A stretch of DNA of 60,000 nucleotides from Botryllus schlosseri. Lineage: Eukaryota. Below are positions 1-60,000 of this stretch, piece after piece. The first letter of the stretch is position 1; every line of letters begins with the position of its first letter. The notes beneath the pieces are model-generated. The model did not search any database, was not told the DNA's origin, and saw only the letters and a list, made by a program, of their open reading frames with translations. The stretch lies in the NCBI GenBank assembly GCA_051294905.1, contig CM119371.1, forward strand, positions 35,652,001-35,712,000, in the 5' to 3' direction. The position numbers and the translations under genes are program-made.

Positions 1-440
1 TGCTACCTAGTCAACAAAAAGATTTTCAGACGTCGTGTACTGAGATGTACCGGTATCTGAAATATACATCAGTGAACCCATGACATACCACGATTATATG
101 TACCTGCTTAACCCAGTTTCCAACCAATGTACTCTGTACAGGTTAAAATGAATCAGACAAGGTATATTTTTAATAAATCCACCTGTAGACATACAATGAC
201 TGAGAGTTTCGCGGTATCGGTACTGCCGGAGCTGGTTGGCCTTTGGTAATTACCAAGTACCGGTACTGCTTACAGTAGAATGCGCTCTTGCAGTTAAGCT
301 TCAAGTTTTAAAATGGCCTCAAATCAGTCTAAGTTCAATGAGGAAACAATTATAGATGCCAAAACACGCAATACCCGGACAAACTATTGCGGTGACATAG
401 AGCTAACGATCAGTAACTGCTGACCACGTGACCAGTCGCT

Positions 441-1054
441 CGCAACTCGCGACAAAGTTGAAAATTTTCAACTTTGTCGCGGAGTTGCGCAACCCTGTCG
501 CAGACGGCATGTTGCGAGTTGCCGGCGACTGGTTCTATACCAATACCGAGAAAACCATTACCGAGAATGGACGTTACCGAGAATGCCATTACCGAGAATG
601 GACATTACCGAGAACGGACATTACCGAGAATGGTCATTCCGAGAATGGACACCACCGAGAATGGACATTACCGAGAATGGCCAATGTCAAGAATATAGCT
701 TACTGGGACTGACGTTGCCGAGAAATGTATACCTGAGCATCGATACCCAATGTGGCAACGCCGTGATGCACTCACACGACCTGTGCATATGCATAACATG
801 CCTGCATTGCATATATTGCATTCTCGGTAATGTCCATTCTCTGTGGTGTCCATTCTCGGTAATGTCCATTCTCTGTGGTGTCCATTCTCGGTAATGTCCA
901 TTCTCGGTGGTGTCCATTCTCGGTAATGGCATTCTCGGTAATGGTTTTCTCGGTATTGTCCGGACACCCCGGCGACTCCGGTCTGCATGGTCCAGTCGCA
1001 GACAGGCGCGATTCTCTCGTTTTATCGGGTCGCGAGCTCAGTGTGCAGAGGCCT
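441..1054. mobile_element. Partial palindromic MITE, possibly PIF/Harbinger-like, interrupted by the Mutator-like MITE
   Basis: Near-perfect hairpin 441-489 centred on GCGACAAAGTTGAAAA/TTTTCAACTTTGTCGC. Right end CAGTGTGCAGAGGCC followed by TTTA. Left terminus not found. Confidence 0.45.
531..968. mobile_element. Mutator (MULE)-like MITE with arms of tandem 15-bp units
   Basis: 9-bp direct repeat CCGGCGACT at 522-530 and 969-977. The left arm is (ATTACCGAGAATGGA/C)n and the right arm is its reverse complement. Confidence 0.8.
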
Positions 1055-1934
1055 TTAGCGGGAGATCGCGTCGCGTTACATTGTGCGATATGCGTTCACA
1101 CTGCACACTGCACAGAAGAACCTCGCTAATTGGTCGCGGTCGCGCGTAGCACTGATAATACGACTTGTTGAATTACAACTGAATATTAGGATCAGAATGG
1201 TCATTCCAAAAGGACGGGGTTTTGCGTTTCAAAAGGAAAATAAATAACATACTATATGACTTGAACTAGGACTCGAGTCTTAACACGATGACTCAAGTCT
1301 TCACACGATGACTCGGACACGGTCCGTTGCTCCTTGACTTAAGCACGTACCAGACTCGGTGGTGAATACAAAATGATTCGACTTGAGTCGAGTCAAAACT
1401 ACAACACTGGTCAACACATATTCTTAGCAGACAAAGTAAGAGTGGTTTTAGGGGTTCTGAGGGGCACTGATTCCGAATATGACCTAAGTTTTTTCAAATT
1501 GGCTCTTGTTTTGGAGGTAACCCACGGGGCTATTTTGACAAAAATATCCCATTTTCACTGTAATGGCTTGATAGAAAAACGACTCAGTCGTACTATAAAG
1601 TTTAGAAATTCAATCTACTTGTTATTTTTACACAGAGAAGACTCTCTTTTAAATCAAAATACAGCAACAGCACTATATTTAGGGGTGTTAGATTGATCTT
1701 AGTTATAGACTTTCACGGATATCTTGTACGTAAATAAACTCCAGTCATGTATATAAGTATTTACCTAGATATTCAAATAAAGTGGCATTAATTCAATCAG
1801 TTTTACGTCAACCACCTATTGTAAATTTGAAATAATCAATTGAAATATAATATTATTCATTTATTTTGAAGCACAATTGTTTTTTTTACGATTTTCGCCT
1901 GTAAGCAATTTAGTGCGGTTTCTCGAAAGTTTCC

Positions 1935-3226
1935 AGCAATGGTCTGCCCTAATCAACGAATTACTTCTACTTTTTGGAAGTACTCAAGTAGTTTTCCTCT
2001 ACTTCTAGAACTTGCTCAAGTAGATCTGATTTTCTCTACTTCTACTTCTACTTCGTAATATTTTGTGATCTACTTACTTACTTTCGCTATTTTTTCATTT
2101 TTCAAGTAGAAGTAGTTTAATCCCCGAATACGAAAGATAGCATGAGGAATTTCCGGGCTGTTTTCACAGAGTACCAACATTTATTATTCATAAAAGTCAA
2201 GTAAAGCCCAGATATTTTGTTGCGCTTCACGCACAGTAGTTATGAAGTGACAAATATGTTTTCATGCAAGTATCAGTGAATATTATTTATAGGCGCCGGA
2301 TTGCTTGATTCCGCTCACACCGCATTGTCACCCATATCAAATATTTAATCACAGTAAATAAGGCCCACCATAAGATTTGAAACTACCGTTTCGCAATCTA
2401 GCAATTACCTATCATACCGTAATCTAGCAGCCCATGACTTGTCCTGCTAATCTGAAAAATCCATCTTTTTTGAACGTTACACCTGTTTTAGCAGATCACC
2501 TTCGAAGCTTTATGGAGAAAAGACATGAAATACATTTTCCGCTTTTTAGAAGTGGTATTTATATTTCACTTTCAATTCCGAGTATCATACTTTGAGTTCT
2601 AATTACTTTCGGTTCTTTTGACTGCAGAACATACATGTTGAAGAATAATAGCAAGTGTAGTAATGCCTCTATTTTCCGGAAATGATGCTACGGTACACTA
2701 AATATAAATTTTACGATCTACAATATTTGTTATTAACGTATACTAATCGCGCAAAGTGTTGAAACCGTATCCGACACAACTTCTCCGTATTGTTCTTCGC
2801 CTAAACTTGGGGCCTTATAATATGGGGTAGGACACCATGGCATGATATTCCCTGAAACGGGATCTTCTAGTAAACAAAGGGTTAGTGTCGCATTTTCATA
2901 TCAATACTATCATTTGCATTTCATGATGCGAAAGAATGCTTATTCTGTTGAAAATTGATACCTCCTGGGATGCATCAATATGAATCAAGCTCGGCACCTT
3001 TTGCATAGCTCAATTCGCAGCTTTTGACAGTCCATGCGAACGAATTACGGCCGTTCACAAATACTTACTTACTTGAGTAGATTTAAAGTCAGTCAACTCT
3101 ACTTCTACTTCAAGTAGTTTAAGGTTGCATATGGAAGAAGTACTTCTATTTGTACTTGAGTAGATTTTTTCTTCGCCACCTCTACTTCTACTTGAGTAGC
3201 TTTCTTGACTACTTTGACGACCTCTG
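1935..3226. mobile_element. AGTAGA/TACTT-repeat MITE (hAT-like) nested in the Chapaev element
   Basis: Right end GACGACCTCTG matches the family TIR seen intact at 23678-23939. Both ends carry (TACTTC)n-like subterminal motifs; the left TIR is degraded. Confidence 0.6.
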
Positions 3227-3421
3227 GCCCTAATATCTTTCTTTTGTTGTTTTGATGTGTTGGTGGAACCTCTCCCCTTACTAATCAACAAGATCTTCAG
3301 GAAATATATCAAGATGATTGAACTGGAAGTGAACTTTTTTACTCATGTTTGCTCCAAGTTCTCCATATGCAGATACGAATTTTCGGACCAACTGTTTGTA
3401 GTTGGGTGCTTCGTGATCATC
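3227..3421 (-). pseudogene. Chapaev-type transposase C-terminal remnant
   Basis: Minus strand reads DHEAPNYKQLVRKFVSAYGELGANMSKKVHFQFNHLDIFPEDLVD**GERFHQHIKTTKERY*G, matching the recalled Chapaev motif GxNMSxKxHFxxxHLDxFPExLG...GERFHQxI...RYQG. In-frame stops are present. Confidence 0.8.
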
Positions 3422-4869
3422 TAAAACGTTTTATTTACTACATCTTAGGATAAATTTCTTGCAGTGAACTCCTTCCTAAAATGAAATTGGAATCCTTCAT
3501 CCGTGTTCAAATCTGAAATCTATCAAATATATCAGATTTAAGCTTCTGGTTTGATAGGGATACTGTAGGTAGCCTATACCCACTTTGTTGACTCGGGGAA
3601 AATTATCCATTTACAAGTCAAAAGAAATGAGACCCATATAAGTATTGTAGTTAAGCTTTTAAACGACAAATTTTATAGCTTTATACTCCTCTTTAATCTT
3701 GGTATAATGACCAATTGATACAGAAGAATATGAATTGCCGTTGTGCAAAATTACAATTTTTAATCTTTACAAACTGCTTTTTTGACAAAGAAATATTCCG
3801 TACCAGGTCATGTTATTATTGATAGAATGACTGAGAACAACATGAGGGTTCTTCATTGTCAATTATCTATTAATGCGCAGTATAAAATTAGAAAGAAAAA
3901 AACACGATTTTCTTTCTATCAAGTGAAATATTCCGGGGTAAATAATACAGTAATTTTGGGCTTTTAAGGGGTATAAATGTCTTATGAACAAGAGCCAATC
4001 AGGCAAGACTGATGTGATATTCGTAATCAGCAACCTCGAAAACCCCAGAAACGGCTCTCAGATGTTCTGCTAAAACCGTTTTTTTCACTTTGTTGACCAG
4101 TGTGATAGAACAATTGATTTGTGACTCGAAACCTCGTAACTTGCTTACAACTCTGCTACTTAACTAAAGTGGTTTTGCTTTTTCACTGTACTTGCACCTC
4201 TACTTGACAGTTTTTTAGGCATATATTCTTTTTTTGTATGCTTTGGATTTTGAAAGGTGAACTGTTTGGGGACATGTTTGTGTCACTTTCATTAGTGGAA
4301 TAGTCATTACATCTGTGTTACTTTTCGCGTTGACGGCGCTGTAGCCTTGTCAGCATTGATGAAGGCTCAAGCTTATTTACAGGCACATGGTATTAATCCG
4401 AATAGAATTAGTGATCCTATAACATGCACTATTGCGCATGCGCACATATATAGGTCTATATATATGGAGCTTACCTCTGAGATACGCAAGTTTATGCCTC
4501 ACGAATTTGTATTGATCTTCAGTGGATGATTGGTCGCGTGATTCAAGTCTGTAGTCACCTATAGAAATAGTCGGTATGTGATTGCTATTTACGGCCGATT
4601 GATCGGAACTAGTCATTTGGTTCCGAGCCTGGGTCTTCGAAGTCTTGCATCTGGTATGCAAAGCGGAACCAATTGTATTGACAACTTACAGCGCATCGCA
4701 CGTCTGTCCGGCGGCTCTTCCGTTGAATCATCGTTGCGAAGTTTCCTATATCTTCTCATACCTCCGTTCATTTATCGGATGACGTTACATATACAGGTAT
4801 ACACCCATTTCTTGACAGAAAGTTAAAACATTAGAATGCTTCACAAGGTATTGAACCATTCCCATAGAC

Positions 4870-6037
4870 CAGGGGTGGGCAAACTTTTGAGCTCGCGGGC
4901 CGCATTCAACATCTGAATCCATTCGCGGGCCGCACTAAATAAAATTGGGATTATAAACCAAAACGCAATATTGATATTTGATTCTATAGTGCGGATATGG
5001 AAATAATATATATGCTTATTTAAAACAAACCAAACATTGCTTTGATGATATCGTACAGTGGCGAGATTTAATAGGCTGGTCGAGACCTCAATAACAATTT
5101 GTCAAAACTATAGAGATGAAAGTCGGTTGTCCCGATTCTTAGAACAGGATTGAAATTTATATCTGTGAGCAGCGATGTGTTCATAGATTTACTAATTCCA
5201 CTTTTGGTTCAGTTCCAGGACACACAATTCTGACAGCACATAACCTTGTTAGCTTCAAACACGCTTCTTCCTTCTACTATGTGTAGATCAAATATAAATA
5301 CCCCAAATTCTACGCATACAGAGAACGAATCTACGTAAGACACGCGCGAATCGGTTTTTATAAGCACATCACTGACATAATTAAAACTGGAGTGGTTAAT
5401 CTGAAATCACACTCGTGATCCGAATTATGTCAATCTCGTTTAGGATTCCTGTGATGTTTAGCAGTTGAAACATTTTAAACTGCGTATGGGCCTTGAGATC
5501 GGGCTGTCACGTCAGAAATCAAACATAAAAAATAATATAGGAGTATTAACCTTAGAACAGTGTTTCTCAAACTTTTTAAGACACGCCCCCCTTTATGATG
5601 ATGGTGAAGGATTTCGACCCCCCTTATCGCCATATCACAAAACGCCACCAGGATGCTAGCAAACCTAACGGATAGTTTGATGGCCTGGAAGGTTACCACT
5701 GGGGATGAGAGATTTTTGAATTCGAAATTCAGACTAAATACAGAGCATCAATTATGAATTGGATGTAAATCGCGCAGAGCGCGAAAAAAATTTTCAGTTG
5801 AGCTCAGCTTCGCGCCCCCTTCAGATGCCTTCACGCCCCCAGTTTGAGACTCACTGCCTTAGAATTATCATGGTGAAATATACTATAAGAACAAGTTAAA
5901 TCAAGTCCCTGCATTAATTCGATTTTCCGTACGCATTTTATCAATATTTTTAATAATTTGCTTTAGACTCTCGCGGGCCGCACAGAACGGTGTTGCGGGC
6001 CGCATGCGGCCCGCGGGACGTAGTTTGCCCACCCCTG
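4870..6037 (-). mobile_element. Non-autonomous hAT (Charlie/SPIN-like) element
   Basis: TIR CAGGGGTGGGCAAAC / GTTTGCCCACCCCTG, perfect 8-bp TSD CCATAGAC, GCGGGCCGC subterminal motifs. The minus strand near 5095-5200 reads SKSMNTSLLTDINFNPVLRIGTTDFHLYSFDKLL, resembling a hAT C-terminus. Confidence 0.9.
5558..5856. mobile_element. hAT MITE nested in the 4870-6037 element
   Basis: TIR CAGTGTTTCTCAAAC / GTTTGAGACTCACTG, perfect 8-bp TSD CCTTAGAA. Confidence 0.9.
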
Positions 6038-9000
6038 CCATAGACAGTCTTTTCATAAAGATATAAGATGTCGTGGACTGTATGTCTTTAGTGCTTCTGT
6101 GATGCACTTATATTTAGCTTTTTATTATAATATACCTTACCATCTTTTTATAGAGGGCATTTGAGATCGTTTCGAGTGGTTCTATAGCACCGTGAGTCGG
6201 AGTAGCGAGTATTTAACCCCTAGCTCCATCCAATTATGTTTTCTCGATTTCGACTGCAACTCCGGCTCAAAATAAGAGAAAAATTACCGAATAACCGACT
6301 CTAAAGCATTGGCATTAACATACATAATACCAGAGAGTACTGTGGCCGACATCGAAAAATTTCGCGTCCAGACTTTTATTATCGTACTGATTTTAGGGAA
6401 TATTATTTTTGCGTGTCGAAATTGTTAAACTTCTGTCCCAGATGCATAATTGCAGAATCCCTGATAGGCTACAATGGAATTGAACAACAATTGAATATTG
6501 GCTGATTACCTCTATTGCTATCAAATTGTTCTCTTTCCCTTACTAATATTTTTATTATGTTGGCATTCGTCTCAATTACATTACTAATTTCCTAGTCGCA
6601 GTCACTGAAGTTCGCGTAGGCCTATACGACGCGTAGTGCACACAACACATCCTTTCTTTATTTCTGTATTGCTGCTCTCAACACAAGAACAAGTGCTACA
6701 TGAAGGTAAATGAAATCCTATTCTAGAATTCCTGATGCATGTAATGCTATGTGATGATTATTGACATGCACGCAATTGCGTATACTCCTGTGATAGGTCA
6801 AGGCAGGTGAGGCATTCAAATTCACGATAATCTGCAATCGCATGGGCAACAAGATTACTTGAAATTTTAAGTCTTTTAATAACTGTTGGCTGATGGAATA
6901 TCGATTTTGTGATTATCGAACACGGACACGGGGCCAAAGCATAACGCTACATTGAGTGAACAGTTGTGAGCTGTCAAGCATCATGTTCCCGTCAATTTCA
7001 AATTGATCAATGAGTGACAAGACGCATGTATATTTGTCATTAGAGCGCGAGACTTTTCTTGCTGAATAATTTGGATGGTTTAGGAAATCGGTGCAGGTAA
7101 TACTTATTAGGAATTATTGGTAATTTGTGAATAAAAAAGTACCGCATCGGCACGTAATTTTGACCACTCGTCACTTGGCAATAAGATTGGTTGTAACAAA
7201 TCAGGGAACGACTATATATCAATGAACGGGATAGCAAAACTGGTCGTGGAAATAAGTTACGAGGCCAATGGTGTCTGTGCTAATGTAACTAACGATTTCA
7301 TATCATGAATTTTTTTCCAAGAGCACTAGTACGGTGCTATAAAATATCGTACCGTATTGGCATAATTGCTGACATTCTCCAATACAACAAAGAAAAGTCT
7401 GTTTGTTTGAGGTATTCATGATGTTTGTCGACTACTATCGTCATTTACACCAGGCCGATATTCTTCATTTTCATTTCGTAGCTTCCGACTTTTAGAACAA
7501 AAGCCTGTATTGCGTTTCATAATAACGATAGTGATGTTTTCTTCATGTGCTTTATTTTTATGTGGGTTTGTGTTAGCGTCCGGATAAATACATTGCTAAT
7601 TAATGAAAAATATATGAAGCTGAGTAGTTATAAATTAGTCAACTTCATTCAAATATCCTTGTTAAAATGATGGTGACATGATTCGCTAATGAAATAATTT
7701 CCACGTTGAGATCGACAAAACGAAGTAATAAGCATAAATTTGCTAAGTGCTGATGGTCAATATCTGGGAGCATGTATTATTGTGCCAATGAAGCCGTTTC
7801 CTTCACAACGTATTATGATATTTGCTTTTCACAACTCACAGACGCATGACAAACAAACTACGACTGATGAGGGGCTCTTTTCTGTGCGACTTTACTGCGG
7901 AGTCACTTTGTCCTTCAGATATATCTTCGTAATGAGCCAAGGCCACCTAACCATCGGTGTACGGCGAATGCCATGTAATAATTTAGTTTAGAATCAAGAC
8001 AGATATTCCCCCTATCAGATATTATCATTCTGTATTTTGAAACCACGTCATATCATTCTCGGAATTTAAATATGAGCCTCTCATTCACTTGATCGAGCCC
8101 AGTGTCAATGCATTTTACTAAACTTTGAAAAGAAGATATCTGATGTCATATTGGAAAAGCCCTGCCCAGTTATTATGACAATTTCAAACAAAAAGTCTAC
8201 TTGAAATACTCGAAAACTACTCTATGTTCTACGAAATTAAAGAGTAGGAAGTATATAGTTTTGGAAATTGCAAATAGTGGAAAAACATATAAACTCTTTA
8301 TTAAGTATAGTGAAAGTAGGCAAAAAATACTTGAGTACCCCCCAAAATACGGAGTACTTCGTGGCTGACCATCTCTGGCTCAAACATGGCTCCGACAACC
8401 AGGACCAAATGAACCTTGGAAGTTACCTGCGTTTGGAACCGCACACAATTAACCGATATCATAGACGCTAGGGCTAGAACATAGAGTTTGACATATCGCG
8501 AGCAGTAGCCTAATTGTCGGTTGCGACTTCCCGACCTAAGCTGTCTGCTCTGACACGCTGTGGTAGGAAATCAGTTCATCATCGTCATTGATTAGTATTA
8601 ATAACGTAGCAGGCACAATCTTGATATTGTAGGGTATTACAGCACGATAATTCGCGTGTCCGCCACTTGTCTCACCAGTGCCAGATGATCTCAGAACAAT
8701 AAAGCATCCGAACATTTGATAAATATATTCCTGGTTTTTCCAGGATGTTGCTTCTCCTGATAAAGGTACATAATTTCGAAACTGATTCGTGACCTTTAAG
8801 GGAGCTCATTACGCGCTTATTGGTACTTAATTATCACGTAATTCCGTCAATTACTAAGAGATCTTTGTTTTGAACACTGGCAGCATTCCTAAGTGATTAT
8901 ATTGAAGCATTAAGCATAAGTGCTACAAGTAATACCACGTCATTGTGACACAAATGGTGATCTATGTATAGCTACAATTATTGACCGAAAAGAGCAGTTG

Positions 9001-9312
9001 ACAGTAATGGTAGGTCGAGTTTATCAATTGGTGAGAGAAATAGTTTACAACAAACTATATATATTCTGTCACAAAATCTCCCCGTAAGGCGATACCGTTT
9101 GCGGGTACAAAGGTGCGAGCCGCTTCGACTTGTTGTCCTTTTGAAAGCACGGAGCAATTTCGGACCTTGGTTCGAATATACAAATTGCTCTGATCAGACG
9201 TTTCGCCTAGGGTTGCTATTTCAGGCAAAACTTTCCTCGGATAATGTGATTTGCGTGGAAAATAACATCACTGTTTTGTGTTTTTTTTCAATAGAAACAC
9301 TTTCCCAGCAGG

Positions 9313-9376
9313 ATGAAGGTCTTGAGGTTGTCTGTAATAGTCATCTTTTTGATCGTCATCATCGTTCAAGATTCAG
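9313..9376 (+). CDS. Gene 1 coding exon 1: signal peptide
   Basis: MKVLRLSVIVIFLIVIIVQDS+G, donor GTACGT. Homologous to 17694-17751. Confidence 0.85.
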
Positions 9377-12300
9377 GTACGTTGACCTAGAGACTTATAG
9401 AAATGCATAGGCATAACTTGCGCTCCCGACCAGAAACGAGCACCACTGAATCGAGCTGACCCTCTTGCTCAGTTTTGTTGTGATCACGGGTGATAGCCTT
9501 TCCCGTAGTAAAGAGCAGGCGTGGGCAAAATAGATTACCTGTCTGTTTCGCCGCCAAGCATATCCAAATTTTCGCGTACCACCGACTCGCTGAGTTAGAT
9601 TGTGTACTCTTTACGCGAGCGCAAGGACAATAATGTAAGTTACACTTAGAGAAATATATATTTCTTTATTGCTACCCGGAACTATGACGTACAGCTATAC
9701 TATGTGAAAATGCTCTGGCGTGATCGCTACACTAAATGTCGTGCCTGCGCGAATATACGTGGCGCGAATATACGTGTTAACTTTGGGGTTATAAAGTTGC
9801 ATGCTTAACCGCCATTTCCCATTTCCCCGCATACTTAAATATAGGACAACATCCAAAACGTTGCCAATATCTTCCTAAAATTATGTCCAGCAATACTCAA
9901 TTTAGAGTTCTGGTAGAGTATATTATACTTGATGCCGCACTTTTTACGCACGTTTGTAACTGCAACTACATTACAATGACAACCCGATCGCGATAGTGTG
10001 CGATCCACAATTTTACCAATTCTGCGGGTGTTGCATAAGTTTGCGCAAGTGTATGTCTAGCTATTTCGCTACAATTTCAATAATTGAACGAGAGACCAGT
10101 GTTTTACCGGAGCTACAATAGTAGATCCAAAAATATAGCCTAATTAGTGCACTTCAAGCCAAGTCTCGGCTACTCTGCTAAAACCTAAGGGCGAGTGTTT
10201 CAAACAGAAATCATGTCGCCAAGGAAACCTAATAGCACGACCCGACAGAAATAATTACTTGCCAATAACCCCGTCCACTTTGCGATTATCAAAATGATTC
10301 TTCGTAGCTACATTGAACACGAGACGCGTTGTCTGGCTTTTGTTACAATGCCACTTGCAGACTCTGAAGCGAATCCATCCTTATGCTGACTTCAGACCTG
10401 CTTAAAAGATTAGCACGGACCTCATAACCGATCAGCCCTGTTGTTGTGGTATCTGGTGGTTAGAACATGGTTTCAGATAACAGTAATGCTATCAAATTTT
10501 CTTCGTCACAGAATCTACCAGGAGGGGAAGTTCAGCAAATGATGGACATGAAGTAAGCTATTCGTATTTCTCTCTCTCTATTTATAAACATTTGCAATGA
10601 TATTGTGATCCAAACTGTTTAGTTTTCAAGTTTGGATTCCTTAGCAATCAGAAGTGGTGAAAGCAGTCAGCACTTCTCTTGAAGTCGAAGTAGGAGGGAT
10701 ACCGTGAATTTTACTCATTGTAAAGTAGAAGTAACAATATCCAAGACACGCGACAAAACTACTTCAAGTGGAAGTCGAAAATGATGGGCACGAAAAGTAT
10801 TCACAGATGGTCTTTCCGAAAGTAGATTGGGTCGAGACGTCACGTTCTTTCAGTAGCCAATCACAGGAGGGTACTATCGAAATTGTAGGTTGCATCCCAA
10901 CGACTGAAGCGCAAGGACCAACGGCACCGCAAATATAGCAACACTTTACGAATATATATTCGTTTACTGTGATACATGTTTACTTAGCAGGTTGTTGATA
11001 GTTTCTCTCGTAAAAGTGGTGCAAACTTTTCCTTATACCAATTTATATCTTACAAAGTCAATGGCATTAAAAGTAATTGGGTGTGCCTTCATCTCTCCAC
11101 AAATGACAAATTAAAGAAAAATTGTTAACTATACTTGTGCAAGTTGGCAAAATCACTTGAGCGCTCCAGGAAAGTTTTTCGAAACTGACAACCTATGTCA
11201 GCAACTTTACTCACCGAAACTTATGTGCATATGCTGAAACCTCTGTATCACGAAATAGGGAAAGAGGCCGAAAGGGTTTTCCGGAAAAGGTTCTTCGAAA
11301 CTGTCTGGCATCCTAGAGTACCTGAAGAAAATTCGCAATAAGTTTGGACAGCATCGAGGTAAGTATTTAAACGTACCTTGGCACATAACGGTGCGAAGTT
11401 CTCGTGCGTTGTTGTTGTTGTTGTTTACGTACACGAGGCCGATATTCTGTTTATTATGATTCCGTATCTGTCGACTTGTAGCACGACCCACTTCTCGTGT
11501 GTACTGCTACAGTTTCAATGTAATTAGTCTATGAAGGTATAGCAGTTGTATCATGACAGTAGAGAAGACTTATGATAAGTCTAGCGGACAGTGTAAAATG
11601 AAGGTTGAAATGCAATTTTAAAATTCAGATAAGAAAACTGGCACTGGACCAGGGTGGAAGAGACGTCCATGGTGGAATAGATGGAACAGACCTACTGGTT
11701 ATCCCTGGTATCGAGTATGTGTCAATATCTGTCTTCCTGTGGAAATCATGAAGAGTCACATGATTGATAATAGCCTGAATATAAGAGGCCTATATATAGT
11801 AAACATGTAAGCATACGACACTTGAACACGTAGGGTGGAGTAAGGAATAGGGTTATAGTTTTACCGCTACCACCATGGGCTACTACATGTTCATATGTTG
11901 TGATCAATGTAGTCAGCGTTTGTACTCAACTAGACGTACAGATGTAAAGAGCTATATTACTACTGAATTATAAGTGAAAGTTGGGATTTACGAGACGTGT
12001 AAAAACAACTTGAATTGGAAGTAGAATATAGAATATCTGAAACTAAGAGAGTACAAAATGGAAGTAACAAAGTAAGCATATTCGCATATTGTGTATGTTA
12101 ATCGCCTACGTTCGGAATTGTCAGAAACCTCTTCCGACTAACAATAAATGACTAATGATGCTATAAATAGGTACAATGTTGTAAATATATTTTCAGAGGT
12201 TACTGTGGTGGTTATTTCACGAGGTTCTTATGAAGATATCACACATAAAGGGGATGTAAACTTTTCCCAATACTACTCTTACTATTCAAAATTAAAAAGG

Positions 12301-14694
12301 TGAAAGTAAGTAGTTTCGTCTAAAAACTGTTCAAGTAGAAGTGGTGGTGGTCTCAAAACATAACCACTTAAGTATCTAGTTGATGTCGGTAAAACTTACA
12401 CGAGTAATTCGAAAAAGTACTGACCACCTCTGACTATATAACATACAGATCAGATACCATCACCACGCTATCATTTTGCAGCCTACCCCGCCCCCGTTCA
12501 GTGACTGGTACATCGCTCCCAATGGATGCTCCTACAAGTACTTTCCCGAGCCCTTGAATTTTGTAGCATCTCGGATGAGATGCAAGATAGATAGGCCCGG
12601 GGCGGATCTGGCTGCGCTCGGAGTGCGTCAAGGCGTTGGAAATTATCTGGAGTGAGTTTTTCTTATTTTAATTAGGAATGCCGGCATAAGTACTATTGCT
12701 AGCAATACTCCCAGTTTATTCACAATATATTTGATGAAATTTCACCCAAGGTGGCTTCCTAGATATATCCAATCATTTAGAATAGAAAGATCTTCTAGGT
12801 GGTATAGCACTTCAATATACAATTGAATAGTATATTCATACTGAAATGGACCCGAATATTTTCGGCCGAAAATCGACGATTACACATGACGAGTATCAGC
12901 GGAAAATATTCGGGTTCATTTCAATATAAATATACTATTCAATGGCATATTAAAATAGAAACTGCGTGATCACACAGTGATTTGAAGCTCGAGTGAACTA
13001 GTATGATATTCTTGAAAATATCTAGGATTACAGGATGCTAAAGCAAACCTAATACCAGGGATCATCGAATCAGTGAACGTTGATAACACAGCTGTAACCA
13101 AGTCACAATGATCCGAGTCCCAACTCCGACGGACATACAGAAGTTTATTTCCAAATGCAAGAAAGTATTGCGGTGAATTGATGGCCTGGCATACGACTAT
13201 CCGGTCAATTTCACTTAGATAGTTTCGACTCGAGTCAAGTCGAGTCATTTTCAATTCATCGCCTTGTCAAATCCGAGTCCAGGTCAAAGAATGGATAGCT
13301 GATTTCGAGTCATAGTGTTAAGACTCGATTCATAGTGTTAAGACTCGTGTCCGAGCCCAATTCAGTGTGGTTATTGTTCAGTTTCCAGCTCACGTAATGT
13401 TCCACCCACTTTACTACAACTCTGGTTGGATTATATCGAATCACTCGCGTTCATAATACGGTAAATCTCCTCCTTGTTAACCGTTTCTAGCCCTAATTTT
13501 CATGCGCAAGTACTGTTACAAGAAATACCAATAATGTGGAACCTAACTATTCTTTGAAGTTATGCCTGTCTTATGGCCGTCCCCGTCTCGATTCATGCGC
13601 AATGACTCGAATACAAGTCGAGTCGAGTCAATATCAGCATTTTGGAAATTGACTCGAGTCAAATGGAGTCACCGAAAATAGCGACTAGAGTCGGACTCGA
13701 GACAAGTCATAACTCGAAACATTACAGTCCTGGTTGATACTCAAGATGAAATAAAAGCAACACCGTAAATTTTTTAGTACATGCTGAAGTAGCGATTTAT
13801 AATATACGTCGCTACTGCTTTAATCGGAAGAAGTAAATGAGAAGTCTGAAAGTACTCAAGTATGCAGTTTCAAAGTAGCAAGATAAATTTCGTCAAGCTG
13901 GTGTGGTATTCATGGTGTTTGTCAACCACTATGGTTATTTAAACCAACCAATTTTCTTCATTTATGTTCCGTAAATTCCTACTTGTAGCACGGCCCACTT
14001 CTAGGCTTTTATAAGACACCGCTAACACGGCTGAGATCCGTCGCATACTTTTAATCTGGGGCGGCTACTTTCAAAAGTGCAAGATCTGTGTTCGCGGCTA
14101 ACGAAGAATAACTACTCACACTACAAATAGGTTACATTTTCAAAACAGCATTCAGTAACCTCGATACCGGGGCTATTTCACGCGGTTCTTACGGTTATGT
14201 GACTCGTAAAGTTATTCAAACCTATCACATAACTGCTGCTTTCCACTTTTTAAAAAGCAGTAAGCTGGTCCAGTAAAAGTGGAAGTGATCAATGGAAGTA
14301 GGCTAAAACTACTTGAGTATTCCTAAAGTATAAAAGTAATTAGCTAATGTCCACTTCTGATATCAAGGAACAGGTATACAAGATGTAACCCATTTCTGAA
14401 GATAAAAAAACATTGCGCCGCAGTTAGTAAAATAAGAACGTATTTTCATCATTTCTCATAAATATCTTCAGAGATATAAAAGCGAACACGCAAGCTGCTG
14501 CGAACACGTTTTGGGTTGGACTCGGAGACGAGAACAATGACAGCTTGATGGAATGGACAGACGGCGTAAATCCGGCGATTGCCTTTACTCCTGTGCCAGG
14601 AGTCTGCTCCGTAACCGGCCCAGCAGGGTTGTTTCTGTATTCATGCAAAGATAGATTATTTCCGCGACTTTGCAGCGTTTGTGGTAGCTCGTGA
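9313..14694 (+). CDS. Gene 1 (spliced, 6 coding exons, 227 aa): secreted protein with cationic Trp/Arg-rich N-terminal region and C-terminal C-type lectin-like domain
   Basis: Exons 9313-9376, 10512-10552, 11259-11358, 11629-11714, 12482-12651, 14472-14694. All introns are GT-AG and the 684-nt frame is open. Protein: MKVLRLSVIVIFLIVIIVQDSESTRRGSSANDGHEGKRPKGFSGKGSSKLSGILEYLKKIRNKFGQHRDKKTGTGPGWKRRPWWNRWNRPTGYPWYRPTPPPFSDWYIAPNGCSYKYFPEPLNFVASRMRCKIDRPGADLAALGVRQGVGNYLEDIKANTQAAANTFWVGLGDENNDSLMEWTDGVNPAIAFTPVPGVCSVTGPAGLFLYSCKDRLFPRLCSVCGSS. Exon structure matches gene 2. Confidence 0.88.
10512..10552 (+). CDS. Gene 1 coding exon 2 (41 nt)
   Basis: CAG acceptor, GTAAGC donor, ESTRRGSSANDGHE. 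Same length and phase as 18595-18635. Confidence 0.85.
11259..11358 (+). CDS. Gene 1 coding exon 3: cationic amphipathic helix
   Basis: TAG acceptor, GTAAGT donor, GKRPKGFSGKGSSKLSGILEYLKKIRNKFGQHR. Shares YxxKIRxKF with gene 2 exon 3. Confidence 0.85.
11629..11714 (+). CDS. Gene 1 coding exon 4: Trp/Arg/Pro-rich segment
   Basis: TTCAG acceptor, GTATGT donor, DKKTGTGPGWKRRPWWNRWNRPTGYPWYR. Phases (1,0) match gene 2 exon 4. Confidence 0.8.
12482..12651 (+). CDS. Gene 1 coding exon 5: C-type lectin domain, N-terminal half
   Basis: TTTTGCAG acceptor, GTGAGT donor, W...GCSYKYF...C...GADLA. 170 nt, same as 25291-25460. Confidence 0.92.
12822..12943. repeat. Short hairpin MITE in gene 1 intron 5
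   Basis: About 40-bp inverted arms ATTGAATAGTATATT...CCCGAATATTTT / AAAATATTCGGG...ATATACTATTCAAT. Related fragments near 17325-17362 and 53145-53175. Confidence 0.65.
13087..13732. mobile_element. GACTCGAGTC-repeat hAT-like MITE
   Basis: Inverted copy of the 18685-19147 family. Flanks GTTGATAA / GTTGATAC (7/8 TSD). Confidence 0.7.
14472..14694 (+). CDS. Gene 1 coding exon 6: C-type lectin domain, C-terminal half
   Basis: CTTCAG acceptor, FWVGL-D...WTDG...C...C...LC, TGA at 14692-14694. Confidence 0.92.
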
Positions 14695-14713
14695 TTTTCT
14701 TTTTTCTTCAAGA

Positions 14714-14719
14714 AATAAA
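14714..14719 (+). terminator. Polyadenylation signal of gene 1
   Basis: AATAAA 20 nt after the stop. The context AATAAATCGC is shared with gene 2. Confidence 0.7.
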
Positions 14720-17693
14720 TCGCGCATTGTAGACGTCTATCGCGTTTAGTGCTGAACGCGTCACAGTGAATGTAACGATCTATAAATGAGACGACGAAGA
14801 AAATGGTGAATAAAACACCGAAAACAGGTTTATGGTTAGGTAGCGTGATTATTCGTCACACGTATAATGGAGAATTTCTTAGTAATCTTAACATATACCA
14901 TAAAAAACAACTTTGTATTTCATCATGATATCATTCGCTGCATCACTGTGGTAATGTTGGTACAGAAATTCAACACAGAACTCAGAGGAACATCGCAACG
15001 TAGCAGAACTATATATCCCAAGGTATTGGGGTTGTAAATAATGGATTTATACGCTTCTGTTACTGAAAAGTGACTGGCCTACAGGCCTAAATTATCGTAA
15101 AGTGACAAAGTTATCTATATATGGATGAGATCGCAAACTGCATAAATTTTTGTCTATGGTGTAAAATAGTTTCTGGATTCTAGATTCCACTGATTCTTTG
15201 GCAATACTTGATCCAAATGAGGGGTCCTTACGGGCACAAAGTGACTTCAAATCTACGAGAATTTTACTGACGAGTCGTTACAAAATCATGTGCTTAGACA
15301 TTTCGTAAAACTCAGATAATTTTGAGCGACATCTTACAAATTGCATCAACAGTGTTGTGATTATGATACTAATATAAATCGACAAGAGTGCCGTGGGCCA
15401 CAAGACAAAAGCACGCTCCAATGCAACTCACATTCAGGTAACATTTCAAAGTCAAACAATTAAATCTGTATATTTACTAATTCCTATAAGTCAGACCAAA
15501 AATATTAGAACTCAATCAAAATAACCATACATCTCGACATGGTCGTGCATTTGTACAAATGCTATATATAAGCAGGCACAAGTGACATCTACATTCTGGA
15601 TTAAGACACTGTGACGCAGTCATATTCTCAAACGCCACTATCAAGGATTTCGATAACTGCTTGCCCCTTCAAATATCGCGTATATTTACCGTGTGTTTCA
15701 GACTTCAGTGTGACATTCAGTAACGTCATATGCTCATCGTCACGCTGTTGTTCACAGACAACCTTTGATAACAGTTTGCACCATTCCTAATATCCAGTTT
15801 TCACGGTAATTAATCCGGCACTTATACCTAATCTTATTTACGCGATTTTCGATTCGTCACCGGCAGGCACTCATTACGTATTTTGCGACGAAAACATTTA
15901 TATAATGCCATTAATTATTCAGCAACCGTGAATCTGAACTCTATGTGCCTACATGATCAAACTCTAAAGCGGCAGAATTAACTCCCGGTGTTCTGCCACA
16001 TAGGTATAAATCAATGCCTGCAGGTACGAACATTGACGAAAATTGGGGATAGATTGTGTAATGTCAGGTCGAGGCAAGAAATTGGCCCCCATTGCTTTCG
16101 GGTCGCGTGTAATTGCCGGAAGACTATATATCGTATCGACAAAAGCCAGATACCGTATCTTTACGGCTACGCTACGCCAGGGCAGAGTAAGAATATTTTT
16201 TGCGAACATCCCATGAAAGGCAGAAGATCTACATTCGCGAGGCGTTCAGGTCAGGGTTATGTTATGTTTAGGTTTGCAGAGATTACAATATGCTATTTCG
16301 TGACCTCCTATATCTGCTATGTCAAAGGATTTGGAAATCACCAAAACTAAATGGCACACACGATTTCAAATTGGTATTGCTTTACTGGCAAATAATTTTT
16401 CCCTGCGGGATGTCATTTGGCCTGTGGGGCTCAGATCGCCAGGACAGGAACATTCGGCGCCGGTCATTTAGCCGCCTATGGACAATTAAACATATATGTA
16501 TGTTGTATATATCCAAGTTTTCGGTCAGAACATTCCTTCTCGGTGAAGCTCTTCTCGCTACTGATCGTTCTGGCACACTTCTCGGAGTCGCATGTTTCAT
16601 GGCCTATAACTTCATATGTATTGGTGCGTCGACGCGCAGTAATGGCCGACGCCGAAGTCTCCATTTCTATAAAATCTACGTATTTTCGTGAGGGAAGGGT
16701 AACCAATGATTAAGATATTTGACAATATTGAATTGCGCCATCAGCGCGAAAATATTTTGAAAAAGTGGCATAAATGTCCAAAAAAAATACTCTATAATTT
16801 ATGTTAATTATCGAAATAATTTTGGGCCCGTTCGAGCTTGCCCCCATCCCAATTGGGGGATTTGGGGTGCGGCAATTACGGCCCTGTTCCCCACTACCCA
16901 ACACTTTTTTCATTACAAAGCAGATATTTGCTGATTTGACTACACAAGACACCCAACCACACCAGTACGCAAGACAATCGCCTATAATTGCAACATAAAA
17001 GGCATTGTGAACCGATACCAGCAACGGTCAAAATTTCGCGAAAGCGTAATTTCACGTCAAACCAGTCGTGCGGGATGCGTTTGTGACGCCATCATTGGCC
17101 ATCCAGAGTTAAAAAATGAGGTTTTGTGAACAACACGCAATACAATTTTCGATACATACATTCCAGAGCAGGTAACTGGTAACGGTAATTGCGCATGTTT
17201 CTCCGTGAATATGTAGACTGCCCTGCATATAATTTTGAAGAAATGGGTCTATTTCCTACCAGAAATCATTGAATTCCCCACCAGTGGGGAATTCCGCACC
17301 ATTTGGGAACAACTGGTCTAAAACATTCGGGCTCGTTTCAATATGAATTTCAATATTCAATTGTTTAGGGTTGTACTTCCATTTTATGTCATAGTTGTTT
17401 CCTCTTTGCAATTCGGTGTCTGGCACTAGAATGAATCTTCCATCGCCATCCGCCTATGAAATTTGTATCCGGGCCTGAATATCGTTGTTTATTTGAGCCT
17501 CCCTAGTACAGAGTGGTAGAACAGAAACCTAAATTCACACACTCCCGCGATATATATCCATAATAATCAGTTTATTGCGTTCGTTTTCACCCATTCTAGC
17601 AAAATGTTGGAGTCGATGAGGATGTTTACGAAATTGGAGCTCTACACTATGTCGTATATCGTTTAATCACATGATTTCCATTTACAGTGTAGG

Positions 17694-17751
17694 ATGAAGA
17701 TCTTGTGGCTCTCTGTAATCATTACCTTGCTCATCGCCGTTCAGCAATCGG
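17694..17751 (+). CDS. Gene 2 coding exon 1: signal peptide
   Basis: MKILWLSVIITLLIAVQQS+G, donor GTAAGT. Confidence 0.88.
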
Positions 17752-20700
17752 GTAAGTGTGGAGTGACACAGCGCCCTGTGATTGCGCACACGCAGGATCT
17801 TATCTATTCGCATTCCTATGTATCGTGAAAGTAAAATTGAGACAAGTATTTTAATTCGATTTGTATGATCTTGATTTTACAACTCCTCAAAGATTAAGAT
17901 TATAGTAATATTGCGTTTGCTCAATCATGTAGAAAACGCAGTGTTTCGAAATCGAATTCAAAGATTTTCATATCGTTGGTAATGGCGCAAGTTGTTTAAT
18001 ATATGCAATATAGCGCAACCCCTAGTCATGTGAAGGAAGAAGTAGAATTCGTTACCTCCTATATTATATTTTGGAAACTTCGATTTCAACTGTGTTCGTT
18101 GCTATAAAAAATCCGTGGTGTTGTAGCACTGTTCAAAAGATTTAAGCCCCCATTTCCAACGAGCTCTTCAGATCTTTACCGCGTGAAAAAATTACCCCGA
18201 ACATTTATGGTCATGTCTTGGCTATATCCTTCCTATACGGCTACCACACGCGTCGTTCAAGTAGGCTACGGTAAAGCTGCTTAAACTAGCCATTCCAAAA
18301 GGTTAGCTACATCTGCAATTCCAATAACTCGCGGAAACTGTGAGAATTCACTGACTAGTTATCCAGATCTATATATAAGCTACAGTTTATCCGGATCGGG
18401 AAAGCTGCACGTGCGCTGGGCCCATGTTTAACTGCGAAAACCGCAGGTGATCGAAGAAGAACATCTGAACTGAACACACAAACTTGGCACGGGGCCTACG
18501 CTAAGTTATAAGTTATCGTAGGCCCCGCTTGGCATTACTTGGAAATAGGGCATTTCACGGGAGTTCTAATGTGTTATCATATCTGTTTCTATAGAGTCTA
18601 CCAAAAGCTCAGACGAACTGAAGAAAGGATGGGAAGTAAGATTTGGTTTGGCCTATTTTCTCATATAACTTACTGTATGCCAATCAGGGTTGTATTGACT
18701 CGAGTCATGACTCGACTCGACTCGACTCAAGTCAATTAGTGCGTTGACTCGATTTGGACTCGAGTCATTTCTCATGACTCGAACTAAGTCATATGACTCG
18801 AGACTCAGACGGCCAAGACCGACATTTCATTGTAATTTCGAAAAATAGTAAAGTAACCACACTATTGGAATTTCGTTTATCGGTACTGGTACTTGAAGAA
18901 GCGACCAGAAGCTTCTAAAACTGAGGAAAATCAGTATATTATAAATCAAAACCATTCAAACAATACTTTAGCTGGAAACTGTACAGTCAAAAAAATGACT
19001 TGGACTCGGACTCGAGTCATAATACCATGACTTGGACTCGGACTTGACTCGGCGGTGAATTGTAAATGACTTGACTTGAGTCGAGTCAAAAACTATAAAA
19101 GTGAGATTGACTTGTGACTCGGAGTCTTGTGAGTGGTTACAACTCTGATGCCAATAACGCATGGAATCATTGTTGATCGCCAATGTCCAAGTCGGATTTA
19201 TTGTATAATCAAAATACTCTTCTGTAAGGTATGAACTGTATAACCTACGAATATAAACAAATGTTTCATATATAGGATACGATTTCCAAATGGCTCTCTC
19301 AAGGGAAGTCGTGCACACTTGCAGAGATGAGCGCTTACCAAGAGAAAATCCGAGGAAAGTTCAAACTTTTAGGTGAGTGTGTAGTTTTTGTTGGAATATA
19401 GTTATGGCATAGGCTACTCAGGGACCATAATAGAGAACATTGACCTGGCGTTATATGACACTTGACACCGCAACATCATGAATACCGAACAAAAACAACG
19501 CGACAGGAACAGCAACAATAACAATAACAATAACAACAACTACGACAACTAGTAATAACAACGAGACTGTTCAGCATTTTGTGGTGAGTGTTGGAAATAT
19601 ATTGAAGCAGCATAGTAAACATTGCCACGCAGGGAATGCTAATGGAATGCAATGAAATAATGAATGAAATAATGAATGAATGAATAAATGAGTTAATTAA
19701 TTAATGACTTAATAAATGAAAGAATGCATGAATTATTGAATGAACGTAGTCCGCAAGTGACGCAAACTCATAAAAATGAATTTCTACTTTGCGAAATCAA
19801 AAGTGTAAAAAGCAGCAGTCTTTCTGTAAAATACTGCTCAAGCAAAAATGGAAGTACTTTAAAAAAGAAGTAGCCTACTTGATTAAGTAGTGATGCAACC
19901 AGACAAAACCTGATTGAATACTGCGAAAAAAAGTACTTCGTTACATACCACCCCCTCATGCCGCATCTCTAATAGAGGGCTCTGTAATATCTGGCGAAAA
20001 TTCGCGAAATATAAAAATCCTAAGCTTCTGATTCGTCGCATTTGTTCGAAATGATATTTTACACGTGGCGAATTTTGAGAGTCAAGTGTCTTCGTTGAAA
20101 CTTTGCGTATAAGCAATGAGATTTAATTGGCATTTTCAAAATACAGGTATAAAATCGGGAAAGGTGTCCTTCAGAAAACTCTGGGCAGAGTTACTGGCAC
20201 GGTATCCACGACTACGAGGGATTTTCCACTACCGGGTATGAGCTAATATCGTTTTTCGTAGAAATTCCATGATGTGATGTTATATATAATATGGGATGAT
20301 GCTTATCCATGAAAGATTCAGATTCATTTGCTAATGCGACCTGGAACTCGAACTGGACTCAAGGACGTTACGTCGAATTGGTTTCTTTACGACTGCGAGA
20401 CCCTGCGATCATTTCTACTCAAACAGAAGTAGAAGTGACGCCGTAATTTGCATGTAGAAGTAGCATTAAATAGCACAAGACTTCAAGTGGGAGTATAAAT
20501 TAAGGTCGCAAAGGCACTCAATTCAGTACTTTTAAAAACCAGATTTGTGGTTTAGCGTTGGTACTCAATTACGTGCAGAAGTATCAATTTAAAAGACATG
20601 TCAAGTAGAAAATAAAGACCTGAAAAAGACAATGTGAATAGACTCAAAATATATATTTGATCGTAGGTTCTCATACTGTTAGCAGTTGTTTGGAGGCGTA

Positions 20701-23700
20701 AAATTTCGAAATGGCTTATTGCATTTTCGTGACTGACTGATGATACTACAAACATGTATGAATTAGACATACGCTCATAATAAGTGTGATGGAAACATAC
20801 CCAAAGTACGTGTAGAATAATAATGTTCAGTAAAACAGTCAAGTTGACGTGAAGGTATAGTCAACACATAACCACTAGAGCAGTAGTTCTCAATCTGAGG
20901 GGAGGTGCGAGGCCGCCTGAGAGAAATGAAGTTTCTGGAACTCGGAATGAGTGTGATTTGTAATGAAACTTCCAAGTTTCAACAACGGCCATAATCCTAA
21001 TTATGTTACGATCATAATGCATGGCTGCGTGATAGTGGACGTTACACCGAACAGAAAAAGTCTCTGAATAAGGAGTAAATGGTGAATTCGTGTGGGTGTT
21101 AAATGATGCTTTTACGAACTGTTTGTCAAGCATCTGTACAGAGTGCGTAGAAAGACACAAAGTTATGGAGAAAATATCTATATCCTATACCTATACGTTC
21201 ATGTCATATGCCATGTACAATATGACTTTTGGATCTACGAAACAGGGATTTAATTCGAGGTGGCTAAAAACGTCGAAGGATAGCCACTCAGAGTACTCAA
21301 TTAGGACACATTTTGTGTAATGCCACTGTCAAAAAAGCATTTTATGGCGGCCCAAAAGTATTCAATTGAATCATTCCCTTGCCTATTATCTCCGAAGATT
21401 CACCTGACGCTCTTAATTATTGCTCTGTTTATAGTTTAGAGGTTTGTTTAACAACATAATAACCATCCGCTCCCTCAAACTATGCGTTGGGATTGCAAAC
21501 TTTCCGGTCGCTCTTTTTAATATTTTAATAGTATGACGATAAGGAAGGTACGTAAATTGTCACTATCATCAAGGTGGCGTGTCTGAAAACGTTCGTGAAC
21601 CGCTGCACTAGTAACTAGAGTATCACGTGCAAATAGGCCAAACGTAGCCTACTTGAGTGCTCCAAGAAAGTAGAAGTACATCTTTACTGACTCTCCAAGT
21701 GAACAATACCTTGTATACGCTGTTGTTGTAGTTGTTCTTACTTGTTATTGGTGCTCAGCGTCAAATAGTTATTTCTACCAGACCTAGATGAGTATTATGC
21801 ATAGTTTTATATGATATATCGAGAGCTGTGAGTAAGAGATATTACATCAAAGGAACGACGGTATAAGGATTGATTAGATTACATTGTGATGCAAACATAA
21901 ACTAAATACAAATACTTATAGAATACAAAACCCGACGTCTCAAAAGTAGGTAGTTTTGCCTGGTAAACTGATAAGTGAAACTAAACTGAGAACATCGCCA
22001 CACTCACAGCAATAAAATAAGACTATTTGGGAACTCCTCTTGAAAAAGGACACATTGTAAAGGCTAACTTTATCGTTAATAAACATTTCTGTAAATAATA
22101 TCCTTCATAAGTTGCAATACGATATACAGTTAAAACAAAATCAGATGAATTGAAGTGAAAGCAGTTCAACATATAACCTCCAGATTAGAGTAGGGTTATC
22201 ATTAGGGCAAGTTTTTGCAACTTTTGCAACCTTTTTCACAGCTTCCGGCAGCTTCCTAAATACTCGGAGTTATGTAAAATGCTGTTTTAAGCTGTTTGAA
22301 GGAATCTTATTGTGTAAATTTCTGCAACTTTTGTCCATTTTTTATGTAACTTTTTGCAACCTTTTCGATTTTTCGTGCAGCCAACTTTTACTGGAAATAT
22401 TTGGCAATATATGTAAATAGATCGCTTGATTATGTCACTGTTTTTTGAGAATTTTGGTGAAATATACGGCCAAATTCGACTGAAATACCATGAATCAGCA
22501 CTGAAGTAACGCTCTAACGTATTCCGGGAGCTGAGCCGAAAAGTTGACCTTTTTTTCTAGTCAACCAATGAAGAATGTGGATGGAAAACTGTATTTCGGG
22601 AGTGAAACTGGGAAGTTGACCTTTTTTTAGTCAACCGACCAAAATGCGGTCTTTTAGTGCAACTTTTGTGAAAAAATAAATGCAACTTGCGACGGATTTA
22701 ACTGCAACCAAAACTTGCCCTGGTTATCACACGTCCATGTCGTGGCCAATGTTCTCTCTAAGCTGCGCACGTGCGCAAATGCGCAGTGCTGAAACGATCT
22801 CTGCGCACAGAAAATCTATGCTGCGCACAAAAAATCTGAAGTGATGATTTTTTATTACTCGAAGCGCACTGTTCTACAAAGGACCGGGCAAGCGCGCATA
22901 CTCGTGAAAAATTAGAGGGGACACAGCCAGGGGCAAATAGTGTTATCGCTGAAGTCTGAAACCGAGGTACAAGTGCGGCCCGTAAAGGCAAATATTGCGC
23001 TCTGCGAAGAAATGAAAATTGGCAATGACGGGCGCCTCACGAAAGAAATTTTTCTTCTAGTATATGGTCTCGTACGCGTGAGCGATACTGATATCATTTC
23101 AATAGCCCAATCTATCCTGAGTTTGGCGAAATAAGATGGTTACATGGTCTAAGTTATAAATAACAATGGGTTAGCTCGAAATTAGTCTGCGAGAAACTTA
23201 CGAATAATATTTTCCGCGTGGCATGAACATTGCATAAGATTTTCTGTACAATTCCATGCCGTGAATTTTCGAAGTCATCACTTACATCATGCAAATCTGA
23301 TCAAGTATGGTGGGACAGGATAATATGCAGAATATGCAAGTACAAGCACCAATATTGTTGAAAAAATCCATCCCCTTGCAAGCGTTGATCGGGAAATGCT
23401 TCAACAGCGCACTGTGGGGCGTTGAATTAGGCCTACATCAGCTTCTCAGCAGCACAAATTTTGATTTTATTCGATTCGTTTGAACGGGAATCTTCTCTCG
23501 ATAAGGTCATACGCTAATATTATTCTTGCTTCAGTCAGACTTGAATATTCGTATCATTTTGTCCTGATAGTAATGAGTGCATTGCCGGTATTAAGACGTC
23601 ACATCAGTGTTTAAACGCGGTAGGCCTATATCGATCGCATGTATTGATTTAAAGGGCGTCCTCGTGCGTGTACGTACCAGAGGTGGTCAAAGTAGTTACC

Positions 23701-26700
23701 GTCGCTACTTGAATAGAAGTAGAAGTAACGCCGGAATTTCTACTCTAGTAGAAGTAGGAGAGGCGGTTCGCAAGTAAGTAAGTAGGTAGGCTATTCCACG
23801 CCTATTTTTGCCTATTAAACTGAAAACTGTCAAGTAGAAATAGAGGTAGTATATAATTAAAACTACTTAATTGGTAGTGCGAGTAGGCAAAATCTAAATA
23901 CTTCAAAAAGTAGAAGTACTTCGTTACTGACCACCTCTGGTACGTACGTCTACTAGTAATCTATATGTCACATGCTCACAGATTTATTGTGACGTCACAG
24001 AGGGTCACACAAAATTACGATTTGGCGTCTATAGTACTTGCGGTTACAAGCGTCCATTTGTGTCACTTCATGTGTTTGGCTAGCAGCTTACCTGTTGGCC
24101 AGCTGGCCAACGTTGAAAGAATACTCGCTACTTCTGCTTGTCACTGTTTATACTGATCGCTTCTAATGAAGGCAAAACCAATGGGCAGCCTATTTTCTGA
24201 AGCTCATACCCTCACCAAGCCAAATTATTAAAGTGCGATCAGTTTAACATGGAATGGTCGTCGGAGCATGTGAAAACGGAAGACAAAACTAGGTACGCCC
24301 GAAAACGTTCAATTATTATTTAGGGGTCCTACCTTTTCCAACGCACCTGACTCGGTCAGCTCAACCAGTAAATTTGATTACGTGAGCAGATAGAGCATAA
24401 AAATTGATAGCACTATACCGATTCTATCATGAATTATAAAAAAGTCTCGCGCTGCGCGCGATCAGGCCGCACACCCACTAAACGGAAACCAATCTAGATG
24501 ATTAGCATCGGCAAAAAAGCGTCTAGCCAAAGGGGGGTCTGGGCAGAAGCTTGATTTATCACCCTATGGGGGCCTGGTTGCGCAGTGCTGTCCAACGGCC
24601 TGCGCAGTGAGTTGGCGTGTTTGCGCAGACTCGTGAAAAATTAGAGGGAACATTGGTCGTGGCTATAGTTATATTATGCGTCAGCGGTCGTCCAACCCGA
24701 ATCTACTATCGTAGGGTTACCATATGTCCTTCTGTAGGAGGATTTGTCCCCATTTCTAACGAAATTGAAAATGTCATCCCAGGACGTCTAAATGTCCTTC
24801 TCTTTGACATTTCGTCCCCCATTACAGCTTTTGCAGCTAGGATAATGGAGAGAGTCAAATGAAAATCGGCATAAACGAAGTGAAATAGGGGATACGGACG
24901 TTCGAGCGGATCATTCGTGAGTCGAACGAACGTGATGACTTTATTTGTTTAGTCAACACCACCAAATTAACGCAAGTGGGTAAATCGGCGGTAAAGTCAA
25001 GATGGTGACCTTTTGTAGTCAACACAACAAGCTTTCCAGTAAATATTACTCAATCAGCTGTTTACAAATTCAGTCATCTAGCTTTCATAACCTGGTAGAA
25101 ATGTGTTCCTTTCCCGCTTCCAGTATATGGTAACCCTAAACTATAGAGAAAGTGGTGCAAGTAGACAAATGTACTTGAGTATTCCGGGGTAGTAGGCTAC
25201 TTCGTTACTGTCCACATCTTTTCCTAATACCTTGTACACGTTGCACTTCGTTGTATAATCAGTTCCTGATACGGTACTATTACATTATAGTCTAGGGTAC
25301 GGCCGTTCAGTGACTGGTACGATTCTCTGAACGGATGTTCCTACAAGTACTTCCCGGAGCCGTTGAACTATGCAGCTGCGCGTCAGAAATGCAAAAAGGA
25401 GAGGCGCGGCGCAGATCTGGCAGCGCGAGGAGTTCGCGAAGGAGACGGAAATATTCTCGCGTAAGATTTTCGGTGTCTTGTACAAAGTCAATGGTGGACG
25501 ATCGAGCAGACATGTGGCTTACAGAGGTGGTCGGTAATGGATTAATTTGACTTTGTTTAGATTACTCAAGTCGGATTTATGTACTCGTACTATTTACTCA
25601 AGCGGTTATGCTTTAAAACCGACTTGCTTTTCACACGTTGGATCGTGTAAAGTAAAATATGTTTGTAGTACTTTTTATTGGTGAAATTGTCAGGGAAACT
25701 ATGTGAAATAGCCCTTGTATCACTGTTATTGAATATATTTTCGAACATCGCACCTGTTTACCGTGTCACTCATTACCCATTTTAAAGACGAAAGTAGCCA
25801 TCTTGGATTTACTTCTACTTTTTGAATTTGTTCACGTGAGTACTTCTCGGACGGCCAAGAGTGACATTTCATTGTAATTTCGAAGAATAGTAAAGGTACT
25901 AAACTACTGGTATTTCGTGTATTAGTACTGGTACTTGATATGCGACCAAAAACTGTTAGAAGTGAGGAAAATTAGTATACTATGGATTTGAAGCATAGGA
26001 TATAAACGAGCAGAGTTTTGAAAAGTGAGTTTAACAAGACTTTATCTTGAAACTGGACAGTCAACACAATTACTTGAACTCGGACTGGAGTCATACCTAA
26101 GGTTGAATTTAAAACAAATGTTTGTTTAAAAAACCTTGTTTAAAACCTGTTTTAAAGAATGTTTAAAAGAAAAGTCATTTGAAAAAAAGTCCCTTTTTTC
26201 AAGTTATGCTATAATTGTGTAAATACTTTACAAAAGACATGTTGTATAAGCCTACGAATGATTACCCCCCCCCCTGATATAGTCGATGTATACGATATGG
26301 GACGGTTGGAACACTCGAAATAGTCGGTTCAACAGCTATAGTACGAAGATATTTTATCAAAGGAGCTATATTAACCCTATATTTTCAAGTGCCAATACCA
26401 ATCCACTATGACGTTACAATTGAATATTACTGAAGTCATGTTTTTAAAAATAAAAAAAAAGAATAAAAAAACATGTTTTAAACAATGGTACTTGTTTTAA
26501 AAATGTTTGTTTTAAATTGATTTTTGTTTTAAATGCAACCCTAGTCGTAAGACAATAACTCGGACTCGAGCATCTGCTGGCGGACTTGGACTCGAACTTG
26601 ACTCGGTGGTGAAATGAAAATGACTCGACTTGACTCGAGTCAAAACTATAACAGCGAGATTGACTTGGGACTGGGATCCTTGTGACTTGTATGGTTACAA

Positions 26701-28633
26701 CCCTGTCTCATACCCTTGTTTTCTATTGTCAGTTGAAATGGTTTTTCACATGTCTTCGATATCGCTACTTCAACTGGTAATTCAGTAGAATATTCGGGGT
26801 TACGTCTAGTTCTACTTGATTACCAAATCTGACTGCTGTGACCACCTTTGCTTGACGCTAAAACATTTAAGATTCTCGGTTCCCGAAGGCTAATTAGTAT
26901 ACAGTCGTTCCGAGAGGTATAAGTGCTGAAGGGATTTCAGAACTTCCAAAAGTAAATTGGCCCCACATTCAATTGTATTGAATCACCAATCTCATCTATT
27001 ATCAAGTACATAGCTTAGACCAGTGGTTCTCAACCTTTTTGTCTTCGCGGACCCCTTTGGACCGTCACGGACCCTCGCGGACCCCCTCCAGTTTTAGTTC
27101 AAATTTGGCTCAATTATGGTGCAACCGTCATCTGTCTTGTGCAAATATGGACTGTATATAGGCTTGTGTTGAACAGCAAAAAATGACCTTTCTTGAAAAT
27201 AACACCGTATACTATTTATGTAGAAATTTGAGAGACTTTTATTATGTCAAAGCTAATTTTGCAGCTGTTTGTCCTGAAGTTCGTGGTCGTGTCTTGAAAA
27301 TCCGCATATTAGATTTGATATGAATGAGTGCCGAAACTACATTTCCACACATACAGATGGAGGGTAATGTAATATTATCGAATGTAAACATAGAATGGCA
27401 ACGACCTATTTTGCGGCGTCATTCCGCTTCGCTGTGGCTGGATCCAGAATTGTATTGCGTAAGCGACTTTAGGATTTCCGTCAATCCAAAAGTTATCTTT
27501 CAGAGCGCAGAATTTACTGAATCTGGTCTTGATCGAAAGCTACTGTTGACATTCGATAGTAATATCAACGCGTAACGCTTCCAACGGCACTTTTGGTGTG
27601 CTCGCAACATTTATGGCACCAAAATGAAGAAACGCATTTTTAATGAACTTATCACATTCATTTTTATCTAGCGTTTCATCCGGAAGTTATTCCGGAATAG
27701 TGGTTATTTACACAGGATGAAATGAATTTCGTGACGACGTTTCAATCCCTTCCTTCATTGGGACAAAATAGCGAAAATACTTTCGGAATTTTTATTTGAA
27801 ACGACTGGTAAGTGGTCACTAATTTGATGAGACTGACAACTTCAACGCGAAAAGGTTTCGCCAACATTTCGAAGTCACCCTGATTGACCTTACTATCTCC
27901 ATGTTTTTATTTTTTCTACAAACCCCCAAAAAACGTTTCTAAACGGCAATGTGTTTGTATCAGTAGGTTATTGGCATTTTGGCAATCAAAATGAATTTGC
28001 ACAGTAGGATATTACATGTCAGACGATTATTCCGATGATGTGAGTCATGAGGTTTTAGTAGTTGTGGAGCGAAACTGCCTCATGTTTTCCCACATTAAAA
28101 AAGTACATATCAAGTTTTCAATCACATTGCAAATTTTGATGTCTCGCGGACCCCCTGAAATGGCTTCGCGGACCCCTAGGGGTCCGCGGACCCCCGGTTG
28201 AGAACCACTGGCTTAGACAGTCGGTACATGCAAGCACAACCTAACAAACCCATGGAATGTATACCCATTTGAATTGATATTCGACTCATCTTCACCGACT
28301 GCAATTAATATGAAAGCAAATTATCGTATCCCAAAGTGAACCTGACCTGCACACGGTTTGCCCCATGTGCTAACATGCCGTATTTCAATACTTTAAAAGC
28401 TATATATTCACAGCGACATAAAAGCGCGCACCAAAGCCGAAGAAAACACCTTTTGGATTGGACTCGGAGATGAGGACAACAACAATTCCCTGGAATGGAC
28501 AGACGGCGTGGATCCAGCGATTCCGTTTTCCCCGGTACCTGGAGTCTGTGCTGTGTACGGCCCAGCGGGATTGTTTTTGTACCCGTGCAAGGAGAGATCG
28601 TTTCCACAGCTCTGCAGCATCTGCAGGAGCTAA
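17694..28633 (+). CDS. Gene 2 (spliced, 6 coding exons, 224 aa): paralog of gene 1, secreted cationic-domain C-type lectin-like protein
   Basis: Exons 17694-17751, 18595-18635, 19276-19372, 20147-20235, 25291-25460, 28414-28633. All introns are GT-AG and the 675-nt frame is open. Protein: MKILWLSVIITLLIAVQQSESTKSSDELKKGWEDTISKWLSQGKSCTLAEMSAYQEKIRGKFKLLGIKSGKVSFRKLWAELLARYPRLRGIFHYRSRVRPFSDWYDSLNGCSYKYFPEPLNYAAARQKCKKERRGADLAARGVREGDGNILADIKARTKAEENTFWIGLGDEDNNNSLEWTDGVDPAIPFSPVPGVCAVYGPAGLFLYPCKERSFPQLCSICRS. Confidence 0.88.
18595..18635 (+). CDS. Gene 2 coding exon 2 (41 nt)
   Basis: TTTCTATAG acceptor, GTAAGA donor, ESTKSSDELKKGWE. Confidence 0.85.
18685..19147. mobile_element. GACTCGAGTC-repeat hAT-like MITE in gene 2 intron 2
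   Basis: TIR CAGGGTTGTA / TACAACTCTG, perfect 8-bp TSD ATGCCAAT, (GACTC)n subterminal arrays. Confidence 0.9.
19276..19372 (+). CDS. Gene 2 coding exon 3
   Basis: TATAG acceptor, GTGAGT donor, DTISKWLSQGKSCTLAEMSAYQEKIRGKFKLL. Confidence 0.83.
19510..19745. repeat. Degenerate (AAC/AAT)n and (AATG)n microsatellites
   Basis: AACAATAACAAT tract at 19510-19562 and AATGAATG tract at 19650-19745. Confidence 0.75.
20147..20235 (+). CDS. Gene 2 coding exon 4: cationic amphipathic segment
   Basis: TACAG acceptor, GTATGA donor, GIKSGKVSFRKLWAELLARYPRLRGIFHYR. Confidence 0.8.
20881..21605. mobile_element. Old hAT (Charlie-like) MITE in gene 2 intron 4
   Basis: Ends CAGTAGTTCTCAA / TCGTGAACCGCTG. Flanks CACTAGAG / CACTAGTA (6/8). 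Confidence 0.6.
22203..22722. mobile_element. TGCAAC-repeat hAT-like MITE
   Basis: TIR TAGGGCAAGTTTT / AAAACTTGCCCTG, TSD GTTATCAT / GTTATCAC. Same family as 46649-48139. Confidence 0.85.
22747..24655. mobile_element. TGCGCA-repeat hAT-like (Tip100-type) non-autonomous element
   Basis: TIR CAATGTTCTCTCTAA / TTAGAGGGAACATTG, perfect 8-bp TSD GTCGTGGC. Confidence 0.85.
23678..23939. mobile_element. Intact AGTAGA-repeat hAT-like MITE; reference copy of the most abundant family in the window
   Basis: TIR CAGAGGTGGTCA / TGACCACCTCTG, perfect 8-bp TSD GTACGTAC. Degenerate relatives near 8130-8380, 10650-10810, 11990-12432, 13740-14360, 19760-19955, 20410-20630, 25147-25220, 25522-26850, 43530-43937, 46473-48604 and 59040-59200. 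Confidence 0.9.
24712..25138. mobile_element. hAT (Blackjack-like) MITE
   Basis: TIR TAGGGTTACCATAT / ATATGGTAACCCTA, GTCC motifs, TSD 6/8. Inverted relative at 37418-37825. Confidence 0.8.
25291..25460 (+). CDS. Gene 2 coding exon 5: C-type lectin domain, N-terminal half
   Basis: TATAG acceptor, GTAAGA donor, 170 nt. 37/57 residues identical to gene 1 exon 5 by manual count. Confidence 0.92.
25522..26850. mobile_element. Three-level MITE nest in gene 2 intron 5
   Basis: Outer AGTAGA family (CAGAGGTGGTC...GACCACCTTTG). Middle GACTC family at about 25850-26705. Inner TTTAAAAC-repeat MITE at 26098-26543 (TAAGGTTGAATTTAAAAC / GTTTTAAATGCAACCCTA). Confidence 0.7.
27021..28210 (-). mobile_element. 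Non-autonomous hAT (Charlie/Buster-like) element
   Basis: TIR CAGTGGTTCTCAACC / GGTTGAGAACCACTG, perfect TSD GCTTAGAC, CGCGGACCCC motifs. The minus strand near 27300-27370 reads LPSICMCGNVVSALIHIKSNMR, a degraded hAT dimerisation motif. Confidence 0.9.
28414..28633 (+). CDS. Gene 2 coding exon 6: C-type lectin domain, C-terminal half
   Basis: CACAG acceptor, FWIGL-D...WTDG...C...C...LC, TAA at 28631-28633. 51/72 residues identical to gene 1 exon 6 by manual count. Confidence 0.92.
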
Positions 28634-28658
28634 TCGTGTTTTAATGCTGTACAAGTTG

Positions 28659-28664
28659 AATAAA
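28659..28664 (+). terminator. Polyadenylation signal of gene 2
   Basis: AATAAA about 25 nt after the stop, same AATAAATCGC context as gene 1. Confidence 0.7.
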
Positions 28665-29089
28665 TCGCACAGAGGACGTGTATTTCGTCAATTTTCGAAA
28701 CGTAAAACCGATATTTAGTTAACGACTGATAACTAAGAACACACGCGCACGTAGGGGGGGGGGGTGAGCCCACTGCAAATCCTGCACAGCCGAGACTAAA
28801 ACCACGGCATTTCGGGAAGATGGTCGTGACCAGACCAGCTGCTCTAGTTTCCCCATCCCCGTTCCGATTATTCTCTTCGATTATTCACCAGCTAAAGTGA
28901 TACAGGATTATCGGGTTTGGTATGCTTTCCCCTGTAAACCCGTGTCTTCTCCTGTGGTTGCATTATAATGATTTGTAACGGTGTGAAACTTCAAAAACAT
29001 GTTCCTTTCTTTCGGTAGTAAGAACGATAGATGTCGCCAGCTACATCAATGGCCACGTCGTTGTAGTGAATAGGCCTACATACTATACA

Positions 29090-29380
29090 TCAGGGGCCAC
29101 TCAGGTTTATGATCTGCTTGTGTCAATAATGGTGTTTTCCGTCTACAATGGCCAGTCACACCAGGCCTATGGGCTACTCTACATTATGATTCCGTACACG
29201 CTTACCTATATCACGGGCCACTTCGAGGCTTTTTACGCCGATCAGACGACGAGGAAGAGCCTAGATAAACATCGAAAACTTGGGATGGGATTCAGAAGTC
29301 GGCCTTGGTCAGACTCGAACTCGCAGCCTATTGGTGTTGCAGCTGTGAATCATACCACTACGCTATTCTAGCAGCGGGCC
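29090..29380 (-). mobile_element. tRNA-derived SINE relic
   Basis: Minus strand has A-box-like TAGCGTAGTGG (29355-29365) and B-box-like AGTTCGAGTC (29312-29321) at tRNA spacing, without a full cloverleaf. The 3' boundary is approximate. Confidence 0.55.
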
Positions 29381-29820
29381 GCTCAGACGCCAACCCAATA
29401 TGAGTAAAGAGCAGCTTCCCAAAGTTGTAAGACCGAGGCCGCTAGAGAGCAATATCGTAAAATAATCAACTACAATTTAGCAATGGTTCGTAGACACAAC
29501 CTCAATACTATTTTCTGTTCTCCCACACGTTTTGTTTGGAATCATCTTAACGTTAGGTTCACGCCCACAAATGATCCTTAGTAGAAATTGGACGCTGTGA
29601 AGTGCCTGTGTGTCCACTAATCTTAACATGTACGATCCAAATTCATTGGTTTCAACTTCATATAATTCGCTACATAAGGGCAGCGGGTGAAAAATCGTGA
29701 TAAATTCGTCCTTGGGTACTGGTTTCATAACCATAAGCATCTGTCACGTACGACCAACCAGCGTAAATTAAAAAAAATAAGCTTTCTATCTCGTTCACTA
29801 TAGCTCTCCTCAATCTATAG

Positions 29821-30707
29821 TAGGGGTGACCAACCGTTTTGGCCAAAGGTCCGCATGAGATTTTTCGAACTATTGCGCGGGCCACTCCAGTATTGATGAC
29901 ATTTTGAGTCGTCCTGTGTGGCTCAGCCGGATTAAGTAACGATGAAAGCAAGACTTATATTACTACACACCAAAACATCTAGCATTTACGTCATGAAATA
30001 TCAGTGCGCATTCAGGTCGTAGCCCTCGAAGCGCTGTTATATCTTAAAGTTGACGAATGAGTTGCGTCGATGTTATTGATACATGTATATATAGCATATG
30101 AGAAGCAGTATGCGTCGCCTGGACATATTAATATCGAAGGTTTTGGCTAGCGCGCGTCGATCATTTCGGGCCAAGGTTTTACAACCGGCAGTCATTCTGG
30201 GCGCTCGAGCTCGAGCGAAGTAGTATGTTGACCGACATATGACATATCTTGTGTCAAGGCTCGGCGAAGGCTGGCTCCACTAAACTGAATCATCTTACCG
30301 GCTTCTAACGATACCAGGACTATTCCGTCTCATTCCTGCGAATTCAATGTTTTGTGGCGCCGACAGCAGACGATATATATAAACGTAAGACCTTGGTAGC
30401 TTTCACACCCTATTTTACGTCCACGTGCGAGATTCACTTGAGATTCATTCCTGTAAATTCGACGTATTTTACATTTTCATTTTAGGGCCGGGTAGAAAGC
30501 GCGAAGAAAAAATTTCAACTTACATAAATCTGCCGCGAAATACTCTACTTCATGGACAATTTACAAAGATTTACGAAAAATGTAGCGATGGCATGCCCCA
30601 AATTTCGCAGCCATGCTGTTCATATCATTAGTTGACCCTAGAGCAATTTTTTTTAAATACAGCTTACTTCGAAAATTACCGCGCGGGCCGCAGGTTGATA
30701 TCGCTTG
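29821..30707. mobile_element. hAT (Charlie-like) non-autonomous element
   Basis: Left TAGGGGTGACCAACCGTTTTGGCCAA, right GCGGGCCGCAGGTTGATATCGCTTG. TSD ATCTATAG / CTCTATAG. Related to 56543-57276. Confidence 0.75.
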
Positions 30708-31669
30708 CTCTATAGTCTTTTGTTACAAATACAGAAACAATATTATACACTCCTTCTTATATAGACTATAGATACACAGATTGTTCCAAAATCGCTCACG
30801 GAATGTCTACTTAAACAGCAGAAAGTCTCTAGCGAGAATTCGAAATCAGTGTGAATATGTTAACCAGCTGACAAGAAACTCAATTTGTATATGCAAATAT
30901 TATGAGCGTCAGGTGTTGTTTTAGCATTAAACGCAATATGAAAGGTGCCATTTCCCGAGATGTCATTTATGCGTGATTTGCTGATAGCCCGCACGTTGAT
31001 GATAACTTTGCTAGGATTCCGCTGATGAAATATTTGATACACGACCAAATGAAATCGACCGCCAGACGTACGGAAAGTCATAAAGTTAAGATATTCGTAT
31101 GTTTGCCAGAATTTTCTCTGAAGCTGTGAATAGGCTTTATTAGTCGCCAATAGGCTGTCATCGACGAAAGCAGTATTGAATTTAACAGTTGATCGGATAT
31201 TTAAAGGTTATATTGAAATACTGATGAAATGTCTAATATTTGAAGAGCTTCTTGGAGTTACAGAACTTCTATATATTATTCAAATTTGTTATCTGCAAGT
31301 TACAGTACTGAATTGTGTGCTTGGATACTCATATCGGGACCAAAGTGGTATTCGTCACATCCTTATGTTGAAATCAAGGTTGATCATCGTGTTACCGCGA
31401 ATAAATTCACTGCATCTACCACGAAATCAGCGAAATGAAATGGACATTTACTTTTTGCAAGTCGCAAATATAACGTCAATAATGAAAGACTAGCAAATTT
31501 GACTTCGGAATTAAAACATTGATTGCGATGCAGCGACGATAGAGCTTATTGATCTAATATAACGATTTGATAACAAAGAAGTTGCGTTGCATTAAGATTG
31601 CCTTCGGAGAATCTCGTAGAGTATGAGTATGAGGTTTTATACTTTTGTCTTTGATGTTTTTCGGCATAT

Positions 31670-31915
31670 ACACCCACTCATCATATACATACACATAGTC
31701 TGTGCACATTAATACCATGACTGCATGATATGCGTATGCTGCTGACTCTGGAAGGTGCAGATGTAAGCCTGCTAAATCTTTCCAAGTATTGCACCACCCC
31801 TCCACGCTATCCATGTAATGCTGTGTTCCGAGCGGGGAAGCCATGGATACCGGTGTTACTAATCAGGTATTTGGACTGACCCGTCCCGGATTTGAATCCA
31901 CGACATGCCTCACAT
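31670..31915 (-). mobile_element. tRNA-derived SINE relic
   Basis: Minus-strand B-box GGATTCAAATCC (31888-31899) followed by GGGTCAGTCCAAATAC...GGTATCCATGGCTTCCCCGCTCGGAACACAGCATTA and a (TATG)n-like tail. Confidence 0.6.
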
Positions 31916-33343
31916 TCTTTACATCAGGGTAATAACTTCAGTGATATATTGTAGTGCCTGATCTACTCTATCAACTGCAACTACTCCATCCACCAATCAA
32001 GGATAATCCAAGAATTATCAACGAAAAACTCAAATAACTCCGCTTCTACTATAGTTGGAATTGAGTCAAATTTGTTTTGCATCGTCTTTGTATATGATGG
32101 CTTAAAAATTTCATAGGGTTAACAAAAAAAATCGATTTTTTTAAAAATTTTCCTAAATAAATTAAAATTTTAATTGTATCTCCGGAGCCTTCTACTTGTT
32201 AGAATTGAACCAAATTTAGTGTGCAGCGTTTTTTAGGGTAACCTGACAATTTAATCACTGAATGGCTGGAAAATCCAAAAAGTTATTTTTGAACAGCCCA
32301 CCAACCTGCCAGGTCATTCTTTTTCCCACCAACCATATATTGAGATTTTGGAAAATTTGCCTGAACACTTGAAACATTTCCCCATTCAGGGTCCCCCAAG
32401 ACTCCAAGAAGAATTGAGCGAGCAGCCAGTCCCCATTGCATCAGAATCCTCCTAGAGTCACCCCGTTGTATTATTCTCAACTAGATTGGAGAAATCCCGA
32501 ATACATTTGTTTTCGTACCGTACCATATCGACCTTCCATACAGGTGTGAATGTTGTCACCATGACATTGAGCGTGTAGGCCAACGCTCAGAGGCAAGGGT
32601 TGAATAAATCATGATGTTCAGGGTAAGATAAGATCGATATGCAAATCTTAATACAGCCAAATACTTCATTTATACGAAATCTAGTGATTACTTGCAATAT
32701 AAAAGTGCATATTCATAGCACCTCTAGGTCGCACACGGAATTACTGGCTTGCAACTCCGTAACGCAATCAGCAATGCATCAAGTCACAGGTGTAACAGTT
32801 TTCCAGTAGGCTGTCCGCCATATAATCGTTGAAAACTGTTTACATGTCTACAAGAATGGAAAAGTAATGTTTATTGTTGGAGATTCGTGTTGGGAATCAC
32901 CTATAAGCTTCCAGCAACACAAAGCGATAACGATCTCTGACGAGCAAGAGAAGCGACAGAGCTGTTTTGTAAATAAGGATTACTTTCACTTCATAAGGAT
33001 TCATGCTATAGCGCCGCGAATTTCCAAAATCTCGGACTTGAGACCAAAGTACGAAAACGATTGCCTTTCAATTAGTGCTGAATAGTTTTGTTTCTGGTTA
33101 CATTGCATGGTGACTGGTAGCGGTAACCTCGGTTTCATATTGTTTTGGGCTCCAATGTGCTCTACAATTAGCATGATTATTATGACTGTCTTGGTGAATC
33201 GAGTTATAGCCGCGCACGTGCAGTCTTCGGGCGACGTGTAAAAGTTTATGCAACTAGCGTTTAAGTACAGTTCAGATGTGAACACGATTAATATGTAGAA
33301 ATGAACATGTACAGTTGCCAGCCTACACACTAGAGTTGCACAT

Positions 33344-33853
33344 TAGGGGTGTTCAAAAATGACTTTTTTTCCTCAAATTGTACTGGCTACTTGATAAAAT
33401 TGTTAGGTTACCTAATTCAAGCCTACATACCAAATTTGGTTCAATTCCAGCAAGTAGCCGCATTGCTACTGAAGAAAATTTGGATTTGGATTAATATTAT
33501 TTACGGTTTAATAAATAATTAAAGAATTGGTGACCGTAAATACTATTTTATTGATAATCCAAACATTTCGACGGCAATAACTCCGCTTTCACTGGTTGGA
33601 ATTGATCCAAATTTGGTGAACATCGTTTCTATAGACAACCGAACACTTTCATGGGGTGAACAGAAAATTTTGAAGTTTTGTTTATTTATTTTTATATAAT
33701 ATATAGAAACTTTCTTCTGTAGCAATGCGGCTATTGGCTGGAATTGAACCAAATTTGGTGTGTAGCCTAGGCTTAAATTAGGCAACCTAACAATTTTATC
33801 AAGTATCAAGTAGGTGTACAATTTGAGAAAAAGGTCATTTTTGAACACCCCTA
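33344..33853. mobile_element. Long-TIR (foldback) MITE
   Basis: Arms of more than 130 bp starting TAGGGGTGTTCAAAAATGAC and ending GTCATTTTTGAACACCCCTA. A related half-copy lies at about 32115-32300. Confidence 0.85.
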
Positions 33854-36799
33854 CTGCAGATGTCACTGTTGTAAAATAAAACTTCCGTCGGAAACACCGC
33901 TGTCTATGAAAATCAGTGGGTCACAATAGTTTTTGATGTAGCCTAGCCTATTAATCCGAAAACAAAGAAGTAAAAAGGAACTAAAGACACACGATTATCA
34001 CCTGCAGCGTTGCTCACCGGATTCAAGTCATATGAGGGACAGTTCAACGATTACCTTTAATTCCGGCATTTTTTTCTTCTTCAATATATGAATCAGTCAG
34101 TCAACAATTGTCACATATCGGTTTCAGTGCGTTTCAGAACAGATTTCCTGAGCCCCAAACTCTCTTTTGACCTTCGACAACCGTACTTAATTACACTCGG
34201 CAACTCGAATTTAAGACCGATATACAGGCTTGTATGAATTTGATTTTCAGGAGAATCGTTAGCCCACGCGTATATTCCCAAATCCCGTCACGAACGAGGG
34301 CGGTTTATCCTATCCATCGCAAATCAAATCAATTCATGTAGATTTGTCACCTCATAATCACATACGGCTAATATGCGTGAAGTACTTGATCTCATATCAC
34401 CATAACCACGCTGCACGGCAAAATAACCAGACAATAACAACAAAACCCATTCTTAGTATTTTTTAATAATGTCTTGCCGTTCCTGTTGATATTTGTAACC
34501 ACATGGAATTCTTACATTCCAATATTAGTAATGCAGTTGAGCAAAGTCGATTAAAAAATCGATTTTACACACGACTATCCATGTCATATAATTATATTAG
34601 AATACTATAGTTCAATTCGGTATTTACCCAAAATCTCCTCTTGAATCATACCTGTCAGGCTACTTGTGCTGAAAGTACATTTGCTACATTTTGCATTCAA
34701 GAGGTATGAGTAAAACAACTTGCACACAATCCTGTGGATATGTCACTTGCCAGTATCATACAGAAATGTCAAAAATAGTATAAAATGGATTTACGTACGT
34801 AAGGGTTGCGTTTAAAACAAATGGATGTTTAACACACTTTGTCTAAAGCATGTTTTAAACAGTGTTTGAACTAGATGCCTTTAAAAAAGTTGTGTATTTT
34901 TAAAGTTTGAGCCCCATTCGCATTTAAAATAAAATCATTCACGCCAGCCAGGAGGAATTTATTACACAAAAAGAAAATGAAGAAACAGATTTTTTTTTGT
35001 ATTCGAAGAGCGTCTTGGAGGTAAAGAGCTTCATTATTTTGCATTCAGCGTATCTTATTATTCATTAATCAAGTACTAAAATCACTGCAGTAGAAAATCA
35101 CAGATATCGCACTCCCGTTGTTCTCCGGGTGTTCGTTGCTTTTTACGTGGGTATCGAGCAGTGATTTCCTTCGAACCCAAGAACAATATTCGCTCGCAAT
35201 ATTATCACTTTTCCACCAAATCGACATGTTACGTCATCGCCATGTGAATGTGTTCGCATTTAGAACGCACAGAAGAGTGAAACTGCACTTGAATCGGTAG
35301 AGTTCGCAATATAACAAAGTCTGTAGTACAAACAAAGGTGGTACGAATACGAAATAGACAAATTTTTCCTACGGATCAGCAAGCTTAGTGGCATCACCAA
35401 TTAATTATATATTGACCTATGCCTTAAAGATCTAGACTCGGCCTGATATCATCAGTTCAAGAACAGGAAAGCGTGTCTAAGCCTAAATTGTGTAGTTCGC
35501 ATTACAAACAGGCTATCTTGCAATGGTAAGTAGATAAACTGCCCAGTGACCTAACATTTCGATGTAATGCAAGATAAAGATTCATCGGACGTAAGGCATC
35601 AATGTGCTTACTATAATTATATTTTTAACAGCCTCTAATACTTGGTTAGGTACACGAGTAAACAGCACATGTTACAGATTTACTGTGCTGATTGTTATAG
35701 TTGAAGAATGTCGAAAGTGCCAGCGTGATAAACGCAGAATTATGGTGCCAACCAACATGAATATGTGCCAAAATTCCAATACCTTTCATTCAAAAATGCC
35801 AAATCTCAACACTAGCATCGGCTGCTATTACCTACAAGGTCATTACACGGCGGATGTTTCCGAGCAACTGATACCGATTCCACTACTGCTTTTTCTGGCA
35901 TGACGTGATACTCTCACGCGGAAGAATTCTCATAAACTTTGCAATATAAACGCATCGGGAGCGTTCACACTTGTGAACCAGAAAACCACAGCTACCAACT
36001 AGTTTTAGAATTGCCTCCAAACGACAAAAGGTACGGCCTCACTGTACTTAAGTTATTAAGTTTATTTCAATCATTCTAAGGCAGAAAAAGTAAAAAAATT
36101 TGGACAATTTTCATTCGAACTTGATCCGGATTTTCATTCGCACCATTCCAACCACGCTTGTCATTCACACTGAAATTTTTTCCATTCGGACATGTGAGAA
36201 CCGTTACAGAGGTTGAAAAACATTGCTATAGCCGTTCGGTCGATGATCTATGTCACTGTCAGAAGAGGATGATTACTATTGTAGCGGACCGCTCACGTGA
36301 ACGCCCGAATACCACTCTGATTGATTGCTATTATTGCGTGATCTTGATGCTACTTCTTCTAGCTTCCGAGGTTCTTTTGGAAGTCGACTTTTAGGATTCG
36401 TGCTAGTATCGTCGTTTCATTGTAGTTGTTTTAAATACAAGAACTATGCGATCGTCTTTACTTGATCGATTTGGTATCCGCAGACCTTAGGGAACACGCC
36501 AGGAACACTTCGCGCTATACCATCAGGTTCAACTGGATCCTGAGACTTGCAAGTTCAACGAATATATTGGAACAAAGATGGGTACAACCAATATATAACC
36601 ACTATACGCAAAGACGAAACCAAGACTTTAGTGCAGCAACGAATTCATACAAAGACAACAAAAACCAAAAAAATCCACTTCCTCTTTTATCAGTATAGTA
36701 GGCCTACTAAACGCATGACTCCTGTAATATTGCCGGAGTCAAAATGGTCGGCAGGGCAGTTATATTACATGGCTTTAGTGGCTGCTCTAGAGTTGTAAC

Positions 36800-37315
36800 T
36801 AGGGCTGGTCACAATGATTCGAGTACTCGAATCTGAATCGAGTATTTATTTTAATGATTCGAGTCGAGTAGCAAAAGTCGATTTTTTCGAGTACTGAAAT
36901 TGTACGCTTATCGCCACTGAAAGTTAATTTATCATCTAGAATTATAGTTTCGATACTATCATCCACTGTTGAAGCCTTGAAACCTTGATTGGCGGTGTCG
37001 TAGCATACGAAACATATCGTACAAAGCTACGAAGGTTACTGGACGTAGCACATTTCCGAAGTCATGATTATCCCACAACACTGTTACCAAGTGGAATGAA
37101 ATCGGTATGGTCGAAAAATACCAAAGTATCATTTATGAGAAGGATAACAGGCATTATATTCTTTGTGGTGGCATAAACGGTACATATTTGAAATTTGACG
37201 TATTACATTCTGTCATGGCGTCATAATGAGTGATACTCGATTACTCGACTCGACTCGAAGCATATTACGTGATTCAGAATCGAATCACTCAGGTACTCGA
37301 TTTTGCCCAGCCCTA
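36800..37315. mobile_element. CTCGA/TCGAG-repeat hAT-like MITE
   Basis: TIR TAGGGCTGG / CCAGCCCTA, TSD GTTGTAAC / CTTGTAAC. Confidence 0.85.
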
Positions 37316-37417
37316 CTTGTAACTATAAGTTTCAGGTCGCCCCGCTAGCAAGATGTATCGAATATACGAATTTGGACACCAAGTCTTACGCAGGCAGGGT
37401 TGTACGGATGATTAAAC

Positions 37418-37825
37418 TAGGAGTGCCGTATTTTGGAATCCCCAAAGGAAGACACTCTATAAAATTCATAAAGGTTACTTTACCGAAATTGAAAAGAGCT
37501 GATTTTTTTTTTATATATACTGGAAATCTTGGTGTGTTGACTAAAAAGAGGTTGTCGCTTTGACTCCACTCCCGGATTAGCCACTTTTTACGATACTTAT
37601 GTGGTGTTGACTAAAAAAATGTCATCACTCAGATTCGACTCCCGAATGACCCGCTTGTCCGCATAACCTATTTTTATGCCGATTTTCAGTTGCTCCTGCG
37701 CATTAGTCAAGCCGTAAAAGCTGTGAAGGAGACGGAGTGCCGAAAAGGAGCACATTTAGGCGTCCTCGGGGGACATTTTCAATTTACTGGAAAAGGAGCA
37801 CAAATCCTAATGGATGGTAACCCTG
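37418..37825. mobile_element. hAT (Blackjack-like) MITE
   Basis: Right TIR ATGGTAACCCTG, perfect TSD GATTAAAC. Internal sequence is the reverse complement of 24712-25138. Confidence 0.8.
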
Positions 37826-40800
37826 GATTAAACACCAGCTTTTAATGCTGGGTTTCCTTGGCTCTCAGTGGGGGCCGACGCGATATTGGGACTGACTTGA
37901 GTTTTAGTAGTGCACTCTTAGTTTTTGTGCATAGGATATAATGATCCTATTACTATTAGTTGAAGACGGCAATTTGTCCAATTTACATCAATGATGGCCT
38001 CCTCCTATGTCAGGATTAAGGGGGATGTACTATAGCAACACCTACTTCGTCAGCATTGTGCTACAACACCGAAAGCATTGGTTCTCAATAGACGTTTCTC
38101 AGTCCAGTTAGGCAGCCACAGGTTTCGAAAAAGATATCATCATCTTCACTGCGAAATTAATTGTGTGGTTACGATAAGGTGTCAAGCTTTTAATGCGCCT
38201 TTAGTACTGCAAAACTGATCTATATCATGCTAAATTCTCTTGTGAGCCATGCAGCAGATTGAAGATTTAGGAGAATTCTCTACAAATACATTTGATGCAA
38301 GCCCCTATATTCCAATGTGTCGTGCCGCGATTTATCACACCAGGCATCAGCGTGAGCGAATTTCGCGCCTCATCATCGCAGTTCGCTTGCTAGCGTCCGA
38401 AATCGTTATCGGTAAACAAGGACTAACCCGTGAAATCGTTCATGAAAACATCTCCTAATTTTCGCGGATTCCTAACATCCCGCGACAAATCTGACACTGT
38501 TTACTACAGAATAATCGGGGGTACAGGAAATACTCGAGTGGCCGGATAAGTGTTTCGTGATGGTGTGGTCGGTATGATTGTCAGCGGGCGGGGAACATTT
38601 GGTGTAGGATTTCGTAAATGATGATAATATACATTTTGTACTCTATAAGCTATTACTTTGATAGTGTCCCAAACGCGTAGTAATGTTGCATTATCCGCAC
38701 CTCTGCACCTAATTCGCGTTTGAAAAGAACTCGATAGCACTGCGGTCGTACTCGCTATGACGTCTCAGACATAGCATACTCTTACCACATAAGTGCTCTG
38801 ACATCTCAATATCGATGAATAAGTACAGAAAACAAAACTATAATTCTGTCTCCACGTCAATCATGGGCTGTTGACATAAGCAACCCCTTTATTGATAAGA
38901 TAAAATGACTTCAGAAGAGTATTCCGAAGTTGAGTTACTCATGATTTCCTGAATACAACATCGCCAACCCACCAGACCATACTCTGGCGATAAGTATATG
39001 ATGTGATCTACGGATTCTCGACAAGAGACACAGAACTTAGGTAATTATATCAATGACACGATATGACAAAGTTGTTTTCACAATACTCACGGAACGGTGG
39101 ACAATTTAATTATACGGATTCGGCTAACATTGCGTCCCGGTGTCGTCCTCTGGGCTTTAAGTTGCACCAAATTAATGATAGAAGCGCTTACCGGCAAGAA
39201 AAGTAAATTGAAGGCTGATTGCTATCACTCTCTCAAATTTTCAAAGGGATTCGATTCCGAAACCAGTAATAGGCTTCAAGTCAGGTCGAGTGTTCGAGTA
39301 GCCTATCGCCTATTTTGATGCCATGCAACTATTGATGATGTGAAAAGTTCAAATAAGTACCTTTTATGTGAACAGAACACAAATAATACCATTTCTACAC
39401 CGCATAAAGATAGTGGCAATTTCTCAACCAATCCTATGTCTTTGCACTTTGTGACAATGCCGTGGGCTGATCAGGAAATGGCCTGGCATTTTACCGCACG
39501 TTTGAGATGCCGTGATACTACCAATTGAGGATTCAGGACGTCCACGCTGGAGAAATGCATAGCCAGTATAATTCTCGTTGAGAAAATATAACCCTGCTTA
39601 CTGGAAAGGGCGTATGTTTCAGTTCTCGAAAAGTTAGTCTCTCACTACTGGGTTCGATTCACTATAATTAATACACAGCCTACTACACTTTAGCGACATT
39701 GACTTAACTTACCGCTATTCACGATTCATTCTCCAACACCAATATGTTCATATACGGATTAAAACGTCATATGCGAGTTAACGAGTGGTGTATGGCACGG
39801 GTTCCCCCTTCGATTGAATGTTTGTATCCGACGGATGCCTACTCTTGAATTCCTGCTCAAGCGTTGGACGTTTATCTAGGCTCCCTATTGCTGTGCTCAG
39901 TGTCGCACAAAGTCGGTAGAGATGTCGGGCCGTGCTATAAGTCGGCAGATAAGGATTAAACAGTTATCGTGTGTAGCTGGCTTGAGGTGATCAATTGATC
40001 ATTCACCAACGACAACAAAGCGTCACGTGACTTATTAGATGATATACATCACAGTCGTTATGAGAGCATCCGCATTTGTTTCTCAAGTTGACATAACGTA
40101 TAATTTTTTGCCGCCAAACCTCGATTTTCTGCCGATGTCAAAATGTGACACATTTCAAGTATAAATTCTAATCAGTGAAAATAGTTTGAAAAATACATCC
40201 CTATCAACCTCTTTGATTCACAATGGAACTGTTGCAGAGTAAAAAGAAAACTAACATTTCCATTTGAAGGGGCTATATTTTTGTTGAGCAAAGATATATT
40301 TTCCACATTCATCAACATTTTAACTCATCTGGTTTTCATAGATCAGTCCTGTCGCATGGAAAACAGAGCAGAGCTCCCAGTCCTTGCTTTTTGTCGGCAT
40401 CGTCAATTGACAGCATTAACATTTTCGCTATTGCCTAAACAAGCTATAGGTAGCATAATGAAATCAAAGTAATGTTTTGGCTTTTCGGGAGTTCCCCGGT
40501 GGGTGTAGCCTCCAACCAGCCGCCATACTTACTCAGACATGTACTCGGTACGGGTATGGACGTCATAATAGAATAATGGTTCATAGCAATGGAGAGATCG
40601 AAACCACATTTTGTAATGGTAACAATTTTAGATACTGATAGCAAAGAATATATGGTAACCGTAATGACCTAAGAGCCCGATAGTTTGAAGTGATGACGTC
40701 ATTGGACCAGGTGATAACTATCGGCCGGAGTTTGCCGATACCGATATCTTGACGGTGGCAGACATCGGCGCCTAAATATCCGTCCGTAACGCTTCGAATC

Positions 40801-41784
40801 TAGAAACTCGCAATCATATTGAAGAGTCTTTGAACGCGTGTCGTACTGCCTTTCTCTAATTTGTATCTCCGGTCCTTTTTTTTCTTTCTGCCGTCCCTCG
40901 GGTTTTCGAGTAGCAGGCGGAAAGAATTGAATTAAGGGTGGCTTGGTTTTCGAAAGATACAAGGTAGATTAACCGATTACATCTATGGCAACACTTTCAA
41001 GCAAATATCCACTGAATTCCCCCCAGAACTGATTTTTCGCAGAGGGCCTATCGCTCTTTACCATGCTACTTTCATGTTCGATGCCTTGGAGATGTGGGTT
41101 TCGAATTAGTTATACTTTTCGTCGGCTATTGTGAAAGACATCGCCCTATTTGTACGGCAGGATACGTTGTTGTTTTTATTATAATCGTGCACCACGATTT
41201 GAAGTAAATCTACAGAACTCAGTTTATTCATATTGCCCAGTTACATACTTCGAAATAGCCTACTTCGAATGATATGCACTATATCCGTGTGATATGCAAA
41301 TATGAGATTATTCCTAAATAGTTAAAGGAGAATAGAACTAAAGGTTATGGCTGCATATGGACCTTCATTTTATCATAGGTTTCCTGGAGTCACGTGACAT
41401 GTATATAGCATATCGTCAAAACATCTTCGAACTGTTCGTAGAGACATTCCTCTCTACGGACACGCCTCCATGAGAATCACGCTCTCGACGTATCGAAGAT
41501 AGTCCGATGCTTAACATTCGACATTCTCTATGTTTATTGGTTACGTGGCACACATCAAATTGTTGTTCAAAATTGCTGGGATATATCAGGAAATTGAATC
41601 TGTAGCTGCTTCTGTGATAATGTAACGTGACGTACATTGACAAGTTATGCCGAATATGCGAGATACAAATAACGGAGAAAAGCGATGAGCGCGAAACGAA
41701 TCTATATAACCAGTTAAAGGCATGTCTTTAGTATATACGACATGCGAGGAATATTTTCAGTAAGTGTTAATGCAACTTAGAATC

Positions 41785-41968
41785 CAGACTTGTAAAAACT
41801 ACTAGATGTTTAAAATTCGCTGCTACAACTAAAACTAGAACTATTCACTTTTGAAAATACGCAACCAGAACTGGATGGAACTACTCACTTTTCAAAACTA
41901 AAACTAGAACTACTCAGAAGTTGTTAGATGACCATCAACTAACTAAATTGGTAGTTGGTACAAGTCTG
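41785..41968. mobile_element. AACTA-repeat hAT-like MITE
   Basis: TIR CAGACTTGTA / TACAAGTCTG, TSD TTAGAATC / TTCGAATC. Confidence 0.8.
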
Positions 41969-44900
41969 TTCGAATCATTATATTCTTGAACACAGCAAAA
42001 TTACTTCAAGCCATATCGTGACAAGACTTTGGTGACTTTTCGCCACCGAAACACCGCATGAATATAATGATATTACCAACGGGGATATGTTTGTGATAGA
42101 GTGATAATTCTCCAAGTTTTTATGATTTACGTAAACGCTATACTAGTGAAGGTAATATTCTATTCTATTATATTCAGGTTCGGTGCAAATTGAACACTTC
42201 TTTATCGAACTCTCTGAATGCTTCTTTCATTAAAGCTTCTCAAGATTTGCTGTTGGCCAACAGCATCAGAAATGCTTCGCAACAAAGTTGAAATTTGAAT
42301 ATTTCAAAACACGATTTCCGATAAAGATTTTTTTATTGCTTGCGCGTGCAAGATCTGATAATCTATCAGCTGTGAATTCTGCACGTGCGGTCGTTTGCAA
42401 TGCCGCAAATGGGCTCCATGCCAAGTCCGCTTGAACTTAAACTTAAAAATGAACATGAGCATCTACGTTGTGAAGTACATCGCGCCGCAATGTCAGAATC
42501 GACATAGTATGTGGGTAGCAAAACACAGGTATTCTGAGAAATCGAAGGAAGAGAATCAGTATCGTGACGTGGGTTTGCTATATTGACGTCACATCGTGGC
42601 ACGGAATATCGTAATGAGCCAGTCCTTTCAGACAGGTGCACGATAATTTTCACGATAATAAATTTCTAACACAAACTTGAAGTGGCGAAGGCCTGACATG
42701 CTAATGTCATGTCATGAAGTTTATCAAATATGTAGATATCAAAGGAATTCTACTATTTACCTGCCAAACTGCTATAACTGACAGCAAACTAATTTTTTCT
42801 CCATTCACGATTATTAATATTTGCCAAAAGCCGCAGTTTTCGATAAATTGTATAAGTGAATCGCTAAGGAAGTATAAAGGTTGCCAGGTTTTTCTTGCCT
42901 ACATAGCAGTTCGAAACTTGCATTTGTAGATCAATATCTAGTCATGTATTTCTACTAAAACGCGACATTTTATAGCCGAGACACCTCAGATTCGTAAGCC
43001 TAAGTTCGTTATGCAACCAAATAACCACGTTTAGATATTGACGCCTAAAGAACTACAACAAATATCTTGTGTTAAATTACGTTGATAGTGTTTCCAGTCA
43101 GGTTCAACAGCAGTTCGCGCGATGGAGATTAGACACCGCTGATGTTCTTTCTCGAGTTCAGTGGTACTGCAGGTATTTTGTATTCCCTATACGATTTAGC
43201 TATCTCTATTTTCGAGTTGGTTTTAACATTAGCTGTTACGTAACTGCTGGATAAATCTACTTCAATTATCTCGATCCCTATAGCAATCCACAACTTTCTG
43301 ACAAGGACAACTGTTTGTCCGTGCCATATAGTTTTACCACCCGATATATTAAAGCTTCGGCCATGATAATTTAACGAATATAGTTCATTCTCATAAGATT
43401 ATATGGACAGTGCACACAGTCCCACCCAGGGAGTTCTAGAAATCCCTGGTCCCACAACACGACAAACCCTGTTCCATTTTAACAGCGATTATAACGAAAT
43501 CAATAAAGTGAATACATGTGATTTGTGGTCAGTAGCGAACTATACTCAAACTCAAATAGGTTTAGCCTACTTGCACTATATCTACTCAAGTGGTTTTGTT
43601 TTTGAATATACTTCCCACTTTGTAATTCTTTTGTGTGAAACCACTTACTTTTAAGACTTTGGATTTTCCTAAGTAGAAATTAGTTTTGGAATATGTTTTC
43701 ATCACTCTTATGAAAGAAATATAATCATAACGACTGGTCTAAATATCCACTGGATCACGGTAACTGAATATATTATAAAAATATCACCAATTTGTATAGT
43801 GACATTAGTCCTTTCGGGCTAGTCGTGAAGATGCACCCTGGGAATCTACACTTCTATACTTGTAATTAAGTAGATATATACAACTTTACTTCTACGTCTA
43901 CTTGAACACCAACCATGACTACTTTCGCCACCTTTGCGTGAGAATATACTTGTAAAACTTCGTTCTGATGAACAAGGATGTTGTTCCCACCTGCATAAAC
44001 CCCGTATTGCTTTTCATGATGGTTTTCCAATGATACTTCTTGTTTTCGATAGATTTATAATCTCACGATAGGATATATATTATCACAGAATGATTCGACC
44101 AAATGTGATTTTGTGTTGTACTCTATTTTGGAGAACAAATGTTTCCCACTCAAGCCACGCTTAGTACGGTCATTGGTCATCCGGTGCATGAAATACAAGC
44201 GTCCTGATATTATGATTCACGCAATTCCTCACGCAGTGAAGCAGTGAAGCGATGAATTAATGTGGTCAGTCACTGTCAGTATTTTTAAAATTTATTCCTG
44301 CGGTGAATAACGGATTTGATATCATGGTCATCCAAGGAGAAAGTATCTCATAAATATGTGCGTACACACTGTCATATTTGATGTCTCTATATCGGGGCAA
44401 TGTAAAATTTATTCATAGCTGAGTCATGATGACGACCAAGTCGAAACCGCAAGTTACATGCCGTTATTGTTGATGATGATTCATGGAAAGTTATGAATTA
44501 TAAATATTAGCAGTTGGGTGCTACACATTTGAAATCTGGTAGGAATCACTTTTACTTTAACGTATCAGCTATACTAAGTTTCGCATTAAAATATAATTTC
44601 CGCATGGGCCTCGTAAATCATCTGTTCGGGTTATATTTCAAACATCAGACGCGGCAATAAAATGGTATCGGCGTCTATCTCTATGTAAAACTGTCAACTC
44701 CATACGTAGGCCGGCAAACCTGTCTCGACGTTATACCAGATAATTCGCGATCGCGTTGATAAGCCGCACGCAGCGTATTGTAGATTGAGACGGTGGTTGC
44801 GAAGTTCGCATTGAAATCATTAACCGACAGTACTGATAGAGCTCAAAGATGTTGACATGTCGGCGACAAAAGCCCACGATCAAGATGTCGCATGCGGTGT

Positions 44901-45144
44901 AAGATTTGATACAATACGAATCGATTTCGGATAACAAACAAAATACCTAATGAGCGATAATTACTTTGAGTCATCCAGAAAGCGTTTCATTCGTAGCGTA
45001 TTGCCAAACGGAAATTATGACAGAGGGTGTAAACGTAGCCATCTATATTAGAGTCCGGCCGATATCATTACATGTGTTGGAGGTATATCTATACATAGGC
45101 ACCTCCTCGCCATCTCATCCGTATAAGCAGTGTCATATAACAGC

Positions 45145-45415
45145 CTAGAAGTGGAGTAGGCAGCTACGAAACAAGAGTGAAGAACATTGGCCTGGTGAAA
45201 ATGGCCATAGTAGTCGGCAAACATCATGAATACCTCATCCAGGTAACCGGTGTCTTACAAAAAGCCTAGAAGTGGGCCATTCTATAAGTCGCCAGTTGCG
45301 GAATAAAAATGAATAATATTGGCCTGGTGTAAATGACCATAGTAGTCGACAAACACCATGAATACCTCAATACAACCAACCAACCATGAATACCTCAAAA
45401 CAAATAAACAAACCG
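45145..45415 (+). repeat. Tandem pair of a dispersed ~110-bp repeat with (AAC/AAAC)n tail, likely a retroposon 3' end
   Basis: Core TAGAAGTGG...TTGGCCTGGTGTAAATGACCATAGTAGTCGACAAACACCATGAATACCTC. Other copies at about 7400-7500(-), 11405-11495(-), 13900-14005(-) and 59830-59930(+). Confidence 0.7.
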
Positions 45416-45539
45416 ATAACCAAGATATATGGCATCTGGCTAAGGGTGCATTTACAAAATTCCAGAGAATTCACTAAAACAGCTTCGCAGCTTTGCTTGG
45501 ACAAATAAACTACAGGACTGCATCTGAACACCTGTACAC

Positions 45540-46472
45540 CAGTGTTGGGATGACTCGAGTCATGACTTGACTCGAGTCAGACTCGAGTCACCTTTTTCGC
45601 ATGACTTGACTTGACTCGAGTCACTTTGCTAAAATGACTTGACTTGACTTGACTCGGCGTATCAAAAATGTGGATTGACTCGTGACTCGGAGCAAAATTC
45701 ACGAGTCAATTTCAAGTTATAAATTAATCGGTGTCGATAAAAATCACTGTATCTTGCATATGTTCGGATTTTTCGCGAAACGCTGGTGTAACCCGTGAGA
45801 GCGACTAATCATTCAATGATCGTGCGTTTTACTGAGCCTCCATTGTTCTCTCACAAATAAATTGACCACAAACGAAGTGATCGAAGCTTACAGCTTACGT
45901 TGTCGTAAACTAGTAGTACAGTATTATAATAGAAAATTATCTACCTTAACCAAACCTCTTGTTTTATTGATTTTGAATTCGAATATAGTTTATATACACC
46001 TCAACCATTGGCACAGGCTCGAATTGTATCATATCAATATGTATAAATGGGTAAAGGGTAATGTATTGCATCTTATCAATTCGTTTCTCTATTCCCCATT
46101 TTGGTTGGTAACTATAAACTGAGGCTACGTATATGTGAGCGCTACAGCGCCTTCTTGGGTGTATATTTAACTCTATATTCGTTCATTGGTTCAAAATCAA
46201 TGACCACTTAATCTGTATTTCAGAAAGCTAGCAAAATGTAATGACGTAATCATGCCTCATACTACGAAAAGGCAACTTGACTTGAATTTTGACTTGACTC
46301 GTGACTTGACTTGACTTGACTCGACTTGACTCGAGTCACTTCAAAAAATCGAGTGACTTGACTTGACTCGAGTCATCTTCGAAAACCGATTGACTTGACT
46401 TGACTCGAGTCAAAATGTGCAATGACTCGAAATGACTCGTGACTCGAAGGTAGTGACTTGATCCCAACACTA
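45540..46472. mobile_element. GACTT/GACTCGAGTC-repeat MITE
   Basis: TIR CAGTGTTGGGAT / ATCCCAACACTA, with dense (GACTT)n GACTCGAGTC arrays at both ends. No matching TSD. Confidence 0.8.
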
Positions 46473-46648
46473 GGTCTTCAGTTACGAATTATATTTACTT
46501 TTGCGCTGTACTGAAGTAACTTTTTTCCAACTTGTAATAATTACTCAACGGTTATAATTTTATGCTAAAGTTTTGAGTTTTTAGCAAAAACTAGGCGAAT
46601 ACGATATTTTGTATTTATTTACTTGGAAATCGCCAGGATTGTAATGAC

Positions 46649-48139
46649 TACGGCAAGTTCGTGCAGCTTTTGCAACTTTTTTTTACAGTTTCCGGCAGCT
46701 TCCTAAATACTCAGAAGTTACGTAGTCTGGTGTTTTAGTCTGTTTGGAGGATTATTATTAGGGCCATTTAAAGTCAATAAAGTCATATTTTTTTCTATGC
46801 ATCAGTGAGTCGTGCAATCGATTTTAACGTAAAAACCGCATCCCTATGGGGTATATTAACAAAGTTATAAAGTCATATAAAGTCATATTTTCCTGGTTAG
46901 GTCATATTTGAGTTATAAAGTCATATTGTTGTATACTTTAAATAATAAGTGCCAATTTAAGCGGCGAAGCAATTAAGCACCAAGTAAGTAAGGCAATTTC
47001 TGATTGAACGAAGCCAAACTATAAGGTTAGCATACAAAACATTACAGTCACAGACCTGTGAGGTCACACATTGCATTATGTGGTCACATATTGCATCATG
47101 TTGCTACAAAATTTGTTTTACTTCTGTGCACTGAAGTGGGACGTCATTTGAAGTTCAATCAGTGGGTAGGCAAGCTAAGAAGCTGAGTCATGGTCTACTA
47201 ATGTGCAAATACTGTACAACTAGTAGCAAACTGAAGAACATAACAGTTCTATATATACAGTTCACTTCAAGTTTATACATAAGAGACTTAGACATAGAGA
47301 GAATATCTGGTTCAGCATGCCAAAAGTGAGAGAATCGAATGCAGCGAAAGTCCAAGGCTCAAAGCTATTGTAAATGAATTTAAGGACTTCAAAATATTCC
47401 CTACAGAGAAACTGCCCTGTTGCCTCATGCCCCATTGTGAAGCATGAGAAACGTTTATTTGTTGATCAGGATCTTGCAACAGTCAAGCATAAGAAATGGA
47501 TTGAAACAAGAACGACCCGTTCCTCTGTTCTCCAAAAAGCATTCTCTGCAACTGTGATGTTGTGAATGCTTTACTCGTCAGTTCCATGAGTTCGTTACAT
47601 GTAAAACACACGATTTTCACATAAAGTCATATAAAGTCATATTTTCCAAAAAATAAAGTCATATATTTGGTTTTTTAAGGTCATATAAAAATGGCCCTAA
47701 TTATTATGTTGCAACATTTTGCAACTTTTCTCCATTTTTCTCATGCAACTTACTTTGGAATCTTTTCGATTTTTCGAAGTTTTTTCAATTTTTCATACAA
47801 ATATTTGTAATTTTTTTTCGATTTTTCATGCAACTAATTTTTTACAGGAAATATTTGGCACTATGACTGAATAGATCGCTTGCTTATCCCACTGTCGTTT
47901 AAATTTGAGGTACTTTCTGATTTGACGTACATCCAGGCTAGACCACCGAAAGCTATTGATTTTGTGGAAGTCGCCAACACTCAGTTTTGCTGCAGTGCCT
48001 TGGATACGGATCGATTCGAGTATCTCATATACCCTAATAATTTCAAGGAACTTGTCAATAAATGCAACCTTTTGCCGCAACTTATGTGATAAATAAATGC
48101 AACTTTACACGAATTTGACTGCAACAAAAACTTGCCCTA
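46649..48139. mobile_element. TGCAAC-repeat hAT-like MITE (nested)
   Basis: Ends TACGGCAAGTT / AACTTGCCCTA, perfect TSD GTAATGAC. Confidence 0.85.
46759..47699 (+). mobile_element. AAAGTCATAT-repeat hAT-like element with CGGBP1-like transposase 5' remnant (innermost)
   Basis: TIR TAGGGCCATTT / AAATGGCCCTA, perfect TSD ATTATTAT. Internal MPKVRESNAAKV...CPIVKHEKRLFVDQDLATVKHKK. Confidence 0.85.
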
Positions 48140-49994
48140 GTAATGACTCTAGTTGCGATTTTTTGGTGACTCTCAGACGGCCAACACCGATATTTCGTTG
48201 TAATTTCATAGAATAGGTAAGTTACCACATTATTAGTATCTCGTCTATGAGTAGGCCTAATGGTACCTGAAAATGCGAGAAGAAACTGTTAAGAGTGAAG
48301 AAAATTATAAATATGGATGCGAAGCATTACTGAACAGTCCACATAATGACTTGGACAAGGACTCGAGTCATGACACTATGACTCGGACTCCAACCTCTGC
48401 ACGCCGATTTGGACTCGAACTTGGACTCGGTAGTGAATTGAAGATGACTCAACTTGACTCGAGTCAAGACCATAAAAGTGTGGTTGACTTGTGACTCAGA
48501 TAACTTGTTACTTGGTTTCAACCCTGGAAATCACTACTTATACTTATACCTGAGCAGAAATACTTCTACTTGAGTACTAATGATGACTACTTTGACCACT
48601 TTTGCCTAAGCTGTTAGAAATATGTTTATATTCATATGCGGATTGTAGTTCTATGGCTCCCGATTACCATGCTGTGACATCGGATGATCGCCGATATTTT
48701 GCCTGTAATTACGGTGCCGAGGTTTCACTCAAATTGTGACATCGACTCGATATTACCGGCTCTAATCTACATATATTATTGAAGAATCTCTCCTTACTCT
48801 TGTCAAAACAGTAGCCATCTTGAGTACTACAAAGAGTATCTTCATCCACAATGCTTATTGACTTTGAAGTGGTACGTTGAAACGGAATTTTAATACATTT
48901 CGTACTGGCGACACACGAACCATAACACCCTATATGGCGATGCTACTTCAAAAATTATTATTGAACTTAAAGATGTTTCGAATTACAACCACTGAAGTCA
49001 ATGGAAAATGTAGTAGTCAACTACTCGATTGAATAGGCTATTTCCAGGACCTGCTCAAGTGATCGCTATTGCATTATGTTTGTGATATCGTGTGATTTTG
49101 GGCCATGCTAACAACAATTACCGCTGAGTATTTTAAATATTCACAAACGGAAACGTGAAATATTTCAATTAAATGTTTTTAAAACGGCAAACAATTGTTC
49201 TTGAAATTGGCAAGGTGCACTTTAGTGCTGGATCTCCTTTCATGCGGCCAGCGTCATACAGTGGAGTACCACATCCTTCGCTGATCGTTGCGTTCATGGT
49301 CTGGTATATTCATGAACGTGCAACAACGCACATCATACCTTACGTGAACCGTCAACACTATTACCAACATATTTTCATGTTTAAGATGATTTGCAAACGT
49401 CGTCATATGATCGAAAATTATTCTTGCTGCCTTTGAGAATCACGCAACTGCCACAACACTCCGTGTGTATAAATTTATAACCGAAGTAGCGGCGTGTACG
49501 GTGTTTATAATAGGACTATCTTTGAAACTACGTTGATTTTCGTGGCTTTGTTCTGTCTTCGGTAGGAGTTTATTATGACATATAGGGTCATGTATTGATT
49601 TCATAATTCACGAATAATATTTACCGAATTTCGCGTTTGATCTGCTCGTTATCCGTGAACCCAAACAACCTACAGCTGTATAGAAAGAGACACGGAAAAA
49701 ATCTACGAATGGTTCCGTCATTTCCCAAACATGAATATGGTACATCAAGGTTGGTTAACAAACAAGACAGCAATTATAACGACATGCAGTTAGCATACAT
49801 TGCAAATACATGGGTGGAAATATGTGTCTAGGTGTCCACAAGATTCCCACCGTGGCATGCAAATCAGGCAGTCCCCACTTTCTATAGTACCAAATTTTAC
49901 CCGCACGCTCATTTCAATGGGTAGATACGAGTCCAACACACAAATGAATATATATCTTGAAGGGGAGAAGTGGTTTATGTATTTGGTATTACAC

Positions 49995-51033
49995 TAGGGT
50001 TGGGACTTCGGGATCAAATTTGAAATCCTGGGATCGAGATTTCCCGGGATTTTCGCTGCTCAATCCCGGGATTTCCCGGGATTAGCAAGGTATTAAAATA
50101 CACATACAATCTACACCTACCGTTATTCCTTGTAATATTGACGCAAAAAATGCTCCCGTTGATAAGAACGGAGCCCAGCGATCGAGAGCCACCCGGATAA
50201 TAGCGTTTAAATACATGTACCGCCTGTCTAGTGTTGAAGTTGATTCGTCCTACGTGACCGAAAAACGTCCATTATTTCGTTTCATTGCCATAAGCTCTTC
50301 TTCCGAACACTTGCGGATTTTTTGGCTGTGCCCGATGACCAAACCGAACCTATTTGCGGCATCTTGGCAAGTCATAGCCGTCATCCTTGAAGGCCCGACG
50401 AATTCACTCACTTTGAGCAATTTGATTAAATGTTAGCCAGTCCACACACAGCAGCTAACTGGCAAATAAATTTATCGAAGCGAGGCTTATGCGATTTATA
50501 AAAGGAATCGAACTTCCTCATCTTCATTTTTGGCCGATCTTGCTTTGACGCTTAAGATTGAGTCATGCATGATTTAATTACTATCATGCGTACGACCACC
50601 GTCCCTTTGTGCTAGACCCTGGTTTAGCCTATATTGTAATTCACAAGGTTTTCTGTTTCAAAACGTCTCGACACAAGTTGCATTTGGCTTTTTCTGTAGA
50701 TATACGAAACAAAATTTTTTGCTACACATCTGATTTTCTCTTCGCGCTGACATCTTCGAAATTCGCTGTAATCCCGGACGAAAGTGATTGTGCAGTTCAT
50801 TGTTATGCCATAGTTAGCTTTAATATCACATAATTGTGAATTATTTTCGACAATAAGCCGAGTTTGTGACACAGCTTTATTACCTTTATTATCAAAGAAC
50901 GAGATATGGCACTACGTATGCCTTGGTAGATGCTGTTTACAAATCCCGGGATTTCGTCGGGGTCAATCCCGGGATCGGGATTGCTTCAAATCTTGGGATC
51001 CCGGGATCGGGATTTCCCGGAGTCCCAACGCTA
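49995..51033. mobile_element. ATCCCGGGAT-repeat hAT-like non-autonomous element
   Basis: TIR TAGGGTTGGGACT / AGTCCCAACGCTA, perfect TSD TATTACAC. Confidence 0.9.
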
Positions 51034-53783
51034 TATTACACACGAAAACAGAGTCCACTCTACCCCTGTTATATATCTACAAAGGAACTGGTACATTTGA
51101 TTAGTTTTCAACCATTGGAATGGGCGTGAAAGCAAAATTATGGAGCCGAAAGCGCCGTACCCCGTATGCCTGATTTGCAAATTACGATATAGTAGAAATC
51201 GGTGAAACATACTAATTTTCGTTTATCGTATAGACATCGTGTCGAAGCCTTGTGAGAGCGGTAGTCCCACACAAAATACTGCGAAATCGGTCATGGTGAG
51301 TTCACCATCCTTCCTCTCTAGCATATATAGTCATAAAATTACTTTCTTGACTTTTATTTCCCGGATTAAAGTCGCTCCTACAGGTGTCCGTTACCTGCCC
51401 TTTTTGCCATCCAAGTCTTAATCAGCGATATTATCATCGTACGCTGGAATGATGCCAGACATGCGCAACAGGGAATGAGCATTTTAGGTTATCGAAGGTT
51501 ATCGGTTAGTGTTTCAGTTTAACATATAAAACAACGCTACAGATACCTGTTGTGCTTCTGTAGCCAACCATTGCGCAAAGGCCACCCATAAAGTCGTGAA
51601 AATAGCAGAAAAGATTTGGAAATAAATCATATTTGCAAAGCAGAATTGAGGCGAAGCATATCCATATATTCTATCTCGTGTATCGATTGCGATAATTTTA
51701 TTGCAAGCCGAACATCAGCAAAGGTCTACACCGGTTTTCATAAGTCGTCGGTATCGCATTAGGAAAAGAACAAAGTTATTTCAGATGGAACATAGGAATT
51801 GCGTAAGTCAGACAGGTTGTTCACATAAATCGAATCATGACCTTGTTACGGTACAGTACCGGTTTACTTAATCACGACATGAGTCACACAAATAAACTAA
51901 CACGCTATAGACACGAATCACATGCGATCATGAACATTGATGTATTTCGAACTGGTAATCGGCAGAAGTATCCGGCAAAGTGCACAGCGCGTCACAACAA
52001 TACACACTTCACCTGTTAATCCAACAACACCATCTTGGTTGGCTGACTTCTCCTTTACTCTGTTTCGAAAAAGGTTGTTTATGTTTATGCTATATATATG
52101 GTAAAAGGCGGTAATGTCCATAGCGTTGAAAAATTCTACTTTATCTATGAACAGAAAAGATGGTACGTATAAGTCTTTTAGCATTTCATGACGACATTCT
52201 TCGCCTTTGTACCGTGAGAGATATAGAATTGTGGAACTGACTAATTACGTGAACCGGCGCCCGCGGCTATGCTAAATATAACTGAATGTGAATAGAATAG
52301 TACGGTTGCTGTTTGATGTCGCTCGAGAATATTATCAGGTGGAACACCCAGTTGGCTCATATCAATTATCGTGATGCAATAAACCAAAACATAAGGTTTA
52401 TCACGATTTATCAGACCCTTTAATATATTTCTTATCAGGGTTTAGTCATGCATTCATAGTTACAAAAACCAGTGCCATTTTATACTCGGAAAAGGGAAAC
52501 CAATTTAATATACTATTCCTGTGGTATCTACCAGCATTTATTCGATTCAAAGTGATAAGATTCAATACATTCGAAATAGGGAATGGATCACGTGATTATG
52601 CTTAAAAGAACTATTATTATTTCGTTCAAATTAGTCATTGGTCTTATCTCAAAACTTAGAATTCTAATCGCAAGCAGAAGTAACTGAAGCTATTTCAGGT
52701 GTTTTATGGGAAACGAAAGGTTTGTCGTCTATTTAACAATGACTACGGTATACCTTTTAACGTTGGAATTTCTTTTACGAAAACGGAGTATAGCAAAAGG
52801 TAGGCGACCGACCGACTTTTCTGTAGCTCTGTAGTTTCGATGAAGATAATAGTAAAACATTAGTAGCCAGGTATAGGCGTAATCAACAAGTATTGAGTCG
52901 TGATATTATGATTACGGATGCAAAAATCTACTTTGGGGTCAAAATATCCAAACTTCAATGTAGAAGCATTTGAAGGAAATATTAGGTTGATCAATGGACA
53001 TCATTGAGCTGAATTTGGCATTTTTTCCAATTAACCAATGTGCCCAGTTAAGGGTCGGGTTTTCGTCGGATATTTATCTGTAATGGTGCGATATTTGACG
53101 AGACACTTGGAGGTACAAAAATTCAGTATGTAGGCTATTTGTCGAAAATATTCATATTGAAATAAACCCGGATATAGTTTTAAGGCGCTCGTCGGTGGTA
53201 ATCATCAACAACTAGTAGAGAATTGAAAATAACATTTGTCTATCAAGAATCGAGTGCAGTGTGTGATTCATAGAGCAATCGGGAATCCCTATAAGTGTTC
53301 GGATAACAGTTCGATATCTATATCGAGCACGGAAGTATTGATGGGGCTAACCATCACAATGAGTCATTGCCCCGGTTATGGCGTAATACTTTATTTTCTA
53401 ATACCCCCCCAATATTATCTAGCCTGTGGGAAAGTATGGAAGGTGATGTGGCATAAATCCTGAGGGCTTCGAGTCATCTTTCCTGCTTTTATAATTTACA
53501 TAATCTACTACATCTATTGCAAGCCACAGTGATACACATATTCAACACGCGCACCTTGCTAACTCGAACAAGCAGCATCTTTGAAAACAACTAAACGTTC
53601 CCGACGACTACTACAACAAGAGTGAGGCGGATGTGGTTTTCCGCTAGTGTTGAAACCTGGTGAAACGGTCATTGCATCAACAACAGTGCCAAAAGAACAT
53701 AACTATTAAAACATTATATTCACAAAGAAATGATTAGATTGAATATCCACTACAAATCAGCATGTGTCCTGTATCCGGTATCC

Positions 53784-53808
53784 GTGTTTGTGTGTGTGTG
53801 TGTGTGTG
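53784..53808. repeat. (TG)n microsatellite
   Basis: GTGTTTGTGTGTGTGTGTGTGTGTG. Confidence 0.85.
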
Positions 53809-54762
53809 AGTCGGCTTGTGTGTCCTGACCTCTAACGAATCCATGAAACGGATCAGCGAACATCCGGGGTTCGGGTGAACCTCAGTTAAAAACTGCTGCG
53901 CAAAAACAACATAATGACCTCAATATTACGAAGGCACATATTCTCCACACATTTCGCCGTGATCGGCAAGTGCCTCATATCAAGTAGAAAGGGCAATCCC
54001 CTCATTTTGTTAGGCATGTCTGTTGAAATATATCTATTCATATCTAGAGAGAGCGATCTGATCAAACGCTCCTTTCAAATTATCATTTCATCATCATCTC
54101 GATGGAAATTGAGCTGGTCTGGTGACTAGGGGCATGTGGTATGTATTTCCTAGCAACGCTGGATCTGGCTCATGATTCTGAATCATCAAAACCCTCATGA
54201 TTTCGGATGCATTGTTGCGTCGCTGTTGGTGTATTTTACCAATTATATTTACGGAGCCATAGTCAGGAGGATGCTGGGTATCCCCATCGTGCATTGACTC
54301 GAACTTACTTTTGTGGTATGTTTACCAAGAAGTCAATCGTGTCTTGATCCCCAATGGAATGCCGTGTATTGTGTCGTAATGTTATGAAATATGAGTTTGT
54401 TATGGTGGTAATTTCAGGTATACTTATTGCTTGTATACTTCGGCCATATTGTCGGGGGGTCAGTTGTGACATTCCGCCACTCTGCGGAATACAGTTGACG
54501 AGTGATTGCTATCGAAACGGGGAAGAGGGATGCACGCTTATTGCCTACACACCAAGAGCAACTTAGATTCCTAATGTTGTTTGTCTCAGCGTTACGCCAA
54601 ATTTACGGATAGAAGTGTATCAAATGTCCGGATTTGATGTTTACGAGATATATCTTCAATCGAATGTGATGATAATCGTGCGCAGTTGAAGCAATGACGG
54701 ACGTTTGAAAAGTGTGCAATGTTATTAGATGTATATAGTAGATATTCCCTCATGCTTTAAGA

Positions 54763-54940
54763 CAGTGCTTTTCAACCTGTGTGACGGTTCGCACTTGTGC
54801 GAATGAAAAAAAATTGCAGTGCGAATGACAAAGATGGTGCGAATAGTACGAATGAAAATCCGGATCAAGTGCAAATGACGAAGGTCGTGCGAATGGTGCG
54901 AATGAAAATCCGGATCAAGTGCGAATGAAAATCGTGATTA
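54763..54940. mobile_element. GTGCGAATG-repeat element end (hAT-like TIR), partial
   Basis: Starts CAGTGCTTTTCAACC, then tandem GTGCGAATGAAAATCCGGATCAA units. Inverted copy at about 36105-36225 ends GGTTGAAAAACATTG. Confidence 0.65.
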
Positions 54941-56542
54941 ATTGTAAACTTTTCTGACGTGGAATAATTCCAATGAACCTAATAGCACTTGCCTACGATT
55001 TGAGCTCATACCTTTCATGTTCCGTTACCCATTTCCCTCCTTTTTTAAAGCAATGCGATGATGATAAAATATCAAAATTGCCACGCCATATCGTACGAAC
55101 GCTCCGCTGATTGGTCTGTAATATTCCAGGCATTCTAATCCTCAGAAAAATCTCACAGGCACGTACGGCGATTTCCAAAATCATATTTGAGCCGCGTATT
55201 CAAGTGCTTACATTGAATGCGGTAAAATGTTGAAGGTTACTAATCACGAAATACTCGAATTCGTGGTCCCTTTGTCTTGTATTTAACGTAGAAGTGCAAC
55301 ACCGCGGAATGTTAATCGAGGGCTGGAATAGAATACTGTACAGTGTACGCGCGTTATATCTAATATCAACATATGAAGTCATGAATGTTTGCAATTGCCG
55401 CAGTCAGTTCAATACCAGGTCAATAGCTGTCTGCATTGATTGTTAAGGACAGACTATCCCACTATGTCTTTTGCGAACTTTGTCAATCTTAGATGCATTA
55501 TATTATAATTCAGTGCAAGAGACTGCGTGAACTTCAGCTTCAAATACACCTAGATATCCCAAACTATCCTGTAAGAACCGATATCACCCCGATAAATCCA
55601 TACGCAAACCAATATAACGGTTCAATTACTCGGACGGTATAGCTCGGTTGAAGGAGGATTAGTCACGCCCAATTATGTTCACGATCCGTAACGGAAGACA
55701 TCCAATTGAAGTCTCCTTGATATTTATATCGGTTCCGATGCCTGACAACTGGATTCTGATATTCTATAAATAACTTGCCCCCTAGCCGGGATATAGAAGA
55801 AGACATTGACATTGGCAATGATAATCCCAGTAGATAAACTATGGTTATATTTGTAATCTTTTCATTTTTGAATATCAGAGTTCTTCTTGAGAAGTAAGAA
55901 TTTAGATGTCAAGTGAAGGAAAAACCAGTCACATTGCAACGACGACAGATATTGAAAAAATCTAGAAACGCCACATATGGTGCATAAAGATGTGCAATGA
56001 GAATTGGCCCGTCTAAATCGAATTAGGTGATACGAAACGAATCGACAGAAATCGTCAAATCGATAGGTCACGAAACATTATATACTATATGCATTACAAT
56101 TGTTTTACTGGCGGGTTATATTTCAGCTATCGAAGAAATATTAAAAATAGGTATTCGATTCGAATCGAAGTGCATATTAGAGTCCTAACTGGATCTGGTG
56201 TTATTCGATTAAGCCCATCACAAATGTAGCCCCGAATTACCGTGATTTATGATAGTATCCTTATGAATAGTCTAGCTGTATAAAATAACCAAGTGTGCGC
56301 TTTTAAGGAATCTTATCGAGAGCAGAAGTCCTCCACCTATTTTGGTCGATAATCTAATTTTCTGAATTTTAACATTACACGAGACGCATCCCTACTGTTT
56401 TATAAACTATTATCCTACCTGTCAAGATAAATGGAGGTGCACCTTCTATCATTAGCTTGCAACTATAACACTATAATTGGGGAGACTCGTTGCAAACACA
56501 GAATACATCAATGTGAATATATTATTTAACTACCTTGTAGAG

Positions 56543-57276
56543 AAGGGGTGTCCAACCCGTGGCCCGCGGCCACATGTAGCCCGCGAGAAGGTTTTGAGTG
56601 GCCCACGAGGTAATTTTCGAAATTAGTTTTAGTATCAAAAATGAATTGTCCAGATTATAAACTTGCAAGGCTAATAAAAAAACTTTATTAGTCCGGCCAC
56701 AACACTTGGGATGTTGAAGACTAAAATATCGGTTCCGAAGCATTGGCGTAGCCAAGGGCCAGTCACATTTTGGTAGATCTTCGTACATTACAATAAAGCA
56801 GAATATTTGCGGCAGATTTTTACAAAGTTTAAATTTCTTCATGCTTCGCGCAATTTGTTGTCACTCGATTTCTTGCTTTTAATATTGTTACCACCTCCTG
56901 CAAATTAAAAAAAACGCCCAATGTACCAGATTAAAATTAGCTGTAGTCGTAATTACGAGAGGAAGTATCGTCCAGCATGCAAGCTTGCGTTTGCGCTTGC
57001 ATAAAGACCGTCGGCGATGAAACCCAGGCACAAAATGATTGACGCATGCTGGCCGAAGCGTTCGATATCAATATGTTCAGGCGTGGAGTGGTGCTGTCCT
57101 TGCAAACTGAGGCCAGCGATATACAGCAGACCCGTAATATACTTGAGTAACAATATTATTGGCCTACTATTGACCTGTTAACTTTTCAAAATGTTCGCGC
57201 TTCGCGCGACCAGTGGCCCGCGCAATGGATCGTCAATTGCGTGTGTCCCCTTGGCCAAAACGGTTGGCCACCCCTG
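56543..57276. mobile_element. hAT (Charlie-like) non-autonomous element
   Basis: TIR AAGGGGTGTCCAACC / GGTTGGCCACCCCTG, TSD TTGTAGAG / TTATAGAG. Confidence 0.85.
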
Positions 57277-57406
57277 TTATAGAGTCATAAAAGCGTCACA
57301 AACTTTACTAATAAAATATGCTCGGAACCGAGGGTTGTGACTCGCACGATACATATAATTAGGGAAACACTGGCCTATAGCGTCAGTAGGTGGGTGCTAT
57401 ATATAT

Positions 57407-58637
57407 GGAAATGCATATGGGCAGACTCGGTTGATGTTTATTTGCGTGTCGCTATTGTCAGTCACTGAATCTGCATTATCTATCATCTGCATCAGAATCA
57501 AAGGGATACTATCACGAAAAATAACAACTGAATCTAATCAGCCACCAAGTGTTGAGAACATCACTGAACCGGAATTTTCCTAGTCGGAAATAGAAATATA
57601 ATACCAATTCTTCATACCGTTATCTTGAAGATGAATGTGTGCATTCGCTTTCCATGATAAATCCCTTATACTTATACCAAGCATTATTTCATTCACAGTT
57701 GGCAATGACAGTATTAACAGACTTGGGCGAGTCGATCACGTATTCAATGAACTGTTCATACGCTTCTTTTTGCATCAAAGCGGTGTCATGAAACATACAT
57801 ATATTATATTCCTTATTCCAACGTTTTATTTCAGCTATCAAAGAAATATCAAGACATCGTTATTTGGGCGTGTACTATAAAGTCATAACTGAATCTAGTG
57901 CTATTCGATAAAGTACATCAGTAATTAGGACCAGTTTTAGCGTGACTAGAGACTGTGTTCTTAATCATAATAATAAGAGTATCTAGGGATGCACTCCGTA
58001 GGGAACTTAGTCCAGAACAATAGTTCCTAGCTTTCCGCTGCGCAACCGATTTGGCTTACTCGGCTCTACGGTACAATAAACTGCAGTACACGAAAAGATA
58101 ATATTTCAAGAAGCACACCAATTCGAATTTTACTTCCTCCGGGACACAGCAGATATTGCCTTGGCAGGCTTCAGATATAGGTCTATGATATCCATTGAGT
58201 AGCCTACATGCCATAGTATAACCGTCAATGTAGCGAGAAGTTCGCCTCCATTTCAATTAATATATGACAAAATTGGTCACGAGCTCCGGCAATAAAATGT
58301 ATGGGCCAATAGTCAGGACTCCCAAGCGCGATCCTATTCAGGTGGATGCCCATAGTTTAGGAACAAACGGTATAGTCAATTGCTCTAATGTAGGAAATGC
58401 ATATGATGTTTATTTGCGTGTCGCTATTGTCAGTTACTGAATCTGCATTATCTATTATCCGCATTAGATTCGTAGCGATACTATCACCATAAATATCACC
58501 CGAATCTAATCAGGTCCCACGTGTTGAGAACGTCACTGCCACCGGAAACGCCCCAATCACAAATAAAACACAATAACACTTCGTCGCACCGTTATCATAC
58601 TGATGAAAGGGTGCATTCACGTTTTATGATAAATTCC
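57407..58637. repeat. Local direct duplication of ~250 bp (57407-57664 and 58393-58637)
   Basis: Shared GGAAATGCATATG...TGATGTTTATTTGCGTGTCGCTATTGTCAG...GAATCTAATCAG...GTGTTGAGAAC...TGATAAAT. Confidence 0.85.
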
Positions 58638-60000
58638 AAATGAAATTTAGGTGCTGACTTGTTTCGCTTCTGACGGCAGCACCGTCAATCATACTATCAA
58701 ATTTCAGGGATGTCTGCAACAAACACAATCGGTTTACGTTCAACCAACATTGTTTGCCGTATCTGGAATGTCGCAGTTATTTATATTTGTGTTATATAAT
58801 TTTTTCCTGCTATATACGTTGGATCAGATTATGTAGAACCGATTACCGACTTTTCTTCATACCCCGGTATTACAAAGGGGTCTGTATAGTCTCTCCTTAC
58901 CAATAGCTCAGTGCGACATCCATACCTACAGCAACAATTTGTTATCTCGTCGATGAGAATCCTATCCTGATGCACGTTCGGATAACAGGATTCCGGGAAG
59001 TATTATAAAGAGCGAAGCTAGAGTTTACCGACATACTAGGCGATAGTACTGAAGTAGAAGTGGAAGTAAGGGCTTAAATTTCTACTCAAGCATAGTAGAA
59101 GTATCGATTTCTAAAACCTGTCAAAAGTACTTCAGGTTGAGTAGAAAATGATGGTCTCGAAAAAGTACTCCAGTAAGAAAGTTTCGAAAAGTATATTTGG
59201 TCCGCAGGTTGCATACTTTCAGCACTGCGGCTGAATACTTTCAAATTTGCAAGACGTATCTTTGCCAGTAACGCAAAAAGAATAATGGCACTACAATTGC
59301 TGAAAATATTCTTAGTTTTACAAGGTTTATGTCACGCGGTTCATGTGGTCATTTCATTCCCAACAGTTATGCAACCTTGTGCCGAAGTTACTTGGAAAAT
59401 AAGAAGTGTGAAACATATGTAATTTTGCGAACTAAGCTCTTGAGCAAAAGTGTAAGTAGCTACAAGCATACCCACTTGAGAGTAAATAGTTCTAATGAGC
59501 CAAATATACAATAGTGATCCTGGAAAGTTGATGAGACTCGCTCCTGAACACCTCAGAGTGCAAAATCACCTTCAACCGTTTAGAAATGAGTATTTGTACA
59601 ATTTTGTCCAATGCGCAGGCGAAATGTTGAAATATTACGTAGGCCTATTTGACTTGTTTGACTTGTTCGGCGTAACGTGTTCGCACAGTGTGGACTTTCT
59701 ACCTTCGTGGATACATGTTAAAATTTTGTGACATTTCTGTGTATTTGGTAATGTAATAGTAATGTTTCGCTTCTCCTCGTGCTCCCATCCACGCCAGCTG
59801 TGTCATAAAAATCCGATGAGATGCTTGGAATCGGCAGACACGGAATAAAAAGGAAGATTATCGGTCTGGTGTAAATGACCATTGTAGTTGAAAACACTCT
59901 GTATACCACAAAGAACAAACAACAACAATGTTTCGCTTATAAGTTGTCCGATTCACGCTCGATTTGATTCGAGTTCGTATAAAATCCGTTACGCAATCGT

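Follow-up and report, generated by a model that had tools for sequence, protein, structure and literature searches.

Two tandem genes of Botryllus schlosseri that join a predicted signal peptide and a variable cationic arm to a C-type lectin domain

Introduction

Cathelicidins, crustins, penaeidins, and BRICHOS peptides keep a conserved folded domain and a variable cationic peptide on separate exons; cathelicidins and BRICHOS precursors carry that peptide at the C-terminus and free it at a defined site. Conserved ends around a variable cationic core are common in antimicrobial peptide precursor families. C-type lectin domains (CTLDs) can be directly microbicidal themselves, as in RegIII and eosinophil major basic protein (MBP). 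Those C-type lectins that bind carbohydrate in a Ca2+-dependent manner have a long loop with EPN or QPD and a strand beta-4 with WND.

The available part of PMC514892 places RegIII in group VII and MBP in group XII. According to the accessible portion of PMC10604565, CLEC3A consists of a signal, a cationic stretch, a helix, and a CTLD; its N-terminal peptides kill bacteria, and the CLEC3A peptides HT-16 and HT-47 permeabilise bacterial membranes. The Lys-rich N-terminus of tetranectin binds heparin and its helix trimerises (PMC13359685, partial text); the protein belongs to group IX and has no canonical Ca2+-dependent sugar binding in what is available of PMC10604565, PMC13359685, and PMC514892. 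For Ciona precursors, conserved signal peptides have been reported (PMC7387483). In a comparison by eye, some of the validated Ciona peptides in Table 3 of that paper are rich in Trp and Arg and have low moments.

Here, we describe a gene pair in a window of 60,000 nucleotides, the whole stretch analysed (assembly GCA_051294905.1, contig CM119371.1, positions 35,652,001 to 35,712,000). Coordinates below count from its first letter, and all features lie on the + strand.

Gene models and neighbourhood

A preliminary description of this DNA proposed two six-exon genes with the same intron phases and with matching exons of 41 and 170 nt. This gene pair and its layout are confirmed: the two neighbouring paralogs have six coding exons each and encode 227 aa (gene 1) and 224 aa (gene 2), all 10 introns are GT..AG, and both reading frames are open. 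Intron phases are 1,0,1,0,2 in either gene. Exon 2 (41 nt) and exon 5 (170 nt) are equal in size between the paralogs, and the other four exons differ by 3–6 nt.

A pyrimidine tract followed by AG, a probable acceptor from its sequence, lies 18 nt 5' of the gene 1 ATG (9280..9294, +) and again 6 nt 5' of the gene 2 ATG (17675..17687, +). Because an acceptor-like site precedes both ATGs, a 5' UTR exon or trans-splice site is probably present upstream of both genes. The polyadenylation signal AATAAA starts 20 nt past the stop codon in gene 1 (14714..14719, +) and 26 nt past it in gene 2 (28659..28664, +). There is no third copy within the window, and a search of the introns for extra cassette exons gave one weak, frame-shifting candidate at thresholds that several true sites also miss.

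Among 269 neighbouring frames of at least 50 aa outside the pair, three had a Pfam match with E <0.01. All three were under the cut-off and were taken as chance, and a link to the Botryllus FF/FcoR loci (PMC12582321, partial text) was therefore dropped.

Expression and splicing

RNA data support expression and splicing of the pair. The exon 3-4 joint of gene 2 occurs in one X1 contig and in eight X5 reads with six different starts. The match of a 367-nt X1 contig is confined to 12481-12651, and since the 104 and 92 letters beyond it are not the flanking introns, gene 1 exon 5 is spliced at both ends. Of the proposed exon order these joints are borne out by RNA; the exon 4-5 joint is not among the 15 joints listed of 181. 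Read mapping was swamped by repeats. In X5, gene 2 exons 1, 4, and 5 have similar depth (about 11, 14, and 16x), reaching 22 at 25338 in exon 5, and gene 1 has about 2.5–5x over exons 1-2 and none over exon 6, rough values from a handful of reads. X9 and X3 contain next to no reads from the pair, whose expression is seen in two of the four runs only.

In the same X1 contig the match takes in one further base (G) ahead of exon 5; it agrees with the last base of exon 3 and not with the window's exon 4. A synonymous allele explains this G equally well; gene 2 carries G at the same place.

Signal peptide and spacer

Gene 1 coding exon 1 (9313..9376, +) encodes a predicted signal peptide with a basic n-region and a hydrophobic core: Kyte-Doolittle hydropathy (11-residue window) peaks at 4.17 at residue 8, and no value exceeds 1.6 past residue 25. 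Its gene 2 counterpart (17694..17751, +), 63% identical, is likewise a signal peptide as predicted from hydropathy; over 19 residues the values are 2.47 for gene 1 and only 1.64 for gene 2. These predictions support the secreted layout proposed earlier. Exon 2 (10512..10552, + and 18595..18635, +) encodes a polar spacer of net charge -1 in each gene. A Ser-Glu-Ser motif is kept in both genes and presumably suits a signal-peptidase site, which in gene 1 is likely to lie near the start of exon 2.

The cationic arm

Exons 3 and 4 were judged against 2000 shuffles, a background of 1366 translated non-coding 30-mers, and, for summed charge, 100000 random pairs. The net charges of +16 (gene 1) and +10 (gene 2), previously counted by hand, are reproduced by computation; the +10 of gene 2 is reached by 3718 of the 100000 random pairs.

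In gene 1, exon 3 (11259..11358, +) begins with a Gly/Lys/Ser-rich stretch and continues as a cationic amphipathic helix (net +9, hydrophobic moment 0.59), which an AlphaFold model predicts at residues 13-32. This moment is reached in 7/2000 shuffles, and no background 30-mer (0/1366) combines such charge and moment. Exon 4 (11629..11714, +) is a Trp/Arg/Pro-rich cationic segment of net +7 whose five Trp are seen in 0/1366 background 30-mers; its helical moment is not significant.

Gene 2 exon 3 (19276..19372, +) is homologous to that of gene 1 (40% identity over 25 aa, E 9e-4, with a common Y-x-x-K-I-R-x-K-F motif) and has one unpaired Cys, but it is ordinary: its net +3 is reached by 498/1366 background 30-mers. 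Two weak PDB matches to exon 3 were taken as chance. Gene 2 exon 4 (20147..20235, +) is a candidate cationic amphipathic helix-kink-helix (net +7, moment 0.52); charge and moment are both reached in 3/1366 background 30-mers, and the moment alone, in 181/2000 shuffles, is not significant. The exon 4 charge of +7 is kept in both paralogs despite only 33% identity.

Of the four segments, exon 3 of gene 1 thus has a strong peptide-like signal and exon 3 of gene 2 none, with the two exons 4 in between at a moderate level. The helical amphipathic patterns first reported for the arm hold for gene 1 exon 3 and gene 2 exon 4, different exons in which the two helices quoted at the time also lie; they do not extend to gene 1 exon 4 or gene 2 exon 3. 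By a crude count the arm holds only 2–3 heptads in a row; these fall in exon 3, with about 30 residues between them and the CTLD.

The helix screen used for Ciona (18-residue windows, hydrophobicity 0–0.6, moment 0.1–1.0, charge +3 to +10; PMC7387483) is passed by 32 windows of gene 1 and 31 of gene 2, all starting in exons 3-4. It is a weak test here, because 327/1366 background 30-mers pass too. We found no convertase-type site at the boundary of arm and CTLD in either gene, and the available part of PMC12968183 makes no statement on processing. When the exon 4 peptide of gene 2 was modelled in complex with both halves of the CTLD, the prediction scored 0.06, which is evidence neither for nor against.

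The lectin domain

Exon 5 (170 nt) of gene 1 (12482..12651, +), the exon in the spliced X1 contig, encodes a Pro-rich hinge and the N-terminal half of the CTLD, and exon 6 (14472..14694, +) the C-terminal half with a shortened long loop and the stop codon (Pfam Lectin_C E 0.024, below cut-off). In gene 2, the N-terminal half is on exon 5 (25291..25460, +; 170 nt), whose PDB matches are CTLD proteins (best E 0.019) and which also has Atlas matches. Exon 6 (28414..28633, +) carries the C-terminal half, an acidic patch, and the stop codon, with PDB matches, Pfam Lectin_C at E 0.0019 (below cut-off), and an Atlas score of 0.94. Each half matches CTLD proteins by itself, with single-exon Pfam scores under the cut-off. 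A profile of 14 CTLDs gives 35.4 and 30.2 bits for the proteins as spliced, whereas the highest of 1000 shuffles reaches 7.8; the WIGL-type motif is present, as are the four core Cys that would form the two core disulfide pairs. The domain named in the preliminary description is a real CTLD.

EPN/QPD and WND motifs are absent from both paralogs; an EPN/QPD-like motif is found in 13 of the 14 reference domains. The loop from WxDG to the next Cys has 13 aa here versus 21–25 in the eight of 14 references where it is measurable. Judged by these motifs, the canonical Ca2+/sugar site is lost in both paralogs. Cys totals are six (gene 1) and seven (gene 2), and a conserved extra Cys pair together with the shortened long loop makes for an unusual CTLD.

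The CTLDs are near neutral (net -2 and 0), with a local acidic patch of -5/-6 per 18 residues. In a test for an anionic pro-region, 12 and 18 windows fell within the charge limits; they lie inside the CTLD (residues 156-174 onward) and do not form a free helix.

Between the paralogs, exons 2-4 diverge three to four times faster than the flanking signal peptide and CTLD (dN 0.62–0.85 versus 0.27 and 0.20). As dN is not above dS, relaxed constraint accounts for this divergence as well as an arms race would. Both CTLDs are under purifying selection.

Homologue searches

It is important to remember that all searches used single-exon queries of 56–73 aa with low sensitivity, and that absence from other ascidians is not implied. 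Among longer proteins, the gene 2 exon 6 query gave 0/33 candidates and the exon 5 alignment 0/259; the exon 6 alignment gave none among near-length proteins. A search of representatives returned 12 matches, four multi-CTLD proteins and eight unrelated, mostly repeat-rich ones, with no close relative. Metagenome contigs gave 0/71 and 0/185 pattern matches. No group IX chain is among the PDB matches listed for the exon 5 and exon 6 queries, and the available parts of PMC12212465 and PMC13635237 name no genes of this kind.

Possible functions

A defence role for this pair is plausible, and we tentatively favour secreted defence proteins with a membrane-active arm, giving this somewhat less than an even chance. 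Tandem duplication would have produced two genes for secreted host-defence proteins. After removal of the signal peptide, a short polar spacer would lead to the 60-residue cationic arm of exons 3-4, which may bind anionic microbial surfaces (LPS, teichoic acid, anionic lipids) and insert its amphipathic helix or Trp/Arg-rich segment into the membrane. The CTLD would be a conserved scaffold without classical Ca2+-dependent sugar binding, whose most likely task is to stabilise, oligomerise, or dock the protein. The arm could act tethered, or be clipped by extracellular proteases rather than prohormone convertases.

Consistent with this defence reading are the conserved signal peptide and CTLD around a hypervariable cationic core with the exon 4 charge of +7 retained at 33% identity, the helix statistics and AlphaFold helix of gene 1 exon 3, the five Trp of gene 1 exon 4, comparable by eye to the Trp/Arg-rich peptides validated in Ciona (PMC7387483), and, by analogy, CLEC3A, whose N-terminus on a CTLD yields membrane-lytic peptides (PMC10604565, accessible portion). 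Arguing against it, cationic amphipathic stretches are common (327/1366 non-coding 30-mers pass the Ciona screen), and gene 2 is the weaker case, with an unremarkable exon 3, an exon 4 moment reached in 181/2000 shuffles, and a summed +10 reached by 3718/100000 pairs. The dN does not exceed dS, the boundary has no clear processing site, X9 and X3 have next to no reads, and tetranectin uses the same layout for heparin binding and trimer formation (PMC13359685, partial text). Of the two functions suggested in the preliminary description, the recognition-plus-killing module is supported as to a cationic, fast-evolving arm with peptide-like segments, which would be the candidate for killing; it is weakened because it assumed a working lectin, and EPN/QPD, WND, and a full long loop are absent. 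The CTLD as a cathelin-like carrier finds no direct support, the domain being near neutral with only a local acidic patch and no convertase-type site at its boundary.

The main rival, which we consider possible although rather unlikely, is a polyanion-binding matrix or granule protein with a structural role like that of tetranectin or CLEC3A. Its arm would bind polyanions such as sulfated glycans, in tunic, basement membrane, or granule matrix; its exon 3 helix would be an oligomerisation neck, and its CTLD would bind another protein. If peptides cut out of it were antimicrobial, this would be incidental. Tetranectin, with its heparin-binding Lys-rich N-terminus and trimerising helix (PMC13359685, in part), is the model for this, and the exon 3 helix motif, where gene 2 has its unpaired Cys, is the sole part of the arm conserved between the paralogs. 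Peptide-likeness also proves little, since a crab CTL inactive in vitro still gave an active synthetic fragment (PMC9820466). However, two to three consecutive heptads are short for a coiled-coil neck, and a five-Trp segment in one gene versus a kinked helix in the other would suit membrane activity better than a shared structural role. A role in cell recognition (gamete, egg coat, larval adhesion, allorecognition) as a secreted, fast-evolving ligand, with a protein-binding CTLD and a basic arm that binds or fuses membranes, has a slim chance: it would agree with expression in two of four runs, with single-exon searches that found no close homologue, and with Ciona CiCD94-1, a CTLD without carbohydrate binding that is thought to recognise peptides (PMC5465252), but there is no sign of positive selection and the conserved part is the CTLD, not the arm.

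Two further readings are improbable. Exons 1-4 might often be used without the CTLD, as a plain antimicrobial peptide precursor of 66–128 aa with the fusion as a minor form, if transcripts were polyadenylated early, within intron 4, or left out exon 4 and so shifted frame. Gene 1 would then give products of 75/128 aa and gene 2 of 66/96 aa, AATAAA occurs in both introns 4, and both the rough gene 1 depths in X5 (about 2.5–5x over exons 1-2, none over exon 6) and the G before exon 5 in the X1 contig, which fits the exon 3 end and not the window's exon 4, point the same way. Yet those depths are a handful of reads, the G may as well be a synonymous allele (G in gene 2), gene 2 exons 1, 4, and 5 have similar X5 depth (about 11, 14, and 16x), exon 5 lacks both its own start and its own signal, the CTLDs are under purifying selection, and the phases agree in both genes. 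Still a shade less probable is an uncleaved N-terminal anchor, by which the proteins would be CD94-like type II membrane receptors with a CTLD on a basic stalk: gene 1 reaches a 19-residue hydropathy of 2.47, the CTLD is Ca-independent, and NK-receptor CTLDs are among the weak PDB matches, but the hydrophobic stretch begins within a few residues of the N-terminus and leaves no cytoplasmic tail, gene 2 reaches only 1.64, and Ser-Glu-Ser is kept in both genes.

The defence reading can be taken further, to a family of antimicrobial peptide precursors restricted to one lineage, with a disarmed CTLD in place of the ascidian anionic pro-piece and with exons 3 and 4 as two peptide cassettes that evolve separately; as a joint claim this is speculative and unlikely. 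Gene 1 would carry a helical and a Trp/Arg/Pro-rich peptide and gene 2 a different, kinked helix, a cathelicidin-like design on a lectin scaffold that would have arisen independently of CLEC3A in vertebrates and might include isoforms lacking the CTLD.

Should the arm prove antimicrobial, the pair would represent a host-defence peptide class missed by design in current screens; the Ciona screen retained only Cys-free precursors of 50–100 aa (PMC7387483), and lectin annotation ignores the N-terminus. It would also add three new peptide candidates of marine animal origin, for which salt tolerance is plausible, and a second, apparently independent, chordate case of the CLEC3A layout. An arm that does no more than bind polyanions would make this an ordinary orphan lectin-like duplication of modest interest.

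Comparison with known systems

The pair shares with CLEC3A (CLECSF1) and tetranectin (CLEC3B) of group IX the order of signal peptide, cationic stretch, alpha-helix, and single CTLD in a predicted secreted protein, including a cationic N-terminal region (+16, +10). The preliminary description did not recognise the architecture and, for the known microbicidal cases, placed the activity within the lectin domain; this comparison weakens both points, as CLEC3A has the layout and its N-terminal peptides kill (PMC10604565, partial text). The gene is not the three-exon gene of group IX with the CTLD on one exon (same source); it has six coding exons, and a phase-2 intron splits the CTLD. Where group IX has a trimerising coiled-coil neck directly before the CTLD, there are 2–3 heptads some 30 residues ahead of it here, and the arm is about 60 aa, hypervariable, and includes a Trp/Arg/Pro-rich segment.

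RegIII and MBP have in common with the pair a secreted single CTLD without a classical Ca2+-dependent site, and MBP also the WIGxG-type glycine variant (noted in the available part of PMC514892). In both, it is the cationic CTLD that kills, next to an acidic or short pro-piece, whereas here the CTLD is near neutral and the N-terminal arm is cationic. Cathelicidins, crustins, penaeidins, and BRICHOS peptides use another folded domain.

Like ascidian Ci-MAM-A and Ci-PAP-A (PMC7387483) and the styelins and botryllin (PMC9966394), the pair joins a conserved signal peptide to a variable cationic segment that is amphipathic or Trp/Arg-rich, followed by a C-terminal part with an acidic stretch and few basic processing motifs at the boundary. 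The KHK motif of styelin and botryllin is in neither protein; this and length (158 aa versus 227/224) rule out identity with botryllin. The ascidian precursors are short (50–100 aa as screened in Ciona, 158 aa in botryllin) and, in the Ciona screen, Cys-free after the signal peptide, whereas ours have 227/224 aa and 6/7 Cys; they end in an anionic helix, the pair in a folded six-Cys CTLD. From its sequence, then, the pair appears to fall in part outside both group IX and the ascidian precursors, although its layout already has a precedent in CLEC3A.

Gene structure

Gene 1 and gene 2 are tandem paralogs, each encoding a predicted signal peptide, a spacer, a cationic arm (exons 3-4) plus a CTLD (C-type lectin-like domain, exons 5-6). 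The two six-exon genes of the preliminary description stand as drawn: all 10 introns run GT..AG, the intron phases (1,0,1,0,2) are common to both genes, and both frames are open. The coding exons of gene 1 (227 aa) lie at 9313-9376, 10512-10552, 11259-11358, 11629-11714, 12482-12651, and 14472-14694; those of gene 2 (224 aa) at 17694-17751, 18595-18635, 19276-19372, 20147-20235, 25291-25460, and 28414-28633. Exons 2 and 5 have the same size in both. For every exon pair the alignment score between the genes was reached by at most 3 of 1000 shuffles, and arm exons 3 and 4 are therefore homologous despite only 31-33% identity. An AATAAA follows the stop codon by 20 nt (gene 1) and 26 nt (gene 2), and each ATG has an acceptor-like site upstream of it, a hint of trans-splicing or of a further exon in the 5' UTR. 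The window holds no third copy.

Expression and splicing

Reads of four sequencing runs (X1, X3, X5, and X9) were mapped to 9150-28800; X1 is presumed, rather than established, to be RNA, and its depth values are inflated by repeats. One X1 contig and 8 X5 reads cross the gene 2 exon 3-4 joint (GT..AG, 774 nt). A 367-nt X1 contig matches 12481 to 12651 (gene 1 exon 5) and extends 104 and 92 letters past the exon in sequence that differs from the flanking introns, so this is an internal, spliced exon. The contig also matches one base (12481) ahead of the exon, as it would if exon 4 ended in a synonymous allele or if the joint came from exon 3. X5 depth (rough, bin means) is about 11, 14, and 16 on gene 2 exons 1, 4, and 5, and about 2.5, 5, and 0 on gene 1 exons 1, 2, and 6; X9 and X3 have almost no reads across the six bins examined.

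Reads thus bear out part of the proposed exon chain, namely the gene 2 exon 3-4 joint and the splicing of gene 1 exon 5, whereas the exon 4-5 joint is not among the 15 of 181 joints listed, in an output dominated by repeats. Fusion of exon 4 to exon 5 is nevertheless likely from indirect signs, because the phases match in both genes, gene 2 depth is even, and exon 5 has neither a start nor a signal of its own.

Several side observations belong here. The region of gene 1 exon 6 (14398-15053) is covered by X1 and has zero X5 reads, though X5 reads on exons 1-2 are also few and all counts are low. Two differences in gene 2 exon 5 are allelic: T>C at 25338 in 22/22 X5 reads (synonymous, Cys retained) and, in a single X1 contig, G>T at 25406, which turns Arg into Leu. 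Short inverted-repeat elements of several families occupy introns and flanks (for example, 13204-13401, 18690-19140, 26538-26677, 27020-28215, and 46289-46439); they are abundant in the RNA runs and dominate read depth.

The lectin-like domain

The proposed Pfam Lectin_C check falls short on single exons: exon 6 gives E 0.024 (gene 1) and 0.0019 (gene 2), both under the cut-off, and exon 5 of either gene gives no match. Once spliced, the proteins reach 35.4 and 30.2 bits with a separate profile, built from 14 CTLDs of four retrieved proteins (top of 1000 shuffles, 7.8). The best PDB matches of each gene 2 CTLD half are CTLD proteins (E 0.013 and 0.019), and the Atlas groups exon 6 (score 0.94) and exon 5 (0.90) with Lectin_C clusters. 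Between the paralogs the domain is under purifying selection (dN 0.20, dS 1.38 over 129 codons).

EPN/QPD and WND motifs are the marks of a classical lectin. Neither is present in either CTLD, while an EPN/QPD-like motif occurs in 13/14 reference CTLDs. Between WxDG and the Cys that follows, the loop has 13 residues as against 21-25 in the 8/14 references where it was measurable; judged by these features, the domain is not a classical lectin. Six Cys are kept in both paralogs, one of them extra and near the C-terminus. Both lack the long form's first Cys, and the extra Cys stands 3 residues past the last core Cys, a pattern in which a non-standard third disulfide is possible. Net charge is -2 (gene 1) and 0 (gene 2), with an acidic patch in exon 6 of -5 and -6, respectively, per 18 residues.

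The cationic arm

Arm values were compared with 1366 stop-free 30-mers from non-exonic frames of the window (mean charge +1.7), a background of non-coding DNA rather than of secreted proteins, with counts converted from fractions. Gene 1 exon 3 has a charge of +9 (reached by 4/1366) and a hydrophobic moment of 0.59 (10/1366; 7/2000 shuffles); exon 4 has +7 (37/1366), no significant moment, and 5 Trp, matched by 0/1366. In gene 2, exon 3 has +3 (498/1366) and no significant moment; exon 4 has +7 and a moment of 0.52, both reached by 3/1366, the moment also by 181/2000 of its own shuffles. Modelled alone by AlphaFold, the gene 1 exon 3 peptide is predicted as a helix (residues 13-32) and the gene 2 exon 4 peptide as helix-kink-helix, from a query that included four intron-derived residues. 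The two amphipathic helices first proposed are thus recovered in prediction, but in exons that do not correspond. Each paralog thus has its own mix of predicted peptide types. A published Ciona helix screen passes 32 windows in gene 1 and 31 in gene 2, all starting in exons 3-4, and also 327/1366 background pieces.

Across exons 2-4, dN between the paralogs is 0.62-0.85, with dS saturated in exons 3-4. As this dN does not exceed the dS of the CTLD, the comparison does not establish positive selection.

Rest of the window

No Pfam-recognisable gene was found in 1-9200 or 28700-60000 (about 40 kb), as judged from frames of at least 50 aa, which small-exon genes may escape. A 95-aa minus-strand frame (50627-50911; no clear splice sites by eye) matches Ig-like PF25305 at E 0.0038, under the cut-off, probably by chance among 269 frames tested. 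At 525-944, a short inverted element, both of whose arms consist of tandem units of 15-16 nt, yields spurious repetitive ORFs.

Possible functions

We lean, tentatively, towards secreted defence proteins, in which the cationic arm would bind and disturb microbial membranes and the CTLD would serve as a scaffold with no classical sugar binding. The exon layout, the expression, the CTLD assignment and the missing canonical site are established; secretion, activity and processing are putative. The main rival, somewhat less probable, casts the pair as matrix or granule proteins that would bind polyanions; in its favour, tetranectin binds heparin through its N-terminus (PMC13359685). A recognition ligand seems improbable, and a type II membrane receptor is the least credible reading of all; scarcely better is a pair acting mainly through isoforms that lack the CTLD.

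The furthest-reaching reading, a peptide-precursor family with exon cassettes carried on a disarmed lectin scaffold, is rather unlikely.

Dibasic and RxxR sites lie inside the arm, and neither gene has one at the arm/CTLD boundary. Convertases disfavour Pro after a basic site, and in gene 1 Pro comes next after KR at 37, RR at 80, and RxxR at 86. Together these features argue for an arm that would stay tethered or be cut by other proteases.

Comparison with known systems

No close relative was indexed, in single-exon queries of low sensitivity at such length against databases with few ascidian sequences. Among the matches listed from openly searchable full-text literature there was no invertebrate family with the arm-CTLD layout, though ascidian transcriptome supplements may name the pair, which is real, expressed, and apparently undescribed. 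To that extent the preliminary remark, that the architecture was not recognised as a named family, survives; yet CLEC3A has a like layout.

Ascidian peptide precursors, as PMC7387483 has them, comprise a signal, a cationic region, and an anionic helix, include Trp/Arg-rich members, and are short and Cys-free; the pair is neither. Botryllin was rejected as an identity against its description in PMC9966394. Sp-LECin (PMC9820466) counsels caution: lectin fragments can be active though the whole protein is inactive.

In PMC10604565, CLEC3A starts with a signal peptide, continues with a 16-residue stretch that carries 8 positive charges and with a helical domain for oligomerisation, and ends in a CTLD; its N-terminal peptides permeabilise the membranes of bacteria and so kill them. 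We do not place the pair in group IX, the CTLD group of CLEC3A and tetranectin, because its gene structure differs from the group's, as far as the sources describe it, and it has no clear neck. By analogy, the pair may nonetheless work in the manner of CLEC3A; it is a variation, of putative function, on an already known protein design.
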